From the NCBI GenBank assembly GCA_964432405.1, contig CAYSNH010000001.1, positions 122,932 to 186,931 on the forward strand: a DNA stretch of 64,000 nucleotides, in the 5' to 3' direction. A model generated the notes under the pieces. It saw only the letters and a list, made by a program, of their open reading frames with translations. It did no database searches and was not told the DNA's origin. Shown piece after piece: positions 1 through 64,000 of the stretch. This stretch comes from an uncultured Candidatus Saccharibacteria bacterium (GTDB lineage Bacteria > Patescibacteriota > Minisyncoccia > UBA6257 > UBA11618). Both the position numbers and the translations under genes were made by a program. Within the stretch, counting starts at the first letter, position 1. Each line of letters starts with the position of its first letter.

Positions 1-2
1 AA

Positions 3-200
3 GACCGGAGATTAAAAATTCTCCAACCAGAGAAGAGCAAACTGAAAAAGTTCCCTCTGAACGATCCGTCCGTCATACAAATGGCAGGTGGCAGCGGAAA
101 GATCCGTAACGTACTGCAAACGATGATCATTAAGCACATCAACAGCAGCAGGAGAAGTCGTAAGATTAAGACCTGGAAGGAAGAAGAAGCGAAAGGCTGA
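3..200 (+). CDS. 3' end of an unidentified CDS (partial, continues upstream of window); visibly higher G+C than surroundings
   Basis: Open frame from position 3 to TGA at 198-200 (…KTWKEEEAKG*), followed by a strong hairpin terminator. No recognisable family. Confidence 0.2.
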   Translation, partial: DRRLKILQPEKSKLKKFPLNDPSVIQMAGGSGKIRNVLQTMIIKHINSSRRSRKIKTWKEEEAKG

Positions 201-226
201 TCGCTTCCAGCCTTAGAGTCGTCAGT

Positions 227-262
227 CACCCCCCCGCCTGAATTCAGGTGGGGGGTTTTTAA
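227..262 (+). terminator. Rho-independent terminator
   Basis: GC-rich hairpin caccccccc gcctgaattcagg tgggggg followed by TTTTT at 256-260. Confidence 0.6.
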
Positions 263-309
263 TTTAAAAACCCCTGCTAAAGGGGCTTTTAAAAAAATAA
301 TATAAATTG

Positions 310-652
310 TGGAAGTGAGGGGAATTGAACCCCTGTCCGAAATATTTCTGCCAGATTTTCTACAAGCTTAGCCAAGTTAAATTTTGAGACCAATTAGCTC
401 ATTCTTGGCAAAAAACTAATTAGTCTTTGTCGGTTAATTTTTATTTCCTAGTCCCGACAACTAAGAAACTAAGCTCGCTGTTTAACACCGGTGATGACCT
501 AACGAGCATCAGCCGCCGATGCAGCATTTAAGCGTAAGCTAATGCTGGAGTTCGATTAACGTTGCCGTTTATCGGTTGTTTCAAATTTTAAAGAGTTTGA
601 ACTCTGCTTGCTTATCTAGTTTCAACCTTTCGTCGAAGCCTAGACCACTCCC
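310..652 (-). ncRNA. ssrA: tmRNA (SsrA)
   Basis: Minus-strand 5' end reads GGGAGUGGUCUAGGCUUCGACG… (conserved UUCGACG). The 3' end is a tRNA-like T-arm GGACAGGGGUUCAAUUCCCCU with acceptor strand CACUUCC-A giving a G3·U70 pair. An internal reading frame GGC AAC GUU AAU CGA ACU CCA GCA UUA GCU UAC GCU UAA encodes a tag-like peptide (…PALAYA*). It lies immediately downstream of smpB. Confidence 0.8.
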
Positions 653-1055
653 TTTTCTTAATGTCCTCGCGTTTGTCAGCCCTCTTCTTTCCTCGACCTA
701 AGCCGATCTCCATCTTCAACAAACGCCCTTTATTATAAACCCGTAAAGGCACTATTGTCAAGTTCTTCTCCTTAGTCTTTCCCATTAAACTTTTAATTTC
801 TGCCGCTGACAATAAAAGTTTTCTAGTTCTCTTAGGATCATAGTCTTCAGGAGTGTTAGCCGGTTGATAAGGTGGTATATTAGCATTTAATAACCAAGTC
901 TCGTTCTTTTTGATCACCACAAAAGAACCAGCCAGATTAATATGCCCAGTTTTAATGGCTTTAACCTCAAAACCTTTTAATTCCATACCCGCTTCGAAAG
1001 TATCTAATATCTCATAATCTCTACGAGCACCCCTATTTACCGCTATATTTTTCAT
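612..1055 (-). CDS. smpB: SsrA-binding protein SmpB
   Basis: 147 aa; MKNIAVNRGARRDYEILDTFEAGMELKGFEVKAI…PPYQP is typical SmpB. The 3' end of the ORF overlaps the predicted tmRNA 5' end by about 40 nt. Confidence 0.9.
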   Translation of the reverse strand: MKNIAVNRGARRDYEILDTFEAGMELKGFEVKAIKTGHINLAGSFVVIKKNETWLLNANIPPYQPANTPEDYDPKRTRKLLLSAAEIKSLMGKTKEKNLTIVPLRVYNKGRLLKMEIGLGRGKKRADKREDIKKREWSRLRRKVETR

Positions 1056-1074
1056 TGACTTAATTATACTTTCC

Positions 1075-1587
1075 TTGTATATTTCTACTATTAATCACAA
1101 TACCAGAATAAACAACCGAATAACAGCCGAAAAGCTATTGGTAATTGATGAGAAAGGAGTCAATCTAGGAGTCCTTAAAACCAATGAAGCGCTGAAGATA
1201 GCTCAAGAACGTGGTCTCGATCTAATTGAGATATCACCTCTCGCTAAACCTCCGGTAGCTCGTATTCTGGATTTTGATAAATATCGTTATCAGCAAGAAA
1301 AAAAGCTGAAAAAACAAAAAAGTGGTACTAAAGAAGAGATTAAACAAGTTCAAATTAGTGTCCGCTCAGCTCAAAATGACCTAATGGTCAAAGCTAAGAG
1401 AGCTAATAACTTCCTAGCCAAAGGCCACGTTGTTCGCATCGTTATGGTGCTGCGAGGCCGAGAAAGAGCTAATAGAGACTTTGCCAAAGAAAAGCTAAAG
1501 AACTTCTTAGCTGGTCTCGACCCTCACAAGATAACCATGACTCCTAAATTCGGTGGCCGTGGTATTATCACTCAGATTCAAAAGTAA
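1075..1587 (+). CDS. infC: Translation initiation factor IF-3
   Basis: 170 aa; the INNRITAEKLLVIDEKGVNLGVL… N-terminus and KGHVVRIVMVLRGRE core are IF-3-like. The ORF begins with TTG, and ATT codons lie just downstream; infC classically uses a non-ATG start. Start of the infC-rpmI-rplT operon. Confidence 0.9.
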   Translation: MYISTINHNTRINNRITAEKLLVIDEKGVNLGVLKTNEALKIAQERGLDLIEISPLAKPPVARILDFDKYRYQQEKKLKKQKSGTKEEIKQVQISVRSAQNDLMVKAKRANNFLAKGHVVRIVMVLRGRERANRDFAKEKLKNFLAGLDPHKITMTPKFGGRGIITQIQK

Positions 1588-1589
1588 TT

Positions 1590-1772
1590 ATGAAAAAAGC
1601 GGTTAGTAAAAGAATAAAGGTATCTAAAAGCGGCAAATTATTGCGTCGCCAAGTTGCTGTTGATCATTTTAGATCTAAAAAAACTGGTACTAAGATTCAG
1701 TCTAAAAGAAATCAACGAACCATTGCTAAAGGATACGAAAAGCAAATCAAAGGATATCTAACTTCTAAATAA
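1590..1772 (+). CDS. rpmI: 50S ribosomal protein L35
   Basis: 60 aa, very basic; MKKAVSKRIKVSKSGKLLRR… sits in the conserved position between infC and rplT. Confidence 0.9.
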   Translation: MKKAVSKRIKVSKSGKLLRRQVAVDHFRSKKTGTKIQSKRNQRTIAKGYEKQIKGYLTSK

Positions 1773-1776
1773 AAAT

Positions 1777-2121
1777 ATGCCAAGAGTTAAAAGAGGAAAA
1801 AACGCTTTAAAAAAGCGTACTAAAATTCTAAAGTTCACCAAAGGATTTAAATGGGGAAGAAAAAGCAAAGAAAGAGCTGCTAAAGAAGCCTTGCTTCACG
1901 CATGGACTCACGCTTTTCGCGGTCGCAAAGAAAAAAAGCGAACCGCTCGCACTCTTTGGCAATCAAAGATTAATGCTGCTGCTCGTCTCGAAGACTTAAC
2001 TTATGGTCAGCTAATTGATAAACTTAAAAAAAGTAACGTCAAATTAGATAGAAAGATCTTAGCTGATTTAGCAGAGAACGATCCTGAGATCTTCAAAGAG
2101 ATCATTGCTCAAAGCAAATAA
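1777..2121 (+). CDS. rplT: 50S ribosomal protein L20
   Basis: 114 aa; MPRVKRGKNALKKRTKILKFTKGF…WQSKINAAARL…KILADLA matches the L20 signature. Confidence 0.95.
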   Translation: MPRVKRGKNALKKRTKILKFTKGFKWGRKSKERAAKEALLHAWTHAFRGRKEKKRTARTLWQSKINAAARLEDLTYGQLIDKLKKSNVKLDRKILADLAENDPEIFKEIIAQSK

Positions 2122-2668
2122 TAATAATTTAGAGCGCGACATAATAATAATCTTTACTAGTGTTATAGTCGCTTACTTCATGTGGGATAGTCCTTTGTTA
2201 TCTGGATTTTTTGAATCCTTAGAACAAGGGAGGTATATCGGCGCCTTTATTGCTGGTATTTTTTTTACCTCTATTTTTACTACCGCCCCAGCTATCATGA
2301 TCCTAGTCAAAATCTCTGAATTTAATTCAATTCCTTTAGTAGCAATAATGGGAGCCGCTGGTGCCGTTATTGGAGACTCTATTATTTTTTATTTTTTTAG
2401 AGATAGATTGTTCAATGACATCGCTCAAGTTGTTAAATTACCAAGACTAAAAAGAATTCGTCATCTTACCCGATCAAAAATGATTCGCCTTTCGGCAGCT
2501 ATGGTAGGAGGATTAATGATGGCTATTCCTTTATTCCCTGACGAAACCGCAATGGCAATAATGGGCTTCTCTAAAATATCTACTCGCCTCTTTATATTAA
2601 TAGCCTTCTCTTTCAATTTTCTTAGCATCATCCTTCTTGCTTTTGGAGCTAAGTATTTCGGCTCTTAG
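2105..2668 (+). CDS. Hypothetical polytopic membrane protein
   Basis: 187 aa with about 5 hydrophobic helices and no recognisable motif. The start overlaps the rplT end, so the true start may be downstream (e.g. MWDSP…). Confidence 0.4.
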   Translation: MLKANNNNLERDIIIIFTSVIVAYFMWDSPLLSGFFESLEQGRYIGAFIAGIFFTSIFTTAPAIMILVKISEFNSIPLVAIMGAAGAVIGDSIIFYFFRDRLFNDIAQVVKLPRLKRIRHLTRSKMIRLSAAMVGGLMMAIPLFPDETAMAIMGFSKISTRLFILIAFSFNFLSIILLAFGAKYFGS

Positions 2669-3191
2669 AATCCTCGGTTTTCTTTTTTATATGATCCCAA
2701 GCCTTGCGCAAAATACCTGCCCTAACCTTAAAACGAGATAAATGCCTCTTAGCATCATTTAGATTAAACCAAGCATAACCATCATGCTCATCAGATATTC
2801 TAATAATATCCTTATTAGCCTCGGCTAAATAAAAGATTACCACCTTAAACATTTTTTCCTTACCACGATTATAAGGAAACTTTTCAAACTCTTTAAAATT
2901 TGTTTGCATTTTCAAATCCTTACGACTCAAACCAGTCTCCTCTTTAACCTCTCTAAAAGCGGTTTGTAAACTTCGCTCATCCTCTTCCATTTTCCCTCTC
3001 GGCATGTCCCAAGTATTTCTACCTCTATATAATAATAAAAATTTTGTGCCTTCTTCAGTTTTTTTATAAACCACAAAACCCGCCGAAACAACTTTTTTGC
3101 GTAACGAAGAAGATTTTTTTCTTATTCTCTTAATAGGTTTGTTCATTTTCTTTTCAACTCTTACCTTATCAATCTCTTCAACTTGCTTCAA
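2649..3191 (-). CDS. NUDIX hydrolase
   Basis: Nudix box GKMEEDERSLQTAFREVKEETGL (GX5EX7REUXEEXGU pattern), with a basic N-terminal extension. Confidence 0.8.
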   Translation of the reverse strand: MKQVEEIDKVRVEKKMNKPIKRIRKKSSSLRKKVVSAGFVVYKKTEEGTKFLLLYRGRNTWDMPRGKMEEDERSLQTAFREVKEETGLSRKDLKMQTNFKEFEKFPYNRGKEKMFKVVIFYLAEANKDIIRISDEHDGYAWFNLNDAKRHLSRFKVRAGILRKAWDHIKKKTEDSKSRNT

Positions 3192-3203
3192 GAGGAGGCT
3201 GAG

Positions 3204-4166
3204 CTACATTCTATCTTCAGGCTCCACATAACTAAGACCTAAGGCTTTATAAATTTCCTCTTCGGTCTTTCCTGCGATCTGCTTACTACCTTTAAATAAA
3301 CCATATTCATTTAACTTATAACCCTTTTTTAAGGCTAATTGACGAAGACCAATGTTATGATCCTTGGGACCGGTAAAATAATTAAGGGCTGCTCCATAGG
3401 ACTCCTCAGGAATCACTCTCAAATCGGCGTCTAGGCCACTTTTTAACTTAACCAGGGCCTTGGTAGTTCCTTTGGCAAAAACCTCCTCTACCTCCGGCAT
3501 TGCGACAAAAAAATCTATTATCTTCTTACCAAATACCGATTTAGCACAAACTACTATATCAATATCACCAATTGTTTTTTTACCTCTCCTCAATGAGCCT
3601 GCTATCGTTACTTTTTTAACCCCCTTGAAACGTTTTAATTTCCTTTCAATGGCTTTTGCTTGTGGCAAAGCAACGGCCAAAGCTTGCCGTCCTTTTGATT
3701 GCCTTAGATATCCCAAGCCTCTCAAAATATTCTGCTCACTCTTTGCACCAAACCCCTTTAACTTACCAACCTTACCCAACTTAATTGCTCTCTCTAACTG
3801 CTTAACTGTTTTAATACCTAGCTTCTCATAAAGAGTTTTGATGTTTTTTGGCCCCAAGCCTTCAATTGCTGTTAGCTCTGATAAATCAACTGGGATCTTC
3901 TTTTTTAATTTCTGATAATATTTTAACTTACCCGTCTTGATTAACTCCTCTATCTTTAAAGCAATAGACTTACCAACTCCTGGAACATTCTCCAAAGCCT
4001 CAAGCCCTCCTTCCTTATATATATCCACCAAGCTCTTTTTCAGACCCGTGATAACATCCGCCACCTTTTCATAGGCCTGAGGCTTAAAAGCCACACCCTG
4101 CATCCTTAAACGATCTGAAATTTCATAAAATATTTTAGCAATTTCCGAATTCTTAATAATCTTCAT
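3204..4166 (-). CDS. Family X DNA polymerase (Pol beta-like core, no PHP domain)
   Basis: 320 aa with helix-hairpin-helix motifs (GVGKSIALKI, GLGPKNIKTL), the nucleotidyltransferase motif GSLRRGKKTIGDIDIVV, and a C-terminal …GLSYVEPEDR as in Pol X enzymes. Confidence 0.8.
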   Translation of the reverse strand: MKIIKNSEIAKIFYEISDRLRMQGVAFKPQAYEKVADVITGLKKSLVDIYKEGGLEALENVPGVGKSIALKIEELIKTGKLKYYQKLKKKIPVDLSELTAIEGLGPKNIKTLYEKLGIKTVKQLERAIKLGKVGKLKGFGAKSEQNILRGLGYLRQSKGRQALAVALPQAKAIERKLKRFKGVKKVTIAGSLRRGKKTIGDIDIVVCAKSVFGKKIIDFFVAMPEVEEVFAKGTTKALVKLKSGLDADLRVIPEESYGAALNYFTGPKDHNIGLRQLALKKGYKLNEYGLFKGSKQIAGKTEEEIYKALGLSYVEPEDRM

Positions 4167-4169
4167 AAC

Positions 4170-4835
4170 CTACTCTTGAACATGAGTAATGGGCTTGTGA
4201 TCTCTGATAAGAACCCTTCCTTTACGCCCTTTGCGCTGAGGGAAAATTATATGTGGCACAAAAAAGATAACTACAGCCGATAACAAAGAGAAAAATCCTC
4301 CCAAAACAAAAACCATTATAAAGCCAAATAACTTAACAATAATTCCACTAACCAAACCTGTAACACCGGCTGCAAAAGACATCGCTGTGCTATCAAGGGA
4401 CCAATCCAGAGCCTCGTGATTCTTATCCAGGTGACGAGAGAACATTCCTGACCAAGAAGGAACGTACATGCCAAAAGCGATCGCGTGAATTACTTGCACC
4501 GCATACAATTGCCAAATCTCTTCTACTAAAGCGAAGCTAAAAGCCGAAATGGAAGCTAGAACTAACCCTAAAACCAAAACCATAAAATCATCTTTCTCTC
4601 CTGGAGTTTTGTCTAAAAAGTTAGCGATAGGTATTTGGATAGCTCCTTTAATAATCCAATATACAGCAGCGGCCATACCAACTGTCACCACCGTAGCTCC
4701 ATGAACCTTATCTACAATAAACAAAGCAAAAATTGGGTTGATTAATCCCCAACCAGCCAAAAGAGCCAGGTCCGCCAAAACAAACAGCCGAACAAAACGA
4801 CCAACCTTGAGAGAAAAATTAAACGGCATCTTCAT
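4170..4835 (-). CDS. Hypothetical 6-TM membrane protein (resembles half of an MFS-type transporter)
   Basis: 221 aa, six predicted TM helices, positive C-terminal tail. No strong motif. Confidence 0.4.
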   Translation of the reverse strand: MKMPFNFSLKVGRFVRLFVLADLALLAGWGLINPIFALFIVDKVHGATVVTVGMAAAVYWIIKGAIQIPIANFLDKTPGEKDDFMVLVLGLVLASISAFSFALVEEIWQLYAVQVIHAIAFGMYVPSWSGMFSRHLDKNHEALDWSLDSTAMSFAAGVTGLVSGIIVKLFGFIMVFVLGGFFSLLSAVVIFFVPHIIFPQRKGRKGRVLIRDHKPITHVQE

Positions 4836-4845
4836 AATATTGATT

Positions 4846-5502
4846 TTAACCGAAAATCAAACCCTTTTCTAAGTCCTCAAACTTAATATCTAATGATTTG
4901 TAAAAATCTCTTACTAACTCTGAACGTGATTTTGCTAGAACTGCAAATAAATCCTGAGGCTCTACATAACTACCGCCTCTTTCTAAGGCTCGCTCTCCCG
5001 CCTCTTTTACAACCCTATCCAACATCTCCTTTATCTGACTCTTTTTAATTTTTATTTGCCCATCAGACTTAATCAATTGATCAATCTTCTTGACCGCCAC
5101 CCTTACATCAACCTCTAATCGCTTCAACCCTTTTTTAATTTCCACTTGTTCAAGACATTGTTTAATCAACCAAAGATCAAAATGACCACCTAAAAAATAA
5201 CAGCGCTCTGAAGCCTTCTCTACAACATTATTAGTTGTTGGTAAAAGATATTCGTTAAGATTAACTCTTCCTGGTGGTAGTTCGGCTAATTTTTTATCCG
5301 CTTGATTAATATGCATCAAACGATCAATTAAAAATAAAATAATAAAAATCCCCAAACTCTGCATCCAACGCAACTCTGCAAAAGATAAAACAATACTAGA
5401 GGCTGCCAAGGATCCGTAAAAGGCGTAAATAAATAAACGGGCTAAGAACCGTCCTCCCATTCCCATTTTCAATCTAATACTGTCAAAATAAAATCTATCC
5501 AT
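4846..5502 (-). CDS. Hypothetical membrane-anchored protein; soluble domain with weak Clp-N-like repeat resemblance
   Basis: 218 aa; two N-terminal TM helices then a charged helical domain (…ERGGSYVEPQDLFAVLAKS…). The family assignment is a guess. Confidence 0.3.
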   Translation of the reverse strand: MDRFYFDSIRLKMGMGGRFLARLFIYAFYGSLAASSIVLSFAELRWMQSLGIFIILFLIDRLMHINQADKKLAELPPGRVNLNEYLLPTTNNVVEKASERCYFLGGHFDLWLIKQCLEQVEIKKGLKRLEVDVRVAVKKIDQLIKSDGQIKIKKSQIKEMLDRVVKEAGERALERGGSYVEPQDLFAVLAKSRSELVRDFYKSLDIKFEDLEKGLIFG

Positions 5503-5504
5503 AG

Positions 5505-5735
5505 TTAGATAATGTAAAAGATTCTAATTATTAACCAGATAGGAATCAAAGCCCAAACAAAATAAATAATAATTGCTATCAAAAAAGCCGCCCAATAAAG
5601 AATGAGGCTGTGACGCAAAGAGCAAACTAATTTTTTAAAAATTACATAAGTATTTCCATACCAATGAATGAAAAAACCCAGCAACCTATTTAAAAAACTG
5701 CTGACCAAATAAGTAATCGTTAAATCTAATCTCAT
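5505..5735 (-). CDS. Small hypothetical membrane protein
   Basis: 76 aa, two hydrophobic helices. Confidence 0.3.
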   Translation of the reverse strand: MRLDLTITYLVSSFLNRLLGFFIHWYGNTYVIFKKLVCSLRHSLILYWAAFLIAIIIYFVWALIPIWLIIRIFYII

Positions 5736-5780
5736 GTTATTAAATCTAGCATAAACTAATTATAAAAAATAAAAAACCCT

Positions 5781-6797
5781 TTAAAGTAGTAACCCTATAA
5801 TTAGCCAAAGCATCCCCATTCCTGGTCTCAAGGTCCATAAGAAATGATCGGAAAAACCATATAGCAGAAGACTGGCTAATAATATAAAGGTTACCCCTCT
5901 TTCCCAATTAGCAAAACCTTGCCAATAAAAACTTCCGATAAACATTAAGAATAGTAGAAGACCTATCAATCCCAGCTCTACTGCTATTAATAAATAAAGA
6001 TTGTGAATTGGTCGCTCCCCCATGGCCAAAACTAAACCGCTACCTAACAAAGGCTTTTCTTTAATCTTTTCTAGCGCCACTTGATAATCAGTTAGACGTT
6101 CTTGAATAGTGAAATTAGTTGTTTCAATTTGCAAGCGAGGAATAACAGCCCAGGAAAAAGAAACTGCTAATACTATTACTGAAACAATAATAACTGTTGT
6201 TAATCGCCACCAATTTTTTTTATTAATAAAATCTCTACTAAACAATAAGAAGATCAAACTCATTAATATAGCAATTGCCCAGCCAACTCGAGAAAAAGTC
6301 ACTAATAACCCCAGCCAATTAATAAATATCATTACTAACCACAAATATTGCCAGCGCTTTCCCGAGTAACGAAAAAAGAAATAGTAGCAACTAATTAAAG
6401 ATAGAATTAAAAAGGCCGCCAATATATTAGGATGAGGAAAAGTTCCGTAAGCTCTCAACAACAAACCAGGATTAAGAAAAGTTTTGGCTATTGTTAAATT
6501 TAATGGCTCTAAAATAGACTCCCCTAAAAATTGAAGCCCTAAACTTTTCTGCCTTATAAACTGAGTCACCGCTAATAAAGACTCACCTAAACCACCAACG
6601 GCTAGCAACCAAAAAATAAATCTCCTAGGAATTAAGCTAACGAGAAAAGCTATCACCACCCAAGCTAATAATTTAAAAAAGGCGTAGTTCCAAGATAAAC
6701 TAGCCACTATTAAAAATAAAAGTAGAAATAATTTATTTAAATTCCACTGTGACTTCAACCACGCCACTTGGGTCGCTGGCGAAGGAATGTTCAACAT
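5781..6797 (-). CDS. O-antigen ligase / Wzy-like polytopic membrane protein
   Basis: 338 aa, about 10 TM. The block YGTFPHPNILAAFL…TFSRVGWAIAIL resembles Wzy_C/WaaL family loops. Confidence 0.45.
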   Translation of the reverse strand: MLNIPSPATQVAWLKSQWNLNKLFLLLFLIVASLSWNYAFFKLLAWVVIAFLVSLIPRRFIFWLLAVGGLGESLLAVTQFIRQKSLGLQFLGESILEPLNLTIAKTFLNPGLLLRAYGTFPHPNILAAFLILSLISCYYFFFRYSGKRWQYLWLVMIFINWLGLLVTFSRVGWAIAILMSLIFLLFSRDFINKKNWWRLTTVIIVSVIVLAVSFSWAVIPRLQIETTNFTIQERLTDYQVALEKIKEKPLLGSGLVLAMGERPIHNLYLLIAVELGLIGLLLFLMFIGSFYWQGFANWERGVTFILLASLLLYGFSDHFLWTLRPGMGMLWLIIGLLL

Positions 6798-7245
6798 CTA
6801 TTTTATTAAACACTTCTTTTATCTTTCTTGCTAGCTTATTAGCCAATTGATTTTCAGTAGTTGTCACCTCCCAATTAGCATCTCCTTTCTTAATATTAAT
6901 TAAACGATCTAAGGGGTCTATCTCAAAAGCAGTTCGACAAAACGACGTAACAAGCTCCCCTAACTCTTTCTCAAATTTTTTAGGAACTTTTTTTATAGTC
7001 ACCCTCCCTTCGTATTGCTTATTTTTGATCATCTCACAAGCCGGACAAAGCTTAAATTTCATTTGAAAATTATTTTCCTTATCTAAGTTTTTAAAATCTT
7101 CTATTTTATGGTGCCAGTGCTTATCAAAATAAACCGAGCCACAATCAGAACACATTAAAAACGGCTTTTCACCTTTTAAAAACTCCTGCTTGTAATTTCT
7201 CTCTTCTGGCAGATTGGACTTTCCTTGTTCTTTAGAATAGTTCAT
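6733..7245 (-). CDS. Zinc-ribbon (C4) protein, function unknown
   Basis: 170 aa; CSDCG…(x)…CPAC pairs suggest a Zn ribbon. The ORF overlaps the downstream gene by 65 nt, so the true stop or start are uncertain. Confidence 0.45.
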   Translation of the reverse strand: MNYSKEQGKSNLPEERNYKQEFLKGEKPFLMCSDCGSVYFDKHWHHKIEDFKNLDKENNFQMKFKLCPACEMIKNKQYEGRVTIKKVPKKFEKELGELVTSFCRTAFEIDPLDRLINIKKGDANWEVTTTENQLANKLARKIKEVFNKIDVEHSFASDPSGVVEVTVEFK

Positions 7246-8356
7246 ATATTTGATTAAGAATTATTAAAATAAATAAAATTGATAACAAGCCAATAACCGA
7301 CTTAGGAATATCACCTAAGATCATCTTACCTCTTCTCTTCTTTTTAGCCTCAATCCACATGGCCATTATAAACAAGGCCTCCAATCCAAAGAACAAACCA
7401 CCCGCCAAAGAAACTAGCTTAATAAAATCTTGGAAACCAGCCAGGTAAAAAGTTAATGGCAATAAAGCTATCGCGGCCACTCTAAAAAATCCTGGCCACT
7501 TCATATCAACTTTCAAAATATCATTAACGTTATAGCCAATAATTATATAAGAACTCCAGAGACTTAATAAGCCAAGTACACCTATTAAGATAAGAAGACT
7601 AGATGGCAACTGACCGACTAAACCAGAAACGGAATCAGGAGAAACGGGAGCTGATAAAGCAATTACGGCTAAAATAAAAAATATATAAACTATTGCGGGA
7701 GTAATGGTTCCTAGAATTATAGACCTCCTTATCTTTATCACATTCTTCCTTGAAGAACGCGCTATAGCCAACACCGCCACTCTACCAACTAAGGCAAAAA
7801 AGATGGGGGCTATGGGCGATAAGGACTTTCCTACCGTTGGAACAGTAACGTCAATTACCAAAGGAAACATTTCTGGTAAGGCTATTATAAAAATAACCGC
7901 GATAATACCAATCATGCCAATCGCAATAATAGATTCTAATAATCCCAACTTCTTTAAATTCAAAAAAATAACAACCGTTCCTAAAAGCCAAAAGACTAAT
8001 AAATGAGAAAAAGAACTACTACCAAAAATTAGTTTTGTGAAGCTTAAAGATAAAACTAAATAAATAACCAAGACCAACATCATCTGAACCACTGTCATCA
8101 AAACACTAAAAGCAGCACTAGTTGGTCCTAAATATAATCTAGAAAAACCTACAAAATTATGGCGCTCCTTTGTCCTAACGATAATGTCGGCATAAAACAG
8201 ATGAATCATCACCACAACCGCTGTAGCTAACGCCATTATGACAAACCCATTAAAGATTCCTATCTGAGCAAAAATAAAAGGCAAAGAAAAAATACCGGCC
8301 CCGATAATAGCCCCGGCCATTATACCTGCTGGTATTAGAGATTTAGCCTTAATCAT
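7232..8356 (-). CDS. Amino acid permease (APC-superfamily-like)
   Basis: 374 aa, about 11 TM. The N-terminal GAIIGAGIFSLP is typical of amino-acid transporters (aromatic / Aa_trans type). Confidence 0.55.
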   Translation of the reverse strand: MIKAKSLIPAGIMAGAIIGAGIFSLPFIFAQIGIFNGFVIMALATAVVVMIHLFYADIIVRTKERHNFVGFSRLYLGPTSAAFSVLMTVVQMMLVLVIYLVLSLSFTKLIFGSSSFSHLLVFWLLGTVVIFLNLKKLGLLESIIAIGMIGIIAVIFIIALPEMFPLVIDVTVPTVGKSLSPIAPIFFALVGRVAVLAIARSSRKNVIKIRRSIILGTITPAIVYIFFILAVIALSAPVSPDSVSGLVGQLPSSLLILIGVLGLLSLWSSYIIIGYNVNDILKVDMKWPGFFRVAAIALLPLTFYLAGFQDFIKLVSLAGGLFFGLEALFIMAMWIEAKKKRRGKMILGDIPKSVIGLLSILFILIILNQIYELF

Positions 8357-8934
8357 TAAACAAGATCCTTATTTTCTTTATCAATTAATTCAACAACTAG
8401 TTGTAATAATTTTTTAGGATCACTCTCAAAAGCTATCTTACCTGGTCCACGGTGAGCCTTAGCAACAATATCTCTGACTTCGTCTGCGATTCCACCAGTT
8501 CCCTCTAAGACTCCCATTGGCTTCTTATCTTCAAAAGAAATAGTAAATTCATTTAAAGTTCCCATTCGACCACAAACGGTAATTACCGCATCAGCCGCTC
8601 GAGTTAATAGTAAATTTCTTCCTGAATAATCAAAGCCTGTAAAGATTATCATGTCATGATAATCAACCGGTAAACGATAGCTCTTAATGTGAGCGGCCTT
8701 AGAAACAGCTGGTGACAATCCAATAACCGTACCTCCTGCCTCCTTAGCTCCTTTGGCAGACCAATAAGGAGTACCAGTAGTTGCTCCAGTAACTAAAATC
8801 ATGCCAGCTTTAGCAATCTCTGCGCCTAGTTGCTCAGCCTTTTCTAAAGCGTCTTTAGCACAATGTCCAGTCTCAGCTGCTCCAGAGACACAGATCTTAT
8901 ACTTCATATTATATTTGAAGTTGTTGTTAGCCAT
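8356..8934 (-). CDS. LOG/TIGR00725-family Rossmann-fold nucleotide-binding protein
   Basis: 192 aa; ICVSGAAETG…LVTGATTG…VCGRMGTLNEF is the LOG-family pattern. Confidence 0.7.
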   Translation of the reverse strand: MANNNFKYNMKYKICVSGAAETGHCAKDALEKAEQLGAEIAKAGMILVTGATTGTPYWSAKGAKEAGGTVIGLSPAVSKAAHIKSYRLPVDYHDMIIFTGFDYSGRNLLLTRAADAVITVCGRMGTLNEFTISFEDKKPMGVLEGTGGIADEVRDIVAKAHRGPGKIAFESDPKKLLQLVVELIDKENKDLV

Positions 8935-8938
8935 TGTA

Positions 8939-10288
8939 TTAAATTATATCATAAGTAATTCCCTTCTGAGGGATACTTGCTGTAATAACTAATTCATCTC
9001 TAATCTTATCTCTAAGAACAGCACTAGCATCCTCTTCACCTTGAACAACAAAAACTTTTTTTAAAGTTTTTCTTCGTGGTCTTAGCCAATCTAATAACTG
9101 AGGCTGATCAGCGTGAGCCGAATAACCACCGATAGCTTTAATCTGGCAATTAACCTCTACATCTGCCCCATGTATCCTAACCTTCTTTCTTCCATCAAAT
9201 AATTGACGTCCTAAAGAACCTTTGGCCTGAAACCCAACAATTAAAAGAATGCTATTAGGATCTGGTAAGTAGTGTTTTAGATGGTGCAATATTCTGCCTG
9301 CGTGCATCATTCCCGAACCAGCAATAATTACCTTGGGCGGATCAACCTCATTAATAGATTTAGACTCCATTGTTGTTAAAGTCTTTTTTAATCCTGGAAA
9401 ATTAAAAATTGGCTCATCTGGACTAATCTCTGTAATAACATCTTTACTAAAATAATTGCGGTGCTTTCTATATATCTCAGTTAATCTAATAGCTAGCGGA
9501 CTATCAAGAAACACCGGCACTTTAGGCACTCGCCCCTCATCAATTAATTCGTGAATAACAAAAAGCAATTGCTGACTTCTTTCCATGGCAAAAGCTGGAA
9601 TCATTAATGTCCCCTTAGATTTAACAACGTTTTCAATCATATTTTCAATCGTTCCTTTTCTCTCTGCTATGTCTTCGTGAATACGATCTCCATAAGTTGA
9701 TTCAATCAAACAATAATCTGTTTCTGGCAACTCCTCTTTATAGCCAATCAAAGGAGCTGGGCTATTACCCAGATCTCCAGAGAAAGTAATCCTCTTACCA
9801 TCAGCCTCAACATGAATAACACTTGAACCTAAAATATGCCCGGCGTTATAAAAAGTAACTGTAAAATTATCAAGGCTAATCGGCTTATGATACCCCTCTC
9901 CTTTCCAAAGCTTCATTAAACCAGCAATATCTTCCTCTTTATATAAGATGGGTCTATTTGATCTCTCTGCCTCCATCTCTAAAATATGCTGCGAATCTTT
10001 TAACAGTACTCGTGAAAATTCTTTGCAAGGCGTTGTAGAATAAACCGTTCCTCTAAAACCATCTCTATACAACTTTGGTAATAAGCCAATGTGATCGATA
10101 TGAGAATGGGTAATGAAAACCGCTTTAATATCCTTAGGATTATAAGGAAAGTCATTCCAGTTTTGCCGTTCACTAAATTTCCCTCCTTGACGAAGACCAC
10201 AATCGATTAATATTTTTGTTTCGCCACTTTCTAATAAGTAATTTGCTCCCGTGACAGCTTTAACACCTCCATTAAAAGTTAATTTCAT
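8939..10288 (-). CDS. MBL-fold beta-CASP ribonuclease (RNase J / CPSF-like)
   Basis: 449 aa with the metallo-beta-lactamase HxHxDH motif (FITHSHIDHIG) and the beta-CASP motif (GGYSAHAD). Confidence 0.8.
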   Translation of the reverse strand: MKLTFNGGVKAVTGANYLLESGETKILIDCGLRQGGKFSERQNWNDFPYNPKDIKAVFITHSHIDHIGLLPKLYRDGFRGTVYSTTPCKEFSRVLLKDSQHILEMEAERSNRPILYKEEDIAGLMKLWKGEGYHKPISLDNFTVTFYNAGHILGSSVIHVEADGKRITFSGDLGNSPAPLIGYKEELPETDYCLIESTYGDRIHEDIAERKGTIENMIENVVKSKGTLMIPAFAMERSQQLLFVIHELIDEGRVPKVPVFLDSPLAIRLTEIYRKHRNYFSKDVITEISPDEPIFNFPGLKKTLTTMESKSINEVDPPKVIIAGSGMMHAGRILHHLKHYLPDPNSILLIVGFQAKGSLGRQLFDGRKKVRIHGADVEVNCQIKAIGGYSAHADQPQLLDWLRPRRKTLKKVFVVQGEEDASAVLRDKIRDELVITASIPQKGITYDII

Positions 10289-10332
10289 AAGATCATTATA
10301 TAATATTTCTTAAAAGTTAACTCTTAATAACT

Positions 10333-11484
10333 TTACAGACTCTTTAAAACAGCCCCTCTATCACTCCAAGCAATATTTTTACCTCCTTTTAAGTGAATAG
10401 AATTTTCACTGCCTTTGCCGGTAATAATAACCACGTCTCCAGATTGAGCTAGTTCAATAGCAATCTTAATCGCTTCTCCTCGATCAATAACCTTCTTAGC
10501 TTGAGGACAGCCTTTAGCAATCTCCTCGATAATATTTTCTGGATCTTCATCATAAGGATCTTCATTAGTTAAAATAACTTCATCTCCATACTCAGCCGCA
10601 ATCTTACCCATCTCGGGTCGCTTCCATTTATCCCTTCCCCCTCCAGCTGATCCCAAAACACAAATCAATCTATCGTATTCCGGCTTGAGACTTTGATAGA
10701 CCGCCTTTAGAGAATCTGGCGTATGAGCATAATCAACTATCACCGCAAAAGGCTCTTGTTGAATAAATTCCATTCTTCCAGGAATACCCGCAAAACCAAC
10801 CACCCCTTTTCTAATATTTTCTTTATTAACTCCTAGCTCACTAGCGATAACTTCAACTAGCCCTACATTATATTTATTAAACTCTCCGGCTAATTGGCTT
10901 TCAAGATTACTTTTCCCAAACCAAACCACCTTTCCTTGAGCCGCTTTTTCAAATTCCCTAGCATACTGATCATCTTTATTAATAAAGCAAAGTTTTTGAG
11001 CTAGACGAAAAAGTTTTAATTTAGCTTCCTTATATTTATCAAAAGAACCATGAGCCTCAATATGCTCTGGAGCAAGATTAGTTAAAGCAGCCACATCCCA
11101 CTTTATAAAAAGATGCCTGTTAGCAGCAATGCCCTCAGAGGTAACTTCAATAATTACATACCGACAACCAGCCTTAACAGAACGTCTTAAAAACTTTTGA
11201 ATAAAAAAACGTCCAGGCATTGTAGTTTCGGTCTTATTCTTACCCTCCTCTTCTCCCACCTTAACCTTGATCGATGAAAGAACCGCCACCTTCTCACTAG
11301 ACGCTTCTAAAACAGCGCTCAATAATTCAATAGCAGTTGTCTTGCCTTTGGTTCCAGTAATGCCAATTACAAAAATATCTTTTGAAGGAAAACCAAAAAA
11401 CACCGCTCCTAAAAAAGACCAGCTAAAATGATACAACCAGGGAAGCCCTGGTATCATATAAAAAATTTTTCTTAAAAAATTCAT
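10333..11484 (-). CDS. Mur ligase family protein (MurE/MurF-like), short form with N-terminal hydrophobic segment
   Basis: 383 aa with the ATP-binding loop GITGTKGKTT, DYAHTPDS and a C-terminal Mur ligase domain. The N-terminal substrate-binding domain appears absent. Confidence 0.7.
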   Translation of the reverse strand: MNFLRKIFYMIPGLPWLYHFSWSFLGAVFFGFPSKDIFVIGITGTKGKTTAIELLSAVLEASSEKVAVLSSIKVKVGEEEGKNKTETTMPGRFFIQKFLRRSVKAGCRYVIIEVTSEGIAANRHLFIKWDVAALTNLAPEHIEAHGSFDKYKEAKLKLFRLAQKLCFINKDDQYAREFEKAAQGKVVWFGKSNLESQLAGEFNKYNVGLVEVIASELGVNKENIRKGVVGFAGIPGRMEFIQQEPFAVIVDYAHTPDSLKAVYQSLKPEYDRLICVLGSAGGGRDKWKRPEMGKIAAEYGDEVILTNEDPYDEDPENIIEEIAKGCPQAKKVIDRGEAIKIAIELAQSGDVVIITGKGSENSIHLKGGKNIAWSDRGAVLKSL

Positions 11485-12056
11485 TTCTTTACTTTCTTCA
11501 GAGCTTCTATTAAGCGATCTTCTAATTTTGTTAACTTAGGATCTATTTGAGAGATTATTTTTTTAGCTTGAGCCTTCGTATAATCTAAACTTACCAAAGC
11601 CTCTTCTAATTCAATATCAGACTCCATAGCCCTTACCACTTCCTCAGTACCTATAGCAACCACCTTACCTCTCAACTCCAAAACCACTCTCTCTGCCGTT
11701 TTTTTACCAATTCCTGAGGCACGAGTCAATAAATCCGGCTTACCTTCATTAATAGTTGCTATCAATTGATCAACTGGAGCCACTGCCATCACTCCCAAGG
11801 CTGATCGAGGACCCACTCCGCTGATACTAATTAATTTCTCAAAAAAACCTAGTTCTAATTCTGTTGAAAAACCATATAGATCTAAAGCGTCTTCTTTTAC
11901 ATTTAAATAAGTATAAATTTTTAACTCTTCTCCTGTTTCTGGTAAAAGGTCGTGAGTTTTTGGCGATATAAATACTTTGTAATTTACCTTATTAACATCA
12001 ACGATAATAAAATCCTCTTTTTTAGACACTAACTCTCCTACTAAACGATAAATCAT
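11481..12056 (-). CDS. ruvA: Holliday junction DNA helicase RuvA
   Basis: 191 aa with an OB domain, the HhH motif SGVGPRSA and IGKKTAERV; canonical RuvA. Confidence 0.9.
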   Translation of the reverse strand: MIYRLVGELVSKKEDFIIVDVNKVNYKVFISPKTHDLLPETGEELKIYTYLNVKEDALDLYGFSTELELGFFEKLISISGVGPRSALGVMAVAPVDQLIATINEGKPDLLTRASGIGKKTAERVVLELRGKVVAIGTEEVVRAMESDIELEEALVSLDYTKAQAKKIISQIDPKLTKLEDRLIEALKKVKK

Positions 12057-12137
12057 ACCTATATAGTATAGAGAGGGCCGTAAAATAACAACTTTTAAGT
12101 GACAAAAGGCTAATTTTCCTTTATAATATGGGTCCTT

Positions 12138-13931
12138 ATGAAGTTTAAGTTAGAATCACCCTTCAAGCCCGGAGGTGATCAACCCCAAGCTATCAAAGAA
12201 CTCGTTAAAGGAGTTAAAAAAGGCCATAAAGATCAGGTCTTATTAGGCGTAACTGGATCAGGTAAAACCTTTACCATTGCCTCAGCTATTAAAGAATTAA
12301 ATATGCCAACTCTAATAATCTCTCCTAATAAAATATTAGCTGCTCAACTTTATCAAGAATTTAAATCATTTTTTCCTAAAAACGCTGTTAATTACTTCGT
12401 TTCCTATTACGACTACTACCAACCCGAGGCCTATTTACCAATAGATAAAACCTACATACAAAAAGATGCTCGTATTAATTCAGAGATTGATAAGCTACGT
12501 CATGCTGCTATTCAAAATCTATTTACCAGAAAAGACTCTTTAATTATCGCTTCTGTTTCTTGCATTTATGGAATCGGTAGTCCTGACAACTATAAAAAAG
12601 CCCGTCTAGAATTAAAAGTTGGTGGAGTGATTAGCAATAAAGATATTATTAATCACCTTAGCCTTCTTCAATATATTCGTAGCCAAAACAATATAGCCTT
12701 AGGAGAATACATATTAGATACTAATCGACTAGGAACAGGCAAAGTTATCATCCACCTAGTCACAGATAATAAGGTGGAAATAGAAATGAATCGTAAAAAG
12801 ATTATTTCTATTAAGATGGATGATAAAAATAGAGATAGTCTAGATATTTATCCAGCAAAATTTTGGGTAACTCCCCAACATCAATTTAATCTCGCTCTAC
12901 AAAACATTAAAAGCGAGATGGAGGAAAGAGTTAGGTGCTTTCAATCAGATAATAGATTTGAAGAAGCTGAGCGCTTAGAAAAAAAGACCTTGTTTGATAT
13001 TGAGATGTTAAAAAAACAAGGTTATGTTAATGGTGTTGAAAATTATTCTCGGCATTTTGATTTTCGAGAACCAGGCGAACCTGCTCTCACATTATTAGAT
13101 TATTTTCCTAAGCCATTCCTATTAATAGTTGATGAATCTCATATCACGATCCCCCAACTAAAAGCCATGCAAACTGGTGATTCAAGAAGAAAAGATTCTT
13201 TAATTACATACGGCTATCGACTACCTTCTGCTATAGATAATCGACCCTTACGTTTTGAAGAGTTTGAAAAGAAGGTTGGGCAAACTATTTATGTTTCTGC
13301 TACTCCTGGTGATTATGAAATAAATAAAGCTAAAAAGAATGGCCAAATAACTGAGCAGGTGGTAAGGCCTACGGGAATTTTAGATCCTAAAATATCTATC
13401 CGACCAGCTCAAACTCAAGTGATAGATTTATTAAAAGAAATTAAGAGTCGTGTAGCTAAAAATGAACGAGTTTTAGCACTTACATTAACTAAAAGATCTG
13501 CTGAGGATTTAACTGAACATCTATTAGATCAAGGCATTAAAGCTAGCTACCTACATTCAGAGATTAAAACCTTAAAAAGGCCTGAGGTTTTAGCCTCTTT
13601 ACGTCGAGGTGATATTGACGTGGTTGTTGGTGTTAACTTATTACGTGAAGGATTAGATCTCCCTGAGGTAAGTCTAGTAGCTATTCTTGATGCAGATCGA
13701 GAAGGATTTCTTCGCAACTATCGAGGCCTTATTCAAATGGCTGGTCGAGCAGCTCGATCAACTAAAGGCCAGGTTATTCTTTATGCTGATCTCTTAACCA
13801 ACTCTATTAAACAGACCCTAGAAGAGACCAAAAGGCGTCGGCAGGCCCAAACAAAGTTTAATAAAAAAAGTGGCATTACCCCTCAAGAATTGAACAAGCC
13901 CATCATGGTTAGTGATTTTAATATTGACTAA
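12138..13931 (+). CDS. uvrB: Excinuclease ABC subunit B
   Basis: 597 aa; Walker A GVTGSGKTF, the YYDYYQPEAY beta-hairpin and helicase motifs. It is shorter than typical UvrB, so the C-terminal UvrC-interaction coil may be missing. Confidence 0.9.
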   Translation: MKFKLESPFKPGGDQPQAIKELVKGVKKGHKDQVLLGVTGSGKTFTIASAIKELNMPTLIISPNKILAAQLYQEFKSFFPKNAVNYFVSYYDYYQPEAYLPIDKTYIQKDARINSEIDKLRHAAIQNLFTRKDSLIIASVSCIYGIGSPDNYKKARLELKVGGVISNKDIINHLSLLQYIRSQNNIALGEYILDTNRLGTGKVIIHLVTDNKVEIEMNRKKIISIKMDDKNRDSLDIYPAKFWVTPQHQFNLALQNIKSEMEERVRCFQSDNRFEEAERLEKKTLFDIEMLKKQGYVNGVENYSRHFDFREPGEPALTLLDYFPKPFLLIVDESHITIPQLKAMQTGDSRRKDSLITYGYRLPSAIDNRPLRFEEFEKKVGQTIYVSATPGDYEINKAKKNGQITEQVVRPTGILDPKISIRPAQTQVIDLLKEIKSRVAKNERVLALTLTKRSAEDLTEHLLDQGIKASYLHSEIKTLKRPEVLASLRRGDIDVVVGVNLLREGLDLPEVSLVAILDADREGFLRNYRGLIQMAGRAARSTKGQVILYADLLTNSIKQTLEETKRRRQAQTKFNKKSGITPQELNKPIMVSDFNID

Positions 13932-13960
13932 ATTAATTTTTTTCCCTATCATCTCCCTAT

Positions 13961-14233
13961 ATGCCTAATACAGAATCAGTTAAGAAATCCCTAAGACAAA
14001 GCCAGCGTCGTCGTGCGCGTAATTTGTCACAGAAAAAAACTCTCAAAGAAGTTGTTAGAGATTTTAAAAAGACTGCTGAAACTAAATCAGATGAAGCTAT
14101 TAAGATGCTTCCTAACGTATACAAGAAGCTGGATAAGGCTGCTAAGAAAAATATTATTAATAAAAATAGAGCTAATCGACTTAAGTCTCGCTTAACTCAG
14201 AGGATTACTAAGTCTAATAAGACTGTTTCGTAA
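13961..14233 (+). CDS. rpsT: 30S ribosomal protein S20
   Basis: 90 aa, basic; MPNTESVKKSLRQSQRRRARN… resembles the S20 N-terminus. Confidence 0.85.
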   Translation: MPNTESVKKSLRQSQRRRARNLSQKKTLKEVVRDFKKTAETKSDEAIKMLPNVYKKLDKAAKKNIINKNRANRLKSRLTQRITKSNKTVS

Positions 14234-14958
14234 TCTAATTTACCAGACTTCACTAAAACGTCGTAGTTAGAAAAAACATCTCTATCTGCGACGTTTTTTT
14301 GATAAGCTAAAAGATTAAATATCTTAGCTGGATCCTCATCTACCAACAACTTCTCTAAAGTAGATATCCTCATTTTAAGAGGAAATCTTTTTTGTAATTT
14401 AAACAACATCTGAAAAAGACTAGCCTGGGGTAAAGACTGAGTAACTGACCCTCCTAAAGCCAACTTATCTAACTCTGTTACAATCCCCCAATTATCATTC
14501 CTATAAGTCTCAGCAATCATATTAATATCAGTTGATGATAAAGATAAACTTCTCCTTGCGGCCTCTTGCCTAATAAATGAATAGATTTGGGTAGAAGTCA
14601 GATCGCTGAACTCTTGATTAATAACCGGCTGCTTAGTGAGAAATGAAAAATCCTTATTAAGAGTTTTTTCCTCCGAAATAAGCGCTATTACTTCTTTTTC
14701 TTCAGATAAGGATTCAAATAATTTAATTATGTTTTTTTCTTTAATCCCCCCTACATTAAAAGTAATTGCCAAACGATGACCGCCAAACAACGACCTCCCT
14801 TTAACAAAGTCCTCAAACCTAACCAACTCCTCTTTACCTTCGTCAAAATAAAAGCGATCAATTGTTAAGCTAGAATGCTTCTTTGCATACTCTCTAACTA
14901 TTTCTTTAAGTTTCTGCTGACGTCGATATGAATCAGGACCGTGAAGATAAATAATCAT
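14197..14958 (-). CDS. holA: DNA polymerase III delta subunit
   Basis: 253 aa; MIIYLHGPDSYRRQQKLKEI… resembles the HolA N-terminus. Convergent overlap with rpsT. Confidence 0.7.
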   Translation of the reverse strand: MIIYLHGPDSYRRQQKLKEIVREYAKKHSSLTIDRFYFDEGKEELVRFEDFVKGRSLFGGHRLAITFNVGGIKEKNIIKLFESLSEEKEVIALISEEKTLNKDFSFLTKQPVINQEFSDLTSTQIYSFIRQEAARRSLSLSSTDINMIAETYRNDNWGIVTELDKLALGGSVTQSLPQASLFQMLFKLQKRFPLKMRISTLEKLLVDEDPAKIFNLLAYQKNVADRDVFSNYDVLVKSGKLDYETVLLDLVIL

Positions 14959-14996
14959 TGGCTTCTATTATAACAAAAAAACGATTGATTATATAT

Positions 14997-15848
14997 TTAA
15001 TTATTATCCTGACACTTTGGACAATAATGAAAAGACCGCCCTCCCTTCTTAGCCCTCTTCATTTTACTAACCTTACACCTCCCACACTTTTCACCCTCTT
15101 TTCCGTAAGCTAAGCGATAATTAGCATAACCACCTCTCTTTCCTGAAGCGTCTCTATAGTCATCAACCGAAGTACCTCTAAACTTAACCGCTTTAGCTAA
15201 TATCTGTTTAGTGGCTTTATGCATTAATTTTAACTGATCCTTGTTCAATTCATTTGCAGGCGTTAAAGGATGTATTTTAGCCTTCCAAAGTATTTCACTA
15301 ACATAAATATTACCAATCCCTGCTACCACCTCTTGATCTAGCAAGGTTTGATAAATAGTTTTTTTCTTTTTTAAAACATTATTTGAAAAATCTTTAAAAG
15401 ATATTACTAGGGCGTCTGGGCCTAGTTTTTTTAACTCTGGTAGATTTTCTATCTCGTCCTTTGTTCCAAAGACCACTTTCCCAAATTTTCTTAAATCTGA
15501 AAAAGCAATCATCTTTCCATTATCTAAAACTAAAACAAAGTGAATAAAGCCATTGATTCTCTCTTTCATCTCTTTGGGCTTTATTGGAATTACTTTTTTC
15601 TTTTTTATCTCCCACTCACCCACTAATAAATGCCCGGTCATTTTCATGTGAACCAGTAAGATGTGAGGGTCGGTAAAATAAAAGAGAATGTTTTTACCAA
15701 TTCTTTCTATCTTTTTAATAGTATGCCCCTTAGCTTTATCAACTTGATTAAATTTTGGCCAATCGTACCAAGAACCAATAATCCGCCTACGGCGGACTTT
15801 TTTATTTAAACCATCAATAGTCGTCTGCACCTCTGGAAGCTCTGGCAT
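14997..15848 (-). CDS. mutM: Formamidopyrimidine-DNA glycosylase (Fpg/Nei family)
   Basis: The N-terminus MPELPEV, an H2TH region and a C-terminal zinc finger CGRC…CPKC. Confidence 0.9.
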   Translation of the reverse strand: MPELPEVQTTIDGLNKKVRRRRIIGSWYDWPKFNQVDKAKGHTIKKIERIGKNILFYFTDPHILLVHMKMTGHLLVGEWEIKKKKVIPIKPKEMKERINGFIHFVLVLDNGKMIAFSDLRKFGKVVFGTKDEIENLPELKKLGPDALVISFKDFSNNVLKKKKTIYQTLLDQEVVAGIGNIYVSEILWKAKIHPLTPANELNKDQLKLMHKATKQILAKAVKFRGTSVDDYRDASGKRGGYANYRLAYGKEGEKCGRCKVSKMKRAKKGGRSFHYCPKCQDNN

Positions 15849-15851
15849 AAA

Positions 15852-17009
15852 CTATTCCAAGATTTTTAAGGGTATTAATTTAGGATCGGTGGGTAGGGTG
15901 AAATAAAAAGTACTCCCTCTACTCTCTACCGAATCTACTCTAATAGTGCCTCCGTGACGATTAATAATATTTTTAGTTAGATAGAGTCCTAAACCAGACC
16001 CCTCAACACCATATTGCTCGATATTCTTAGCTCTAAAAAATTTAGTAAACAATTTTTTTATATCATTCTTTGGAATACCTACCCCCGTATCTCGAACGCT
16101 GATCTCCACCATGGGCTTATTAGGTATTTTTTTCAAACTAACTATCACCTGACCATTTGGAACGTTGTACTTAATAGCGTTATCAATTAAATTAGCTATT
16201 GCTAATCCCAAACGAGCCTTATCAGCATTCACAAAAACCTCTTTTGATTTTGGGCGTTTGTAATAAAGCTTTACTTTATATTCTTTTGCCACCGCATCAG
16301 CATCAGATAATAATTTAGATAAAAATTTATTTAACTCTAGTTTATTAAAATTATATCCAAACTTACCCTCTTCTATTTGAGTAATGTTAATTAAGTCATT
16401 AATCGTCTTAATTAAATTCTTAGCTGTCTGTCGAGCAATTTTTAACTCCCCCTTACTATCTTTACTCAAACTCTTATCCTTGCTTAAATTATCTAAAGCC
16501 CAATTAAGCGCTGTTGTTGGCGTTCTCAATTGATGAGCGGCGATTGTAATAAAATCACTCTTAGCCCTTAATAATTCCAACTCTCTAGTCCTGTCCTTAA
16601 TCACTTTAATAAAAACTCTCGTCTTACCCAAATCATCTACTATTTTATGAGTAACTATACGCAACTCTTTAGCTGGATTTTCTAAAGAGACCTCTATTAT
16701 CTGAGGATAGGTACCTGGATCAGATCTTCTAATTACCGTCGGCGCCAAAGAAGGAAACATAGCTTGAGCTAAAACCTTTGATTTAAAACTTTTAGCTTTG
16801 GCTAATGAAAAAGTTTTTCCAACCACCTCACTCGCTTTAATTTTAAAAATATCTTCTGCAGATTTATTAAAATTAGAAACTTTAAAGCTAGTGTCATAAA
16901 CTATCACCCCCTCTTCCAACCCCACTATCAAAGCATTAAGTAAGCCCTGATCAAGCGACCAGGTGGCTTTTTCTTCTTTTTCTTCTTTTTTTCCAAAAAA
17001 CAAAGCCAT
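15852..17009 (-). CDS. Sensor histidine kinase (PAS + HisKA + HATPase_c), soluble
   Basis: H-box AAHQLRTP, and N/G boxes (DNAIKYN, RDTGVGI, GSGLGL). No TM segments, and no response regulator is adjacent. Confidence 0.8.
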   Translation of the reverse strand: MALFFGKKEEKEEKATWSLDQGLLNALIVGLEEGVIVYDTSFKVSNFNKSAEDIFKIKASEVVGKTFSLAKAKSFKSKVLAQAMFPSLAPTVIRRSDPGTYPQIIEVSLENPAKELRIVTHKIVDDLGKTRVFIKVIKDRTRELELLRAKSDFITIAAHQLRTPTTALNWALDNLSKDKSLSKDSKGELKIARQTAKNLIKTINDLINITQIEEGKFGYNFNKLELNKFLSKLLSDADAVAKEYKVKLYYKRPKSKEVFVNADKARLGLAIANLIDNAIKYNVPNGQVIVSLKKIPNKPMVEISVRDTGVGIPKNDIKKLFTKFFRAKNIEQYGVEGSGLGLYLTKNIINRHGGTIRVDSVESRGSTFYFTLPTDPKLIPLKILE

Positions 17010-17011
17010 TA

Positions 17012-18301
17012 TTAAAGATCAGCCCAATTTTTTCCTATCGACACATCAACCTTGAGACGCACAGGAAAATCATAAACCGTTTCCATAATTTGAGTGATTT
17101 TTTTAACTACACTATTAACTTTATCACTCTTAATCTCAAACAACAATTCATCATGAATTGATAAAAGAAGCCTTACGTCATCATTTTTATATTGCTGATA
17201 AACTTTAATCATAGCTAACTTAATAATATCTGCCGCCAAGCTCTGAATGGGCATATTAATCGCCGCTCGCTCAGCCTCAGAGGCTAAAAATCTATTAACA
17301 GAATTGATGGCTGGTAGCCAACGCTTTCTACCATTCAGATTTTCAACATAACCGATCTTCAACGCCTTCTTTTTAATCTTTTCTTGCCACGCTTTTATCT
17401 TCTTAAAATCAGCTAAATATTCTTTAATGAAATGATCGGCCTCTTTTCTGCTCAAGCCACTACTACGAGCAAAAGCAACCGCTCCCATTCCATAAACAAT
17501 TCCAAAGTTAAGTGTCTTAGCCATCTTCCTCATATCTACTGTTACTTTATCAAGCTCCACATTAAAAACCTGGCTGGCTGTAAGGCGATGAATGTCTTGA
17601 TCTTTTTTAAAGGCACTGATCATTTTTGGATCATTACTTAAACCAGCTAAAATTCTTAATTCAATCTGTGAATAATCTAAAGAAACCAACTTGTATCCTG
17701 GGCTAGCAATAAAAACCCTCTTAACCACTAAAGGAATGTTCTGAAGGTTGGGATTTTGAGAGCTTAATCTTCCTGTTGCGGTACTAGTCTGAAGAAAAGT
17801 TGTATGAACACGATCACCTAATTTTATTAATGGCTCTAAATAAGTAGATTTTATTTTAAAAGACTCTCTATATTGAATAATTAATTTAATAATCGTGTGC
17901 TCTTCTTTTAGATCTTGTAACTTTTCTGCTCTAGTTGAATGCAAGCCACTTTTAGTAGCTCTCCCCCTTGGTTTAATCTCTAATTTTTCAAATAAAATTT
18001 TAGAAAGTTGCTGTGGGGAATTTATATTAAATTCTTCACCCGCCTCCTTATAAATATTTTTTTCTAATGTTTGTAATTCTTTATTGTAATCAGTTAAAAG
18101 TTTCTTGACGGTTTTTTTATTAATCTTAATTCCTAATCTCTCCATTGATCTTAAGACCTCAACCAAGGGTAGCTCAATCTCATTAAATATCTTTTCCAAA
18201 CCCTCTTCTTTCAACCTACCTAGTAAATCTCCCTCGTCACTCATTGGGTTATCAGGGTTAAGAAGCCAATTAGCTATTTTATTTTTTATTTCTTGATTCA
18301 T
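17012..18301 (-). CDS. polA: DNA polymerase I, polymerase domain only
   Basis: 429 aa aligning with the Klenow polymerase domain from …IELPLVEVL… through motif A (DYSQIELRILA), motif B (RKMAKTLNFGIVYG) and motif C (HDELLFE). No 3'-5' exonuclease domain is present. Confidence 0.9.
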   Translation of the reverse strand: MNQEIKNKIANWLLNPDNPMSDEGDLLGRLKEEGLEKIFNEIELPLVEVLRSMERLGIKINKKTVKKLLTDYNKELQTLEKNIYKEAGEEFNINSPQQLSKILFEKLEIKPRGRATKSGLHSTRAEKLQDLKEEHTIIKLIIQYRESFKIKSTYLEPLIKLGDRVHTTFLQTSTATGRLSSQNPNLQNIPLVVKRVFIASPGYKLVSLDYSQIELRILAGLSNDPKMISAFKKDQDIHRLTASQVFNVELDKVTVDMRKMAKTLNFGIVYGMGAVAFARSSGLSRKEADHFIKEYLADFKKIKAWQEKIKKKALKIGYVENLNGRKRWLPAINSVNRFLASEAERAAINMPIQSLAADIIKLAMIKVYQQYKNDDVRLLLSIHDELLFEIKSDKVNSVVKKITQIMETVYDFPVRLKVDVSIGKNWADL

Positions 18302-26469: not shown

Positions 26470-27572
26470 CTCTTAATCGGCATCAAGATATAAAAGTGAG
26501 ATGTATCATCGGCTGATTTTATTACCGATGGACGATTATTACCATTAACTCCAAAAATTAAATTCTCAGAATCAATAACTTTCAGCCCATCAATTAAATA
26601 ACGCCAATTAAAGGCAACGTTATCAAAATCTTTTCCATCGCTCTTGGTAGGGATCATATAATTATTCTCCCCTAACATCTGATTAGCTAAATAAACCTCC
26701 ATCACCTTATTATTTTTAAGAGCGAGATTAACATCATTATTTTTTCCACTAAAAGTGCTAACTAAACGAACAGCGTTAATAAAATGATCCTTATTAACAC
26801 TTAACTCAGTTTCAATGCTCTTGGGAATAATCTGCTCATAGTCCGGATAATCTCCATCTATTAATCTAGATATTATTTGTAGATTATTGTTCTTAAAAAG
26901 AATTTGATTATCGTCTATAAAAATCTTAATAGGCTCATCATCGCTAAACACCCTTAACACCTCCTGAACAGTCTTCAGTGGAACGATTACCTTAAAGCTG
27001 TGGTTTATATCGGATTTGAATTGATTGGAGCTAATACTCTTCTCTGCGAGCCTAAAACTATCGGTCGCCACTAATTTTATAAGTGTTACTTGATAATCGA
27101 TTAGCAAACCACTAATCTCTGGTCTAATCTCTGATATTTGAGCGGCACTAATAACCTTATTAACAGCCTTTCTTAAAATAACAGGATTGAACTCTATAAA
27201 ATTCTCGCTTTTAACTTGAGGGATAACCGGAAACTCATCTTCTTTAAGTCCTTGGATCTTAGCTTCATAATTATCTGTTTTAAAAATAAAGTTATCTCCA
27301 TCCTTTTCCAAACTAACTCTTTCTTGATTAGTGTTATTAACAATATTGTTTAAAGTATTAAAAGGAATTGTTAATCCACCCTCTTCAATTATTTTTCCGG
27401 AAACAGTTTTTGTAATAGCTAGTTCTAAATTAGTGGTTGAGATATTAATCTTATTACCATTAGTTTTTAATAAAACATTTCTAAGAATTGGTAGATTAGA
27501 ACTTTCCCCTATAGCTCTCTCTACAGAAGATAACCCACCCTTTAAATTACTTTTCAATATAATAACCTTCAT
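26466..27572 (-). CDS. dnaN: DNA polymerase III beta sliding clamp
   Basis: 368 aa with a three-domain clamp pattern, immediately downstream of dnaA. Confidence 0.9.
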   Translation of the reverse strand: MKVIILKSNLKGGLSSVERAIGESSNLPILRNVLLKTNGNKINISTTNLELAITKTVSGKIIEEGGLTIPFNTLNNIVNNTNQERVSLEKDGDNFIFKTDNYEAKIQGLKEDEFPVIPQVKSENFIEFNPVILRKAVNKVISAAQISEIRPEISGLLIDYQVTLIKLVATDSFRLAEKSISSNQFKSDINHSFKVIVPLKTVQEVLRVFSDDEPIKIFIDDNQILFKNNNLQIISRLIDGDYPDYEQIIPKSIETELSVNKDHFINAVRLVSTFSGKNNDVNLALKNNKVMEVYLANQMLGENNYMIPTKSDGKDFDNVAFNWRYLIDGLKVIDSENLIFGVNGNNRPSVIKSADDTSHFYILMPIKS

Positions 27573-27836
27573 ATTACTAATATATTTATATATTAATTAT
27601 TAATAGTAGTAGTAGTTAGTAGTGTCGGACCTTTTTTGTGAATAACCTATTATAACCCTTTTATAATCGAATTAAAAATATTTTTTTAAATATGATAATC
27701 TGTTCACTTCCTGTGGATTAAGTTTGGATAAGATAGGAGTAAGTGGTTGGTAACTTTAGTCTTTGTTGAATGGGGTGTTTTTTATTAACTATTTATCCAT
27801 AACTAACTCACTAGTAATCCTCAGTTTATCCACAAG
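27573..27836. promoter_or_regulatory. Candidate oriC: DnaA-box cluster plus AT-rich unwinding element in the dnaA-dnaN intergenic region
   Basis: A perfect TTATCCACA at 27826-27834, TTATCCATA at 27793-27801, TGTGGATTA at 27713-27721, TTGGATAAG at 27725-27733, and AT-rich repeats (atatatttatatattaattattaatagtagtagtag) at about 27580-27625. Confidence 0.6.
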
Positions 27837-29198
27837 TTATCCCTTATCAATAATATCTCTGATCATGATTATTTTTTGGTTCAACATTTGATTTTTTAAA
27901 ATCTCTTTTTTGATTTTATCATAGGCATAAATAGCTGTAGTATGATCTCTTTTACCCAATTTATTAGCAATGTAAGGATAAGATAATCCTAAGATATCCC
28001 TCAAAAGATATATAGATACTTGTCGCGGTTCAACAATCTCCTTTTTTCTAGATCGGCTAATTATATCATTGATAGAAATCTCAAAAAAGTTAGATACGAC
28101 TTTCATTATTTGATCAGGATTGGTTGTTTTAGCTGGTTTTTGAACTATATTATCAATTATTTGATCAAGTGTTTTAGCGCTAACCTCCTCTTTTTTAACC
28201 TCTTTATAAAATAAAACCTTATTTAAAATACCTTCCAACTCCCTTAAATTCTTCTGAGTCTTACCAGCTATAGCATTAACAACCTCGTCGCTTAACTCCA
28301 CCCCTTTTTCTTCTAATTTATTACGTAAAACAGCTACCTTAAGCTCGAAATCAGGTGATGATATATCAACTGTCATCCCACCTTCGAAGCGAGAGCTTAG
28401 TCTTTCCTCAAGAACAGGTATGAATTTAGGTGATCTATCAGAAGATAATATAATCTGTTTATTTTGTTCAAATAAGGCATTAAATGTGTGAAAGAACTCC
28501 TCCTCAGTCTTCTCTTTACCACCAATGAATTGAATATCATCAATAATTAAAACATCTATATTTCTATATTTAGCCTTTATAGTATCCATTCTCTTATTTC
28601 TCATCGCCCAAATAACATCATTGGTGAATTTTTCAGAGGAAACATATTTAACTTTAATATTTCCCTTAGACTTCTTTTTTATCTCGTTACCAGCCGCTTG
28701 AATCAGGTGGGTTTTACCAACTCCCACTCCCCCATAAATAAAAAGAGGGTTGTATTTATTACCCACTGAATTAAGAACGGCTGTTATTGCTGCATAAGCT
28801 AGCTCATTAGTTGATCCAACAGCATAAGACTGAAGAGTGTACTGAGGATTGAGGCTGGTTTCAGGGTCTATCTTGAATTCAGTAAAGCTTAACTGAGTTT
28901 CGTTTTCAGAAGGGGTTTTTTCTACAAGATCACTTGGTATTAAAGGTTTCTTTTGAGAGTAGATAATAAACTCGATCTTCTTAACAGTCTCATCTAGCGA
29001 TCGTAAAGAACCTAAAATAACTTTATCGTACTTTTTTTCTACCCATTCCTTAGCAAAGTTATTAGGTAGGCCTATAACTACCAAACCATCTTTCTTATCA
29101 ACAACCTTACTATTCTTAAACCATGTAACGAAGTTAGGTTTTGATACTTGAAGCTCAATATCTCCCAAGGCCTTTTCCCAAAACTGATTTAGATCCAT
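27837..29198 (-). CDS. dnaA: Chromosomal replication initiator DnaA
   Basis: 453 aa; AAA+ Walker A GGVGVGKTHL, and a C-terminal DNA-binding domain. Confidence 0.95.
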   Translation of the reverse strand: MDLNQFWEKALGDIELQVSKPNFVTWFKNSKVVDKKDGLVVIGLPNNFAKEWVEKKYDKVILGSLRSLDETVKKIEFIIYSQKKPLIPSDLVEKTPSENETQLSFTEFKIDPETSLNPQYTLQSYAVGSTNELAYAAITAVLNSVGNKYNPLFIYGGVGVGKTHLIQAAGNEIKKKSKGNIKVKYVSSEKFTNDVIWAMRNKRMDTIKAKYRNIDVLIIDDIQFIGGKEKTEEEFFHTFNALFEQNKQIILSSDRSPKFIPVLEERLSSRFEGGMTVDISSPDFELKVAVLRNKLEEKGVELSDEVVNAIAGKTQKNLRELEGILNKVLFYKEVKKEEVSAKTLDQIIDNIVQKPAKTTNPDQIMKVVSNFFEISINDIISRSRKKEIVEPRQVSIYLLRDILGLSYPYIANKLGKRDHTTAIYAYDKIKKEILKNQMLNQKIIMIRDIIDKG

Positions 29199-29312
29199 AT
29201 CCTTATTTTAATCACTCTCATCAACTCGTCAAAATTTCAATGAAATAAGTCTTAGTTTAATAACATGTGGATTAGTTGTGGAAAACTATATTTTCTGGTA
29301 TAAATAATTATT
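29199..29312. promoter_or_regulatory. dnaA upstream region with additional DnaA-box-like sites; divergent rpmH/dnaA promoters
   Basis: TGTGGATTA at 29265-29273 and TTGTGGAAAA at about 29275. Confidence 0.4.
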
Positions 29313-29447
29313 ATGTCAACAACATATCAACCTAAGAAAAGAAAGAGAAAGAGAGTCCACGGATTCTTAAAAAGAAGCAGTACCCCTAGCGGTCGACGGG
29401 TTATAAAGAGCCGTCGTCAAAAGGGTAGAAAAAACATTACTGTTTAA
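29313..29447 (+). CDS. rpmH: 50S ribosomal protein L34
   Basis: 44 aa, not in the ORF track; [44 protein letters not shown], a classic L34, with its stop overlapping the rnpA ATG (TAAATG). Confidence 0.85.
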
Positions 29448-29750
29448 ATGCTAGCCAAAAAAAACAGGCTTCCTATTCAATACTTAAAGAGTAAAAAACC
29501 AGAAGTTAAACGCTCCCCCTCTCTTACTCTAAAAAAATATCCTAATGATAAAAACCTTCCTCGGGTAGGGGTTATGGTTGGTAAAAAAACAGTTAAGTCA
29601 GCTGTTAAGAGAAACGAGTTAAAGAGACTGGTCTTTGATCAGGTGGGAAAAATATTATCTGAATTAAAATCATTTGATTATTTAGTTGTGATTAGTAAGA
29701 ATAATTCTAAAGAACAATTAATCGAAGAAATTAATAAATTATTTAAATAG
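29448..29750 (+). CDS. rnpA: RNase P protein component
   Basis: 100 aa, basic; KKNRLPIQYLK…PRVGVMVGKK fits the RnpA pattern and the conserved position after rpmH. Confidence 0.85.
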   Translation: MLAKKNRLPIQYLKSKKPEVKRSPSLTLKKYPNDKNLPRVGVMVGKKTVKSAVKRNELKRLVFDQVGKILSELKSFDYLVVISKNNSKEQLIEEINKLFK

Positions 29751-30479
29751 ATGTTTAACACCTTCCTCACACAACCTATATTCAACGCCCTTATTTTTTT
29801 ATACAACAACATTGGAGATTTTGGAGTATCTATTATTTTATTAACTTTAATTATCAGAACTATTCTCGCTCCTCTTTTTTATAAGAGTTTTAAGAATCAA
29901 ACTCTCTTACAAAAACTTCAACCAGAGATACAAAAAATCCAACACGATCACAAGCATGATCGTGAAGAGCAAGCTCGAAGAATGTTGGAGTTATATCGTC
30001 AACACAAGGTTAACCCTTTTGCTGGCTTCTTGTTAATACTTGTTCAACTACCTATATTAATTGCAGTCTATAGGGTTTTTTATTTAGGAGTCACAGATGA
30101 AACATTAAAAAATCTTTATTCTTTCGTTTCCCACCCGGACGTGGTTAATAGCAGTTTTCTTGGCTTGATTGATTTATCAAATCGGAGTATTCTTATTGTT
30201 GTTTTAGCTGCTGTCTTTCAGTATGTGCACGGTCGTCTAACTCTTCCTAAAATAAAGGAGGGTGAGCCAGAGCCACAAGCTGTTAAGGTTAGCAAGAAGA
30301 TGATTTGGATTGGTCCAGTATTAGCGATCGCTATATTAATAACCATGCCTTCCGCTGTTGGAATTTATTGGTTAACAACAACCTTATTTTCTTTAGCTCA
30401 ACAAATATATATTAATAAAAAGATTTATGGAGATGACGAAAGCAACAATACAACGAATCCTGGAGTTAGTGGGGTTTAA
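29751..30479 (+). CDS. yidC: Membrane protein insertase YidC/Oxa1 (short form)
   Basis: 242 aa with 5 TM; …ILAPLFYKS…LQPEIQKIQ…YRQHKVNPFAG… are conserved YidC core motifs. Confidence 0.85.
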   Translation: MFNTFLTQPIFNALIFLYNNIGDFGVSIILLTLIIRTILAPLFYKSFKNQTLLQKLQPEIQKIQHDHKHDREEQARRMLELYRQHKVNPFAGFLLILVQLPILIAVYRVFYLGVTDETLKNLYSFVSHPDVVNSSFLGLIDLSNRSILIVVLAAVFQYVHGRLTLPKIKEGEPEPQAVKVSKKMIWIGPVLAIAILITMPSAVGIYWLTTTLFSLAQQIYINKKIYGDDESNNTTNPGVSGV

Positions 30480-30855
30480 GGATTTTTCTATTAACTTAGA
30501 TAATGAAGGAAGAAAATTAATAATCTTTATTAACGAAGGAGATTGGTTTAAAGCATGGGTTCCTAGGGTTATTAGCGATCTTAATCATATCGCTAAGGTT
30601 TTAGCTAATAAAAACAATCACAACCCTGTTTTTATTGATGTAAATAATTATCGCAAAGAACGAGAGAATATTATTATAGATATTGCTAAGGCTGCTGCAA
30701 GAAAAGTAGTTATTACTAAGGAAGACGTTAGATTGCCAGCTATGAACTCTTATGAAAGAAGGATTGTTCATCTAGAACTATCTACTCGTCCAGATGTAGA
30801 AACTGAAAGCGCTGGTGAGGGAGTTAGTCGCTGTGTTATTGTGAAGCCTCTTTAA
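30427..30855 (+). CDS. jag: Jag/KhpB-like R3H RNA-binding protein
   Basis: R3H motif YERRIVHLELS, in the conserved position after yidC. Overlaps the yidC end by 53 nt, so the start may lie slightly downstream. Confidence 0.8.
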   Translation: MEMTKATIQRILELVGFKDFSINLDNEGRKLIIFINEGDWFKAWVPRVISDLNHIAKVLANKNNHNPVFIDVNNYRKERENIIIDIAKAAARKVVITKEDVRLPAMNSYERRIVHLELSTRPDVETESAGEGVSRCVIVKPL

Positions 30856-31999
30856 CAACCTCTTCATCTACCCCCTCCTCTTCCTCCTCAGTCATTTCTT
30901 TAGTATCAGTTGCTAGCGTTAAGCTATAAAGCTTTCTATTAAATCTATTAATAAAATATAATTTATTATCTATTATTTTTAAGTCGATAGCATCAATGTT
31001 ATCAGATCCGTTATATAAGCTACTCGTTTTAATTGATTGATTATCATCATCAATAGTAAAAGATTTAATAACATCGTTAGATATAAACTCTCTATTTAAA
31101 TAGTCATCGGGTAGAGATGTGTTCGAAGGTATTTGATTTGGGATGGCGCAGTAAAAAATATTTTGATTAATAACACATTTAGAAGCTAGGGTTTTGAAAT
31201 CAAAATTAACAACAATTTTATTTATCTCTGAATTAATTAAGTTAAAAATTCCACCATCTTTCTTATTAAAGGCAGATGTTAATCTCCAATTCCCTTTTTG
31301 ATTAATCATTAAACCGTTACCAGAAGCCACTTTATTAATTTTTTTAGTACTTAGGTTAATTAGCCAAGCATTGGAAATATATTTGGTGGTAGGTCTATCT
31401 ATCGCGATCACCTCACTTGGCGTCACCCAGCTTAATTCAGAGCCTGTTAAATGGATATTTAAAATAGATCTAGAAGAGCCTTTTTTAAGATCTAGTATTT
31501 TTAAATTATTATTATTTAAATAAATAATCTCATTAGAGTTTTCCGGGTGCCAGTCGGCAGAGGTGGTATTTTTAGGAAGAGGTGTCCAGTTATTATCATT
31601 GGTGTTGTATATAGAAAAAAATGGTTGATTAGGATAATTAAATTTAATCATTATTTTTCTACCATCCTCAGAAGATTTAACCTTATTAATCCCCTCTATT
31701 TTTTGACTAGATATTTTTTCAGAATCTGAGCCAGTATTCTTTTTTATTTCTCCTAACGCGTTAATAATATAAATATTTTTTGTGGCCGGATTAATAGAGT
31801 AACCAAGAACATCTTCTTGTGATAAAATATTTATCTTATTTTCAGCAACCACACCAAGCTCACCATCTTTAGAGTCATCAGTTAGTAGATCCACTATTTT
31901 AAAATCTATATTACTATCTGAGTCTAAAAATAAATAAATTAAAAAACCGGTAATAATAATTATAAGAATTATTGAGATTGTTATAATAATTTTTCGCAT
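30836..31999 (-). CDS. Hypothetical N-terminally membrane-anchored protein with repetitive beta-rich (propeller-like) extracellular domain and acidic C-terminal tail
   Basis: 387 aa; TM at residues 5-25, N/S/T-rich repeats, C-terminal EEEEEGVDEE. This is the last gene of the T4SS-like block. Confidence 0.4.
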   Translation of the reverse strand: MRKIIITISIILIIIITGFLIYLFLDSDSNIDFKIVDLLTDDSKDGELGVVAENKINILSQEDVLGYSINPATKNIYIINALGEIKKNTGSDSEKISSQKIEGINKVKSSEDGRKIMIKFNYPNQPFFSIYNTNDNNWTPLPKNTTSADWHPENSNEIIYLNNNNLKILDLKKGSSRSILNIHLTGSELSWVTPSEVIAIDRPTTKYISNAWLINLSTKKINKVASGNGLMINQKGNWRLTSAFNKKDGGIFNLINSEINKIVVNFDFKTLASKCVINQNIFYCAIPNQIPSNTSLPDDYLNREFISNDVIKSFTIDDDNQSIKTSSLYNGSDNIDAIDLKIIDNKLYFINRFNRKLYSLTLATDTKEMTEEEEEGVDEEVVKEASQ

Positions 32000-32003
32000 T
32001 TAA

Positions 32004-33281
32004 TTATGGTTTAGTAGATGGTTGTTTAACATTGGGAATTTCAACGGTAAAGGTTGATTTATCAACGCGCACATCTAATATTGATGGATTAATTATATAT
32101 AAAATAGTGGTAGCTAGAGCTAAAAGAACAAGTCCAAATATAGCGCTTGTAATAATGTCTTTAGCCTCCGCTATTTTACTAGTATTACCACCTGAAACGG
32201 TCCACATCACGCCGCCGTAGGTAATCATTATAAAAGCAAGAATACCAGATATACCTAAGGCAAACTGATAAATTAAAACTATATAACCACCAATATCTTC
32301 CACTTGCTCCTTTCCTAGTATAGGAACGCAAAGTTTATAACCAAGACCATCCGGCCCACATTCTAATTTTTTAACATTCGTAATCTCAAGGCTGCCCTTA
32401 CCAGACATAAGAAAGGTTAGCTTGTCATTGTAGATTCTCATTGTAGCACTCGACCTAGTCTCTCCCCGTCGCCTTTGTTCATTAGTAACGCGCTCCGCAT
32501 AAGTCCTAGCAGCCGCTCTATTAAACTCATCTCTATTAATATCTAACCAACTTGCTGTTAAAGCAGCGTGATCCTTTATAAAACCACCCTTTCCCTCCCA
32601 TAGAGCTTGAAAAGTGGATCTATATGCCACATCACCTTCTTCAGAATCAAAATAAGCTAAAAGGTCACTTTTACCACCGTTAGCTCTAGCCTTAAAAATA
32701 CCCGAGGGGCCATACTTACTAGCCCACCTTTGATTAAGCCTGGCCTTGTCTTCTGGGTAAAGACTCATGCTCATCAACTCAGTAAAAAATAATTTTTCAT
32801 TAGTGCCATTTCCATCAGAGCCTAAAACAATTCTATCCTCAGGGTAAAGGGTTCCTTGTATAAATAATAATTTACCTCTTAAAACATCGTGACCATTATC
32901 ATTTCCTAGGCGATTTAAATCACTTGAAAAAATATTACCCGTTATTCGCTCGTACTCATCAGCTAACCTTTTTCTATACTCTCCAGACGTGCCTTTTAAT
33001 AAGTTCCAAGTAGTGAGCTCGTCTACATCAAGGTATGGATCGTAAAGAGCTCTCTTCATTGTTTGAGCATCTCTCTTAATTTTTCTAGCTAGATCCACTT
33101 CACTTAAATGATCTAATCTATCTGTTGATGTCGTTCGGTCTATATTTGTCATTGAGACATTTCTTGCCCCAGCCCTTGTTTCAGCTCCTTCTCTGGCAAG
33201 CTCTGCCTCCATAGATAATTGACTAAAGGCAATAGGAGTTGATAGAACAAATAATATTATAATAATAAAAACTTTTCTCAT
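32004..33281 (-). CDS. Secreted protein with C-terminal VirB2/TrbC-like pilin domain
   Basis: 425 aa with a signal peptide MRKVFIIIILFVLSTPIAFS. The C-terminal roughly 90 aa form two hydrophobic helices separated by VSGGNTSKIAEAKD, a pattern shared with the paralogs at 60424..61811. Confidence 0.45.
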   Translation of the reverse strand: MRKVFIIIILFVLSTPIAFSQLSMEAELAREGAETRAGARNVSMTNIDRTTSTDRLDHLSEVDLARKIKRDAQTMKRALYDPYLDVDELTTWNLLKGTSGEYRKRLADEYERITGNIFSSDLNRLGNDNGHDVLRGKLLFIQGTLYPEDRIVLGSDGNGTNEKLFFTELMSMSLYPEDKARLNQRWASKYGPSGIFKARANGGKSDLLAYFDSEEGDVAYRSTFQALWEGKGGFIKDHAALTASWLDINRDEFNRAAARTYAERVTNEQRRRGETRSSATMRIYNDKLTFLMSGKGSLEITNVKKLECGPDGLGYKLCVPILGKEQVEDIGGYIVLIYQFALGISGILAFIMITYGGVMWTVSGGNTSKIAEAKDIITSAIFGLVLLALATTILYIINPSILDVRVDKSTFTVEIPNVKQPSTKP

Positions 33282-33940
33282 TTTATTGTTAGATTTATTT
33301 TTTTAATAGCCACTTCACCAATATTTTTATTATTAATTACATTTATATTTAAATTAACAGAGGTTGGGCTGTTGTTAGTTGGTATATCTAGCTCTAAAAT
33401 ATTAGGCCTCTTAACATCCTTACCAGAGTGCTTAATATTATTAGAAAGCCAATTAAAGTTTAAATCCGATAGATTGCCTATATTAAAAAATAAGGGCCAC
33501 GCCTTAATGATACTTATTCCAGCTGGTATCGTATGATTCATAAAATTTCTTTCAATAATAACTTTGGGAATTACTTTAGGAATGATAAAGCTTTTTTCTA
33601 AATTACCTCCTTCAATATTTTTTATTAAAACCCTAACAAATATATTGCTACGACTCACATTAAATTTATTAGCAGTTATTTTTTGTAGGCCAACACCTTT
33701 TTGAAATAGCTTTCCATCTATATGCCACTCTATTAATTTATTTTTAACATTTAATAATCTACCACCCTCTATTAACTCAAAGCTCATATTTAATGAGGAG
33801 CCGTCAGTTGGCATTATTTTCCCCTGGTAAAATCCTGGTACAAAACTACCCCCCTCCCAATTAAATAAAAATTCTTGTCCTTGAGCAAGAGCGGGTAGAG
33901 ATAATAAACAAATAAAAATTATTAAAATTATACGATTCAT
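33278..33940 (-). CDS. Hypothetical secreted protein
   Basis: 220 aa, signal peptide …LPALAQGQ, N-rich beta-type sequence. Confidence 0.4.
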   Translation of the reverse strand: MNRIILIIFICLLSLPALAQGQEFLFNWEGGSFVPGFYQGKIMPTDGSSLNMSFELIEGGRLLNVKNKLIEWHIDGKLFQKGVGLQKITANKFNVSRSNIFVRVLIKNIEGGNLEKSFIIPKVIPKVIIERNFMNHTIPAGISIIKAWPLFFNIGNLSDLNFNWLSNNIKHSGKDVKRPNILELDIPTNNSPTSVNLNINVINNKNIGEVAIKKINLTIK

Positions 33941-34353
33941 ATTTTAGTAATTACTTTAGTAGTCATCCTAACCTTAGACTTCTTTTTTCTTTTAGGTCCC
34001 CTTTTAACTTTAGACCCCTTACCTGTTACCGAGCTAACTTTATGCACTGTTTCTGAGGCGATTGATTCAGGATGGTTGTGAATGTATATAGTTGAGATAA
34101 GTAAAATCGTCTTTAATGGAAGGGCGTTTAAAAAAGGAATAAACTCAATTAATACTGATGCGGCGTATAACTCACCTCTTGCTCCTCTGAACAATAACCA
34201 AAACTGAACAGGTAGCCACACAATAATATTTATAATCCATTTCACAACTTCTCCTGGTCCAATAGCAAAAGTAACCACCATTTCTATTAACTCAGCAAGA
34301 GCAACAAATCCTACTAAGATAAAAGATTCTATTAATCCAATCTTACTACCCAT
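33937..34353 (-). CDS. Small membrane protein (3-4 TM) downstream of VirB4
   Basis: 138 aa with a hydrophobic core and a basic C-terminal tail. Confidence 0.4.
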   Translation of the reverse strand: MGSKIGLIESFILVGFVALAELIEMVVTFAIGPGEVVKWIINIIVWLPVQFWLLFRGARGELYAASVLIEFIPFLNALPLKTILLISTIYIHNHPESIASETVHKVSSVTGKGSKVKRGPKRKKKSKVRMTTKVITKI

Positions 34354-36043
34354 TTAATAAATCTTTTGGATTAGTTGTAATAATCTGATCTTCAAGATAA
34401 GAAGCTACTATCTTAATAATGACATGATTTAGGCCTGCAAAAAATAGCCCCTCTCCCACAGGGGTGTCTAATAAGAAGTTTTTTTCACTATCCGTTAGAT
34501 TAAAGGTTTTTGCCAATAAATCGATCATTGCTGGTTGTTGCTTTAATAGTATTTGTAGGGCGGAGTTGGTGATAATGGGTCTTCCATAAGGAGATCTTAA
34601 AAAGTCTTCAACGTCTTGAGTGATAGTAGTAACGCCTAAGTAGTATTTTCTCGCTCTCTTAACTAAACCAAACATGAAAGAGGCGCCATCAGGATATTTC
34701 ATCATCCACCAAGCCTCATCAACTATCATTACTCGTTGTTTTAATTCACTCTTAATTAAATTCCAAATAAAGTTAACAATTATATACATTGCTATTGGTC
34801 TTAACTCCTCCTCCAGGTCTCTAATAGAAAAAACAACTAGTCGATTCCTTACATTAACGTTGGTTGGTTGGTTAACAAATCCCGCATAACTTCCCTGGGT
34901 GTATCGATATAGGCGCTGAGCCAAGGACTGACCACCAGTCAAGCTATTAAGAACAGTTTCTAAATCAGATAATAACGGCGGTTGAGCTTTAGAAAAATCT
35001 TTTCCAGGTACTATGTCTCTCGAAGCATAAGTTTCAGCCACAGCTCTGTCTAAGAGAGCTTCTTCTTCAGGAGTTATCTCTCCTAGCATTATCTTTAATA
35101 AGCCAGTTATATTAACTATGTGAGATCGTAGGGCGTCAGCAGGATCTTCATCCTTAGGGATGATTGGTAGATCAAAAGGATTGATATGATCCTTAGAGGC
35201 TAAGGAGATGTTAAAGAAGCTGCCACCTACCGCCTCGGCTAGATTTTTATATTCATTCTCGGGATCGATAATTAAAACATCCGTCCCAGTCATTAGTAGT
35301 CTCAATGCTTCCAGCTTTGCAGCATATGACTTACCAGCACCAGAGGTAGCAAAGATAACTTGATTAGCATTTTCTAGAGAGAATCGATCAAAAATAACTA
35401 AGGTGTTATTACTAAGATTGATACCTTGTAGAACCCCGCTGTCCGAGGTTAGTGTGGCAGAAACAAAAGGAAAAAATGAAGATGCTGGCGAGGAGTTAAA
35501 AGGAGATGTGATCATTAGAGAGTCTGTGCCTATCGGTAAAGCTGCATCAAAAGCCTCTATTTGCTGGAAGGTTGCCGGCTTGCTATAAACCAAGCGACTT
35601 TCTAATAAGTGATTAATCTTACCCTCCAACTTTTTTAATTCATTAACACTATCAGCATAAATAGTTATATAAACCGAGACATTAAATAAATGTTCAGTTG
35701 CTTGCTGTAGGGAGTCTCGTAGAGACTCAACATCTTGAAGAGCCGTCTCTAATTTAGGACTCCTAACCATACCCTTTTCACTTTTCTCAATTACCTGAGA
35801 TTCTATCTGAGCCGTCTTTTTTCTTAAGTTTTTTAAAGCAATAGCTGTATCTACCGGATGAACAAAGATAGATACATCCATTAATTCAGGAGCATTAATA
35901 ATTGGCGAGAACCATCCTGTGGCTAGGTAGCGAGGATAGGCTGAGATAAATATAGTCTTAGTATATTTATTACCCAGCTTTAAATAATTAGGATTAACCT
36001 CTAAAGCAGATGGAGCTATTATATTTTTAATTTCATTATTCAT
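34346..36043 (-). CDS. virB4: VirB4/TraE/TrbE-family T4SS ATPase, ATPase domain
   Basis: 565 aa; Walker A IFATSGAGKSY, the VirB4-characteristic IIDPENEY, and Walker B MIVDEAWWMM, with an overall Gram-positive-type VirB4 layout. Confidence 0.85.
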   Translation of the reverse strand: MNNEIKNIIAPSALEVNPNYLKLGNKYTKTIFISAYPRYLATGWFSPIINAPELMDVSIFVHPVDTAIALKNLRKKTAQIESQVIEKSEKGMVRSPKLETALQDVESLRDSLQQATEHLFNVSVYITIYADSVNELKKLEGKINHLLESRLVYSKPATFQQIEAFDAALPIGTDSLMITSPFNSSPASSFFPFVSATLTSDSGVLQGINLSNNTLVIFDRFSLENANQVIFATSGAGKSYAAKLEALRLLMTGTDVLIIDPENEYKNLAEAVGGSFFNISLASKDHINPFDLPIIPKDEDPADALRSHIVNITGLLKIMLGEITPEEEALLDRAVAETYASRDIVPGKDFSKAQPPLLSDLETVLNSLTGGQSLAQRLYRYTQGSYAGFVNQPTNVNVRNRLVVFSIRDLEEELRPIAMYIIVNFIWNLIKSELKQRVMIVDEAWWMMKYPDGASFMFGLVKRARKYYLGVTTITQDVEDFLRSPYGRPIITNSALQILLKQQPAMIDLLAKTFNLTDSEKNFLLDTPVGEGLFFAGLNHVIIKIVASYLEDQIITTNPKDLLNG

Positions 36044-36709
36044 TTATTTTTTATCTTTCTGAATAGAGACGCCCCTTTTTTCAATTAGTGCTGGATTATA
36101 GAAGTTGTAAAATAGTTCGACGACCTCGTCTTCTGATAAAGGAACGGCTCTCAAGCCAACTCTATTTAAGCCAGCCGTCACCTGATCTACTCTCAGGTCT
36201 AATTGGCGTTTATTTTCTATGAACTGGTCACTTTCAGTCTTCTTTTCTTCCGCCCTCTTCTTTTTAAATAATCCAAATAATCCTCCAGCTATTTTTTTAC
36301 CTATTTTAGGAAGAGCGATCGGATCATAAGGAACTATAATAAAAAAAGTTTTAGACATAATAGGATTTCTTTCTACAAACGCCTTAACAAAATCTCGATA
36401 GTCAGTAATTATATTTTTTAATAAGCTGGTAGGTTCTTTTTGGTGAAGTTTTTTTAATTGATTAAGATAGTTGTCAATATTAATTTTTCGAGAATGAATT
36501 ATTTCTTGAATAGAAAAACTAAGAGAGTTCAAGAATTCTTGATAGCTAAAAATAATCAAATTCTTTTCTTCTTCAGATTTAAGATCGAAGTTAATTCCTG
36601 AAACTAATAATATTTTTCTAAAACCACCGTTTTTTAAAACAACCACATCATCTTTAATATGATCAACGCTGATAATTTCTTGAGTTGCTAAAGATTTTTG
36701 TTTGGGCAT
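36044..36709 (-). CDS. VirB4 N-terminal domain encoded as a separate ORF
   Basis: 221 aa; …DDVVVLKNGGFRKILLVSGINFDLKSEEEKN… matches the CagE/TrbE/VirB N-domain pattern. Its stop TAA is directly followed by the ATG of the ATPase ORF, and the combined length of 786 aa equals canonical VirB4. Confidence 0.55.
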   Translation of the reverse strand: MPKQKSLATQEIISVDHIKDDVVVLKNGGFRKILLVSGINFDLKSEEEKNLIIFSYQEFLNSLSFSIQEIIHSRKINIDNYLNQLKKLHQKEPTSLLKNIITDYRDFVKAFVERNPIMSKTFFIIVPYDPIALPKIGKKIAGGLFGLFKKKRAEEKKTESDQFIENKRQLDLRVDQVTAGLNRVGLRAVPLSEDEVVELFYNFYNPALIEKRGVSIQKDKK

Positions 36710-36723
36710 TGTTTTATTATAAT

Positions 36724-37194
36724 TTATCTATAATCAACACGACGAGCCACTTCTCTTTCGCCGGTAGTTTTTCTAAAAACCTCATATTCATTCTTCATTT
36801 TTTTAAGCCTTTGTAAGAAAGGAAGCATAAAAGACTTCTCTCCCTTAATAGGCTTGCTAGAAGTGTCTAGTTTTAATTTTAAGTTTGATAGTCCTTTTTT
36901 AGCAACTTGCTTACCACCCTTTTTTTTCCAGATGTAAATGCGAGGACGCCAATAATAATTAATCATAGATGTTAAGAGGGTGAGAAACGATCTGCCATTA
37001 TATTTAACAAAGGCAAAAGAGGCGCTTATTATAGCTATTAAAATAGTGAACACTAGCCAGAAATAAAAGTTTAAGACAAAGAAGCTAAAGAAGATTATTA
37101 AGAAGCCAGCTGCAACGTATAAAAACTGTTTAATAGTTAGAGGACCAACTATCCTATCTTCTATATCTATAAATTGAGGGACTTGAAAATGCAT
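36724..37194 (-). CDS. VirB3-like small membrane protein
   Basis: 156 aa; …IVGPLTIKQFLYVAAGFLIIFFSFFV… followed by a second TM helix; positioned immediately upstream of VirB4 as VirB3 usually is. Confidence 0.45.
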   Translation of the reverse strand: MHFQVPQFIDIEDRIVGPLTIKQFLYVAAGFLIIFFSFFVLNFYFWLVFTILIAIISASFAFVKYNGRSFLTLLTSMINYYWRPRIYIWKKKGGKQVAKKGLSNLKLKLDTSSKPIKGEKSFMLPFLQRLKKMKNEYEVFRKTTGEREVARRVDYR

Positions 37195-37195
37195 A

Positions 37196-37975
37196 TTAAC
37201 TAAACCATTTAGAATCTGGAATCTTAACTTTGATTTCTCCTTTAGTCGGAGGTATTTGAGGGGTGTTGAGAGGTGTGAAGAAATTGCTATAATGCACGAT
37301 TCTTTGAACCTCTACATTATCATCTAAAGAGTTCTCTATCTCAACTCTAACAGGAGCTTCTTCAACAGATCTTTCCTTAACAGGTTCTTTATAAGTGAAA
37401 GAAGACTTACTCTCTTCTTCTACAGGCTTAATCTCTCCTATTTCTTCATGAAGAACAAATGGTTGATTGGGAGTAGGTGGTTTTATTTTTTGTTTTGCTA
37501 ATGGCAGATTGTTAGGAGCCTCAGTTGCTGGCTTATTTTTAACCTTGGTGGGCTTAGCACTTAACTTAGCAGGATTAGAATATTCTGTTACCGGCGCCGG
37601 TTTATCAGGGTAGGATGATAGTTGGTCAGGTGGAGCTGTAGAGTATTCAATCATCTCATGAACATCAACGCCTATTTTCTTTAACTCTGCCTCGATTGGC
37701 TGCAAGCACTCATCATGAATTTTTTGAGTCACTTCTTTAGCAGCCTCATAATTTATTTTTAGTTGAGATCCTAGTTCATTAGCAAAGTCTCGGGGATCTA
37801 AATCCTGAACAGCTACTCGAAGAATTAATTTAGAAATAATCCTTTCCTTATCAGACTTCAAGCTAAGCTTATCATTGAGAGTAGTTATATTTTTTACTAT
37901 TTCTTCAGAGCTAAGCCAGTCTCTGATTTTATCAGATAATGAAGCGAAGGCGTTTTGTAATGATGTTGTGACCAT
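37196..37975 (-). CDS. Hypothetical protein with Pro/Lys-rich central linker
   Basis: 259 aa, no TM; lies inside the T4SS-like block. Confidence 0.4.
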   Translation of the reverse strand: MVTTSLQNAFASLSDKIRDWLSSEEIVKNITTLNDKLSLKSDKERIISKLILRVAVQDLDPRDFANELGSQLKINYEAAKEVTQKIHDECLQPIEAELKKIGVDVHEMIEYSTAPPDQLSSYPDKPAPVTEYSNPAKLSAKPTKVKNKPATEAPNNLPLAKQKIKPPTPNQPFVLHEEIGEIKPVEEESKSSFTYKEPVKERSVEEAPVRVEIENSLDDNVEVQRIVHYSNFFTPLNTPQIPPTKGEIKVKIPDSKWFS

Positions 37976-37989
37976 AATTTTTTTATATT

Positions 37990-39849
37990 CTAACTAAAAG
38001 ACGGGCCATTTATATAATCCTTTAATTCCTTTAATTCTTTGTATTCTTTTCCACCAGGCGCCATTGATATGAGATCTTCTCTTATGCCTGGACTCTCTCT
38101 TCTCCTTACTTCAGGCATTTTTATTTCTAAATGTTGGTTAATAGTGCTTTGAAGGACCTGCTTCTTTTCTGTTTGAGGTGATCGGGCTAATTCTTTTAAT
38201 TGATTTTTTGTTAGCCCCATAGCCACCTCGACCTTTCTAAGTTCTGAGGTGGCTATATTTACAATCTCTTTAGCAGGAATTTTGCCAGTCGCCTTTCTAA
38301 TTGCTTCAGCTACATTTTCAGTTCCCTCAACAAATTCCCCAGCTAAAGAAGGCATGGTTTTTAGAGCCTCTTCTTTGGAGTTCATCTTTTTAGCTGAGTT
38401 GACAAAAGGTTTTATAGCAGCCTCTCGATCACCCCCTCTTTTATCAAGAAAGTCATCTAATTGACCTCGTTTCGACAGCTCATTAAGCTTAGCAGCTTTA
38501 GCAGTCGCTCCTAATTCTGAGTAACCATATAGCTCCGTGTTATTAAGACCCTTCAACTTTTCATTTTGATAGCTGTCAACTTGCTTTTTTCTATCAGCTC
38601 TCTTTTTAGAGTCTGCATCAGCTCTGTAGCTCGATGTAAATCTTCTAATACCAGGCATTCTAGCTAGTCCAGATCCAGCAGCTCCTAACCCAGCCTTACC
38701 AGCTCGTAAAGGCAGTTTAGCAAATCCTTTACCAATCTTTTTGGTCCTACCCTTAAATCTGTTATAAAGAGCAAGTGAGCTATTTTCCACCATGTCTTTT
38801 GCGCTACTACTTATTTTTTTTGAAATAATCAGATTACCTAGCAATAATCCAATGACAATAGATAGTCGAGCTCCTGTTTCAGCAATATTAGCAATAAAAT
38901 CACTAACATTACCACCGGAACCGCTAATAACACCAAAGACGCCACTAGGATGAGTTTTGAAATTGGTCAAGAAGATAATAGTTAAATAAATAAAGAATAG
39001 TGAAACTGGCAGAAAGGCCAGGTATTCAATGAATTTTCCCTGCCATTCCTCCCAATTCTTTTTAAATTTAGGAATTGCGCTAGAGATTAAGGCTAAGGGT
39101 AGCATTATTAACAACAGGGATAAGGCTATATAACGCACTAGGACTGATAAGGACAATATCATCATAGTACCCCCTCCCAAGACGGTGAAAGCAACAACAA
39201 AAAATAGTGCTGCTAGTAATTGAAGTGATGCCTTGCCAAATTGAAAATCAGCGCTTTCTGTAAATTTATCCTCCTCCTCTTCAAGAGTATCTGTTTTCAT
39301 AGCCTCTTGTAATCCTAGGGCATGTGCAAGAGATTTGGAAAATTCACTGAAGTCCCCGTGGCTAGCGTTTGGAGTTGATTTTGTCACAAAGAAATTACTA
39401 ACAACACCAGTAGCATCAATAAATACACCGGCAATTGATAAGCTAAAGTTGATTAGAAGAGCGACTATAATAATCTTTGGCAAAAGATTTTTATATGTAT
39501 ACCCTTGCAACCTTATAATAGTTCCGATAGCAGCTGTAATTATAGCCACAACCAACAACAAGTTAGCAAAGTCGCGAGATATCTGCCAACCAACTTGTAC
39601 TAAGGGGCTGTTTATTAGATTGGCATTTAATTCCAGACCTACTTGGATTAAAAATCCAGCTATCATAAAGACAATTGCCGCTAAATAACCAATAAGATAG
39701 ACAGCAAAATACAAAAATTTTGCCATTGCGGCATCCACTGCTGAGAGCGTACTGAGAGCGCCGCCCTCTAAAAAACCTGCTTGAGCTAAGCTAGGTATTA
39801 AAATTACCAAGAGTAGAAGTAGAAGTAGTATTTTATGTCCTTTAAACAT
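37990..39849 (-). CDS. VirB6/TrbL-like polytopic membrane protein with long hydrophilic C-terminal domain
   Basis: 619 aa; a signal peptide then at least 7 TM in the first about 370 aa, and a roughly 250-aa charged tail. This resembles Gram-positive VirB6 analogues. Confidence 0.5.
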   Translation of the reverse strand: MFKGHKILLLLLLLVILIPSLAQAGFLEGGALSTLSAVDAAMAKFLYFAVYLIGYLAAIVFMIAGFLIQVGLELNANLINSPLVQVGWQISRDFANLLLVVAIITAAIGTIIRLQGYTYKNLLPKIIIVALLINFSLSIAGVFIDATGVVSNFFVTKSTPNASHGDFSEFSKSLAHALGLQEAMKTDTLEEEEDKFTESADFQFGKASLQLLAALFFVVAFTVLGGGTMMILSLSVLVRYIALSLLLIMLPLALISSAIPKFKKNWEEWQGKFIEYLAFLPVSLFFIYLTIIFLTNFKTHPSGVFGVISGSGGNVSDFIANIAETGARLSIVIGLLLGNLIISKKISSSAKDMVENSSLALYNRFKGRTKKIGKGFAKLPLRAGKAGLGAAGSGLARMPGIRRFTSSYRADADSKKRADRKKQVDSYQNEKLKGLNNTELYGYSELGATAKAAKLNELSKRGQLDDFLDKRGGDREAAIKPFVNSAKKMNSKEEALKTMPSLAGEFVEGTENVAEAIRKATGKIPAKEIVNIATSELRKVEVAMGLTKNQLKELARSPQTEKKQVLQSTINQHLEIKMPEVRRRESPGIREDLISMAPGGKEYKELKELKDYINGPSFS

Positions 39850-39854
39850 TATGA

Positions 39855-41249
39855 TTATTTACAAGCTTCTAATTGCTGTTGGGTGCTTGATATTTTTCCA
39901 GTAATTTCATTTTGAATCTGATCCTTAGTAGTCTCTTTAGTAGTTTGGAATGATTGAGCAGCTTCTTCATCTAATAAATTAACTATATTATTGTAATGAT
40001 ATGCGATAGTTGGAGTATCTTGATAAGTGGGGTTTTGGATATTAAACTTAGCACTTTCTAGCGCCTCGGTAATCTGTTTATTATTTAACAGCTCTCCATT
40101 TAGTTGATTTAAAGCCCTTTGTTCATTTTCTAGGTTGGTTTCTGTAGATATGACTTCTGGTAAGTTGCGTTGAGCCTGACAGTCTCTTAGTTCAGCCACC
40201 ATTACCACCAGCGTAGATTGACTTCCTACTAATGTAGCTAGCACCTCTCCTCCAATCTGTCTTGGTAATAGGGTCGCGTCAATTTGAGTAATAAATGTTA
40301 GTTGGTTGTCCCCAAAAGTTTTTTCATTAGCCTTAACAATAGACAGGCAATTAGTTAAGTCACTACCTCTCAATCCGGCACACGGGCCAGAACCGCTTAT
40401 GTAGCCATTAGTTGGTTTGTCAGGAGTGGTTAAGCTAATTAACCCTTCTGCACCGGACCTAATTAATCTATTAATTAAAGCATCCGCTATCGCCCCTACA
40501 TAAACAGCTAAATCATTGGCGTTAATTAGATAGTCGATATCAGAGCCAACAGCTTTTGCAACTAAAGCACCAACTTGAGCTCCTGGAGTGGTAATTGTAC
40601 AGAATCTTCCAGAAGGATCACACTTTCTAGTGCCTAAGAAGCCATTACCAGAAACAGCCTCTAAAATACTAGCCTGAGCCTCTTCAGCAATTCGACGATC
40701 TCTCTCATTCATAGCCATAAAGACAGCGCCATAATAATTGTTTTGAGGTAACCACATTTCTGAGTAAGCAAACCAACCACCGTTACGGAAGTCCTCATAA
40801 AAGTTTTCAATATTACCAACGATATCATCTAGTGTGCAAGAAACGAAATCAGTAAATCTTGGCGGGTTAAGAATGCTTAACTGAACTTGGAGGCCGAAAG
40901 GAGAGCAGAGCTCTTCTAATCCTAGCTCTAGCGCAAAGTCACCTGCTGCAATATTAGCCGCATCAGATAAGAAGCCTTTCCAGTCAGTAACAAACAAAGG
41001 CTTCCCTCCTCCTTCAACCCAGTTAACTATCTGATCGGTAACCATTGATAACAATCTTCTTTTTAGAGCTGCCACAGCTACCTCAGTAACTTTTCTAAAG
41101 AATGTTTCGTCACTAGCGTGAGTAAGTAAGACGGGGTTAGATTCAAAGACAACATCGCCAACTCCGAAAATAGCCTCGGCTTTTTGAACAGGTGTTAAAA
41201 TCAAGCTAAGTCCGATAATTCCAATTAAAATTTTATTTCTAATATTCAT
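39855..41249 (-). CDS. Hypothetical secreted protein (T4SS-like block)
   Basis: 464 aa with a signal peptide …VQKAEA, several Cys, and a Q/N-rich C-terminal coil. It could be a VirB5-like or pilus-associated component, but no motif supports this. Confidence 0.35.
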   Translation of the reverse strand: MNIRNKILIGIIGLSLILTPVQKAEAIFGVGDVVFESNPVLLTHASDETFFRKVTEVAVAALKRRLLSMVTDQIVNWVEGGGKPLFVTDWKGFLSDAANIAAGDFALELGLEELCSPFGLQVQLSILNPPRFTDFVSCTLDDIVGNIENFYEDFRNGGWFAYSEMWLPQNNYYGAVFMAMNERDRRIAEEAQASILEAVSGNGFLGTRKCDPSGRFCTITTPGAQVGALVAKAVGSDIDYLINANDLAVYVGAIADALINRLIRSGAEGLISLTTPDKPTNGYISGSGPCAGLRGSDLTNCLSIVKANEKTFGDNQLTFITQIDATLLPRQIGGEVLATLVGSQSTLVVMVAELRDCQAQRNLPEVISTETNLENEQRALNQLNGELLNNKQITEALESAKFNIQNPTYQDTPTIAYHYNNIVNLLDEEAAQSFQTTKETTKDQIQNEITGKISSTQQQLEACK

Positions 41250-42031
41250 TAAATACTTATTTGATTAATCTTTAATAAATTCAAAACCTTGCTAGTTACC
41301 TCCTTAAACCCAGCATCTATTGACGGGTTGTATCTTAAAGCCGCTAAAGCCTCCAGAGGGCTGTCATTGGCATCCCGCAACTTAGTCATAACTATCTTTT
41401 GCTTAATCATTAAAGAGATTTGTTGCTTGTGTATACTGGTAGCTGGCACAGGAACTTCTAATTTATAAAAATCAGCTATAGCACCGTCATAAGAAGAAGT
41501 TATTTTATCAAAATTATTTTTACTAAACTCCTCCCAATTTATCTTCTGTGTAGCGAAGTGCTTGTTGATTATTTTTTGGAAAGAACGTAAGTAGTTGGCA
41601 AGAGCTTCTTTGTCGGTTCGATGAGAAATATTAATCCTTGCTAATTTAACATCATTAAATCCAAGATCTATATTATTAACTTTCTCCAGCTCTTCATTAA
41701 TTATAGAGTTGGCTATATTTTCTGGATTAAGAGCCTTGGCATATTTCTGATCATCAATATCTACTAAACCATTATTATTTAATTCCTTGATATGTTGAGC
41801 TATCTTATTACCTAGCTGTTTAGTAGTCTCTTCTGCAACTGGATTAGTTTGACGTGTGTTAAGAGGAATATCCTCATTTAAGGTATTTGAAATATTTGAT
41901 TTCTCCTGAGCTGTTTTTGGTGGTGATGCTGTTGGAGTCTGAGTCTCTAATGAATTACCAAAAAATATTAATCCACCCAAAACAAACAGGCCCATAAGCA
42001 AAAACAAACCGAATTTACGCACGGATCTCAT
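41249..42031 (-). CDS. Hypothetical bitopic membrane protein (first gene of T4SS-like block)
   Basis: 260 aa with an N-terminal TM (FGLFLLMGLFVLGGLIFF). The start overlaps the preceding gene by 1 nt. Confidence 0.4.
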   Translation of the reverse strand: MRSVRKFGLFLLMGLFVLGGLIFFGNSLETQTPTASPPKTAQEKSNISNTLNEDIPLNTRQTNPVAEETTKQLGNKIAQHIKELNNNGLVDIDDQKYAKALNPENIANSIINEELEKVNNIDLGFNDVKLARINISHRTDKEALANYLRSFQKIINKHFATQKINWEEFSKNNFDKITSSYDGAIADFYKLEVPVPATSIHKQQISLMIKQKIVMTKLRDANDSPLEALAALRYNPSIDAGFKEVTSKVLNLLKINQISI

Positions 42032-42086
42032 GTAATAATTATACCTTTAATTAGTAAACTAAAAAATTAAGAGAGTTATCCACTAC

Positions 42087-42848
42087 TTAAAACAACCTAG
42101 ACATTTTTTGGATAGTTTCTAAATCCAAGTTTTGAGGCCTACTCCTCTCTTTTATATCTAAATCAGTTAATTTTTCTTTTATAGCATCTTTTTCTAGCTC
42201 TAATCCTTCAGAAAGATTATTTAAAATAGTTTTTCTAGGCTGTTTAAATAGAATTCTAATGAACTTATAGTAGCGCTCACTATCTTTTACGTGCTTCGTT
42301 CTTAGGCTGATAATAGCGGAGTCAACTTTAGGGGGTGGAATAAAGCTGCCAGGGGGAATAGTGGCTATTATTTTAGGATCAGCCCAATATTGAACGCTAG
42401 CAGCTAGCAGGTTCATTGATGGCGGTTTGGCAGATAATCTTTTCGCCACCTCTTTTTGCATGGTAAAGACGGTTAGAGAAGGCTTATTATCTAATTCAGC
42501 AATTATTCTCAATAAATGACCGGTGATGTAATAAGGGATGTTGCCTATTAATTTATAATCCCTATTCAATTTATTGGTTATAGGCGGCAGGGCCTTTAAC
42601 GCATCATCTTCAATAACCTCTAGGATTGCAGTACTCCTATTTTTTAATTTAAGATCGAGAGCTAATTTTTTATCTTTCTCTAAAGCTATAATCTTGCCTA
42701 TTGGAGCCTCCATTAACAGCTCGGTTAAAGATCCTCTACCCGGACCAATTTCAATAACAAAATCCCCGCTCTGTATTTCTAGAGCTTCAATTATTTTTTT
42801 CAGAATATTCTGATCTTTTAAAAAATGTTGTCCCAATCTTTTTCCCAT
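42087..42848 (-). CDS. rsmA: 16S rRNA (adenine1518/1519-N6)-dimethyltransferase
   Basis: 253 aa; LGQHFL and the SAM-binding VIEIGPGRGSLT. Confidence 0.9.
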   Translation of the reverse strand: MGKRLGQHFLKDQNILKKIIEALEIQSGDFVIEIGPGRGSLTELLMEAPIGKIIALEKDKKLALDLKLKNRSTAILEVIEDDALKALPPITNKLNRDYKLIGNIPYYITGHLLRIIAELDNKPSLTVFTMQKEVAKRLSAKPPSMNLLAASVQYWADPKIIATIPPGSFIPPPKVDSAIISLRTKHVKDSERYYKFIRILFKQPRKTILNNLSEGLELEKDAIKEKLTDLDIKERSRPQNLDLETIQKMSRLF

Positions 42849-42851
42849 ACT

Positions 42852-44627
42852 CTAATATTCAATATACATCTCATCCTCGTCAGGTAAATGGTCTTTGTCT
42901 TGCCCAAGACCTTTAAATACTAACAGCTCCTCAGGTATTTCGTATAAAAATCTTGAAGGAATACTGTTTAAGGTGAGGAATAGATTTTTTCTAGCCCTAG
43001 TCATAGCAACATACATTAATCGCCTTTCCTCTTCTAACTCTTCTGGAGAGCCTAGAGATCTTTCGTGAGGTAATAATCCTTCACTACAACCACAAACAAA
43101 AACATTATCAAACTCCAATCCTTTTGATAAATGAATTGTCATCAATTTAACTCCACCCATCCCCTCAGGCTGATCCTGGCTTTGTACCAAGCTAACCGCT
43201 TCCAAAAAAGCAGCTAAACCCTGACTTTCAAAAGAAGAGGCAAAATTAACCAGCTCCTGAATATTTTCAATCCTCTCTTTGTAGTTTTTATAATGACTTT
43301 CTAGATAGCTAATATAATTAGAGTTATTTAGAAATGAATCAATCAATTGAGTGAGGCTAAGTTCTGTTGCTAGACGGGGTAGGTTTTCAATTAACACCCT
43401 GCTACGCCTCTTACCAAAAGCTTTTTGCAGACGCTCAAAGCTAACTTCGTCATTAGGATTAAAAGCAAAGCGTAATCCAGCCAATAAATCTTTAACCTCT
43501 TTTCTTTCATAAAAGCGAATACCGCCAAAAACCTGGTAAGGTATTTGTTCGTATATTAAAGCTTGCTCAATAGCTCGTGATTGAGCGTTAGTGCGATATA
43601 AAATGGCTATTTCATCAGAACTGTTATTAGATCCTCTCAGATCCATTATTTTAGAGGTAATCCAACCAGCCTCTTCTTCTTCTGATTGAGAAGTGGTGAC
43701 ATTTATTTTATTGCCGGCTGGATTTTGAGTCCAGAGAGTTTTTTCTTTCTGAAACTTATTATGTTTAATCAATTCATTAGCCGCATTAATGATATTGGCG
43801 GAAGAGCGATAGTTTTCTTCTAATAAAACTACTTTGGCGTTAGGCCAATCTTTTTCAAAGTTAAGAAAATTACGAAAATCAGCATGTCGCCAGCCATAAA
43901 TTGATTGAGCATCATCACCCACAACGCTAAGGTTGTTATGTTTTTTAGCTAGCAGCTTTATTAATAGGTATTGGGTCACATTAGTGTCTTGAAACTCATC
44001 AACTAAAATATATTTAAATCTATTTTGATACTTTTTTAATATCTTAGGGTCATCTCTCAACAAAATAACTATTTTTTCAATCAAGTCATCAAAGTCAAAA
44101 GCATTACACTTCTTTAAGGTCTTCTCGTATATCTCATAAGCCCTAGTCATCATCTCATCATCATTAGATGAGACTAACTCACTTTTTATTTTTGAAATAT
44201 AATAACGTATTAAACGAGGCTTATACTCTTCCTTGTCCAAATGGAGCTCTTTAATAATCTTTCTAATAACAGATAAAGAATCACCGTCATCGAAGATTGT
44301 AAATTGAGAGCTTCTTCCTAAATGTTTTGCTTCAACTCTTAATAAGCGAGCTCCTAATGAATGAAAGGTGCTAACAATTAATCCCTTGGTATTAACATTT
44401 TTGGCCTGACAATCTCTTTCTATCCGAAACTTCATTTCATTAGCAGCCTTGTTGGTAAAGGTAATGGCTAATATTTTCTCAGCTGGAACACCGGACTCTA
44501 AAAGACTAATAATTCTATTAGTTAAAGTCTTTGTTTTGCCAGATCCCGCCCCTGCCGCAATCAATAAAGGACCCTCTTTATAATCAACGGCCTCTTGTTG
44601 ATTTTTGTTAAGTTTTTCTGTTATCAT
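42852..44627 (-). CDS. UvrD/PcrA/Rep-family SF1 DNA helicase (short)
   Basis: 591 aa; Walker A AGAGSGKT and helicase motifs Ia-VI (e.g. TFHS, VDEFQDT, YRS, VAMTRAR). Confidence 0.85.
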   Translation of the reverse strand: MITEKLNKNQQEAVDYKEGPLLIAAGAGSGKTKTLTNRIISLLESGVPAEKILAITFTNKAANEMKFRIERDCQAKNVNTKGLIVSTFHSLGARLLRVEAKHLGRSSQFTIFDDGDSLSVIRKIIKELHLDKEEYKPRLIRYYISKIKSELVSSNDDEMMTRAYEIYEKTLKKCNAFDFDDLIEKIVILLRDDPKILKKYQNRFKYILVDEFQDTNVTQYLLIKLLAKKHNNLSVVGDDAQSIYGWRHADFRNFLNFEKDWPNAKVVLLEENYRSSANIINAANELIKHNKFQKEKTLWTQNPAGNKINVTTSQSEEEEAGWITSKIMDLRGSNNSSDEIAILYRTNAQSRAIEQALIYEQIPYQVFGGIRFYERKEVKDLLAGLRFAFNPNDEVSFERLQKAFGKRRSRVLIENLPRLATELSLTQLIDSFLNNSNYISYLESHYKNYKERIENIQELVNFASSFESQGLAAFLEAVSLVQSQDQPEGMGGVKLMTIHLSKGLEFDNVFVCGCSEGLLPHERSLGSPEELEEERRLMYVAMTRARKNLFLTLNSIPSRFLYEIPEELLVFKGLGQDKDHLPDEDEMYIEY

Positions 44628-44641
44628 GGGTTATTGATACA

Positions 44642-45637
44642 ATGCTTAAAAAATTATCCTTTTTAAGGCAAAAGGCGGCTCTGCCGGCTATTTTTATTAC
44701 TTGCGCCTCTATCTTCAACCTCTTTATTCTATCAGGTTTTTTCCAGCCTTTTTCTAACAATACGGTTTTAGGAGGTCCAGATCAAATGGATAATAATCAA
44801 GCGCTCTTGTCAGCGGAAACCCCCATTGATTTTGAGCCGGCTAATAATTTAGAGGATTTTGGTGGTTTTGCTATTTTAGATAGCTCTTATGTTTTAAGTC
44901 CAGGTAGCTCCTTGAGTAATACCCTCCCTACCCGAAACGGCTTAATGATTTATCGAGTCCAGTCTGGTGACAACTTATCTAGCATAGCTGCAAATTTTGG
45001 CGTATCACTTAATACTGTTTTTTGGGCTAACCCCAATTTAAATAAAAGAAGATCAATACAAGTCGGTCAGGAGATAGTAATCCTACCAGTCTCAGGAGTT
45101 AAACATGAGGTTCAAGAAGGAGAAACCCTTATCACTATAGCCTCTCTCTACAATGTTAACCCAGATCATATTTTAAAATATAATAAACAAATTGTGGCGG
45201 GTAGAAGTATTATCATTCCTGGCGCTAAGCCAACTAAAAAAACTACCCATTACACCCAATCTAAAAAGTTACCACGTCTAGCTGGACATCTTGTTGTCCC
45301 AACTACCGGTTGGAACTGGGGGCAGCTTCATTATAATAATGCCGTTGATATTGCTAATGCTTGCAACACATCAATTTATGCCGCCGCTGAAGGCTTGGTG
45401 GTTAAGGTTCGATCCGGTTGGAATGGTGGTTATGGAAATTACGTCATCATAGAACATCCTAATGGCATCTCTACCCGCTACGCTCATTTGCAAAAATCTA
45501 CCGTGTCAGTTGGTCAGTATGTTGTTCAGGGTGATCAAATTGGTCAAATGGGAAGTTCAGGTAACACTCATGGACCAACCGGTTGTCACCTTCACTTTGA
45601 AGTTGTGGGCGCTGCTAATCCATTCGCTAAAAGATAA
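44642..45637 (+). CDS. LysM-domain M23-family peptidoglycan endopeptidase
   Basis: 331 aa with an N-terminal anchor, two LysM repeats (YRVQSGDNLSSIA…, HEVQEGETLITIAS…) and an M23 catalytic region (HLHFEV). Confidence 0.8.
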   Translation: MLKKLSFLRQKAALPAIFITCASIFNLFILSGFFQPFSNNTVLGGPDQMDNNQALLSAETPIDFEPANNLEDFGGFAILDSSYVLSPGSSLSNTLPTRNGLMIYRVQSGDNLSSIAANFGVSLNTVFWANPNLNKRRSIQVGQEIVILPVSGVKHEVQEGETLITIASLYNVNPDHILKYNKQIVAGRSIIIPGAKPTKKTTHYTQSKKLPRLAGHLVVPTTGWNWGQLHYNNAVDIANACNTSIYAAAEGLVVKVRSGWNGGYGNYVIIEHPNGISTRYAHLQKSTVSVGQYVVQGDQIGQMGSSGNTHGPTGCHLHFEVVGAANPFAKR

Positions 45638-45664
45638 TAAAAAACCCCAGAGTTGCCTCTGGGG
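45637..45664 (-). terminator. Rho-independent terminator for the G+C-rich 333-aa gene (possibly bidirectional)
   Basis: Hairpin CCCCAGAG-ttgc-CTCTGGGG at 45645-45664, with a T-tract on the minus strand at 45637-45644. Confidence 0.5.
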
Positions 45665-45678
45665 GGCGGCTGACAAGA

Positions 45679-46680
45679 TCAGCCTTTGCTGGCGGTAGCT
45701 CCAAGACCGCCGGGTAGTCTTGATGGAGGAAAGACTTCCTCCATCATTTTTTTACTGACCTCACTTGTGTGAGCCTCAGCCTTGCTCTGGTTAAAAGTGT
45801 CAATCTCATTTTGAGCGCTCTTTCTGCCCAAGGTCGGATCCAGGTTGGGATGGAACTTCCTCCCATTTATGAGCTGAGCATTCTTTTGAAGATAGGCCGC
45901 TTTACGAGCTCTCCCCAAATGACCTTTGGTCATGTTGTCGCGAACCTCTCCAATCATCAGCTCGTCATCTCGGAAGTAGTAGAAATGGTGGCCATGGAAA
46001 GGATTGGCTACCAGCTTGTAACCGCGGTCAATAGGCTGTCGGCCAATCACAAACGATCCAGTAGTTGCTCTTTGCCCGTTGCGCAAAACAAACAGAGCAT
46101 CTTCAACATTTCTGTTGACACCAGTAGCGAGAAAGTTCTCATACTTGATGACAAAAGCTTCCACTGGTTGAAATCGAGGTGCTGTGTCCGGACAGAAACG
46201 GCATTGTTCCATTTCGCCATCAACATGAACTAGGAAGTCCAAGATTTCTTCATCAAGCTGCTCGACGCGAAGCTTGAGCTCGACAGATTCTTTTGAAGTT
46301 CCCATTTCAAGCAGCACTTCTTCAGGGGAGCGTCCTTTGAAAACGGTCTCCCGACAAACCACTTCATGTGGTTTGAAGTGCTTGTCTTCCTCGATTTTTT
46401 TAGCGACGACATCTTGTAGTCGATCGCTAAAAAATTCTCTGATGGGCTTTGTGTGCTGAACACAGTTAAGCCAAACAAAGTCGATGGGGCTCAAAAGAGT
46501 CCCCGGTCCACCAGCCAGCCAATTTCCCACGCGTCTGAGCTCATTGATTGGCAAGAAGCCTTTTCTGGCAGTACCAAACTCATCCAGCCTTTCGTTGTAC
46601 AAGACAAAAGCCTTCTCGGACAGGATACTTGGCCTGTCAATCAATAGATCTTTTTTTGAAGTTGTCGTCATGACAAACAC
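45679..46680 (-). CDS. Hypothetical protein of atypically high G+C, adjacent to tRNA-Ile
   Basis: 333 aa, with no family recognised by eye (…GHHFYYFRDDELMIGEVRDNMTKGH…). Its composition is clearly richer in G+C than flanking genes, and many overlapping spurious ORFs in other frames are consistent with that. Confidence 0.5.
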   Translation of the reverse strand: MFVMTTTSKKDLLIDRPSILSEKAFVLYNERLDEFGTARKGFLPINELRRVGNWLAGGPGTLLSPIDFVWLNCVQHTKPIREFFSDRLQDVVAKKIEEDKHFKPHEVVCRETVFKGRSPEEVLLEMGTSKESVELKLRVEQLDEEILDFLVHVDGEMEQCRFCPDTAPRFQPVEAFVIKYENFLATGVNRNVEDALFVLRNGQRATTGSFVIGRQPIDRGYKLVANPFHGHHFYYFRDDELMIGEVRDNMTKGHLGRARKAAYLQKNAQLINGRKFHPNLDPTLGRKSAQNEIDTFNQSKAEAHTSEVSKKMMEEVFPPSRLPGGLGATASKG

Positions 46681-46809
46681 TCTCCGTAATAAGGTGCTAA
46701 AAATTTTGGGCGGCTAAATTACAATAGCTCTAAAAACCCAATCAGAAACTATTTTACACCAAATTTTTTAAATGTCAAATAAAAACAGCCCTACAGGGCC
46801 ATTTAAATG

Positions 46810-46881
46810 TGGGCATGGGAAGGATCGAACTTCCGACCTCGTCTTTATCAGAGACGCGCTCTACCACTGAGCTACATGCCC
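46810..46881 (-). tRNA. tRNA-Ile (anticodon GAU)
   Basis: The minus strand reads GGGCATGTAGCTCAGTGGTAGAGCGCGTCTCTGATAAAGACGAGGTCGGAAGTTCGATCCTTCCCATGCCCA, a cloverleaf with anticodon loop CTGATAA. CCA is not encoded. Confidence 0.8.
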
Positions 46882-46902
46882 TAAATTAAACAAGCTAAAC
46901 AA

Positions 46903-47103
46903 CTATCGTTTTAGTTGCTTAGCTTTATCGAGGTTAAATTTAACAATTTCTTCTGATTTTGACAAGTCTCCTCCAAATGCCTTGCTAGCTCTATTAGCTA
47001 AAAATGACATCGATCGACTGACATAAAAAATTATTAATGCAAAAATAGTGATGCCAATTATCCAGAAGATCAACTCTTTTTTATTGTGAAAAAACTTTCC
47101 CAT
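46903..47103 (-). CDS. Small hypothetical membrane protein
   Basis: 66 aa with one TM. Confidence 0.3.
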   Translation of the reverse strand: MGKFFHNKKELIFWIIGITIFALIIFYVSRSMSFLANRASKAFGGDLSKSEEIVKFNLDKAKQLKR

Positions 47104-47602
47104 TGATTATTGATTTAAACTTTTTTTCATCTCCGACCAAGTTAAAGGAATCAAAGCTGACTACATAAGGACTTCTTTCAATACTACTAACAAAATTTAA
47201 CCAATTAACAAAAGGGGCGTCAGCAGTTATTGAGAAGCTGAGATAGCCAGGCTTAGTTTCTGAGCCTAAAACTTCTCTGCCAAAAGAAAACCCTACATCA
47301 ACATCATTTTTTTTAGCTAGTGAATTTATACTACGAGGAAAATCGATCAATTTATCTGATATTGGTAGAGTCGTAATTAAAGATAATTTTTCAACGCGCG
47401 CCTTTTCAGAATCTTTCTGTAAAGAAGCTAAAGAATCAATAGCCTTATAACGAAGAGCTACTTTATTTTTTAATTCAACTACCTTAGCAGTTCTTCTATT
47501 TATGTCGGCACGCAATAAAGCAATTAAAATTAACAAGACTACTACAACCGCTGCTATAACACTTAAATTAACAGTCATTACTCTTTTGAAGTCTTTTGGC
47601 AT
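47081..47602 (-). CDS. Hypothetical bitopic membrane protein (PilO/PilN-like topology, unverified)
   Basis: 173 aa; an N-terminal TM, a coiled coil, then a C-terminal alpha/beta domain. Confidence 0.35.
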   Translation of the reverse strand: MPKDFKRVMTVNLSVIAAVVVVLLILIALLRADINRRTAKVVELKNKVALRYKAIDSLASLQKDSEKARVEKLSLITTLPISDKLIDFPRSINSLAKKNDVDVGFSFGREVLGSETKPGYLSFSITADAPFVNWLNFVSSIERSPYVVSFDSFNLVGDEKKFKSIINGKVFSQ

Positions 47603-47621
47603 AAGATTATTATAACACTAT

Positions 47622-48287
47622 ATGACAGCAAATGAGATTACTTATTTAAAACAATCAGATTCGAATTTTCCTCAATCATTAAGAGAGATTTCTTCTTGTC
47701 CAGGTATTTTGTATTTTAAAGGCAATAAAGATTTGTTTAATTATAAAAAAAAGATTGCCATTGTTGGGACTCGTAAGGCGTCTAAAGCTGGCCAAGCTAT
47801 TGCTAGTCAATTAGCTAAAGACTTATCTCAGCAAGATGTTGTTGTTGTAAGTGGGCTTGCTTCAGGAATTGATAGAGCGGCTCATGAAGGTTGTTTAAAA
47901 GGTGTTGCCAAGACAATTGCCGTTCTTGGTCACGGCCTTCACTTAATTTATCCTGATGAGAATAAGGAGTTGGCTTTTCAAATAATACGCAATGATGGGC
48001 TGATAATATCAGAGTATCAGTCTGGGCATGCTATAGCTCCTCATCAATTTTTAGAGAGGAATCGTTTAATTAGCGGGCTTTGTCAGGGTATAATAATTAT
48101 CGAAGCTCCTAAGCGCTCTGGCGCACTCAATACCGCTAATCATGCCTTAGAGCAAAATAGAGACGTCTTCGTTGTTCCTGGCTCAATTCTTGATGCTAAT
48201 TATACTGGTTCTAATAATCTGATTAAGCAGGGCGCTTATCCAATTACCTCTGCGCAAGATGTTTTAGATGCCATGAATTTTAAATAA
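47622..48287 (+). CDS. dprA: DNA processing protein DprA (Smf), short form
   Basis: 221 aa; KIAIVGTRKAS…VVVSGLASGIDRAAHEG…, a Rossmann-fold DprA core. Confidence 0.85.
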   Translation: MTANEITYLKQSDSNFPQSLREISSCPGILYFKGNKDLFNYKKKIAIVGTRKASKAGQAIASQLAKDLSQQDVVVVSGLASGIDRAAHEGCLKGVAKTIAVLGHGLHLIYPDENKELAFQIIRNDGLIISEYQSGHAIAPHQFLERNRLISGLCQGIIIIEAPKRSGALNTANHALEQNRDVFVVPGSILDANYTGSNNLIKQGAYPITSAQDVLDAMNFK

Positions 48288-48349
48288 AATAATTGACAAG
48301 TTATTATAAATACATAAAACTTGAATCTTTGTAACAAAATATTTCAAAT

Positions 48350-50332
48350 ATGAGTAAATTAATTATTGTTGAGAGCCCAACTAAAGCCAAAACTATAAGC
48401 AAGTTTTTAGGAAAAGATTATCAATTAGAATCATCTTTTGGTCATATTCGCGACCTACCTAAAAGCACCTTAGGTATTGATGTTGAGCACAACTTCGAAC
48501 CAAAGTATCTAGTGCCTGTTAAAGCCAAGAAGGTGGTCAAGCATTTAAAAGAGTTAGCCAAAAAAAGCGATGGTGTTATTTTAGCTACTGATGAGGACAG
48601 AGAGGGAGAAGCTATCGCTTGGCATCTTGCTGAGGCATTAGGTCTAAAAGGAGAGGAGGTAGAACGTATCGTTTTTCATGAAATTACCAAAAAAGCTATC
48701 GAGGATGCTCTTTCGCAGCCGCGTCGAATAGATGTCGACAAAGTGGATGCTCAACAAGCTCGCCGAGCTTTAGATAGGATTGTGGGATACAAGCTCTCCC
48801 CCTTTCTTTGGAAGAAGGTAGCTCGTCGTCTTTCCGCTGGTCGTGTTCAGTCGGTGGCTTTGCGCTTGATTGTTGAGCGTGAAGAAGAAATAAGAAAGTT
48901 TAAGCCAGAGGAATACTGGAGTATCAATGCTTTATTAAATAAGGATAAGGATTTTGAAGCTAGCTTAGTTAAAATAGATGGCAAAGCGCTTGATAAGTTT
49001 GATGTTAATGAAAATAAAAGCGCTGATAAAATAAAGAAGGAATTAGAAAAAGAAAAATTTGTTATCAGTAAGGTTGAGAGCAAGGAGACTAAGAGAAATC
49101 CCTCTCCTCCTTTCATTACTAGTACTCTCCAGAGAGCGGCTTCTAGTCGCTTAGGTTTTACAGCTAAGAAAACTATGTTCGTGGCACAGAAGCTCTATGA
49201 GAAGGGTCACATTACTTACATGCGTACTGACTCAGTTAATCTTTCTCAAGAGTCAACTGTTGCTGCAAAGCAGTATTTATTAGAAAAATTTGGTAAAGAG
49301 TATGCCTCACAAGCACCGCGCGTCTTTAAGAAGAAAGCCAAAGCAGCTCAAGAAGCTCATGAGGCAATACGACCAACTAATATTGTTAATGATCCCGAGT
49401 CAATTAAATTAGCCGGTGACGAAAAGAAGGTCTATCGAATAATCTGGCAAAGATTTGTTGGCTCTCAAATGCCACAAGCTATTTTTGCTAGCACTACCGT
49501 TGAGATAGAGGCTGGTAAGTACGGTCTTAGAACTACTGGCAGCACTTTGCAGTTTGATGGTTTCTTAAAAGTTTGGCCTCAAAAATTTGAGGAAAGAGAT
49601 CTACCACTTCTTAAAGAAAAAGATAAGTTAGTTTTGAAAAAGATTGATGCCGATCAGCATTTCACAGAGCCTCCTCCTCGATATAATGAGGCCAGCTTGG
49701 TAAAAACTTTAGAAGAGCATGGTATTGGAAGGCCTTCAACTTATGCGCCAATCATTTCTGTTATTCAGGAGCGTAACTATGTTGAAAAGGAAAATCGTCG
49801 TTTTACTCCTACTCAAATAGGAGAGCTCGTTAATAAAATGTTAGTTAACCACTTCCCTCGTATTGTGGATATTGATTTTACCGCTAACATGGAAGATAAT
49901 TTAGACGATGTCGCTGAGGGGAAAAAGGATTGGCATAAGATCATCGCTACCTTTTACAAGCCCTTTATTAAAAATTTAGAAATTAAATACGAAGAAGTGA
50001 AAAGCGAAAAACCAGAACCAGAAAAAACTGACGAGGTCTGTGACAAGTGTAGTAAGCCAATGGTTATCCGCGCAGGTCGCTATGGTAAGTTCATGGCCTG
50101 CTCAGGATTTCCTGACTGTAAGAATACTAAAAAAGTCGAGGGAGATGATTCAGGACCTCAATCAACCGGGTTAAAATGTCCGGATTGCAAAGAGGGTGAT
50201 GTTATTCAACGCTTTACTAGAAAGGGTAAGCGAAAATTCTGGGGTTGTTCTAAATATCCAGAATGTGAATATGCTACCTGGGAAGATCCGACTCAGGAAA
50301 AGAAAGAAAAAGAAGATAAAAAAGACGCTTAA
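48350..50332 (+). CDS. topA: DNA topoisomerase I
   Basis: 660 aa; the TOPRIM N-terminus MSKLIIVESPTKAKTI, the active-site Tyr region, and C-terminal C4 zinc ribbons. Confidence 0.95.
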   Translation: MSKLIIVESPTKAKTISKFLGKDYQLESSFGHIRDLPKSTLGIDVEHNFEPKYLVPVKAKKVVKHLKELAKKSDGVILATDEDREGEAIAWHLAEALGLKGEEVERIVFHEITKKAIEDALSQPRRIDVDKVDAQQARRALDRIVGYKLSPFLWKKVARRLSAGRVQSVALRLIVEREEEIRKFKPEEYWSINALLNKDKDFEASLVKIDGKALDKFDVNENKSADKIKKELEKEKFVISKVESKETKRNPSPPFITSTLQRAASSRLGFTAKKTMFVAQKLYEKGHITYMRTDSVNLSQESTVAAKQYLLEKFGKEYASQAPRVFKKKAKAAQEAHEAIRPTNIVNDPESIKLAGDEKKVYRIIWQRFVGSQMPQAIFASTTVEIEAGKYGLRTTGSTLQFDGFLKVWPQKFEERDLPLLKEKDKLVLKKIDADQHFTEPPPRYNEASLVKTLEEHGIGRPSTYAPIISVIQERNYVEKENRRFTPTQIGELVNKMLVNHFPRIVDIDFTANMEDNLDDVAEGKKDWHKIIATFYKPFIKNLEIKYEEVKSEKPEPEKTDEVCDKCSKPMVIRAGRYGKFMACSGFPDCKNTKKVEGDDSGPQSTGLKCPDCKEGDVIQRFTRKGKRKFWGCSKYPECEYATWEDPTQEKKEKEDKKDA

Positions 50333-50349
50333 GAGAAAGCGTCTTTTTT
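50322..50349 (+). terminator. Rho-independent terminator of topA
   Basis: Hairpin AAGACGCTT-aagaga-AAGCGTCTT followed by TTTT. Confidence 0.6.
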
Positions 50350-50362
50350 AATCCATTAACTA

Positions 50363-51391
50363 TTAATTACTCATCGCATCAACCGCTTGTAAGAAGCCTT
50401 TGTAGGTAGTAGAGATTATTAGATAGTCATCAATAAGTCCGTAGTTAAATGAAGCTATCGTTCCGCTACCAAAGGAAGAGTAGCGACTGGTATTGTTATC
50501 TCCTACCGGGCCAGTTTTAAAGTCGCTAGGATCAGTGGCTGGCGGAGTTAGAAAAACATTTTTAATAGAAGCTCCCTCGATTTCTTCTAATATTTTTTTC
50601 ATACTAACATAGTCATAATCAGCTGTTTCTGGACTTCTAAGTCGCACGATATATCCAGGCCATGTTCCGTAACCCAACTTTGAAGTGTTGTAATAAAGGA
50701 AACTGGTAAAGTCTTTTTCGAAAGAATTCTTTAGCATGTTTCCAGCATCAGAGTCTTTAAGCTCTGGTAGCAAGGTAGTTAAAAAGTCATGACTGTTAGC
50801 TGGATTGCCTCCAATAGAGAAAGTCACCTCTTTTAATCCCTCTCCTTCATTATTTGCTAGAACATTACTTCCTTCATTTTGTAAGGTGGTTAAGATAGCT
50901 ATTAAGTTATAATCACTAACACTAAGAGAGCTAATATTGTCAGCTGAATTACCAAAAGCTGATACGTGAGTTATGGCTGGAACGATAGGCTCTTCTACTG
51001 TCGTGTCTGTATCAGACTCTTCTACAGCAGTCTCTTCAGGAAATAGAAGTGGGCCAGCATATTTATAGCCAAGTAGGGCTACGCCAATTATTAAAACTAT
51101 TACCAATAACCAGACTAACCATCGTCGAGCACCTCCTTTGGCTTCCATCTCTACCACCCCTGGCGAACTGTATTCATTAGGAGAAGTTGTTTCTGGGGGA
51201 GTGATAGGCCCACCCATATCATCAATCTCAGAGGGCTTAATAATCTCTGGCTCAGGCATACCACCACCAGTTTCTTCGACTGATTTTACATCAGACTCTA
51301 AAGACCTCATTTTTATCTCGGGTTGAGGTGGTGGAGGCGGACCACCTTGTGAAGAATCTTGTAAAGGATTCTTTTCTTGTTCTCCGTTCAT
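50363..51391 (-). CDS. Hypothetical bitopic membrane protein with Pro-rich N-terminal region
   Basis: 342 aa; PPPPPQP near the N-terminus and a TM at WLVWLLVIVLIIGVALLGY. Confidence 0.4.
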   Translation of the reverse strand: MNGEQEKNPLQDSSQGGPPPPPQPEIKMRSLESDVKSVEETGGGMPEPEIIKPSEIDDMGGPITPPETTSPNEYSSPGVVEMEAKGGARRWLVWLLVIVLIIGVALLGYKYAGPLLFPEETAVEESDTDTTVEEPIVPAITHVSAFGNSADNISSLSVSDYNLIAILTTLQNEGSNVLANNEGEGLKEVTFSIGGNPANSHDFLTTLLPELKDSDAGNMLKNSFEKDFTSFLYYNTSKLGYGTWPGYIVRLRSPETADYDYVSMKKILEEIEGASIKNVFLTPPATDPSDFKTGPVGDNNTSRYSSFGSGTIASFNYGLIDDYLIISTTYKGFLQAVDAMSN

Positions 51392-51436
51392 GTTGTTTAT
51401 TGTAGCACAATAAACAACTAGTCAATGTGGATATTA

Positions 51437-53527
51437 TTACACCCCTTTTAGAGAAAGACTGATCTTGCCGCGTTCTGTTTTAATGATTTTAGCTCTTACA
51501 GACTCACCTTCTTTAACAACGTCTTCTACTTTTTTAACAAAGCCGTCTTTTAACTCAGAAACATGAATCATTCCATCAGAGTTATAGCCAAATTCAACGA
51601 TCGCTCCAAATTCTAGGATCTTAACGATCTTTCCTTCAACAATCTCCCCTACTTTATAGTCATGGGTTATATCCTCAACGATTTTTTTAGCCTCCTCTGC
51701 TGCTTCAGCGGTACCAGCAGTTATATAAATTTCACCACTTTGGTCAATATCAATACTAGTAACTCCAGTATCTTCAACAATTTTATTGATCATCTTTCCT
51801 CCAGAGCCAACAACAGCACCGATTTTATCAGGATCTATTTTAGTAATAGTAATAGTTGGCGCGTATTTAGAGATTTCTTTACGAGGCTCTTTAATAGCTT
51901 TGTTTAGAGCATCTAATATATGAAGACGCGCTTTCTTAGCTTGTTCAAGAGTGTCTTTAATGATTTCAGAAGTTATGCCATCAACTTTTACATCTAATTG
52001 AACAGCGGTTACGCCATCTTTAGTACCAGCTACCTTAAAGTCCATGCCACCATGATGATCTTCCGGTCCCTGAATATCAGTTAAGACTTTATAGACGCCT
52101 TTTTCATTAATAGCTAGTCCCATCGCAATACCAGCTACTTGGTTTTTGATTGGTACTCCAGCATCCATTAAGGACATTGATGATGCACACACAGAAGCCA
52201 TTGAAGAAGATCCATTAGAAGAAAGGATTTCTGACACTAATCGAATAGTATAAGGAAATTCTGACTGATCAGGAATAATATTTTTCAAAGCTTTCTCTGC
52301 TAAAGCGCCATGACCAATTTCTCTTCTTCCAGGACCACGCATCCAACCGGTTTCGCCAGTGGAGTAAGGTGGAAAGTTGTAGTGAAGGAAGAAGTGCTTT
52401 TTGCCTTGAAATTCCATGCTTTCAATTTGTTGAGATTCACTTGGTGCTGCTAGAGTAGTGACCCCTAATGATTGAGTGCTGCCTCGAGCAAACAAAGCTG
52501 AACCATGATGTCTCTCAAATAATCCAACTTCAGAGTATAGATCTCTTACCTCATCAATTTTTCTACCGTCAGGTCGTTTGTCATTTTCAACAATATTTTT
52601 GTGAAAGAGATTATTCAAAGCTTCTTCAAAAATATTACCAGCAAAAGCAACGTCCTTTTCTTCGTGATCCTCACCCTCTAACATGTCGGTCATTTCTTTA
52701 TGAAGAGCAGACAAATTATCTTTACTTTTGTCTTTATCAGCTACATACATAGCTTTTTCTAACTTACCCTCTAGAAAGCTTTCCACTTTTTTAACTAGCT
52801 CAGGATCAGGTTGGCTTATTTCAACATCAGCCTTTTCTTTACCAATCTCTTTAACTACACTTTCCTGGAATTTAATTAATTTATTGATTTCTTTCTGACC
52901 TAGATCAAAAGCTTTTTGAATTTCATCTTCTTGAACTTGCTTCCCCTCTAACTCAATCATGTTGATAGTGTTTTTAGGGCCAGTCACAACACACTCTAGA
53001 TCAAATCCTTCAGCTAGTTGTGAGATGGTTGGGTTAGCCACATATTTATCACCAATCTTAGCTACACGAATTCCACCAATAGGACCTTTCCAAGGGATGT
53101 CTGAGATAGCTAAAGCCACGGAGGTGGTAGCTAGTGCTACAAAATCCGGATCATTCTCTCCATCAAAAGATAGGATAGTGACAATAATCTGCATATCTCG
53201 ACGAATGTTGTTATCAAATAAAGGACGAATGGTTCTATCAATCATTCGGCCAGTCAAAGTAGCTTCATCAGAAGACTTTCCTTCTCTACGCATGTAGCGA
53301 CTACCAAGAATCTTACCGGTAGCATAAAACTTCTCTTCATAATCAACGACTAATGGCATGTAGTTGATATCTTTATCTCGATTACTCATTACCGCTGTTA
53401 CCAAAACAGTGGTTCCACCATACTTACCAATCACTGCTGCATTAGCTTGCTCGGCTAGCCGAGATACTTCAAAAGTTAGGGGCTTACCCGCTACATCAAT
53501 GGAAAATTGCTTTCTGTTTAATTTCAT
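51437..53527 (-). CDS. pnp: Polynucleotide phosphorylase
   Basis: 696 aa with two RNase PH domains, a KH domain and a C-terminal S1 domain (…GEIVEGKIVKILEFGAIVEF…). Confidence 0.95.
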   Translation of the reverse strand: MKLNRKQFSIDVAGKPLTFEVSRLAEQANAAVIGKYGGTTVLVTAVMSNRDKDINYMPLVVDYEEKFYATGKILGSRYMRREGKSSDEATLTGRMIDRTIRPLFDNNIRRDMQIIVTILSFDGENDPDFVALATTSVALAISDIPWKGPIGGIRVAKIGDKYVANPTISQLAEGFDLECVVTGPKNTINMIELEGKQVQEDEIQKAFDLGQKEINKLIKFQESVVKEIGKEKADVEISQPDPELVKKVESFLEGKLEKAMYVADKDKSKDNLSALHKEMTDMLEGEDHEEKDVAFAGNIFEEALNNLFHKNIVENDKRPDGRKIDEVRDLYSEVGLFERHHGSALFARGSTQSLGVTTLAAPSESQQIESMEFQGKKHFFLHYNFPPYSTGETGWMRGPGRREIGHGALAEKALKNIIPDQSEFPYTIRLVSEILSSNGSSSMASVCASSMSLMDAGVPIKNQVAGIAMGLAINEKGVYKVLTDIQGPEDHHGGMDFKVAGTKDGVTAVQLDVKVDGITSEIIKDTLEQAKKARLHILDALNKAIKEPRKEISKYAPTITITKIDPDKIGAVVGSGGKMINKIVEDTGVTSIDIDQSGEIYITAGTAEAAEEAKKIVEDITHDYKVGEIVEGKIVKILEFGAIVEFGYNSDGMIHVSELKDGFVKKVEDVVKEGESVRAKIIKTERGKISLSLKGV

Positions 53528-53528
53528 C

Positions 53529-54071
53529 TTACTTTTTATTTGTTCTAGTTTTAGTTATTCTACCAATCTTCTTTTTCAAAATCATTTTAGGATTATTGTC
53601 TAAATCAATAAACTCCTCAGCCGCCTCCTTTAAACGACCAGAGGAGCTTCTACCAAACGCAGCCACTTCAACTCCTTTGCCTAATCCCCATTTGAGATAA
53701 TCAACTAAAGGAACAAAATCACCATCTCCAGTCACCAGGACGATTACATCCAGAGAATCAGCCATTCTAACAGCATCGACAGCCATACCAACATCCCAGT
53801 CGGCTTTTTTCATGCCACCAGGAAAGATTTGAATGTCTTTCATTCTTAATTCAATGCCACTTTTTTCTAAGGCATCAAAAAAAGAAGATTCACCGACAGT
53901 ACTTTCTGTCTTGACTACATACCCGATTGATCTAATTAATCTTCGGCCAGCAACCAACTCTTTCATTAGCTCTTTATAGTTAACACGAGCCTGAAAAAGA
54001 TTTTTAGATGAGTGGTATAAATTTTGAATATCAATAAAAATACCCACTCTCTGCTCTTTGTTTTTAATCAT
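53529..54071 (-). CDS. NYN-domain (LabA-like, PIN-related) protein
   Basis: 180 aa; VGIFIDIQNLY…DVIVLVTGDGDF is the NYN signature. Confidence 0.75.
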   Translation of the reverse strand: MIKNKEQRVGIFIDIQNLYHSSKNLFQARVNYKELMKELVAGRRLIRSIGYVVKTESTVGESSFFDALEKSGIELRMKDIQIFPGGMKKADWDVGMAVDAVRMADSLDVIVLVTGDGDFVPLVDYLKWGLGKGVEVAAFGRSSSGRLKEAAEEFIDLDNNPKMILKKKIGRITKTRTNKK

Positions 54072-54073
54072 TA

Positions 54074-54334
54074 TTATAAACCTAACTTCTTCACTAGAGA
54101 GCTGTGAGTTTTGCTATCTGTTCTTGCTAGATAGCGGAGTAAACGACGACGTTTACCAACCATTTTTAACAAACCTCTTCGAGAGTGAACGTCTTTAGGA
54201 TGTTTTTTCAAATGAGATACTAATTCTTCGATTTGTTTAGTTAATAAGCTAATTTGAATTTTAGCTGAACCAGTATCACTTTCATGAGCACCGTGTTCTT
54301 TTATAATATTTTTCTTTTTACGTGGTGTAAGCAT
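54074..54334 (-). CDS. rpsO: 30S ribosomal protein S15
   Basis: 86 aa; …[53 protein letters not shown]…. Confidence 0.9.
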
Positions 54335-54338
54335 TTTT

Positions 54339-55433
54339 TTATTTTTTTAATTTAAGAAAAATTCTTTTCTCTTCAGGTTTTATTAATTCAATAGTGAAAT
54401 TATATTCTTCGTCGACTTTTAATTGATTTTTCATTTCTTCAACTCCTCCAAATTCAGAAACATGAATAAGTCCCTGAATATTTTGGTCTAAGCTAATAAA
54501 GGCGCCAAATGGATTAAAGCGGTTAACCTTACCACTCACATCCTGACCTACCTCATAAGTCTTTTCTACTTCATCCCAAGGATTTTCTTTTAGAGCCTTG
54601 AGAGAAAGAGATACACGACCATCTTTAATCTCAACAATCTTTGCCTTTACTAAATCATTAATCTTGATAATCTCTTTTGGATTTTCAATTAAGCGGTGAT
54701 CAAGCTCAGAAATATGTATCAATCCCTCAATATCTGGATCATTAGCAAACTTCATGAAAACTCCGAAGTCAGCTACACCGGTAATAATGCCATCGATGAC
54801 ATCCCCTTCTTTATAGCTTACTAACTTCGCTTTTATATTTTCTGTTGTAAGGGCTTTTTCAGAGATGATCAGCTTGTTAGCTCTAGAATTAACATCAATC
54901 ACCTTAACTTTTAAGGTCTCACCAACAAGCTTCTCTAGCTCTTCTTGAATTTTTGATCGATCACCATCATTAATCTGAGGATAGTTATCGACACTTAATT
55001 GAGAAACTGGCAAAAAGGCCTTTAAATTATTAATATCTCCTACCAATCCACCAGAGTTAGCCATATTCATTTTTATCTCAATAGTTTCTTCACTATCTTT
55101 AAGCTCTTTCATCTCCTCCCAGGCTTTTTGCTTGTGAGTTTCTTTAAGAGATAGCTCAGCATAGCCTTCATCGTTCTCTACTTCTATGACCTTGGCTAAA
55201 GTAGTACCTCCTTTAGAGAGCTCTTTGATAGTGTCTTGGGCGTTAATAAGCTCTAGACCATAGATGATTCCAGTGCCACGACGACCAAGGTCAAAAAAAG
55301 CGGCCTTATTAGTTTTGCCAATATAAGTTGCTTCTACCAACTCATTTTGTTTCAAAACAGCAATAGCTGCCGGGTCATTTTTTAAAATGTTAGCCAGTGG
55401 AGACCTGGCTTTTTTAGAAATATTAATTGACAT
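54339..55433 (-). CDS. rpsA: 30S ribosomal protein S1 (short, multi-S1-domain)
   Basis: Repeated S1 motifs (e.g. [20 protein letters not shown]). The start probably lies at the internal Met (MSINISKK…, ATG at 55433) rather than the ORF-track start at 55484. Confidence 0.8.
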
Positions 55434-55499
55434 AATAATCAGAAAATATATCAAAACTATAGTGGTTTTATTTAAAAAAAGCAAGCTTTATTTAATAAG

Positions 55500-55526
55500 A
55501 TAAAAGAAAAGACCCGTTTCCGGGTC
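55500..55526 (-). terminator. Rho-independent terminator (minus strand) ending the G+C-rich element upstream of rpsA
   Basis: On the minus strand, GACCCGGAAACGGGTC is followed by TTTTCTTTT. Confidence 0.55.
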
Positions 55527-55532
55527 CTTGAA

Positions 55533-55721
55533 TTAATAATCTTCAGTATGACCAATAGCGCTTGAGGGCATGCTAAGGGTTGGGATTATGGGCACAACCC
55601 AAGGTTTTGTGCCTTGATCAACGCACGCTCTTCGAGCCTCTTCTCTAGCTGTCCAACTGGCCCTAATTTTTAAGCATGCAGCGTGAATTTCTTCTGGTGT
55701 TGGTGATGGCCTCTCTGTCAT
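55533..55721 (-). CDS. Small G+C-rich ORF (62 aa) or structured RNA, unknown function
   Basis: ATG at 55721 with an upstream AAAGGA RBS (7-nt spacing); MTERPSPTPEEIHAACLKIRASWTAREEARRACVDQGTKPWVVPIIPTLSMPSSAIGHTEDY*. The region contains internal inverted repeats (GCATGCTAA/TTAAGCATGC, GGCACAA/TTGTGCC), so an ncRNA is an alternative. Confidence 0.3.
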   Translation of the reverse strand: MTERPSPTPEEIHAACLKIRASWTAREEARRACVDQGTKPWVVPIIPTLSMPSSAIGHTEDY

Positions 55722-55806
55722 TTGCGAATCCTTTCTTTTTAAAGTTCTATAATCTCTCAAAGAGACGTGTTCATATATAATAGAACAAAACAATGAAAAA
55801 AGCAAC

Positions 55807-56343
55807 TTGTTTTACATCAAAAAAAGTGCTAGAATGAAGCATAAATTAATTATGATTATTAACTCTCTTGGTGAAGGAGGGGTTAGAATTCAAACCTCTG
55901 GAACTACAATTATAATCGAACCCTATAAAGACAAGATTCCCGCTCGTGTTAAAGCGGATATCTTTATTAAAACCACTTCAAACGAAGATAAGGTGGTTGC
56001 TGATCACATTATTAAGGGTCCTGGCGAGTATGAAATCAAAGAGGTGGAGATTGTTGGCTTCCATCCTTTCATTTATCGTCTTAAAGCTGAAAATCTTTCT
56101 CTTGGATTTTTGGGCATGCATAGTTCTGAGGATTTAACCGATATCGATATTTTATTTGTCGATGGTGATAGTGAGAAAGCTAAGATTATTAGGCAAATAG
56201 AACCAAAGATGGTGGTAGTGGTTAGTGGCAAGGCTGAGGAGATTGGTAAAGAGTTAGGTCTGAAGGCTAATAAGCAGGAGAAGATTACTTTAAAAAAGAA
56301 AGATTTAGCTAATCAAGACATGCAGCTTGTTCAATTGAAATGA
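55807..56343 (+). CDS. Hypothetical protein
   Basis: 178 aa from a TTG start, or 169 aa from the ATG at 55834 (MKHKLIMIINSLGEGG…). No recognisable motif. Confidence 0.4.
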   Translation: MFYIKKSARMKHKLIMIINSLGEGGVRIQTSGTTIIIEPYKDKIPARVKADIFIKTTSNEDKVVADHIIKGPGEYEIKEVEIVGFHPFIYRLKAENLSLGFLGMHSSEDLTDIDILFVDGDSEKAKIIRQIEPKMVVVVSGKAEEIGKELGLKANKQEKITLKKKDLANQDMQLVQLK

Positions 56344-56708
56344 GTAAAGATATAAAAAGTTTTATTTCTAGGATTCAAGAGTCCGATGAGAATACTAAAA
56401 AAAAGTGGCTAATTATCCTATCTAGTATTAGCTCGGTTATTGTCATTGGTCTTTGGGCGGTGTATCTTAACTTTACCACCGCTAGTATAACTGCGGTTAA
56501 TCCGATGCAAGAAAAAAAACCAGGATTTTTTAAAGTTTTCTTTGCCGGCGCATCAGTAGTTGGTGATAAGGCAACAACAGGATTAGCTAACAGTTATGTT
56601 TATTTCAGTGACAAGACCAAGTCTGAAAATAAGTTTTCAATTAACAAGGACGAACACAATTTTATTTATAAAGAGATAAAACCATTACCTAATAGACAGC
56701 TACCATAA
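56340..56708 (+). CDS. Hypothetical membrane-anchored protein
   Basis: 122 aa with one TM ([21 protein letters not shown]). Confidence 0.4.
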
Positions 56709-56709
56709 T

Positions 56710-59136
56710 ATGGCTAAGGAAAAAGAAATAAAAAAATCAAAAATAGAAGATATAGAAATTACCGAAGAATTACGTGAGTCATACCTAGACTACGCGATGT
56801 CGGTTATCGTCTCTCGAGCTCTGCCAGATGTGCGTGATGGTCTTAAGCCAGTACAGCGACGCATTCTTTGGGCTATGTGGGATAGTGGTTTGAATCCAGG
56901 TGCTAAGTTGAGAAAATCAGCTAATGTTGTTGGTGAGGTTTTAGGGCGTTACCACCCTCATGGTGATAATGCGGTATATGATGCGATGGCTAGAATGGTA
57001 CAAGACTTCTCTCTTCGCTACCCTCTTATAACTGGACAAGGTAACTGGGGTTCTATTGAAGGAGATTCTCAAGCTGCTATGCGTTATACGGAGTGTAAGA
57101 TGGCTAGAGTTTCTGAAGAGCTCTTGTTTGATGTTGAAAAAGAGACTGTTGATTGGCAAGAGAACTATGACGCTAGTCGAAAAGAGCCCGTTTGTTTACC
57201 AGCCAGACTACCCCACCTTCTGTTAAACGGTGCTATGGGTATTGCTGTTGGTATGGCTACCAACATTCCACCTCACAGCTTAGATGAGGTAGCGGATGCA
57301 GTCATTCATTTAATTGATAAGCCAAAAGCTACTGGTGAAGACTTAATGAGCTTTATTAAAGGGCCCGATTTCCCAACCGGTGGAATTATTTATGATAAAA
57401 AAGCTATTACCGCCGCCTATCTTTCTGGTCGAGGTGGTATTACTTGTAGGGCTAAGACTGAAATTAAAGAAGACCGTATTGAAATTACAGAGGTCCCTTA
57501 TCAAGTTAATGTTTCTGACTTGCTTGTTAAGATTGCTAATTTGGTAATGGAAAAAAAGATTGATGGTATTAGAGATGTTCGTAATGAATCAGATAAAGAT
57601 GGCTTGAGTATTGTGATTGAACTCAAGAAAGACACTATCCCCCAAAGAGTTCTAAATCAATTATTCAAATTTACTGAACTACAAAAAGATTTTCATCTTA
57701 ATATGATTGCCTTGGCTAATGGTTTGCAGCCACAAGTCATGTCAGTGATCGATATTCTTAAATATTACTTAGAACATCGCCAAATTGTTATTCGAAGGCG
57801 TACAGAGTTTGATCTTCGTAAGGCTAAAGAAAGAGCTCATATTCTAGAAGGGCTTTCCAAGGCTTTGTCAGTGATTGATAAGGTTATTGCTACGATCAAA
57901 AAATCTAAAAATAGAGATGATGCTCGTAAGAATTTAATTACCAAGTTTAAATTCTCCGAGATTCAGGCTAATGCAATTCTAGATATGAGATTGCAGAGTT
58001 TAGCTGCTCTTGAGAATAAAAAAATTAATGACGAGCTTAAAGAAAAGAAAGCGATCATTAAAGAATTAGAGCTTATCTTAAAAGATCCTAAAAAAATTCT
58101 TAAAATTATTAAAGATGACTTAAAGAGTCTTAAGGCTAAATATGGTGGCGAGCGAAGAACTCGAGTTGTTGCCACGGGCCTAAAGTCTTTAGGCGATGCC
58201 GACCTTATTAAGTCTGAAGAAACTATTATTACCCGCTCAAGAGGTAGTTATATTAAAAGAGTTTCTCCAACTGCATATAAATCTCAACATCGAGGTGGTA
58301 AAGGGCTAATTGGCTCAGATGTTGCAGAAGAAGATTTCATTGAGCATCTCCTTATCGCTAATACTCATGACAACATACTCTTCTTTACAGACAAAGGGCG
58401 CGTTTTCCAAACCAAGGTTTGGGAGATTCCTTCTTCAAGTAGAACTGCTAAAGGAAAATTAATTCAAAACTTCTTAGAAATCCCTCCTACAGAAAAAGTT
58501 AGTGCCATGGTTACCTATCAAGATAAGTCTGATGGTTACTTAATCATGGCTACCAAAAAAGGAGTCATCAAAAAAACCTCTCTAAAAGATTTTGATAAGG
58601 TGAGGCGGACCGGAATCATTGCCATCTCTCTAAAGAAAGATGATCTCTTGAGTTGGGTTAGACTGTCTTCTGGTAAAGACAATGTTATTTTAACCACTCG
58701 ACAAGGTCAGGCTATTCGCTTTAAAGAATCTCAAGTCAGAGCTATGGGTAGAACTGCCGCTGGAGTAGCCGCTCTTCGTCTCAAGGAGGATGATGAAGTT
58801 AGTTCACTTAATATTATTAATGACGAACACATTAAGAAGGCTAAATTATTGGTGGTAATGGATAGGGGGTATGGTAAGCAAACGAGTATTGCACAGTATA
58901 AGATTCAGAAACGTGGCGGTCTTGGTATAAAAACTGCTAGAATAACTAGTAAGACCGGCCAATTGATTTCAGCTCACTTAATCAATGGTGAAGAAGACCT
59001 CTTCGTCTTGTCTGCAAAGGGTCAGATGATTAGAACAAAGATTAGTTCTGTTCGTTCTGCTAGTCGTGCAACTCAAGGGGTTAAGATTATGAGCTTACGA
59101 GCCGGTGATAATATTATCGGTGCAATATGCCTCTAA
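56710..59136 (+). CDS. gyrA: DNA gyrase subunit A
   Basis: 808 aa; the active-site region AMRYTE, the QRDR ([12 protein letters not shown]), and a GyrA-box-like QHRGGKG in the C-terminal beta-pinwheel. Confidence 0.9.
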
Positions 59137-60416
59137 ATTTATCTCGTAATCAAATAATAATAGTCAGTCTAGTATTGTTACTGGTCGTTATTTCAATTTT
59201 TGCTTTTTTTGGAATAATACCGGGTATTTTTAAGAAGGACCAAGAGAAGGTCACTTTGAATTTAATGGGCTTTGAAGATCGTCGGGTCTTTTCTCCTGTA
59301 ATTAAAAATTTTAATGACAGGTTTCCTTATATAAAAGTTAAGTATCAGCAGATTAATTTTAATAATTATGAAGATGTTTTAGTTAATCAGTTAGCTGCTG
59401 GTACTGGTCCAGATGTTTTTATGTTCCACAGCACCTGGTTGCCAAAGCATTTTGATAAGATAACTCCCGTTGGCACAGAGCGATTTAACATTAGTGAGGT
59501 AGACAGGCTCTTCCCTACCGTCGTTAGACAAGACTTTGCTCCTAGTGAAGTCGTTTTCTCCCTTCCTTTATATATAGACACCCTTGCTCTTTATTACAAT
59601 AAAGAAATTTTTGATACTAAAGGCATAGCTATCCCTCCTCGAACTTGGTTAGAGTTTCAGGACACGGTCTTAAAAACTCGTCAGAAAGATAGGGCTGGTA
59701 ACTTGTTCCAGCCGGGAGCAGCTATTGGAGGGTCATCTAGAAATATTAGTCGAGCCACTGATATTTTAAACTTACTCTTTCTACAAACCGGCAACCCAAT
59801 GGTTGATAGCAGGTTCACTCAAGCTAATTTTGCTAGTCGAGGACGACAAGCCTTTAATTATTATTTGAGATTTAGTAATCCTAACGATGATTTTTATACG
59901 TGGAATAAGTATCAGCCTTTTTCAGCTGACTTGTTTGCTGAAGGCAAGCTACCAATGATGCTTCATTATAGAGCTCAGGCTTTTGATATTAAGCAGCGCT
60001 CTCCTTTCTTGAGTTTTGGCGTTGCGTCTGCTCCGCATCCTGCTACTCCGGGTCCAGAAGTTAGCTACGCCGACTATTATGGCTTAGCAGTCTCCAATTC
60101 ATCACTTAATCCTCAGGCCGCTTGGGAGTTTATAATACATGTTACTACCGATCCTAAAGCATCTAACATCTATCTATCTAGCACAGGTATGCCACCAGCT
60201 CTTCGTTCTAGTATCAAAGAGAAACTTAATGATCCAGAGCTAGGAATTTTCGCTAAACAGGCTCTAACAGCTCGTTCTTGGCCTCAGATAGACAATAGAG
60301 CGGTTGAGGTATCTTTTTCTAAGATGATAGAATCGGTAATGGAAGGTAGGTTAAGAACTGATCAAGCTCTTCGACAAGCTGAATCAGAGATTACTCAATT
60401 AATGTCTCGTCGCTAA
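59127..60416 (+). CDS. ABC-transporter extracellular solute-binding protein (family 1), membrane-anchored
   Basis: 429 aa; an N-terminal TM then an SBP_bac_1-like fold (…[21 protein letters not shown]…). No permease or ATPase gene is adjacent. Confidence 0.75.
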
Positions 60417-60423
60417 TTTTTAA

Positions 60424-60918
60424 ATGCCTCAATTTTTATCACACATAGTTCCTCAGTGTACGGGAAGATTATTCCCTAACAATATAGAAAGACTGTGTAC
60501 TTTTTGTGACTTAATAAAGATGCTTGATAATATAGTTAAATTTTTAGCTGGTCTGGCTCCCTTTTTAGCTATCATTCTTATAATTTGGGGAGCCTTCCTT
60601 GTCATTACAGCCGGCGGATCTTCTGATAGATTGTCTAGTGGTAAAAAAGTTATTCAAGCTGCTGTCGTTGGTCTAGCCATCGTACTTGGAGCTTGGGTTA
60701 TAGTTAGTACAGTATTTCTCATCATTACTGGCGGCAATAGATTTTATGGCGCTCCATTGCCTTGGCATTCTATTCGCTGCACTCAACTTAACACCCCTTC
60801 TAAACCTCGATCTCAATCACTAGGGCCAGGTAGGCATGGTGATGTTAGTAGCGCACAAGAAGCTAGAGAATTTGGCTATAGTGAAGAGCATATAAGAATG
60901 ATTTATCCGGAAGAATAG
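60424..60918 (+). CDS. VirB2/TrbC-like pilin paralog 1
   Basis: Two hydrophobic helices flank a GGSSDRLSSGKK loop (…IILIIWGAFLVITAGGSS…AAVVGLAIVLGAWVIV…). The likely true start is the ATG at 60520 (MLDNIVKFL…). Confidence 0.45.
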   Translation: MPQFLSHIVPQCTGRLFPNNIERLCTFCDLIKMLDNIVKFLAGLAPFLAIILIIWGAFLVITAGGSSDRLSSGKKVIQAAVVGLAIVLGAWVIVSTVFLIITGGNRFYGAPLPWHSIRCTQLNTPSKPRSQSLGPGRHGDVSSAQEAREFGYSEEHIRMIYPEE

Positions 60919-60952
60919 TCACTTACTATAATAATCTGGTATTATTAATATA

Positions 60953-61378
60953 ATGAAAGTAATCTTACTAAAACTTCTTCAAGTTCAGACAGCTTTTGCT
61001 AGAAATCACTATATGATGATTGATGATTCTGGTGGTGGTCAGATTTCTCCAGTTGGAGCCGGACAGATTTCTCCAGTTGGAGCCGGACAGATTTCTCCAG
61101 TTGGCGGCGGCGATATAGTTTTTACCAGCCCTTTAGGCGGGTATAGTAATCTGCAGCTCATCCTTGATAGAGTCATTAATGGCTTACTTATTTTAGCTAC
61201 CCCAGTAGTGGTTATTATGATTCTTTGGGCTGGTTATCAATTTATAGTATCTGGCGGTAGTCCAGATAAGATAACTAAGGCTCGTCAGACTATTCTTTGG
61301 GCTGCTGTTGGTTATGGTATTTTGCTTCTATCAAGAGGAATTACCTTTATAATTCAACAGTTATTAACAGGATACTAA
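60953..61378 (+). CDS. VirB2/TrbC-like pilin paralog 2 with internal tandem repeat
   Basis: A signal-like N-terminus MKVILLKLLQVQTAFA, the repeat GQISPVGA x3, then …IMILWAGYQFIVSGGSPDKITKARQTILWAAVGYGILLL…. Confidence 0.5.
   Translation: MKVILLKLLQVQTAFARNHYMMIDDSGGGQISPVGAGQISPVGAGQISPVGGGDIVFTSPLGGYSNLQLILDRVINGLLILATPVVVIMILWAGYQFIVSGGSPDKITKARQTILWAAVGYGILLLSRGITFIIQQLLTGY
61037..61108 (+). repeat. Perfect 3 x 24-bp tandem repeat inside pilin paralog 2
   Basis: ggtcagatttctccagttggagcc / ggacagatttctccagttggagcc / ggacagatttctccagttggcggc, in frame, encoding GQISPVGA repeats. Confidence 0.85.
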
Positions 61379-61448
61379 TTGTTGAAACTAAACAATCGGT
61401 TAAAATAGTAATGAAAGGTCGTTAAGGAAATCTTATTGTATTAAATTA

Positions 61449-61811
61449 ATGAACAAATTAATGAAGTGGTCTATCATTGCCACATCTTCCCTTCCTTTGC
61501 TGTCATTTGCTCAGCCTTTTAGATCAGGATATGTAGGTGGTCAGTCTGGACAGTCAGCTTCTCGTATTCAGAGTATTGAGGGTGTTATTGACGCAATGAA
61601 TACAGCTATAGGTTGGATCCAAAATATTCTTTTAATTTTAGCTATTATATTAGTATTATGGGCAGCCTTTCTTTATATCACCTCTGGAGGAGATGAGGGT
61701 AAGGTTGGGGCAGCTAAAAAAGCTTTATTCGCAGCAGCTATCGGAATAGCAATCGTGCTTCTAGCCTATTCCATCACTCCTATTATTCAACAGCTGTTAC
61801 AAGCTAGTTAA
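61449..61811 (+). CDS. VirB2/TrbC-like pilin paralog 3
   Basis: A clear signal peptide MNKLMKWSIIATSSLPLLSFAQP, then …ILLILAIILVLWAAFLYITSGGDEGKVGAAKKALFAAAIGIAIVLLAYSI…. The C-terminal IIQQLL is shared with paralog 2. Confidence 0.5.
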   Translation: MNKLMKWSIIATSSLPLLSFAQPFRSGYVGGQSGQSASRIQSIEGVIDAMNTAIGWIQNILLILAIILVLWAAFLYITSGGDEGKVGAAKKALFAAAIGIAIVLLAYSITPIIQQLLQAS

Positions 61812-61835
61812 AATATTTCTTAACGTAATAAAAAA

Positions 61836-61863
61836 GCCCCTGCTATTAACTAGCAGGGGCTTT
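61836..61863. terminator. Bidirectional rho-independent terminator
   Basis: Hairpin GCCCCTGCTA-ttaac-TAGCAGGGGC, with an A-tract upstream and T-tract downstream on the plus strand, and a strong T-tract on the minus strand. Confidence 0.6.
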
Positions 61864-61890
61864 GTCGTTCACATACCCTCTATTCTCTGT

Positions 61891-62445
61891 TTAGGGCGAT
61901 AGCAGTGTACGAACAGTAGCTGCACCCTCTCCACGCAATTGGAAGGTTGTTAAGGACCCTAACTCCAGGATCTTACCATTTTGTAGATCACTCCACTTTA
62001 ACAGAAAGATCCGATCTCTATCAGGATCAAGTATCTCTACCTGACCATCTGGAGGAGGGACGATCTGTATGTATTGGAATAGTCCTGGTTGCAGCTCAAT
62101 GGGCGAAGACCACTCTTCGTTGTCCAACTTTACTTTCGTAGAAGTTGGCTTTGAAGAACTTCCTACAAACAAGACTTCTTGGTTGAACGGAGTCTTCTCA
62201 GAGGTTTTTTGAATCTGCTGACTCGGACTTTCCGAGGTTTCAAAAAACTCACTCGTTTCCTTCCAGATACCTGGAAGGTAGTTGGCTGCCATCATAAGAC
62301 AGCAGATGCAGAGCATGGCTCCAATAAGCCATTTTGCGCCAGCTTTTACGCCTCCAAGAGGGGTCGTTGTTGCAGTATCGGCCATGACGGCCTCCTTTCC
62401 AATAAAAAAGGACAGTGTTAATTTACTGTCCTTAATATAGCACAT
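61891..62445 (-). CDS. Hypothetical membrane-anchored protein, possibly short NfeD-like partner of the SPFH protein
   Basis: The likely start is ATG at 62385 (MADTATTTPLGG…), giving about 164 aa: a TM (WLIGAMLCICCLMMAA) then a beta-rich C-terminal domain (…DGQVEILDPDRDRIFLLKW…). It sits immediately downstream of the SPFH gene. The NfeD call rests on architecture only. Confidence 0.35.
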   Translation of the reverse strand: MCYIKDSKLTLSFFIGKEAVMADTATTTPLGGVKAGAKWLIGAMLCICCLMMAANYLPGIWKETSEFFETSESPSQQIQKTSEKTPFNQEVLFVGSSSKPTSTKVKLDNEEWSSPIELQPGLFQYIQIVPPPDGQVEILDPDRDRIFLLKWSDLQNGKILELGSLTTFQLRGEGAATVRTLLSP

Positions 62446-62458
62446 TTAGCTATATTTG

Positions 62459-63544
62459 TCAATCAGAGCCAGAGTCAGCAAGATCTGGTCTGAGAATAGT
62501 TGTTGCGGACTCACTACCATCAATCGCCACAGTTTGGTGTCTGCTTTGACCATTGATAGCTAGAGCCAAATTCATTCTTGTAGCTTCAGGAATCTCTTCA
62601 AATCCCTTTAGCCGACTCATTGTTTCTAGGATAGCCGCCGTTTCTTTTCCAGTTCGTTGGCGCTTTTCCATAGTTTTTTGGAATTCTTCAGTCCATTTAA
62701 CGCTGGATAGAGCAAAATGATCGATGTCGATAGCATATCTTTCTTCGACATCAGAGTTTTTATCTTTTTCAACAAGCTCTTTATCAAGACACTCTTTTAT
62801 TTCTCGGTAAAAGAGTTTGTAGAAGGCGATCCTGGATTCTGGAGGGATGCAGCAGGCATCGGTAAGAATCTGGCTGTCGTGATCTTCATTGTACTTTGCA
62901 ACCTTTTGATCAAAAGACGCCTCATCCTCTTTCCTGATTTCTTCGAAATCACGATGAGGAATAATTTCAAGGCATAGGATGCAGTTGATGACCAACTGTA
63001 TGATTTCACGATCTTGTATAAATGCCGTGTAATTGTGACGTCCGGCAATGATACCAATCTCGCTACTAATTAAATCTCCCAAGCCCTGCTTGATAGCGGC
63101 TTCAGACAGCCCCGCGAATTTAGAGGCCCTTTGGTCGTCAACTCTGTATTGAGCGGATCCTTCAAGCTCAGCCTCTATCTCGTCTAGAGTTGTAAAGCTT
63201 TCTTTTATCCCAAGGCTTTTAACAGAGGCATCGTGGATATAGACTCTTTGCCATATCCAACACCAATGAATTCCTTCTCTCACATTCCTGCCAGTTCTTT
63301 CGCCAAAGACTCTGTATTCACCGAAGTGAATAGAGGGTACTTTGATGATCGAGCAGTAAATGATAAAAATCACCATTCCACTCCACCCCATCCAGGGCAT
63401 AGTTATTCCCAGCAGATCACTTCCCGTTTGTGAAGAATGATATGCTAGAGCTCCTAATCCTATCAGAGCGCTAATTAGCAGGACTTTCAAAAAATTGTCC
63501 AACAACCAGGTTGTTAATCGATAATCATCTTCCAAGTTACTCAT
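62459..63544 (-). CDS. SPFH/band-7 (stomatin/prohibitin-like) membrane protein
   Basis: 361 aa; an N-terminal TM hairpin then an SPFH-like core (…VPSIHFGEYRVFGERTGRNVREGIHW…). A strong RBS AAAGGGAGG lies 5 nt upstream of the ATG. Confidence 0.7.
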   Translation of the reverse strand: MSNLEDDYRLTTWLLDNFLKVLLISALIGLGALAYHSSQTGSDLLGITMPWMGWSGMVIFIIYCSIIKVPSIHFGEYRVFGERTGRNVREGIHWCWIWQRVYIHDASVKSLGIKESFTTLDEIEAELEGSAQYRVDDQRASKFAGLSEAAIKQGLGDLISSEIGIIAGRHNYTAFIQDREIIQLVINCILCLEIIPHRDFEEIRKEDEASFDQKVAKYNEDHDSQILTDACCIPPESRIAFYKLFYREIKECLDKELVEKDKNSDVEERYAIDIDHFALSSVKWTEEFQKTMEKRQRTGKETAAILETMSRLKGFEEIPEATRMNLALAINGQSRHQTVAIDGSESATTILRPDLADSGSD

Positions 63545-63669
63545 TTCAACCTCCCTTTCTTTTGGGCTTTCTTTCTTTCCCGTTTTTCTCTACGCTTCTC
63601 CTTTTTCTTTCTCTTCCTTGCCTCTCTTTCCTGGTTCTTCTCTGTTCCATGAGGATTTCGTTTAACCAT
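63541..63669 (-). CDS. Possible 42-aa highly basic ORF within the polypurine leader of the SPFH gene (likely non-coding)
   Basis: MVKRNPHGTEKNQEREARKRKKKEKRREKRERKKAQKKGRLK*; its composition is dictated by the AG-rich tract, and the SPFH RBS lies inside it. Confidence 0.15.
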   Translation of the reverse strand: MVKRNPHGTEKNQEREARKRKKKEKRREKRERKKAQKKGRLK

Positions 63670-63745
63670 CTTTATTCTCCTAAATAAGGATACTTGTCAA
63701 AGTTCTGATTTGTGATATTATATTATAAAAAAAGAAACCCGTAAA

Positions 63746-63829
63746 GGGCGAGTGGCGGAATTGGTAGACGCGATAGGTTTAGGACCTATTGAGCTTACGC
63801 TCGTGGGAGTTCGAGTCTCCCCTCGCCCA
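63746..63829 (+). tRNA. tRNA-Leu (anticodon UAG)
   Basis: GGGCGAGTGGCGGAATTGGTAGACGCGATAGGTTTAGGACCTATTGAGCTTACGCTCGTGGGAGTTCGAGTCTCCCCTCGCCCA; a long variable arm, anticodon loop TTTAGGA. A -35/-10-like TTGTCA…TATTAT lies upstream. Confidence 0.8.
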
Positions 63830-63855
63830 CACTTTTAAATGTTCTATTTTTATCT

Positions 63856-64000
63856 CACTCTTTTTTATCGTGAAAGGTTTTGTGCACTTCTTTTAGTTGC
63901 TTGTTAGTTATGTGAGTATAAACTTGGGTGGTAGAAATGTTGCTGTGACCCAGCATTTCTTGAACAGACCTTAAATCCGCCCCATTCATTAAAAGATCAG
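63856..64000 (-). CDS. Tyrosine recombinase (XerC/XerD/integrase family), C-terminal fragment; continues beyond window
   Basis: The minus strand encodes …[42 protein letters not shown], the conserved C-terminus with the catalytic Tyr (…TQVYTH…). Confidence 0.6.

Follow-up and report, generated by a model that had tools for sequence, protein, structure and literature searches.

A chromosomal gene block with T4SS hallmarks and no coupling protein or relaxase raises the question of what kind of machine it encodes, and what that machine is for. The window, the whole 64,000-nucleotide stretch of DNA analysed here, contains 11 closely packed ORFs (30836-42031), all on the minus strand and named g11 (first) to g01 (last), which together with ksgA (42087-42848) and uvrD/pcrA (42852-44627) form 13 consecutive minus-strand genes, an arrangement described in a first-pass annotation and recovered by us ORF by ORF. 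Its description of the junctions as 0-4 nt gaps or overlaps was mostly accurate (1-8 nt overlaps or 0-5 nt gaps), but two gaps measure 14 nt each (g09/g08 and g07/g06) and one of 55 nt lies ahead of g11. The block is flanked by ksgA/uvrD on one side and by jag-yidC-rnpA-dnaA-dnaN on the other. A TM/signal scan found a signal peptide or TM segments in 8 of its 11 products; seven matched no Pfam or other curated family, with g01 and g03 giving fold hints at the profile level only. We conclude that the block is the chromosomal, non-conjugative T4SS already described in ultra-small Patescibacteria (CPR), and not a new kind of system. That it encodes a T4SS-type apparatus, as first proposed, is supported by profiles for VirB4, VirB3/PrgI and a VirB2-like pilin, and for VirB6 by way of orthologues.

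The motor gene, g05 (34346..36043, 565 aa), encodes the middle and C-terminal ATPase domains of a VirB4-family protein and scored 377.8 bits (cutoff 325) against NCBIfam NF045971, 'VirB4-like conjugal transfer ATPase, CD1110 family', making its best curated model one of MPF-FATA type. Pfam matches comprised PF19044 P-loop_TraG (6.7e-25), PF12846 AAA_10 and PF01935 DUF87, and the closest solved relative was the VirB4 C-domain of PDB 4AG5 (8.4e-41), with TrwK at 5e-3. The three motifs cited in the first-pass annotation (Walker A GAGKS, IIDPENEY and Walker B DEAW) are also all present, and its VirB4 assignment was confirmed. Among the matches listed, g05 was ~70% identical to many Patescibacteria proteins, and the named sources of its homologues were Patescibacteria, Parcubacteria or Paceibacterota MAGs; judged by these similarities, g05 appears to group with the Patescibacteria-clade VirB4 proteins, with a TrsD-like protein associated. 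A CedB/CedD or ComB4 equivalog was considered and rejected for this ATPase, the matches to archaeal CedB (38 bits against a cutoff of 700) and CedD (24 against 600) being weak and partial and the block yielding no hit to a VirB7, 9 or 10 family.

The associated protein is g06 (36044..36709, 221 aa), joined to g05 by a TAA-ATG junction. Its match to TrsD (NF041427, 3e-9) falls short of that family's 200-bit cutoff. The protein also aligned with the N-terminal portions of VirB4 profiles (2-102, 15-183 and 100-233 in models of 752-894 positions) and carries a precomputed PF26593 TraC-like assignment. By homology, VirB4 is split here across two genes, with g06 as the TrsD-like N-domain and g05 as the ATPase; of 77 loci, 72 encode the N-domain separately and the other five have a fusion (~790 aa). 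Next comes g07 (36724..37194, 156 aa; found in 75 of 80 loci), which has two TM segments and matches PF12666 PrgI (7.9e-10, 39.6 bits, cutoff 27). The earlier identification of a VirB3-like two-TM protein is thus upheld, but not its placement directly upstream of the ATPase ORF, a position occupied by g06.

The putative channel component, g09 (37990..39849, 619 aa), is an extended VirB6/TrbL-like polytopic membrane protein, in which the TM scan delineated a signal-peptide-like N-terminus, ~7 TM segments and a ~265-aa hydrophilic tail that is probably cytoplasmic; it also carries an invariant NFS motif. PF04610 TrbL/VirB6 was matched by 5 of 40 syntenic orthologues (best 1.3e-7) and TrbL_4 by one. 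Topology and orthologues accordingly favor the original call of a VirB6/TrbL-like protein with at least seven TM segments and a long tail, but the window copy itself had no Pfam match, and its similarity to NF046089 (CD3337/EF1877 mobilome membrane protein) was weak (1.9e-4, 20 bits, cutoff 120). Comparison with a strain-level relative, L082, delimited a hypervariable cassette (37700..38840, minus strand) spanning the g09 C-terminal tail (aa ~356-619) and the first ~90 codons of g08, with 53-78% nucleotide identity compared with 94-100% elsewhere across a common stretch of ~21.7 kb. At the protein level, the g09 tail is 49% identical and the membrane part 98-99%. The cassette boundaries are sharp, and the two tail alleles, each found in at least 2 independent samples, occur inside one population. 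The product of g08 (37196..37975, 259 aa) is a soluble, presumably cytoplasmic protein with no TM segment in the TM scan and no PDB or Pfam relative; an alignment of 11 orthologues revealed a helical N-domain of ~100 aa, a Pro-rich linker and the short conserved motifs PFILHxE and RVVHYSxxRTPL.

Pilin-like sequences are found in the block and at a distance from it. The 425-aa protein encoded by g02 (32004..33281) begins with a signal peptide and a ~310-aa N-domain and ends in a VirB2-like two-helix pilin domain (aa ~335-400), the latter substantiating the first-pass prediction by its match to PF18895 T4SS_pilin (38.9 bits, cutoff 26.6, aa 337-397). Syntenic orthologues matched PF18895 in 36 of 37 cases and TrbC (PF04956) in 7 of 37. 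Missed in the earlier gene inventory were three more VirB2-like pilin genes, each free-standing (164, 141 and 120 aa). They lie in tandem on the plus strand at 60424..61811, 18.4 kb from the block, and bring the pilin-domain genes in the window to four. Their products scored 30.0, 38.3 and 36.0 bits against PF18895 (cutoff 26.6), one also matching TrbC PF04956 (4e-5), and share with g02 a TM - SGG..K loop - TM layout at 25-30% identity. We consider them probable subunits of the block's machine.

The N-domain of g02 probably holds two annexin-like repeats (aa ~70-192), as suggested by sequence comparison. At E<=1 it returned 41 PDB matches, nearly all annexins (2imd being the listed exception), and the best alignment, to annexin A5 (E 4.6e-4), was in register over two repeats, G-N-G-T-N-E included. 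The Smith-Waterman score was 95, versus 31.8 +/- 5.3 for 2000 shuffles (z ~12), none of which reached it. Annexin repeats are ~70 aa long, contain a K-G-x-G-T-[DE] loop and are detectable by the Annexin profile; for g02, Pfam Annexin gave no match at E<=0.1, and aa 195-335 had no annexin match. No orthologue in 80 loci has this N-domain in common, and the g02 extension is lineage-specific, differing in length and position between species.

Five further block genes encode mostly membrane-anchored or secreted products. The first, g11 (41249..42031, 260 aa), combines an N-terminal membrane anchor, a disordered linker and an extracytoplasmic helical bundle. It was modelled as a candidate for a VirB8-like bitopic NTF2-fold protein and set aside because the predicted structure is a helical bundle; no VirB8-like component was found in the block. 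The Sec-secreted, all-alpha g10 product (39855..41249, 464 aa) pairs a conserved N-domain, which contains Cys, with a three-helix bundle at the C-terminus. Set against VirB5/TraC tip proteins, which are secreted, ~220 aa long and composed of a three-helix bundle with a globular appendage (TraC 1R8I-like), a VirB5-like role for g10 is only a lead. A small membrane protein with ~3 TM segments and a basic tail is encoded by g04 (33937..34353, 138 aa), which has a conserved E..IP..G.LP..T motif and directly follows virB4 in 14 loci. The secreted g03 product (33278..33940, 220 aa; 34 loci), which has a signal peptide, is possibly Ig-like, its orthologue profile weakly matching the phage T4 Hoc protein (PDB 5vf3, 5.7e-5). 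Finally, g01 (30836..31999, 387 aa; 36 loci), which shares 20 nt with the convergent jag gene, encodes a TolB-like beta-propeller anchored by a TM segment (aa 4-22) and bearing an acidic C-terminal tail (orthologue profile versus TolB structures, 1e-10). Outside the block and divergent from uvrD, a plus-strand gene at 44642..45637 encodes a LysM and M23 peptidase protein (PF01551 2.2e-28, LysM 1.1e-17), a candidate cell-wall-remodelling partner that may be analogous to VirB1; some VirB1 homologues are reported to carry M23/LysM domains, with the VirB1-virB4 association highest in Paceibacteria (PMC12102498).

Together, these data lead us to regard it as likely that the block is the chromosomal Patescibacteria-clade T4SS of a Paceibacteria (Parcubacteria-group) genome, an anciently domesticated MPF-FATA relative inherited vertically next to oriC, which would work as follows. 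By homology, the two-polypeptide VirB4 (g06 and g05) would dock through PrgI/VirB3 (g07) onto the VirB6-like channel g09 in a single membrane, and the motor would pull the VirB2-like pilins (g02 and the three at 60.4-61.8 kb) out of the membrane for assembly into a wall-crossing pilus or conduit. The extracytoplasmic part might, as guesswork, be built by the secreted or anchored proteins g11, g10, g03, g04 and the g01 propeller. The structure would contact a host bacterium and aid an epibiotic lifestyle by macromolecule transfer or attachment, of which protein export toward the host seems the most likely option; no plasmid or ICE would be mobilised. Among workers in the field, a role in host interaction has the status of a working guess. 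The T4SS of Saccharibacteria, pilin genes included, is described as essential for epibiotic growth (PMC10633639; PMC12857230), essentiality being reported in Saccharimonadia only, a different class from Paceibacteria, and in PMC11665869 the role of the Patescibacteria T4SS is called 'completely unknown', with no substrate, effector or pilus observed for any.

The same components could instead form an organelle chiefly for adhesion and contact: a VirB2-type pilus, variable in its heads, for docking on host cells without translocating any substrate. Such an organelle would suit the presence of four pilin-domain genes and the absence of a coupling protein in the window, as well as the variable extension of g02 with its resemblance to annexins, which are lipid-binding proteins. 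We nevertheless think it unlikely: the annexin similarity lies below Pfam detection, and the extended VirB6-like protein with its large tail and conserved cytoplasmic partner g08 suggests substrate recruitment. Moreover, type IV pili are reported to provide Saccharibacteria with adhesion and motility already (PMC11665869; PMC12857230).

A DNA- or nucleotide-uptake machine, that is, a ComB-like or Ced-like importer of host or environmental DNA feeding a genome without nucleotide synthesis, is an idea raised in the literature (PMC11665869) that we find improbable. It draws on the lack of a relaxase or T4CP in the window, as in Helicobacter pylori ComB, on the partial CedB/CedD matches and on dprA and type IV pilus genes nearby. 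However, those matches fall far under their cutoffs, and no homologues of the ComB VirB7-10 proteins were detected in the block. In addition, dprA is on the opposite strand at a distance of 5.6 kb, and its neighbour is a PilO-like gene, an arrangement consistent with the conventional route through type IV pili and ComEC; this neighbour also corrects the earlier description of PilB as 'lone'. In Southlakia epibionticum, the one genetically tractable relative, deletion of comEC is reviewed as ending competence with viability kept, and the T4SS as essential (PMC12857230); transformation DNA uptake is therefore not the reason for T4SS essentiality there.

The genomic setting of the block addresses whether it is mobile. 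The order uvrD-ksgA-[g11..g01]-jag-yidC-rnpA-dnaA-dnaN is kept in the species-level loci of ~40 other Paceibacteria species with VirB4 only 58-71% identical, and a DnaA-box cluster lies at 27637-27834, 3 kb from the block. This shared gene order identifies the block as a core locus, inherited vertically next to oriC, and not as an ICE. The profile scan, which covered all block ORFs and window ORFs of >=120 aa elsewhere (thresholds E 0.001-0.1), found no relaxase, VirD4/T4CP or VirB11, in agreement with the first-pass annotation for the 64-kb window. Neither the 30 kb to one side of the block nor the 22 kb to the other yielded an integrase, relaxase or T4CP, and the block does not abut a tRNA gene; the closest one (tRNA-Ile, 46809) is 4.8 kb off, with ksgA, uvrD and two further genes in between. 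An ordinary integrated conjugative element or recent remnant, with relaxase and VirD4 just outside the window, would account for VirB4, TrsD and PrgI being closest to conjugation proteins of monoderms (CD1110 family, TrsD, PrgI), but its probability is negligible given the conserved synteny, which already contradicts it, these empty flanks, a GC content close to that of the flanks with no anomaly in base composition, and the finding of relaxases in only 103 of 3,035 surveyed Patescibacteria genomes (PMC12102498). The original view that this is not an ordinary conjugative element therefore holds. According to the same survey, most Patescibacteria genomes do have VirD4-like genes, typically remote from virB4, and such a protein may be encoded elsewhere in this genome.

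The novelty implied by the first-pass annotation, by contrast, is not sustained: the system, the absence of a relaxase, the pilins and the position beside dnaA, rnpA and ksgA have been published (Wang et al. 2023; Quinonero-Coronel et al. 2025). The same composition and context are reported for Paceibacteria, with a VirB4 clade monophyletic within MPF-FATA and relaxases rare (PMC12102498). New here are the three array pilin genes, the probable annexin-like repeats in g02, the TolB-like propeller g01, the g11 model without a VirB8-like fold, and the two-allele VirB6-tail/g08 cassette; the literature consulted on these systems, short of a dedicated search, contained no report of two sharply bounded VirB6-tail alleles.

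Of the known systems, H. pylori ComB is, like the block, a chromosomal T4SS without relaxase or coupling protein that does not serve conjugation. ComB belongs to the diderm MPF-T systems and includes homologues of VirB7-10, whereas no VirB7, 9 or 10 family match was obtained in the block, and sequence-level affinity ends at VirB4-family membership. In extended VirB6 proteins (F TraG, Rickettsia RvhB6 and the CD3337/EF1877 family), as described in the sources used, and likewise in g09, the VirB6-like N-part is polytopic and a large hydrophilic domain makes up the C-terminus, but the direct match is limited to the weak one to NF046089 and the g09 tail comes in two alleles with sharp boundaries. 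With the monoderm MPF-FATA systems (pGO1 TrsD/TrsE, pCF10 PrgI/PrgJ/PrgH and the C. difficile CTn CD1110 family) the block has in common a VirB4 that passes the CD1110-family model's cutoff, a PrgI-family VirB3 and the lack of the outer-membrane core proteins VirB7, 9 and 10, and with pGO1 also a separate TrsD-like N-domain gene. Unlike these mobile elements, the block has a fixed chromosomal core location, the window holds no relaxase, T4CP or oriT-linked genes, and neither a PrgB-type adhesin nor a VirB8-like PrgL/TraM was detected; VirB2-like pilins, present here, are described as absent from the conjugation systems of monoderms. The closest counterpart is the Patescibacteria-clade T4SS (Wang et al. 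2023, S. epibionticum SEML1_0006-0019; Quinonero-Coronel et al. 2025, 3,035 genomes). The portions of these accounts used here do not name g01, g03, g04, g08, g10 or g11, and the block differs in having one in-block pilin, fused to the ~310-aa extension, and its stand-alone array 18 kb away. As described there, both share VirB4, TrsD, PrgI/VirB3, a VirB6 or VirB6-like protein and VirB2-like pilins including an array, without relaxase, T4CP or recognisable VirB8 at the locus, and both lie beside dnaA, dnaN, rnpA and ksgA, as reported for Paceibacteria.

The block comprises eleven minus-strand ORFs (30836-42031) lying back-to-back within the window, designated here g11 (first transcribed) to g01 (last transcribed), with neighbouring genes either overlapping by 1-8 nt or separated by 0-14 nt. 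The same-strand genes uvrD/pcrA (42852-44627) and ksgA/rsmA (42087-42848) come before it, and its GC content (0.32-0.38) is like that of the remainder of the window. These ORFs, together with profile matches to VirB4, PrgI/VirB3 and T4SS_pilin, bear out the first-pass annotation of an eleven-gene co-directional type IV secretion system (T4SS) block. That annotation had also found no coupling protein, relaxase or VirB11 in the window, in agreement with our domain scan, which detected no relaxase, VirD4/TraG-type coupling protein, VirB11 or integrase domain in window ORFs of at least 120 aa. Promoter and terminator scans matched the shuffled expectation and were uninformative on operon structure. 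Rfam returned only a tmRNA and two tRNAs in the window; the tmRNA gene (149.9 bits) adjoins smpB, the two lying at 307-652 and 612-1055 (both minus strand) with annotated ends that overlap by ~40 nt.

The identity of the ATPase is clear from its family assignments. The 565-aa g05 (34346-36043) scored 377.8 bits (cutoff 325) against NCBIfam NF045971, "VirB4-like conjugal transfer ATPase, CD1110 family", over profile positions 186-731 of 752, and matched P-loop_TraG, AAA_10 and DUF87 in Pfam. Among solved structures it is closest to 4AG5, the C-terminal domain of VirB4 (8.4e-41), with R388 TrwK next. By sequence, g05 is thus a VirB4 ATPase, and because its family assignments are to VirB4, the FtsK/HerA-type alternative raised earlier is excluded. 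The upstream g06 (36044-36709, 221 aa) ends in a TAA that abuts the g05 ATG and matches TrsD (3e-9) as well as the N-terminal ends of VirB4 profiles, with a precomputed assignment to PF26593 (TraC-like); VirB4 is therefore split over two genes. This split is the usual state among related loci, being found in 72 of 77, with a fused gene of ~790 aa in the other 5, and the same two-gene arrangement occurs in pGO1, where TrsD and TrsE are separate genes. The adjoining g07 (36724-37194) belongs to the PrgI/VirB3 family (39.6 bits, cutoff 27) and has two transmembrane (TM) segments.

The 619-aa g09 (37990-39849) starts with a signal-peptide-like stretch and has about seven TM segments; its tail, ~265 aa long, is hydrophilic. 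The window copy has no Pfam match and matches the CD3337/EF1877 mobilome membrane family weakly; 5 of 40 same-position orthologues match TrbL/VirB6 (1.3e-7). A sharply bounded cassette (~37,700-38,840, minus strand) takes in the tail of g09 together with roughly the first 90 codons of g08. Within it, nucleotide identity to a strain-level relative falls to 53-78%, compared with 94-100% elsewhere over the ~21.7 kb shared. There are two discrete cassette alleles, each recovered from several independent metagenomes, with tails that are 49% identical, which suggests allelic replacement of an interacting g09 tail-g08 pair.

At its C-terminal end, g02 (32004-33281) matches T4SS_pilin (38.9 bits, cutoff 26.6); this domain is present in 36 of 37 syntenic orthologues, with an additional TrbC/VirB2 match in 7 of the 37. 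An ad-hoc pilin HMM had pointed to just one pilin ORF across the window, a result overturned by Pfam, which identifies a tandem array of three stand-alone VirB2-like T4SS pilin genes (164, 141 and 120 aa; PF18895, 30-38 bits) at 60424-61811 (plus strand), 18 kb from the block, with gyrA and a solute-binding-protein gene upstream of it. In the middle array gene, a threefold GAGQISPV repeat precedes the pilin domain. Ahead of the g02 pilin domain, residues ~70-192 (32700-33075, minus strand) align in register with repeats 1-2 of annexin A5, a G-N-G-T-N-E loop lying within the aligned stretch. Annexins make up nearly all of the 41 PDB matches at E≤1 (best E 4.6e-4, annexin A5), and the Smith-Waterman score was 95 against 31.8 ± 5.3 for 2000 shuffles (z about 12). 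A crude four-repeat annexin HMM ranked g02 top among 3116 ORFs, yet only at E 0.21; the Pfam Annexin model did not report g02, and the rest of its N-domain had no annexin match. Two annexin-like repeats are thus probable at the level of sequence. Since the N-domain, these repeats included, occurs in no orthologue from 80 other species, and pilin extensions differ between species in length and position, it fits a variable exposed module. A literature search for annexins in Patescibacteria returned nothing relevant.

The remaining genes encode accessory proteins. g01 (30836-31999) is a membrane-anchored TolB-like beta-propeller whose orthologue profile matches TolB structures at 1e-10, and g03 (33278-33940) is a secreted, possibly Ig-like protein whose profile matches the phage T4 Hoc protein at 5.7e-5. 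The small g04 (33937-34353) has about three TM segments and a conserved E..IP..G.LP..T motif, and the soluble g08 (37196-37975) has a helical N-domain and, besides a proline-rich linker, a pair of short conserved motifs. g10 (39855-41249) is all-alpha and Sec-secreted, with a C-terminal three-helix bundle modelled at very high confidence; none of its 91 homologues carries a functional name, and Foldseek gave no significant match. The anchored, extracytoplasmic g11 (41249-42031) is confidently modelled (pLDDT 82, pTM 0.72) as a helical bundle in which the NTF2 fold of VirB8 is not seen, and no Pfam or PDB relative was found for its family (208 cluster representatives). Searches of the g08, g09, g10 and g11 family profiles against PDB sequences gave low-complexity or coiled-coil noise only.

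Downstream, the block is followed by the convergent jag-yidC-rnpA and then by dnaA and dnaN. DnaA-box-like sites cluster at 27573-27836 and 29199-29447, five in the dnaA-dnaN spacer and two upstream of dnaA; the spacer thus holds 5 of the 19 such matches in the window, including the only perfect TTATCCACA. oriC probably lies at this cluster, about 3 kb away from where the block ends. Scanning one genome per GTDB species for VirB4 yielded 80 loci (58-71% VirB4 identity) from Patescibacteria, Paceibacterota, Wolfebacteria, Jorgensenbacteria and similar MAGs. The order uvrD-ksgA-g10-g09-g07-g06-g05-(g04)-(g03)-g02-g01-jag-yidC-dnaA-dnaN recurs in ~40 of them, namely those long enough for gene order to be judged, and because of this recurrence the locus is old, vertically inherited core chromosome beside the origin and not a mobile element. 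An ICE or recent horizontal acquisition was rejected given the conserved gene order, the base composition and the failure to find an integrase or relaxase in the window.

Several other window genes merit mention. Type IV pilus/competence genes are scattered round the block at 20769-22433 (minus), 47081-47602 (minus), 47622-48287 (plus) and 45679-46680 (minus). They include PilB (T2SSE, 1e-117) and a PilO-like protein directly adjoining dprA; an adjacent 333-aa ORF without family might be another pilus-assembly protein. DNA polymerase I is apparently encoded by separate genes (17012-19173, minus), one for a 429-aa polymerase domain and one for a 290-aa 5'-3' exonuclease, and a family X (pol beta-like) polymerase lies at 3204-4166. 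A 221-aa ORF (4170-4835, minus) matches an MFS transporter profile over the profile's first half only, and the 218-aa ORF after it (4846-5502, minus) has no family; the two may represent a transporter gene that is split or degraded.

Judging by homology, PrgI and the VirB6-like protein would join the two-part VirB4 in a membrane motor and channel, VirB2-like pilins would be the product that the motor polymerises, and the secreted and anchored accessory proteins would span the wall. The purpose most likely lies at the host interface, in translocation of protein or other macromolecules, or in attachment. Reviews describe the role of the T4SS as "completely unknown" and mention, as guesses, that it delivers effectors or takes up nucleotides/DNA (PMC11665869; PMC12857230); we consider DNA uptake possible and less likely than a host-interface role. 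A further scheme, which we judge improbable, has an annexin-like, lipid-binding head of g02, borne on a VirB2-type pilus, docking the machine straight on phospholipids of the host-cell membrane, while the VirB6 cytoplasmic tail and g08 N-domain, encoded by the cassette, would act as a strain-variable substrate-recruitment platform replacing the coupling protein. If true, the locus would be a conduit that targets membranes and taps the host, outside known secretion system types. Conjugation is very unlikely as the purpose.

Few machines of these ultra-small bacteria have been shown to be essential for epibiotic life, and the Patescibacteria T4SS is one of them. This locus is a compact example from Paceibacteria for which the list of parts is complete, including six or seven conserved accessory proteins without known family. 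These proteins, the split VirB4, the pilin with its variable, possibly annexin-like domain and the two-allele VirB6 tail offer handles for structural modelling and for work in relatives that can be cultivated. The survey of 3,035 Patescibacteria genomes by Quinonero-Coronel et al. (2025) reports VirB4 in 2,417, as a monophyletic clade nested in MPF-FATA and accompanied by TrsD, PrgI/VirB3, VirB6 and VirB2-like pilins, arrays among them; it describes VirB8 as almost absent, relaxases in only 103 of the 3,035 genomes, T4CP homologues as mostly distant from virB4, and the Paceibacteria virB4 neighbourhood as rich in dnaA, dnaN, rnpA, ksgA and rpmH (PMC12102498). The Tn-seq study of Wang et al. 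(2023) reports the Saccharibacterial T4SS counterpart and pilins as essential for epibiotic growth, its composition being Gram-positive-like, without coupling and relaxase proteins (PMC10633639). Because the literature reports the same components and context, the structural reading in the first-pass annotation was right, and the novelty it implied does not hold: the block belongs to a system described previously and is of no new kind.

What the first reader, a model, noticed from the sequence alone, without database searches (positions are those of the whole stretch)
32004..33281. Large secreted protein fused to a C-terminal VirB2-like pilin module
T4SS pilins are normally about 100-120 aa. 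Here a roughly 330-aa extracellular domain carrying a signal peptide precedes a pilin-like two-helix module (…LGISGILAFIMITYGGVMWTVSGGNTSKIAEAKDIITSAIFGLVLLALATT…) homologous to the three stand-alone paralogs at 60424..61811. This suggests an adhesin or tip-type pilin presenting a large domain on the filament or at the membrane.
Basis: partly seen in the sequence, partly recalled or inferred. Interest (0 to 1): 0.65.

Follow-up and report, generated by a model that had tools for sequence, protein, structure and literature searches.

The report
Annexin-like domain fused to T4SS pilin
An uncultivated ultra-small (Patescibacteria) bacterium has put an annexin-like domain, a fold best known for binding membranes, in front of the pilin encoded in its type IV secretion operon. 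That domain is the fastest-changing part of the locus, so it is probably the part that touches the host cell.

Summary
ORF 32004..33281(-) encodes a 425-aa protein with three hydrophobic segments: a signal-peptide-like N-terminus and two C-terminal helices. Those helices match Pfam T4SS_pilin (PF18895) at aa 337-397, E=9.4e-10, above the curated cut-off. So do the three stand-alone pilins at 60424..61811.

New here: the roughly 285-aa extracytoplasmic part contains two annexin-type repeats.
- A family profile hits solved annexins IV/V/A2 at E=1e-8.
- The reverse search retrieves bona fide Pfam-annexin proteins.
- The canonical Ca2+ sites are largely degenerate.

The gene sits in a fixed slot of a chromosomal Patescibacteria T4SS operon (PrgI, TrsD, VirB4, two small ORFs, this gene, one more ORF) beside dnaA. 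This synteny holds in four other independent contig regions. Thirteen homologues share the architecture.

Between close relatives VirB4 is 93% identical and the pilin module 75%, but the annexin domain only 32%.

Large pilins are common in this lineage (median 271 aa), usually through C-terminal extensions. An annexin N-domain is specific to this clade.

I read it as a variable host-contact head anchored by a pilin module. Whether it sits on the filament or at the membrane is unresolved. It is a new variant of a known kind.

The parts
32004..33281 (-). Whole gene: 425-aa annexin-like/pilin fusion protein
   Evidence: ORF. Translationally coupled to both neighbours. 13 homologues have the same architecture.
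33219..33281 (-). Signal-peptide-like N-terminus (aa 1-21, MRKVFIIIILFVLSTPIAFSQ)
   Evidence: Hydrophobic segment 1-25. Mean pairwise identity 83% in the family. Cleavage is inferred, not predicted with a tool.
33102..33218 (-). Low-confidence linker or helix (aa 22-60) containing the invariant residues D48, T50, H58, L59
   Evidence: Alignment A1. pLDDT below 50 for aa 13-49. Function unknown.
32856..33101 (-). Annexin-type repeat 1 (aa 61-142). The AB loop is YDPYLDVDE and has no GxGT motif.
32595..32843 (-). Annexin-type repeat 2 (aa 147-229). The AB loop has GNGT at aa 157-160.
   Evidence: hit at aa 149-192; GxGT present in 6 of 13 family members: the window protein, P0002, P0009, P0011, P0012, P0017.
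32391..32594 (-). Additional helical region (aa 230-297). No annexin repeat detected by sequence.
   Evidence: AF2 helices 238-293, pLDDT about 75-80. No third repeat.
32295..32363 (-). Cys-bracketed junction (aa 307-329: ECGPDGLGYKLCVPILGKEQVED) containing the conserved pre-helix pilin motif YKLCVPILG
   Evidence: C308 and C318 are the only cysteines and are invariant in all 13 homologues. The equivalent motif (for example GFVPLAPIPGLT) follows the signal peptide directly in 29 of 66 related operon pilins.
32079..32294 (-). VirB2-like two-helix pilin module (aa 330-401; PF18895 match 337-397) with the short polar loop SGGN
   Evidence: Pfam hit above the gathering score. Hydrophobic segments 330-362 and 370-404. 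88% mean pairwise identity in the close family.
32007..32078 (-). Short C-terminal tail (aa 402-425)
   Evidence: Alignment A1. Homologues carry a longer Pro-rich tail.
36724..37194 (-). PrgI/VirB3-like protein of the same operon
   Evidence: Pfam PF12666, E=7.9e-10.
36044..36709 (-). TrsD / VirB4 N-terminal-like protein
   Evidence: NCBIfam TrsD, E=3e-9, below that model's curated cut-off. Homologues carry PF26593 TraC-like.
34346..36043 (-). VirB4-type ATPase
   Evidence: Pfam P-loop_TraG, AAA_10 and DUF87.
37990..39849 (-). Polytopic membrane protein, probably VirB6/TrbL-like
   Evidence: Weak NCBIfam CD3337/EF1877 hit. The 706-aa protein in the corresponding slot of L087 carries PF19590 TrbL_3; correspondence is by gene order, homology was not tested.
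33937..34353 (-). 138-aa membrane protein, syntenic partner, no family hit
   Evidence: Position conserved in L001, L002, L084 and L087.
33278..33940 (-). 220-aa secreted protein, syntenic partner immediately upstream, no family hit
   Evidence: Position conserved.
30836..31999 (-). 387-aa N-terminally anchored protein, syntenic partner immediately downstream
   Evidence: (only a weak DPPIV_N hit). Position conserved.
60424..61811 (+). Array of three stand-alone PF18895 pilins (164, 141, 120 aa), candidate major subunits
   Evidence: Pfam hits above the gathering score. Alignment A2.

Best explanation
The gene encodes the operon-resident pilin of a chromosomal, oriC-proximal Patescibacteria type IV secretion system. 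A roughly 285-aa annexin-like domain has been inserted between the signal peptide and the conserved N-terminal motif of the mature pilin.

Shown:
- A signal-like segment, two annexin-type repeats plus a helical extension, a Cys-bracketed junction, and a PF18895 two-helix module.
- A fixed position in the T4SS operon.
- An N-domain that evolves far faster than anything else in the locus.

Inferred:
- After Sec export the two helices insert as a hairpin with the short SGGN-TSK loop on the cytoplasmic side. This is the topology established for VirB2/TraA-type pilins. It leaves the annexin-like domain and the C-terminal tail outside the cell.
- The pilin module then docks into the T4SS, as a subunit of a filament built mainly from the three short pilins or as a base or tip unit.
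- The annexin-like head acts as the variable host-contact element. It most plausibly binds the host envelope or membrane through its aromatic or basic AB loops rather than through canonical Ca2+ bridges.
For: Pilin module:
- PF18895 at E=9.4e-10, above the gathering score.
- Three hydrophobic segments only.

Annexin homology:
- Family profile against PDB sequences gives annexins IV/V/A2 at E=1e-8 to 1e-5.
- The N-domain profile against 1.84 billion representatives returns 52 hits. These include proteins with 2-5 Pfam Annexin repeats (E down to 2e-78) and five further annexin-like/PF18895 fusions.
- An HMM built from 29 bacterial annexin repeats finds two repeats in all 14 family members.
- AF2 model with the 8-sequence alignment: N-domain pLDDT about 60-90. 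All top 50 Foldseek PDB hits are annexins or annexin A2 fusion constructs.

Operon membership and synteny.

Insertion point: the motif YKLCVPILG corresponds to the motif that follows the signal peptide directly in 29 of 66 related operon pilins.

Diversification, window against L001: VirB4 92.9%, DnaA 89.6%, pilin module 74.7%, N-domain 31.6%.

Literature:
- Patescibacteria T4SS with VirB2-like pilins near virB4 and near dnaA are described (PMC12102498).
- The pilin genes were essential for epibiotic growth in the one tested species (PMC10633639, PMC12857230).
Against: - No experiment or tool here shows polymerisation, surface display or lipid binding.
- The canonical annexin Ca2+ sites are degenerate. 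Repeat 1 lacks GxGT and the acidic cap. Repeat 2 has GxGT in only 6 of 13 members, and the cap position is not conserved.
- Pfam Annexin itself does not hit the protein at E<=0.1.
- Foldseek TM-scores to whole annexins are low (0.2-0.3). Only two repeats are found, so this is not a canonical four-repeat core.
- A 30-kDa head on every subunit of a VirB2-type helical filament would be sterically demanding. This is my estimate, not a computation.
- The pilin profile does not detect solved VirB2/TraA pilins by sequence.
Confidence: 0.55

Rival explanations
1. Non-polymerising anchor. The pilin-type hairpin serves only as a membrane anchor or T4SS docking element. The annexin-like domain works at the bacterium's own surface, for example organising or stabilising its own membrane or wall at the secretion site or contact zone, and never enters a filament.
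For: - A bulky N-domain is hard to fit on every subunit of a VirB2-type filament (inference).
- Three ordinary short pilins exist elsewhere to build a filament.
- Annexins are peripheral membrane organisers in eukaryotes (established knowledge).
- Related operon pilins carry very diverse large extensions. This suits a generic anchor.
Against: - The pilin module is the most conserved part of the protein: 88% mean identity, with the pre-helix motif retained. That is more than a simple anchor would need.
- The extreme divergence of the N-domain between near-identical genomes fits interaction with a variable external partner better than a housekeeping role on the cell's own membrane.
Confidence: 0.25
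2. Cleavable pro-domain or released effector. The annexin-like domain is removed at or near the Cys-bracketed junction. This would yield a normal-sized mature pilin beginning at about YKLCVPILG, and a soluble annexin-like protein released outside the cell.
For: - Canonical T4SS pilins (TraA, VirB2, TrbC) are made with long leaders and are processed (established knowledge).
- In 29 of 66 related operon pilins the same motif lies directly after the signal-peptidase site. In those proteins the motif marks the mature N-terminus.
Against: - No protease or recognisable cleavage site was identified.
- The two invariant cysteines bracket the junction (C308...C318). If they form a disulfide, the two parts would stay linked after a cut within the loop.
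- A folded, fast-evolving 285-aa domain is unlike a leader peptide.
Confidence: 0.15
3. Not a pilin at all. The C-terminus is an ordinary two-pass membrane anchor that resembles PF18895 by composition, and the gene lies next to the T4SS genes by coincidence.
For: - Hydrophobic helices give spurious profile matches.
- One of the three paralogues shows no pairwise alignment.
- No sequence match to solved VirB2/TraA.
Against: - The Pfam score is above the curated threshold.
- An independent iterated HMM scores the module at 2.4e-25, alongside 70 other modules located downstream of virB4.
- The pre-helix motif is shared.
- The same operon slot is kept in four other independent contig regions: L001, L002/L003, L084 and L087.
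Confidence: 0.05

Closest known systems
Patescibacteria (CPR) VirB2-like T4SS pilins, Pfam PF18895 (Quinonero-Coronel et al. 2025, PMC12102498; Wang et al. 2023, PMC10633639)
   Same: - The same Pfam family for the two-helix module.
- Encoded a few genes downstream of virB4 in an MPF-FATA-like operon (PrgI, TrsD, VirB4, VirB6-like) next to dnaA.
- Additional stand-alone pilin genes in an array elsewhere in the genome.
   Different: - The described pilins are treated as small proteins. Stand-alone family members retrieved here are 85-160 aa.
- This one carries about 310 aa between signal peptide and module, and that insert is annexin-like.
- The papers I could search do not mention fusions of the pilin to other domains.
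Canonical conjugative pilins VirB2 / TrbC / TraA (PF04956, PF05513)
   Same: - Signal peptide followed by a hairpin of two hydrophobic helices with a short polar loop.
- Encoded in a T4SS locus.
- Two of the window's stand-alone paralogues give sub-threshold TrbC hits (E=4e-5 and 8e-4).
   Different: - No PF04956 hit for this protein.
- No sequence match to solved pilins.
- The host is a monoderm.
- The protein is 3-4 times larger.
- Cyclisation, acetylation and lipid-bound helical assembly are all unknown here.
Annexins (PF00191), including bacterial annexins (Kodavali et al. 2014, PMC3894181)
   Same: - Profile-level sequence homology, E=1e-8.
- Sequence landmarks YR..L..EY..TG..L..DL and GxGT[DN]E.
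- Bacterial annexins are already known to be fused to other domains and to transmembrane segments.
   Different: - Two repeats rather than four.
- Ca2+-site residues largely lost.
- Exported by a signal peptide rather than cytosolic.
- Fused to a T4SS pilin. The 2014 survey does not mention pilins or secretion (0 occurrences), and no held paper links annexin and T4SS pilin.
Other extended operon pilins of related Patescibacteria
   Same: A PF18895 module in the same operon position. Large extra-membrane extensions are the rule: median length 271 aa, range 88-589 aa.
   Different: - There the module is near the N-terminus and the extension is C-terminal in 48 of 66.
- Some extensions show LAS/hedgehog-type zinc-hydrolase or CHAP-like motifs, at sub-threshold scores only.
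- None has the annexin-like domain.
- N-terminal extensions reach at most 222 aa.

Membership tests
Pfam PF18895 T4SS_pilin (Patescibacteria VirB2-like pilins) | Match to the family HMM above the curated gathering score | tested here: met
   38.9 bits against 26.6, E=9.4e-10, aa 337-397. Precomputed PF18895 on all 8 close homologues.
Pfam PF18895 T4SS_pilin (Patescibacteria VirB2-like pilins) | Signal peptide followed by two hydrophobic helices joined by a short polar loop | tested here: met
   Hydrophobic segments 1-25, 330-362 and 370-404, with loop SGGN. The signal peptide is judged from the sequence only.
Pfam PF18895 T4SS_pilin (Patescibacteria VirB2-like pilins) | Encoded in or near a T4SS (virB4) gene cluster | tested here: met
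   Three genes downstream of virB4, in one translationally coupled operon. The same slot is used in L001, L002/L003, L084 and L087.
Pfam PF18895 T4SS_pilin (Patescibacteria VirB2-like pilins) | Assembles into an extracellular filament | not testable with these tools
   Per PMC12857230, pilus formation by Patescibacteria T4SS is still only a possibility, not an observation.
Canonical VirB2/TrbC pilins (PF04956) | Match to the TrbC/VirB2 HMM | tested here: not met
   No hit at E<=0.1 for this protein. Paralogues give 4e-5 and 8e-4, both below the gathering score.
Canonical VirB2/TrbC pilins (PF04956) | Sequence similarity to pilins with solved pilus structures | tested here: not met
   A profile of 23 pilin modules against PDB sequences gives only chance hits with E>1.
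Canonical VirB2/TrbC pilins (PF04956) | Small mature subunit (about 70-120 aa) | tested here: not met
   About 404 aa after removal of the presumed signal peptide, unless further processed (untested).
Annexin (PF00191) | Match to the Pfam Annexin HMM | tested here: not met
   No hit at E<=0.1. The distant homologue P0009 gives 0.0039, below the gathering score.
Annexin (PF00191) | Profile-level homology to annexins of known structure, reciprocated | tested here: met
   Family profile to annexin IV/V/A2, E=1e-8 to 1e-5. The N-domain profile retrieves proteins with Pfam Annexin E=2e-78, 7e-75, 4e-25 and 7e-24. The bacterial annexin-repeat HMM hits every family member twice.
Annexin (PF00191) | Five-helix annexin repeat fold | tested here: met
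   [not shown]
Annexin (PF00191) | Four-repeat core | tested here: not met
   Only two repeats are detected by sequence. Whole-annexin TM-scores are 0.2-0.3.
Annexin (PF00191) | Type II Ca2+ site: GxGT in the AB loop plus an acidic residue about 38 positions downstream | tested here: inconclusive
   Repeat 1 has YDPYLDVDE instead of GxGT, and R/K/Y/H at the cap position. Repeat 2 has GNGT here and GxGT in 6 of 13 members, but no conserved acidic cap (manual register against P0013).
Annexin (PF00191) | Ca2+-dependent binding to acidic phospholipids | not testable with these tools
   Needs liposome binding assays.
Patescibacteria MPF-FATA-like T4SS (PMC12102498) | VirB4, TrsD, PrgI/VirB3 and VirB6-like genes clustered, often near dnaA | tested here: met
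   dnaA at 27837..29198 lies about 1.6 kb from the end of the operon (30836). The VirB6-like assignment is weak here and is supported by the TrbL_3 hit on the protein in the corresponding slot of L087.
Patescibacteria MPF-FATA-like T4SS (PMC12102498) | Absence of relaxase and coupling protein | not tested
   Only part of the window's ORFs were scanned against Pfam.

The most novel reading that the evidence does not exclude
The annexin-like head is displayed on, or at the tip of, a T4SS pilus. It grips the host cell's membrane phospholipids, so the pilus becomes a membrane-to-membrane bridge, or even a lipid-harvesting conduit, for a bacterium that cannot make its own fatty acids. More broadly, the VirB2-like module of Patescibacteria would be a general display scaffold onto which lineages graft interchangeable host-attack or host-binding heads: annexin-like here, putative wall hydrolases in related lineages.
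Probability: 0.12. Interest if true: 0.85.

Novelty: new variant of a known kind. Interest (0 to 1): 0.6.

Why it matters
Patescibacteria make up a large share of bacterial diversity and live attached to other microbes. In the one genetically tractable species their T4SS and its pilin genes are essential for growth on the host (PMC10633639). What the system touches or transports is unknown.

A pilin that carries a membrane-binding-type fold, diverging from 93%-identical machinery down to 32%, points to the host-specificity determinant of the apparatus. It also gives a soluble domain of about 285 aa that can be expressed and tested for lipid or envelope binding without cultivating the organism.

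It adds a bacterial annexin architecture (exported, pilin-fused, two repeats) that is not in the published survey. It also suggests that large pilin fusions are the rule rather than the exception in these operons.

Tried and rejected
- Single-sequence AlphaFold was useless: mean pLDDT 44.9. The 8-sequence alignment model was used instead.
- Pfam and NCBIfam give nothing for the N-domain itself. The annexin link came only from profile searches and fold comparison.
- A second word-indexed search with the N-domain profile found no new relatives.
- The word-indexed search with a pilin-module profile returned only short proteins of 85-160 aa. It could not be used to survey domain fusions.
- The pilin-module profile against PDB sequences found no VirB2/TraA.
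- The syntenic 220-aa and 387-aa neighbours have no detectable family or solved relative.
- Attempts to firm up hydrolase domains in the C-terminal extensions of other lineages' pilins gave only sub-threshold hits: HH_signal 3.7e-4, CHAP 3.5e-3, Sonic hedgehog N-product 0.0096. Two other extensions gave nothing.
- An assembly or frameshift artefact was rejected because of 13 independent homologues.
- An 'ordinary anchor' reading was rejected because of the above-threshold profile hit, the shared pre-helix motif and the conserved operon slot.
- An internal start producing a short pilin was considered. It was dropped because no methionine is conserved upstream of the module.
Full report
**Observation**

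The ORF at 32004..33281 (minus strand) encodes 425 aa. Its ATG overlaps the stop codon of the upstream gene (ATGA). The next gene starts 4 nt after its stop, so it is translationally coupled within an operon.

Kyte-Doolittle analysis finds three hydrophobic segments only: 1-25, 330-362 and 370-404. The first has the look of a Sec signal peptide (MRKVFIIIILFVLSTPIAFSQ). This is read from the sequence; no predictor was available.

Pfam places aa 337-397 in T4SS_pilin (PF18895) at E=9.4e-10, 38.9 bits against a gathering score of 26.6. The three ORFs at 60424..60918, 60953..61378 and 61449..61811 hit the same family above threshold. Pairwise BLASTP of the C-terminus against them gives 3e-7, 0.024 and nothing. 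The relationship is therefore at the family-profile level.

**Context**

The window is chromosomal. It carries dnaA, dnaN, yidC, jag, gyrA, pnp and an rRNA methylase.

On the minus strand from about 42031 down to 30836 lies one gene string:
- 260 aa
- 464 aa
- a 619-aa polytopic protein (weak CD3337/EF1877 hit; the protein in the corresponding slot elsewhere carries TrbL_3)
- 259 aa
- PrgI/VirB3
- TrsD-like
- VirB4 ATPase
- a 138-aa membrane protein
- a 220-aa secreted protein
- the target gene
- a 387-aa anchored protein

This is the MPF-FATA-like T4SS described for Patescibacteria. That system is often next to dnaA and is accompanied by VirB2-like pilins near virB4 and in separate arrays (PMC12102498). 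The closest VirB4 relatives in species-representative genomes are Paceibacteria/Parcubacteria-type MAGs at 58-71% identity.

**What the large domain is**

Only eight proteins in a 5.8-billion-protein collection resemble the whole protein. All have the same architecture, and one is named as coming from a Patescibacteria group bacterium (alignment A1).

Sequence evidence:
- A profile of that family, searched against the sequences of solved structures, hits annexins IV, V and A2 at E=1e-8 to 1e-5 over query positions 68-194.
- The reverse test also works. The N-domain profile (A3), searched against 1.84 billion representatives, returns 52 proteins. Among them are proteins with two to five Pfam Annexin repeats (E=2e-78, 7e-75, 4e-25, 7e-24). 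Five more distant proteins of 375-401 aa again end in PF18895.
- An HMM that I built from 29 canonical repeats of those bacterial annexins finds two repeats in every one of the 14 family members. In the window protein they lie at aa 87-123 and 149-192.

Structure evidence:
- AlphaFold2 with the 8-sequence alignment gives mean pLDDT 62.6, with the N-domain at about 60-90.
- Foldseek against the PDB returns annexins, or annexin A2 fusion constructs, for all 50 top hits. E is about 1e-3 and whole-chain TM-scores are low.

I conclude that aa 61-229 are two annexin-type repeats, followed by a helical extension (230-297).

The protein is not a canonical annexin:
- Pfam Annexin does not hit it.
- There are two repeats, not four.
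- The Ca2+ site is degenerate. Repeat 1 has YDPYLDVDE in place of GxGT, and a basic or aromatic residue at the acidic-cap position. Repeat 2 keeps GNGT here and GxGT in 6 of 13 members, but has no conserved cap.
- The AB loops carry conserved aromatic residues instead: P[YW][LFVI], and SDWGT in some members. This is compatible with Ca2+-independent interfacial binding, but that is inference.

**Junction**

The only two cysteines (C308, C318) are invariant in all 13 homologues. They bracket ECGPDGLGYKLCVPILG.

The YKLCVPILG part corresponds to a motif such as GFVPLAPIPGLT or YTLLAPLP. In 29 of 66 related operon pilins that motif sits directly after the signal peptide.

The simplest description is therefore a domain inserted between the signal peptide and the N-terminus of the mature pilin.

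**Conservation and synteny**

The same slot is occupied by the close homologues P0008 and P0003 (L001, L002/L003) and by the distant homologues P0012 and P0009 (L084, L087). In each case the order is PrgI, TrsD/TraC-like, VirB4, a small membrane protein, a protein of about 200 aa, the annexin-pilin, and a protein of about 350-390 aa. Three of these regions again lie next to rnpA-yidC-jag-dnaA. For P0017 only a short contig with the upstream 220-aa gene is available.

Mean pairwise identity within the close family:

| Region | Identity |
|---|---|
| Pilin module | 88% |
| Cys loop | 81% |
| Annexin repeats | 54-59% |

Gene by gene, window against L001:

| Gene or region | Identity |
|---|---|
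| VirB4 | 92.9% |
| DnaA | 89.6% |
| YidC | 88.8% |
| PrgI | 82.1% |
| 220-aa protein | 71.4% |
| 387-aa protein | 61.9% |
| Cys loop plus pilin module | 74.7% |
| Annexin-like N-domain | 31.6% |

The N-domain is by far the fastest-evolving element of the locus.

**How unusual is a large pilin here?**

I looked at 80 loci around related virB4 genes and used an iterated HMM of the module. It finds 66 pilin-module genes in 62 loci, 1-3 kb downstream of virB4.
- Median length is 271 aa, range 88-589 aa. Only 8 are 150 aa or shorter.
- 48 have C-terminal extensions of at least 100 aa.
- Only 5 have at least 120 aa before the module, with a maximum of 222 aa.
- None has the annexin-like domain.

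Stand-alone family members found in the large collection are 85-160 aa (that search appears biased towards short proteins).

Extended pilins are therefore normal for this operon slot. An N-terminal, annexin-like extension of about 310 aa is specific to this small clade.

**Mechanism**

Shown: the architecture, the operon membership and the divergence pattern.

Inferred:
- From the topology established for VirB2/TraA-type pilins (both termini outside, loop inside), the annexin-like domain is extracytoplasmic.
- If the module polymerises, the head would sit on the outer face of the filament.
- A 30-kDa head on every subunit looks sterically demanding. I therefore favour a minor, tip or base subunit in a filament built from the three short pilins, or a non-polymerised T4SS-docked form.
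- The extreme divergence of the head between genomes whose machinery is about 90% identical fits contact with a variable external partner, namely the host envelope.

Rivals:
- A pure anchor with a role on the cell's own membrane.
- A cleavable pro-domain or released annexin-like effector.
- A non-pilin anchor, which I disfavour.

**Literature**

Patescibacteria T4SS and their VirB2-like pilins are known, and are essential in one species (PMC12102498, PMC10633639, PMC12857230).

Bacterial annexins with extra domains and transmembrane segments are known (PMC3894181).

I found no paper linking annexin with a T4SS pilin or with Patescibacteria biology, and no mention of pilin-domain fusions. The library is limited to open-access papers.

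**Verdict**

This is a real, conserved and previously undescribed domain combination within a known system, so a new variant of a known kind. Interest is 0.6.

It nominates a concrete, expressible candidate for the host-contact determinant of the Patescibacteria T4SS. Function remains inferred, and the canonical annexin Ca2+ sites are not intact.

Noticed in passing
L019:10095-11864, L031:11035-12711, L039:6319-8004, L067:9894-11120, L049:11966-13267: Operon pilins of related Patescibacteria carry long C-terminal extensions after the pilin module. Several show LAS/hedgehog-type zinc-hydrolase motifs by eye (SLTGGxH...GRAxD...NQHIHxE), and one shows a CHAP-like region. Scores are only sub-threshold: HH_signal 3.7e-4, CHAP 3.5e-3, Sonic hedgehog N-product 0.0096. 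If real, these are pilin/cell-wall-hydrolase fusions. That would bear on the reported lack of VirB1 in most of these systems.
   Followed up: partly
L083:10783-12207: A single 474-aa ORF contains two nearly identical pilin modules in tandem (aa 62-130 and 193-261), followed by a further C-terminal domain.
   Followed up: no
window 32391-33218 compared with L001:5319-6614: The annexin-like N-domain is 31.6% identical between two genomes whose VirB4, DnaA and YidC are 89-93% identical. This is either very rapid diversification or replacement by a divergent allele.
   Followed up: partly
window 60953-61378: The second stand-alone pilin has a threefold tandem peptide repeat (GQISPVGA GQISPVGA GQISPVGG) between its N-terminus and the pilin module.
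   Followed up: no
window 34346-36709: VirB4 is split into a TrsD/TraC-like 221-aa ORF (36044..36709) and a 565-aa ATPase ORF (34346..36043), with one ending where the other starts. The same split occurs in all syntenic loci, so it is not a frameshift.
   Followed up: partly
P0014 (190 aa): A short protein with an N-terminal transmembrane segment and a single annexin-like repeat. The repeat is very similar to repeat 1 of the target (DAQKLKEALYDPWFFIDED...DLNRLGLDIG). It could be a stand-alone relative or a fragment of the fused domain.
   Followed up: no
window 33102-33218 (aa 22-60): The low-confidence region before the first annexin repeat contains residues that are invariant in the close family (D48, T50, H58, L59 in ...IDRTT.TDRL.HLS...). 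It is absent from the distant clade (P0009-P0017). Its function is unexplained.
   Followed up: no
window 27837-42031: The whole T4SS operon ends about 1.6 kb from dnaA, with yidC and jag in between (rnpA too in the annotated syntenic loci). This matches the published observation that Patescibacteria T4SS genes often sit next to the replication origin.
   Followed up: partly

Follow-up and report, generated by a model that had tools for sequence, protein, structure and literature searches.

A probable two-gene VirB4 in a chromosomal type IV secretion operon of a Candidatus Saccharibacteria bacterium

Introduction

Two adjacent co-directional open reading frames in the genome of an uncultured Candidatus Saccharibacteria bacterium together have the length of a VirB4 ATPase, but a TAA stop codon, immediately followed by an ATG in the same frame, divides one from the other. 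The question raised by this locus is whether VirB4 is genuinely made here from two genes, or whether a single gene has been interrupted by mutation or by an error in the data. An original prediction, made from the letters of the DNA and its ORFs, had described the pair as VirB4 split into an N-domain and an ATPase and had left these accounts side by side. We examined the locus within a window of 64,000 nt (contig CAYSNH010000001.1, positions 122,932 to 186,931), to which all coordinates below refer. The reading we favour, at a probability of about 0.9, is that of a genuine two-gene VirB4, in which adjacent co-directional genes code for an N-terminal module of 221 aa and a core of 565 aa.

Results and discussion

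The gene pair and its junction

The coordinates, the TAA stop, the adjoining ATG and the combined length of 786 aa (221 + 565) given in the original prediction were all confirmed from the ORFs. The two genes, here called the N gene and the core gene, and the features within them are as follows.

36044..36709, minus strand: VirB4 N-module gene, 221 aa, TrsD-like / Pfam PF26593 'TraC-like', from the ORF list
36047..36097, minus strand: N-module residues 205–221, the C-terminal tail, poorly conserved and of low model confidence
36041..36046, minus strand: junction, in which TAA 36046–36044 abuts ATG 36043–36041, in frame and with no nucleotide between them
34346..36043, minus strand: VirB4 core gene, 565 aa, without the first ~185 positions of full-length VirB4
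35381..36043, minus strand: core residues 1–221, the remainder of the VirB4 N-terminal half, ahead of the ATPase domain and outside the match to PDB entry 4AG5
34376..35380, minus strand: RecA-like ATPase domain, core residues 222–556, from the phmmer match to 4AG5
35327..35350, minus strand: Walker A motif ATSGAGKS, core residues 232–239, read from the sequence and aligning with the 4AG5 P-loop
34712..34732, minus strand: Walker B region VMIVDEA, core residues 438–444, read from the sequence and aligning with VLVVDEA of 4AG5

The sequence VVVLKNGGFRKILLVSGINFDL is found within the 221-aa product of ORF 36044..36709 (minus strand). The stretch around the junction is A-rich and of low complexity: AAAGATAAAAAATAAATG.

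Identity of the VirB4 core

The core ORF scores 377.8 bits (E = 1e-112) against the NCBIfam profile NF045971 (conju_CD1110), for which the cutoff is 325, with residues 4–540 corresponding to positions 186–731 of 752. Its score against the generic profile TIGR00929 is 121.5 bits, which is under the cutoff of 643, and residues 23–529 correspond to positions 237–729 of that profile. Pfam reports P-loop_TraG / AAA_10 / DUF87 on the same ORF, and a phmmer search matches core residues 222–556 to the C-terminal domain of VirB4 from Thermoanaerobacter pseudethanolicus (PDB entry 4AG5; E = 8.4e-41). These matches identify the 565-aa ORF as coding for a VirB4-type ATPase. The N-terminal module (profile positions ~1–185) is absent from the core polypeptide and is coded by the separate upstream ORF.

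The profiles of full-length VirB4 do cover core residues 1–221, that of TIGR00929 from position 237 onwards and that of CD1110 from position 186. As placed by the profiles, the break falls inside the classical VirB4 N-terminal half, after its first ~200-residue module. The division into an N-domain and an ATPase proposed in the original prediction is upheld in that the 221-aa ORF matches the VirB4 N-terminus, but its boundary is not, since the core keeps ~220 residues ahead of the ATPase domain.

Identity of the N module

In the NCBIfam comparison, residues 15–194 of the N ORF correspond to positions 15–183 of 792 in TIGR00929 (VirB4_CagE; E = 1e-6) and residues 10–110 to positions 2–102 of 752 in CD1110. 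A Foldseek search of the PDB with an AF2 model of the N ORF returned TrwK/VirB4 structures as all of its top 14 matches. PF26593 is a precomputed match for an identical 221-aa protein and for all of the best 120 homologues. The 221-aa ORF had no match in a local Pfam-A scan, nor did phmmer find one among PDB sequences with E relaxed to 10; the identity of this ORF is taken from the NCBIfam, Foldseek and precomputed Pfam matches. Its counterpart in canonical VirB4 is the first α/β module of ~185–200 residues. The original prediction had made similarity to VirB4 N-domains decisive for whether the two genes are related at all, and such similarity is present over ~180 N-terminal profile positions as well as in the fold matches to TrwK/VirB4.

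The placement of the N gene is that of a TrsD-like gene, as its product of ~220 aa is coded between the gene for a VirB3-like PrgI protein and that for a VirB4-type ATPase. The TrsD profile NF041427 gives 37 bits (E = 3e-9) with the N ORF, below the curated cutoff of 200, while TrsD of pGO1 scores 227.6 bits on the same profile. A comparison by hhalign of the N-module profile with pGO1 TrsD was likewise weak (probability 45%, E = 2e-4, 67 columns). Judged by the NF041427 score and the weak hhalign result, the N ORF is not classed here as a member of the TrsD family in the strict sense.

Taken together, the profile matches and models show the two products as colinear, non-overlapping and complementary pieces of one full-length VirB4. 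A concatenated N + core AF2 model, built with fused homologues from the databases, aligns by Foldseek with the 799-residue TrwK chain over 802 columns (E = 1e-20). This model was used for colinearity only; its confidence is low (pLDDT 62, pTM 0.44), and therefore no N/core interface can be read from it.

The N-module alignment has ends that vary among homologues, and in the AF2 model of the N ORF the pLDDT is below 50 at residues 205–221. This tail is the linker region of the fused homologues, which align colinearly through it. The alignments and the model thus show the VirB4 break to sit in a variable, low-confidence linker.

Operon context

Three further genes of the operon bear on the interpretation.

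36724..37194, minus strand: gene for a VirB3-like membrane protein of the PrgI family, directly upstream of the N gene, Pfam PF12666 PrgI, E = 7.9e-10
37990..39849, minus strand: 619-aa gene, upstream, ORF translation, product rich in long hydrophobic stretches
32004..33281, minus strand: downstream gene of the operon, whose product has a T4SS pilin domain at its C-terminus, Pfam PF18895 T4SS_pilin, E = 9.4e-10

The order PrgI, N, core is also found in relatives and on contigs that carry an identical N protein. The Pfam scan gave no match for the 619-aa product, which is possibly a VirB6-like channel component; the counterpart at the same position is 621 aa in a relative at 98% identity and 619 aa on the contigs with an identical N protein. 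Both dnaA and dnaN lie 3–7 kb from the operon. The locus belongs to a type IV secretion operon of Patescibacteria that is chromosomal and adjoins dnaA.

Distribution of split and fused forms

Among species-level Patescibacteria loci, 73 of 78 are split, with the N gene always directly upstream of the core gene, and five are fused. These figures, which answer the question of whether homologous loci are fused or split, show the two-gene state to be the majority state across Patescibacteria. The spacers in the 73 split loci range from −14 to +436 nt and occur in all three frames (offset counts 44, 19 and 10). From the side of the N ORF, 747 homologues were found, the best 120 of which all stand alone at 196–255 aa; a profile search gave 3,377 clusters, and of the representatives of its best 150 clusters, 149 likewise stood alone. 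From the side of the core, 93 of the best 120 homologues are 528–596 aa in length and 27 are fused into a single chain. The fused proteins have lengths of 783–807 aa, apart from one partial record of 718 aa, and reach 70–73% identity in the core part. They align straight through the junction, with no sequence lost or duplicated.

Many stand-alone N homologues, of 280–478 aa, carry long low-complexity tails rich in Pro and Gln. We considered these profile matches as truncated fused proteins and rejected that reading on the strength of the tails seen in their sequences. The tails hint that the detached module may hold roles beyond completing VirB4.

In a neighbour-joining tree the fused forms nest within the split ones, and the clade of the window is wholly split; Fitch parsimony on this tree places the split state at the root, with four changes. 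As the trees are unbootstrapped and have one outgroup, we tentatively take the split as ancestral and fusion as derived. The VirB4 split as such is real and old.

A competing explanation takes the 221-aa protein to be a paralogue that has diverged from the VirB4 N-terminus and plays a role of its own, for example as an adaptor or a regulator. The long low-complexity tails of many N homologues would suit such a role, as would TrsD homologues of Gracilibacteria, reported in a recent survey as having no association with virB4 (Quinonero-Coronel et al., Microb Genom 2025, PMC12102498). However, the profile positions missing from the neighbouring VirB4 are exactly those of the 221-aa protein, the N gene adjoins the core gene in 73 of 73 split loci, and in the natural fusions the two run on end to end with nothing lost or duplicated. 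We consider a separate paralogue unlikely.

Close relatives and the origin of the in-frame junction

The nearest relatives of the locus, at 98, 83 and 80% identity, are all split, with out-of-frame overlaps of 4, 11 and 8 nt, respectively. In the 98% relative the overlap is an out-of-frame ATGA, and the two sequences differ by a 7-nt indel in the A-rich tail of the N gene. As read from this comparison, the in-frame TAA-ATG seen here comes from that indel. The ATG of the core gene and the start MNNEIKNII that follows from it are conserved. Both genes show, as judged by substitution ratios, strong purifying selection: dN/dS for the N gene is 0.08–0.09 against the 83% and 80% relatives (dS > 1) and 0.21 against the 98% relative, the latter on very few substitutions, and that for the core gene is 0.03 (dS > 1). 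A junction identical over 33 nt occurs in eight loci from different samples and three sources (JGI, ENA and Logan), and a 100% identical core protein (P0270) is called on five public contigs.

An account that accepts the two genes but adds a third product is programmed read-through of the TAA, by which the cell would make the separate proteins together with some fused 786-aa VirB4. The zero-spacer, in-frame geometry is compatible with this, and fused proteins evidently work in relatives. Against it, the split is in frame in only 10 of the 73 split loci, none of which has a zero spacer, while the other 63, like the 98% relative, are out of frame. In addition, a spacer of zero nucleotides leaves no room for a conserved context or structure, and TAA is the commonest stop of the N gene (56 of 73 split loci). 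We regard read-through as highly improbable. An alternative genetic code was also considered and was rejected, as TAA is the commonest N-gene stop and other relatives use TGA or TAG at the junction.

A recent nonsense mutation, by which a once-continuous 786-aa virB4 gained the TAA and became a pseudogene or a truncated gene, was one of the possibilities named at the outset. It draws on the shared frame and the lack of a spacer, on the existence of the fused homologues described above and on the fact that a single base change in the TAA would be enough to rejoin the two ORFs. It does not agree with the splits of the three nearest relatives in other frames, with the nine closest core homologues, all of which are 528–567 aa, with the wholly split clade of the window, with the stand-alone lengths of the best 120 N homologues, or with the low dN/dS of the N gene and the conserved start of the core gene. 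The usual marks of a pseudogene, which are an intact frame in close relatives and relaxed constraint, are not found here. This explanation carries almost no weight. The same applies to a sequencing or assembly error that introduced a spurious stop or 7-nt insertion, which the A-rich, low-complexity junction and the difference of the 98% relative at exactly that place might suggest, but which fails against the identical junction in eight loci from JGI, ENA and Logan and would leave the conclusion unchanged, as both versions of the junction yield two genes. The remaining account offered by the original prediction, a genuine two-gene VirB4, is the one that agrees with the 73 of 78 split loci, the split nearest relatives and the purifying selection.

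The main use of this result is in annotation, where the pair should be entered as two genuine genes, one for a TrsD-like VirB4 N module and one for a VirB4 core, and not as a frameshifted or interrupted virB4.

Proposed working of a two-gene VirB4

On the reading of two genuine genes, the N and core proteins would assemble non-covalently into a functional VirB4. In cryo-EM work on the R388 machine the N-terminus of VirB4 reportedly lies towards the membrane and VirB3. By analogy, the N module may occupy the site of the VirB4 N-terminus in that machine, facing the membrane and VirB3, which is PrgI in this operon. From its geometry, the tight stop/start junction may couple the translation of both genes and so keep their products near equimolar. 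No Shine–Dalgarno motif was found upstream of any of ten operon genes, and a restart of the core gene driven by such a motif was rejected for this reason; the coupling would probably proceed by termination–reinitiation, because no motif is present. The in-frame TAA-ATG itself is probably an accident of the 7-nt indel, without a function of its own.

A more speculative view, which we think has little chance of being correct, is that the locus stands one step from fusion, that low-level read-through could already give some 786-aa VirB4 and that toggling between split and fused states at one linker could be adaptive and not neutral. Uncoupled dosage of the N module, or freedom to gain Pro/Gln-rich tails, would be examples of such adaptive toggling.

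Comparison with known systems

Canonical single-chain VirB4 proteins (TrwK of R388, PDB entries 7O43 and 8RTD; CD1110 of CTn2; Agrobacterium VirB4) are spanned end to end by the N module and the core. The difference is that these are one chain, whereas here the first ~200 residues form a separate polypeptide; Walker A and B are kept and the total is 786 aa. Fusions of VirB3 with VirB4 occur, for example in Campylobacter and Actinobacillus systems, as cited in the 2025 survey (PMC12102498). They indicate that covalent linkage among VirB3, the VirB4 N module and the VirB4 core varies between systems while the gene order is fixed, although the change in them is the opposite one, fusion and not fission, and lies at another boundary. 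The Pfam scan found no VirB3–VirB4 fusion at this locus.

The TrsD/TraD–TrsE/TraE genes of the Staphylococcus aureus plasmids pGO1 and pSK41 (MPF_FATA) have the same order of a small membrane ORF, TrsD and a VirB4-type ATPase. In pGO1 (NC_012547) the products are 135 aa, 227 aa (TrsD) and 672 aa (TrsE), compared with PrgI, 221 aa and 565 aa here. The break falls at much the same point, with residues 30–611 of pGO1 TrsE corresponding to CD1110 positions 183–730 and core residues 4–540 to 186–731, and BLASTP aligns the core ORF with pGO1 TrsE over nearly its full length (E = 8e-35). The two systems differ in the spacer, which is 14 nt between trsD and trsE of pGO1 and zero here, in their setting, pGO1 being a conjugative plasmid and the present system chromosomal, and in the weak sequence likeness of the N module to pGO1 TrsD (37 bits, where the cutoff is 200; hhalign probability 45%).

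The closest parallel is the pair of TrsD and VirB4 described for Patescibacteria in the 2025 survey (PMC12102498). No T4SS component is more abundant in the phylum, according to that survey, than TrsD homologues adjacent to virB4; it counts 1,664 cases of a TrsD-like gene adjoining virB4 and lists a TrsD homologue of Ca. Southlakia epibionticum ML1 as essential. The survey handles TrsD as a component in its own right, with 'no function assigned', and its available part mentions neither a missing N-terminal module in the adjacent VirB4 nor fused TrsD–VirB4 proteins within the phylum.

The colinear profiles, the core that is without that module and the natural fusions in ~6–22% of close relatives provide evidence of the Rosetta-stone type that TrsD-like proteins are the detached VirB4 N-terminal module. 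This would be a modest addition to the survey, which assigns TrsD no function, and would not surprise a specialist. Since the T4SS is reported to be essential for the epibiotic lifestyle, the identity of the N module should be useful for structural and genetic work. The arrangement itself is already known: with the same phylum, the same operon make-up (PrgI/VirB3, TrsD-like, VirB4 and VirB2-like pilin) and the same position near the replication origin (here with dnaA and dnaN 3–7 kb away), it is one more instance of the pair set out in that survey (PMC12102498).

VirB4 is encoded by two complementary genes

The window carries a genuine, conserved two-gene VirB4. This was one of three readings in the original prediction, and it is supported by complementary profile matches, by the prevalence of the split among related loci and by low dN/dS ratios. 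The features concerned are as follows.

36044..36709, minus strand: N ORF, 221 aa, TAA stop at 36046-36044
34346..36043, minus strand: C ORF, 565 aa, ATG at 36043-36041
C ORF residues 232-239: Walker A, ATSGAGKS
C ORF residues 438-444: Walker B, VMIVDEA

The C ORF matches P-loop_TraG, AAA_10 and DUF87 in Pfam, and its residues 222-556 align with the VirB4 C-terminal domain solved for Thermoanaerobacter pseudethanolicus (PDB entry 4AG5; E 8e-41). It passes the curated CD1110 VirB4 cutoff in NCBIfam (378 bits versus 325), with a match that starts at residue 4, equivalent to profile position 186 of 752. The C ORF therefore lacks the first ~185 positions of a full-length VirB4.

The VirB4 N-domain pattern VVVLKNGGFRKILLVSGINFDL was found in the 221-aa ORF as predicted. 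The N ORF had no match in the local Pfam copy or among PDB sequences, but a PF26593 'TraC-like' match is precomputed for an identical protein. Its NCBIfam profile matches cover exactly the positions absent from the C ORF: TIGR00929 VirB4_CagE positions 15-183 of 792 (E 1e-6), CD1110 positions 2-102 and PRK13853 positions 19-180. When its AlphaFold model (pLDDT 72) was compared with the PDB, the 14 best matches were all TrwK/VirB4 chains of the R388 machine (E 4.6e-4, probability 1.0, TM 0.42). A low-confidence model of the concatenated ORFs (pLDDT 62) can still be aligned with TrwK across 802 columns (E 1e-20). Together, then, the two ORFs make up a single VirB4, as complementary pieces in colinear order. 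The alternative that the genes are unrelated is refuted by the similarity of the N ORF to VirB4 N-terminal positions that the C ORF lacks. The match of the N ORF to the TrsD/TraD NCBIfam model is weak (E 3e-9; 37 bits versus a cutoff of 200), and it is labelled here a TrsD-like / PF26593 TraC-like VirB4 N-module outside the strict NCBIfam TrsD family.

The proposed division into N-domain and ATPase holds for the first ORF but is too narrow for the second, which retains ~220 residues ahead of its ATPase domain. The break therefore falls within the classical N-terminal half, following the first α/β module, in a variable, low-confidence tail (N ORF residues 205-221, pLDDT below 50).

Junction geometry

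The TAA-ATG junction agrees with the ORF calls in its coordinates, in its zero spacer and shared frame, and in the combined length of 786 aa. Such geometry might suggest read-through of the in-frame TAA or a recent nonsense mutation in a continuous gene. However, in a 98%-identical relative, found in three assemblies, the N gene ends in another frame, on a TGA within an ATGA overlap. A 7-nt indel distinguishes the window from this relative; it lies in the unconserved, A-rich tail of the N gene and shifts a TAA that directly precedes the ATG into the N reading frame. In the 83% and 80% relatives the genes overlap by 11 and 8 nt. Since the nearest relatives are out of frame and the indel explains the window, the in-frame adjacency is incidental, being neither the remnant of a continuous gene nor a pointer to read-through, which is unsupported. 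A recent nonsense mutation is refuted by these relatives and by dN/dS ratios against the 83% and 80% relatives of 0.08-0.09 (N) and 0.03 (C), at dS above 1, which indicate that neither gene is decaying. Assembly or sequencing error is excluded by the identical 33-nt junction in eight loci, which come from different samples and from three sources (JGI, ENA and Logan).

Conservation of the split

The junction was tabulated in 80 species-representative loci, two of which run off the contig, leaving 78 scorable. In 73 of these the N gene immediately precedes the C gene, and the remaining five hold a single fused ORF. The N stop is mostly TAA (56 of the 73 split loci; TGA in ten, TAG in seven), and the junction geometry varies: spacers range from -14 to +436 nt, and frame offsets of 1, 2 and 0 occur in 44, 19 and 10 loci. 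TAAnATG (13) and ATGA (six) are frequent junction types; the zero-spacer geometry of the window was found in none of the 73.

In one locus (L036, ~907-964) the 58-nt spacer holds a perfect palindrome, GAGGTTCAACCTCCTGCAGGAGGTTGAACCTC, which may form a hairpin, act as a terminator-like element or represent a small repeat inserted between the two genes. In three species the spacer reaches 420-436 nt (L004, 4709-5128; L048, 4679-5114; L069, 4643-5064); that of L048 has repeated TAGCT-type motifs directly after the N stop.

The best 120 homologues of the N ORF, from 98% down to ~50% identity, are all 196-255 aa long, and the named organisms among them are all Patescibacteria. An N profile search over 1.84 billion cluster representatives gave 3,377 clusters; among the best 150, one is fused (797 aa) and the others stand alone. 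The longer stand-alone forms (280-478 aa) have Pro/Gln/Thr/Ala-rich low-complexity tails, in which no VirB4 sequence was found within these 150 clusters.

Tails of this composition, 80-230 residues long, were seen in many stand-alone TrsD-like homologues (P0137, P0165, P0185, P0229, P0243, P0261 and ~35 more), mostly at the C-terminus and in some at the N-terminus. C-terminal tails need a detached module, because fusion to the ATPase core would occupy that end.

Fused homologues

The five fused loci are listed below; the 697-aa length of the L080 ORF is unreliable, as this ORF runs across 100 masked N bases.

L002: 4001-6361
L076: 4001-6355
L077: 746-3103
L079: 3086-5455
L080: 4001-6091

Among the 120 closest C-part homologues, 27 (69-73% identity; P0280, P0281, P0293 and others) consist of one continuous chain of 783-807 aa, except for a partial record of 718 aa. 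PF26593 and P-loop_TraG are on record together in 26; the partial record lacks PF26593. The fused proteins align through the junction with nothing lost or duplicated, and two retain a Met at the C-start position. In neighbour-joining trees rooted on a single outgroup, TrsD+TrsE of the Staphylococcus aureus plasmid pGO1, and without support values, fused forms are nested among split forms; most lie in one region of the C-part tree, with two small separate clades. Under Fitch parsimony the root is split and at least four changes are needed. From these trees we infer that the split is probably ancestral, with a few secondary fusions. Whichever the polarity, the natural fusions provide Rosetta-stone evidence for the two products acting as a single unit. 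In the neighbour-joining tree one protein of split length (P0304, 596 aa) falls within a group of fused 790-aa proteins that are nearly identical; either it has split again secondarily or its start was called wrongly in the source annotation.

Operon, setting and proposed mechanism

The genes belong to a tightly packed minus-strand string encoding, in order, a 619-aa protein with long hydrophobic stretches, a 259-aa protein, a PrgI/VirB3-like protein, N, C, proteins of 138 and 220 aa, and a T4SS pilin-domain protein. Genes referred to here are:

33937..34353, minus strand: 138-aa ORF, overlapping the ATPase gene 3' end by 8 nt
32004..33281, minus strand: T4SS_pilin-domain protein (Pfam), 425 aa
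29751..30479, plus strand: yidC, just downstream of the T4SS operon
27837..29198, minus strand: dnaA, likewise downstream
26466..27572, minus strand: dnaN, likewise downstream

The 138-aa ORF has no Pfam match; it has hydrophobic segments and, after them, a Lys-rich tail, and its position is kept in relatives (138 and 147 aa), making it an operon component without family assignment. In the 425-aa protein the pilin domain is confined to residues 337-397, and the large N-terminal part has no family match, an unusual make-up when set against small VirB2 pilins.

Several operon genes overlap by 4-8 nt. No Shine-Dalgarno-like motif was found in the 25 nt upstream of any of ten operon starts (minus strand; 41249, 39849, 37975, 37194, 36709, 36043, 34353, 33940, 33281 and 31999), all leaders being A/T-rich, which suggests that initiation in this genome may be Shine-Dalgarno-independent or coupled. 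The abutting stop and start would permit translational coupling, probably by termination-reinitiation, keeping the two proteins near equimolar. The two would associate non-covalently into a working ATPase. In cryo-EM structures of R388 the VirB4 N-terminus is membrane-proximal and faces VirB3 in the inner-membrane complex; the N module may take this place.

Comparison with known systems

The arrangement is that of TrsD-TrsE in the staphylococcal plasmids pGO1 and pSK41. In pGO1 a small ORF is followed by trsD (227 aa) and a 672-aa DUF87 ATPase, with the break at about the same profile position; hhalign relates the N profile to pGO1 TrsD with 45% probability. In Patescibacteria the two-gene arrangement is already published: the accessible text of Quinonero-Coronel et al. 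(PMC12102498) reports 2,272 TrsD homologues, of which 1,664 occur in association with virB4, and lists one as essential in Ca. S. epibionticum ML1. It also places the T4SS near the origin in many Patescibacteria, as in the window, where dnaA, dnaN and yidC lie 3-7 kb from the T4SS genes, indicating a chromosomal, origin-proximal system. That text mentions neither fused forms nor the absence of the matching module from the adjacent VirB4. The small increment here is the explicit N/C complementarity together with the fused/split polymorphism; between them they assign a concrete role to the 'function-unknown' TrsD-like protein.

What the first reader, a model, noticed from the sequence alone, without database searches (positions are those of the whole stretch)
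55500..55740. G+C-rich element upstream of rpsA: a 62-aa ORF with RBS and terminator, or a structured small RNA
A roughly 200-nt patch of elevated G+C lies in the divergent spacer between rpsA and a hypothetical gene. On the minus strand it has an AAAGGA RBS, an ATG at 55721, a 62-aa ORF (MTERPSPTPEEIHAACLKIRASWTAREEARRAC…) and an intrinsic terminator (GACCCGGAAACGGGTC + U-tract). The same sequence also contains long-range inverted repeats (GCATGCTAA…TTAAGCATGC; GGCACAA…TTGTGCC), which are typical of structured RNAs hiding in AT-rich genomes.
Basis: seen in the sequence. Interest (0 to 1): 0.55.

Follow-up and report, generated by a model that had tools for sequence, protein, structure and literature searches.

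The report
Small phage-type protein gene upstream of rpsA
The G+C-rich patch is a real, self-contained gene for a 62-residue protein from a large, unnamed family found mainly in phages and prophages of Planctomycetes; it was inserted next to rpsA in one small clade of Patescibacteria and is not a structured RNA.

Summary
On the minus strand there is a 62-codon ORF (55533-55721) with an AAAGGA RBS 7 nt before the ATG and an intrinsic terminator (55508-55529). The 'ORF' reading is supported; the 'structured small RNA' reading is not. The G+C excess sits at codon positions 1 and 2 (0.52/0.58). GC3 is 0.34, close to the host's, so amino-acid content explains the patch. Five distinct alleles at the same spot in related Patescibacteria all keep 62 codons, the RBS and the terminator, although the DNA has diverged close to saturation (dN/dS about 0.35-0.6). 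A profile built without these alleles scores the window protein at 66.7 bits. The family has at least 640 members with the motif PTPEEIxxxCxxI[RQ]xxW[ST]...WxxP and no Pfam, NCBIfam or PADLOC model, no significant PHROG match and no solved structure. It occurs on 65 IMG/VR viral contigs beside replication and recombination genes, alone or fused behind DNA-binding domains. More distant relatives have only a short spacer here, so the gene was gained. Function is inferred only: probably a protein-docking mini-domain acting on transcription or DNA-bound machinery.

The parts
55533..55721 (-). Coding sequence of the 62-aa protein (ATG 55721, stop TAA 55535-55533). Residues about 6-46 form the conserved mini-domain (PTPEEI..C..IR..W[ST]...R...PW..P); residues 47-62 are a variable tail.
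   Evidence: Family membership. Codon-position GC. Conserved 62-codon alleles. AlphaFold2 model with pLDDT 83 and helices 9-21 and 25-31.
55729..55734 (-). Shine-Dalgarno-like AAAGGA, 7 nt upstream of the ATG.
   Evidence: Read. GAAAGGATTC is identical in the alleles of L006, L039 and L115.
55753..55765 (-). Small 5'-UTR stem-loop (TCTCT-TTG-AGAGA) near the presumed transcript start.
   Evidence: Read. A hairpin at the same place is kept with a different sequence in L006 (GCTCTC-ACTTC-GAGAGC) and L039/L115. Its role (for example mRNA stability) is inferred.
55777..55805 (-). Promoter-like site for the small gene: TTGCTT (55800-55805), 17-nt spacer, TATTAT (55777-55782).
   Evidence: Called by eye; the consensus scan did not list it because the -35 matches only 3 of 6. 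This block is about 97% identical between the window and L006. Inferred, not shown.
55498..55529 (-). Intrinsic terminator of the small gene: stem AAGGACCCG-GAAA-CGGGTCTTT followed by a U-rich run.
   Evidence: Conserved in L006, L039 and L115 with one C-to-U change that keeps a G-U pair.
55456..55484 (-). Promoter-like site for rpsA downstream of the terminator: TTGCTT (55479-55484), 17-nt spacer, TATAGT (55456-55461).
   Evidence: Called by eye. The roughly 95 nt from here to the rpsA start are 100% identical between the window and L006. It implies that rpsA has its own promoter and that the small gene is a separate transcription unit. Inferred.
54339..55433 (-). rpsA (ribosomal protein S1, 364 aa), the downstream neighbour. 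Context only, not part of the element.
   Evidence: (four S1 domains).
55834..56343 (+). Divergent MBL-fold (Lactamase_B_3-like) gene of 169 aa. Context: the other side of the spacer into which the small gene was inserted.
   Evidence: Synteny with relatives.

Best explanation
The patch is a monocistronic gene for a 62-residue protein. It has its own promoter-like site, 5' hairpin, RBS and intrinsic terminator.

Shown:
- It was inserted into the short divergent spacer between an MBL-fold gene and rpsA in the recent ancestor of a small clade of Patescibacteria (Paceibacteria/Harrisonbacteria-like).
- The product belongs to a large, unnamed family of small proteins and domains with the motif [DS]P[TS]PEEIxxxCxxI[RQ]xxW[ST]xxExxxR, then 8-12 residues, then WxxP. 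The members that sources name come mostly from Planctomycetota, and the family is also common on viral contigs and in prophage-like regions.
- The apparent G+C richness is a by-product of an Ala/Arg/Pro/Glu-rich protein. Third codon positions already match the AT-rich host, so the gene is established and not freshly transferred.
- It evolves fast: only the motif positions are held, and dN/dS is about 0.35-0.6.

Inferred mechanism: the roughly 45-residue two-helix mini-domain is a protein-docking module. In phages it occurs alone, or C-terminal to helix-turn-helix domains, and in one case to an RNA-polymerase alpha-CTD-like DNA-binding domain, within early replication, recombination and regulation modules. 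The stand-alone 62-aa protein therefore most likely binds a conserved component of the transcription or DNA-transaction machinery (RNA polymerase/sigma is my first guess) and modulates it without binding DNA itself. Its position next to rpsA is probably incidental, because the same spacer carries other inserts in related genomes.
For: Gene anatomy
- ORF, RBS and terminator are present.

Coding signature
- GC1/GC2/GC3 of the ORF are 0.52/0.58/0.34, against rpsA GC3 of 0.29 and a genome G+C of 0.36.

Conservation
- L006 (rpsA 95% identical) carries a 62-aa ORF at the same place with only 41% aa identity (over the 46 residues that tblastn aligns) but with the motif, RBS and terminator kept.
- Further alleles are L039, L115 and L001, and all have 62 codons.
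- dN/dS is 0.43-0.63 between close alleles and about 0.35 between the window and L006, against 0.04 for rpsA.
- Neutral substitution keeps the frame open in only 2-7% of simulations.

Family
- phmmer finds 25 small proteins at E 2e-5 to 1e-3 in 1.84 billion sequences.
- A profile search finds 640 proteins.
- A profile built without the Patescibacteria alleles scores the window ORF at 66.7 bits, as high as Planctomycete members.
- Invariant positions are P7, P9, I12 and W23. Nearly invariant are T8, E10, E11, I19 and R31 and C16.
- The AlphaFold2 model has pLDDT 83 with helices 9-21 and 25-31.

Phage link
- The motif DNA pattern hits 65 IMG/VR contigs, and every one is confirmed by the profile.
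- Neighbouring genes are SSB, Sak4/Erf annealing proteins, exonucleases, helicases, RusA, ParB and DNA methyltransferases.
- Planctomycete copies lie next to a capsid gene, between portal and Mu-F genes, or between a tape-measure gene and integrases.
- One copy sits in a long array of small unannotated ORFs.

Fusions
- L085 has an alpha-CTD fusion (PF03118, E 2e-8, above the curated cut-off).
- L086 has a D5-like regulator HTH (phrog_323, E 4e-11).
- Several members give weak HTH hits.

Gain in this clade
- gyrA-hyp-MBL | rpsA-rpsO synteny is shared by L006-L018 (with the MBL gene inverted in L007) and L025.
- In L008, L011 and L018 the spacer is about 80-110 nt with no such ORF.
Against: - There is no expression or proteomic evidence; translation is inferred from sequence alone.
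- dN/dS of 0.4-0.6 is only weak constraint. The one Fisher test I ran is borderline (p = 0.055).
- The functional inference rests on domain fusions and neighbourhood only.
- Most HTH hits are below Pfam thresholds, and many viral ORF starts are uncertain in G+C-rich DNA.
- No structural or sequence relative of known function was found (87/89).
- In three Planctomycete loci the gene sits among structural genes, not early genes. That fits a mobile accessory gene as well as it fits a regulator.
- The window locus has no phage genes around it.
Confidence: 0.6

Rival explanations
1. A structured small RNA, or a cis-regulatory leader of the rpsA-rpsO operon (for example an S1- or S15-binding autoregulatory element), in which the ORF is accidental.
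For: - The element lies directly upstream of rpsA on the same strand and ends in a terminator.
- Short inverted repeats exist.
- RNAalifold on four sequences proposes some pairs with changes on both sides.
- The L006 transcript folds at z -2.35 when the 5' hairpin and terminator are included.
Against: - No Rfam family matches at gathering score or at E up to 10 beyond terminator-like noise.
- Window z-scores are -0.9 and -0.5.
- The consensus fold is only -16 kcal/mol over 287 columns, from effectively two lineages and with a poorly aligned 3' part.
- The GGCACAA/TTGTGCC hairpin is lost in the other alleles.
- What is conserved is the reading frame, its length, the RBS and the amino-acid motif, not the pairing.
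- Codon-position GC shows a protein signature.
- A fully conserved promoter-like block lies between the terminator and rpsA.
- The same protein occurs in hundreds of unrelated genomic contexts that lack rpsA.
Confidence: 0.04
2. A decaying remnant of a phage or mobile-element gene: once functional, now drifting and without a role in the host.
For: - dN/dS is fairly high at 0.43-0.63.
- The C-terminal tail cannot be aligned between clade alleles.
- It is a solitary gene with no phage neighbours.
- Other, unrelated inserts occupy the same spacer in L007, L009 and L010.
Against: - Five alleles spanning near-saturated synonymous divergence all keep exactly 62 codons, the ATG, the RBS and the terminator.
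- Neutral simulations keep the frame open in only 2-7% of runs, even with indels ignored.
- The family-defining residues are retained in both diverged lineages.
- GC3 has adapted to the host while GC1 and GC2 have not, which shows long residence under protein-level constraint.
Confidence: 0.1
3. A real protein of this family with a different role from transcription docking. Options include a phage-type anti-defence or host-takeover factor, a small partner of recombination or replication proteins (SSB, annealase, exonuclease), or a factor that acts on the ribosome or S1, given its position.
For: - In viral contigs the commonest neighbours are SSB, annealing proteins, exonucleases, helicases and DNA methyltransferases. 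Such regions often hold anti-defence and accessory genes (own knowledge).
- Fast evolution fits a conflict-related protein.
- The gene lies adjacent to rpsA in all Patescibacteria alleles.
Against: - No PADLOC match and no similarity to any known anti-defence protein or other protein of known function.
- Recurrent fusion to DNA-binding domains points to a tethered effector or docking role, not an enzyme inhibitor.
- Adjacency to rpsA is not seen in any of the Planctomycete or viral contexts examined.
Confidence: 0.25
4. A leader-peptide type attenuator: translation of the short ORF controls the terminator and so controls read-through into rpsA.
For: The layout of ORF, terminator and downstream gene resembles attenuators. 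In the window the stop codon lies only 3 nt before the terminator stem.
Against: - In L006, L039 and L115 the stop lies about 30 nt before the terminator, so the coupling is not conserved.
- No alternative antiterminator pairing was found.
- 62 aa is long for a leader peptide, and the peptide sequence itself is conserved across hundreds of unrelated loci.
- rpsA has its own conserved promoter-like site after the terminator.
Confidence: 0.03

Closest known systems
Unnamed 'hypothetical protein' clusters, for example HCX45272.1 (Patescibacteria group bacterium UBA11618) and the copies in Rubinisphaera brasiliensis, Aeoliella sp. and Planctomycetaceae MAGs
   Same: True homologues. They share the motif, the size (about 50-80 aa) and the predicted two-helix core. 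HCX45272.1 (P0029) is the positional orthologue upstream of rpsA.
   Different: None has a described function or a family name. The Planctomycete copies lie in prophage-like or other non-ribosomal contexts.
Small phage-encoded modulators of host RNA polymerase (T7 Gp2, T4 AsiA, Xp10 p7). Comparison from my own knowledge.
   Same: Size class (60-90 aa), phage origin, location among early genes, fast evolution, and a presumed action by docking on a host protein.
   Different: No sequence or structural similarity was detected. Binding to RNA polymerase is only a hypothesis here. The window copy is a chromosomal gene of a bacterium, not of a phage.
Two-part regulators with an N-terminal HTH and a small C-terminal helical docking domain, such as GcrA (N-terminal DNA-binding domain plus C-terminal sigma-70-interacting domain). 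Comparison from my own knowledge.
   Same: Fused family members have an N-terminal HTH-like segment, a linker and then the PTPEEI mini-domain. Some N-termini read like the GcrA pattern ('LW..G.S..eIA...G').
   Different: No Pfam GcrA hit was obtained. The C-terminal domain of GcrA has a different motif. The window protein lacks any DNA-binding part.
Ribosomal-protein mRNA leaders (rpsA and rpsO autoregulatory structures; Rfam S15 leader families)
   Same: Position immediately upstream of an rpsA-rpsO operon.
   Different: No Rfam hit, no conserved structure, a separate promoter-like site and terminator, and a conserved protein-coding frame.
Phage 'morons' and domesticated single phage genes (own knowledge)
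   Same: A single gene with its own promoter and terminator, related to phage genes, inserted between housekeeping genes and absent from more distant relatives.
   Different: It is not inside a prophage, and the host is an ultra-small Patescibacterium.

Membership tests
Unnamed PTPEEI small-protein family (defined here) | Sequence motif P-x-P-E-E-I-x3-C-x2-I-[RQ]-x2-W-[ST] followed by R and a distal W-x-x-P | tested here: met
   The window protein has P7-T-P9-E-E-I12, C16, I19-R20, W23-T24, R31, and W41 with P44.
Unnamed PTPEEI small-protein family (defined here) | Significant score against a family profile that does not contain the query or its close relatives | tested here: met
   66.7 bits against an HMM of 125 members built without the window allele, P0001, P0029 or P0058. 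The L006 allele scores 56.6 bits. Single-sequence phmmer gives E 2e-5 to 1e-3 in 1.84 billion proteins.
Unnamed PTPEEI small-protein family (defined here) | Small size with the domain near the N-terminus (stand-alone form) | tested here: met
   62 aa. The family median is 68 aa, and 118 of 146 database members have fewer than 40 residues before the motif.
Unnamed PTPEEI small-protein family (defined here) | Phage or prophage genomic context | tested here: not met
   The window copy lies between the housekeeping genes MBL-fold/gyrA and rpsA/rpsO/pnp, with no phage genes within 10 kb. Context is typical of the family but does not define it.
Known structured RNA families (Rfam 15) | Covariance-model score at or above the family's gathering threshold | tested here: not met
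   No hit in the window at 55440-55830. The best sub-threshold hits are a rimP leader at 22.8 bits (threshold 47, E 1.1), which covers the terminator, and a 22-nt TMV pseudoknot at E 0.64.
Structured non-coding RNA (generic) | Folding energy clearly below that of dinucleotide shuffles | tested here: not met
   z -0.90 on the minus strand and -0.52 on the plus strand. For contrast, another patch of the same window reaches z -7.3.
Structured non-coding RNA (generic) | Base pairs conserved or covarying among homologous loci | tested here: not met
   The local 7-bp hairpin keeps 1-3 of 7 pairs in L006, L039 and L115. The partner arm of the long-range repeat lies in a tail that cannot be aligned. 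The RNAalifold consensus is weak. With only about 3 independent lineages the test has low power.
Ribosomal-protein autoregulatory leader of rpsA/rpsO | Part of the 5' UTR of the regulated mRNA (co-transcribed, with no terminator and promoter in between) | tested here: not met
   An intrinsic terminator and then a promoter-like TTGCTT-17-TATAGT block, 100% conserved with L006, separate the element from rpsA. Transcript mapping was not possible.
Leader-peptide transcription attenuator | A short ORF whose translation is coupled to alternative terminator/antiterminator structures, conserved among relatives | tested here: not met
   The distance from stop to terminator is 3 nt in the window but about 30 nt in L006, L039 and L115. 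No antiterminator alternative is seen.
Known anti-phage defence components (PADLOC) | Match to a PADLOC-DB model | tested here: not met
   0 of 93 family members match at E up to 0.01.
RNA-polymerase-docking phage proteins (functional class) | Physical binding to an RNA polymerase subunit or sigma factor | not testable with these tools
   Only indirect hints: fusions to HTH and alpha-CTD-like domains.

The most novel reading that the evidence does not exclude
The PTPEEI mini-domain is a previously unrecognised docking module. Planctomycete phages would use it to attach DNA-binding heads (HTH, alpha-CTD-like) to the host transcription or DNA-transaction machinery. A Patescibacterium would have captured the bare module as a free-standing, fast-evolving regulator expressed from its own promoter beside the rpsA operon. 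If so, this would be a phage-to-CPR gene capture. It could also hint at contact between this Patescibacteria clade and Planctomycete hosts or their phages.
Probability: 0.15. Interest if true: 0.6.

Novelty: new member of a known kind. Interest (0 to 1): 0.3.

Why it matters
For annotating the window, this settles that the G+C-rich patch upstream of rpsA is a small protein gene and not an RNA gene. It also shows that in AT-rich genomes a 'G+C island' can simply reflect an Ala/Arg/Pro-rich peptide.

More broadly, it brings to light a sizeable family with no curated Pfam, NCBIfam or PADLOC model and no named PHROG match: at least 640 proteins and 65 viral contigs. The family has a sharp motif, a confident two-helix model and a modular use behind DNA-binding domains in phages. 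That makes it a reasonable candidate for a new domain entry and for a partner screen.

Its single-gene capture by a reduced Patescibacteria genome is a small but clean example of gene gain in a lineage better known for gene loss. None of this is very surprising to a specialist, and the function remains inferred.

Tried and rejected
- **Rfam:** scans of the region (E up to 10), of the whole window and of seven related loci found nothing relevant.
- **Folding:** single-sequence folding of both strands gave ordinary energies.
- **Consensus fold:** RNAalifold on four alleles gave a weak consensus, and my cut of L006 and L039 misaligned the terminators, so that part is uninformative.
- **Protein libraries on the ORF and the family:** Pfam, NCBIfam, PHROGs and PADLOC gave no real match. 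Only a 58-aa PHROG of unknown function (phrog_8789, E 0.0025) and sub-threshold DDE_5 hits appeared.
- **tblastn** of the peptide against GenBank phages and PLSDB plasmids returned chance hits only.
- **PDB sequence profile search:** one marginal hit, 9k32_A at E 0.014, lacks the core residues and is treated as chance.
- **Literature:** a search for the motif string found 0 papers.
I replaced it with a degenerate DNA pattern scan.
- **Metagenome scan** with the RBS/start pattern gave 66 stretches, of which only 2 were real alleles (L115, L169); the rest were chance matches.
- **Small terminase subunit:** I considered this for the HTH-fused viral forms, since a small gene abuts a 500-630-aa gene. 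I rejected it because the large neighbours are mostly helicases and exonucleases, and only one is a large terminase.
- **Two independent acquisitions** by the window and L006 alleles: rejected, because the 5' UTR, RBS, start region and terminator are homologous.

Full report
**Observation**

The window is an AT-rich genome piece (36% G+C) of a Patescibacterium. Its closest public genome pieces are 'Patescibacteria group bacterium UBA11618' and Harrisonbacteria/Paceibacteria MAGs.

On the minus strand the order is: small ORF, rpsA, rpsO, an NYN-domain gene, pnp. On the plus strand, diverging from them, are an MBL-fold gene, a hypothetical gene and gyrA.

- A 62-codon ORF runs from the ATG at 55721 to the stop at 55535-55533.
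- AAAGGA lies 7 nt upstream of the ATG.
- A terminator hairpin with a U-run sits at 55529-55508.
- The ORF has 47-48% G+C, in the top 2.6% of 190-nt windows.
- The two inverted repeats exist but have arms of only 7 nt.

One correction: the ORF is on the same strand as rpsA and upstream of it.

**RNA or protein?**

Every RNA test came out negative or weak.
- No Rfam family reaches its threshold. The sub-threshold hits merely cover the terminator.
- Minimum free energies are within one standard deviation of shuffled controls, with z -0.9 and -0.5. A different patch of the same window reaches z -7.3.
- The local hairpin GGCACAA/TTGTGCC keeps only 1-3 of its 7 pairs at the homologous codons of the other alleles.
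- The consensus fold of four alleles is weak, at -16 kcal/mol over 287 columns.

The protein tests are positive.
- *Composition.* The G+C excess lies in codon positions 1 and 2 (0.52 and 0.58). Position 3 is 0.34, close to the 0.29 of rpsA. So the 'G+C island' reflects an Ala/Arg/Pro/Glu-rich peptide written in host-like codons.
- *Orthologue in L006.* In L006, where rpsA is 95% identical in protein, the same place holds an ORF of exactly 62 codons. It has 41% aa identity (over the 46 residues that tblastn aligns), yet it keeps the RBS, the start region, the motif SP[ST]PEEI..C..IRA.W[ST]...PW..P.I and the terminator.
- *More alleles.* L001/L002, L039 and L115 also have 62 codons.
- *Selection.* dN/dS is 0.43-0.63 among the close alleles and about 0.35 between the window and L006. 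For rpsA it is 0.04. Constraint is therefore weak and concentrated on the motif.
- *Open frame.* Under substitution-only neutral drift of comparable depth, the frame stays open in only 2-7% of simulations.

**The family**

- A full HMMER scan of 1.84 billion representative proteins with the single 62-aa sequence found 25 small proteins at E 2e-5 to 1e-3. It also found one spurious repeat protein.
- Their alignment shows a sharp motif. A profile search then found 640 proteins.
- A profile built from 125 members without any Patescibacteria allele scores the window ORF at 66.7 bits. That is in the same range as bona fide members.
- Sources that give names call these proteins 'hypothetical'. The organisms named are Rubinisphaera, Aeoliella, Planctomycetaceae and, for the L006 orthologue, Patescibacteria.
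- No Pfam, NCBIfam or PADLOC model and no solved structure corresponds to the family, and PHROGs gives only weak hits to families of unknown function. The motif string occurs in no paper of the library.
- AlphaFold2 with 93 sequences gives a confident small model with pLDDT 83. It has helices at 9-21 and 25-31, followed by an extended segment that carries the distal W..P.
- The model has no structural neighbour. That is unsurprising for a two-helix unit.

**Where the family lives**

- In Planctomycete assemblies the gene lies after a tape-measure gene and before two integrases (L027), after a capsid gene (L029), between the portal and Mu-F genes (L038), or in chromosomal spots (L030, L033, L037).
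- A degenerate DNA pattern for the motif hits 65 IMG/VR contigs. I estimate fewer than 0.1 chance hits. The profile confirms a member on every one of them.
- The neighbours on these contigs are mostly replication, recombination and repair genes. They include SSB, Sak4/Erf annealases, exonucleases, helicases, RusA, ParB and DNA methyltransferases.
- One widespread copy sits in a long array of small unannotated ORFs.
- Roughly four-fifths of the database members are stand-alone. The others carry N-terminal extensions that read as helix-turn-helix domains.
- Support for those extensions is one solid PHROG hit (D5-like regulator, E 4e-11), several weak Pfam HTH hits, and one solid RNA-polymerase alpha-CTD hit (PF03118, E 2e-8).

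**History in Patescibacteria**

- The synteny gyrA-hyp-MBL | rpsA is shared by many Paceibacteria (L006-L018, with the MBL gene inverted in L007, and L025).
- In L008, L011 and L018 the divergent spacer is only about 80-110 nt, and no family ORF exists in L007-L026. The gene was therefore gained in the ancestor of the window/L006/L039/L115 clade.
- The 5' UTR, RBS, start and terminator are homologous among the alleles, so one insertion followed by fast divergence is the simplest history.
- The promoter-like blocks on both sides are 97-100% identical between the window and L006. Fourfold-degenerate sites of rpsA are only 68% identical. I cannot fully explain this sharp contrast.
- The same spacer carries other, unrelated inserts in L007, L009 and L010. 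The position next to rpsA therefore looks like a tolerated insertion site and not a functional link.

**Mechanism**

Shown:
- a self-contained small gene;
- membership of a phage-associated family;
- a confident two-helix mini-domain model;
- modular occurrence behind DNA-binding domains.

Inferred:
- the mini-domain is a docking module that brings a DNA-binding head to a conserved partner;
- as a free 62-aa protein it binds that partner and modulates it.

The alpha-CTD-like and HTH fusions and the early-gene context make RNA polymerase or sigma my first guess. Recombination and replication proteins are the second. I put about 0.9 on 'real protein gene of this family' and about 0.25-0.3 on the transcription-docking mechanism specifically. 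The combined statement gets 0.6.

**Comparison and novelty**

This is not a member of any described RNA family, ribosomal-protein leader, attenuator or defence system; each defining feature I could test failed (see the membership table).

It resembles phage 'morons' and small phage modulators of host machinery in layout and size only. The orthologue is already deposited as a hypothetical protein (HCX45272.1).

What is new is the recognition of the family, its motif, its phage association and its capture by a CPR bacterium. I rate it as a new member of a known kind (a small phage-derived accessory protein gene) with modest interest.

Noticed in passing
window 22440-22850: This is the most G+C-rich patch of the window (up to 0.56). 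It is intergenic, between a PilB-like ATPase gene and a YebC-like gene. The plus strand folds at -142.7 kcal/mol against -105.2 for shuffles (z -7.3; the minus strand gives z -4.2). It ends in a strong hairpin CCCUCCCUCCCG-UAUUA-CGGGAAGGAGGG followed by a U-run. No Rfam family matches. The same stretch holds a plus-strand ORF with an AAAGGA RBS and a lipoprotein-type signal peptide (MKRLLYLSLPLMALFISGC...). It is either a small lipoprotein gene with an unusually structured mRNA or an unknown ncRNA.
   Followed up: partly
L009:3780-3880, L010:3840-3890, L007:3130-4000, L008:3960-3985: In related Paceibacteria/Harrisonbacteria the same MBL|rpsA spacer carries other inserts. L009 and L010 have G+C-rich palindromic segments of about 60-100 nt between two tandem promoter-like sites; L010 has a perfect 10-bp hairpin GAGCTAATTC-TCG-GAATTAGCTC. 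L007 has a spacer of about 870 nt with G+C-rich stretches. L008 has a hairpin TCCCCGCG-TGCG-CGGGGA just before rpsA. No Rfam match. The spot looks like a recurrent insertion site.
   Followed up: partly
window 55436-55530 and 55775-55830, versus L006: The promoter-like blocks flanking the small gene are 97-100% identical between the window and L006, while fourfold sites of rpsA are 68% identical and the cassette between the blocks is about 50-65% identical. The cause is either very strong constraint on these non-coding blocks or unusually fast turnover of the cassette.
   Followed up: partly
L062:7528-7932, L063, L092, L101, L057 and similar viral loci: A group of viral family members carries an N-terminal 'PKKSNRxRRLGERVLV..GDGMWQAGKV...VWAP' segment that looks Tudor/SH3-like. 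They give sub-threshold Pfam DDE_5 hits (best E 4.6e-5, 23.5 bits against a cut-off of 27) to the C-terminal end of that transposase profile, across the PTPEEI motif. JGI calls one family member (P0129) 'transposase'. It is unresolved whether some transposase C-termini contain this mini-domain.
   Followed up: no
window 307-652 (-), 46810-46881 (-), 63746-63829 (+): The only Rfam matches at gathering score in the 64-kb window are a tmRNA (149.9 bits) and two tRNAs.
   Followed up: no
L001/L003 3900-5200 (equivalent to the window region beyond gyrA): Three tandem small genes with the T4SS_pilin domain (PF18895) and a solute-binding protein gene lie just beyond gyrA. A XerC/D-type integrase gene lies about 8 kb from the small ORF. 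None of them shows a link to the small gene.
   Followed up: no
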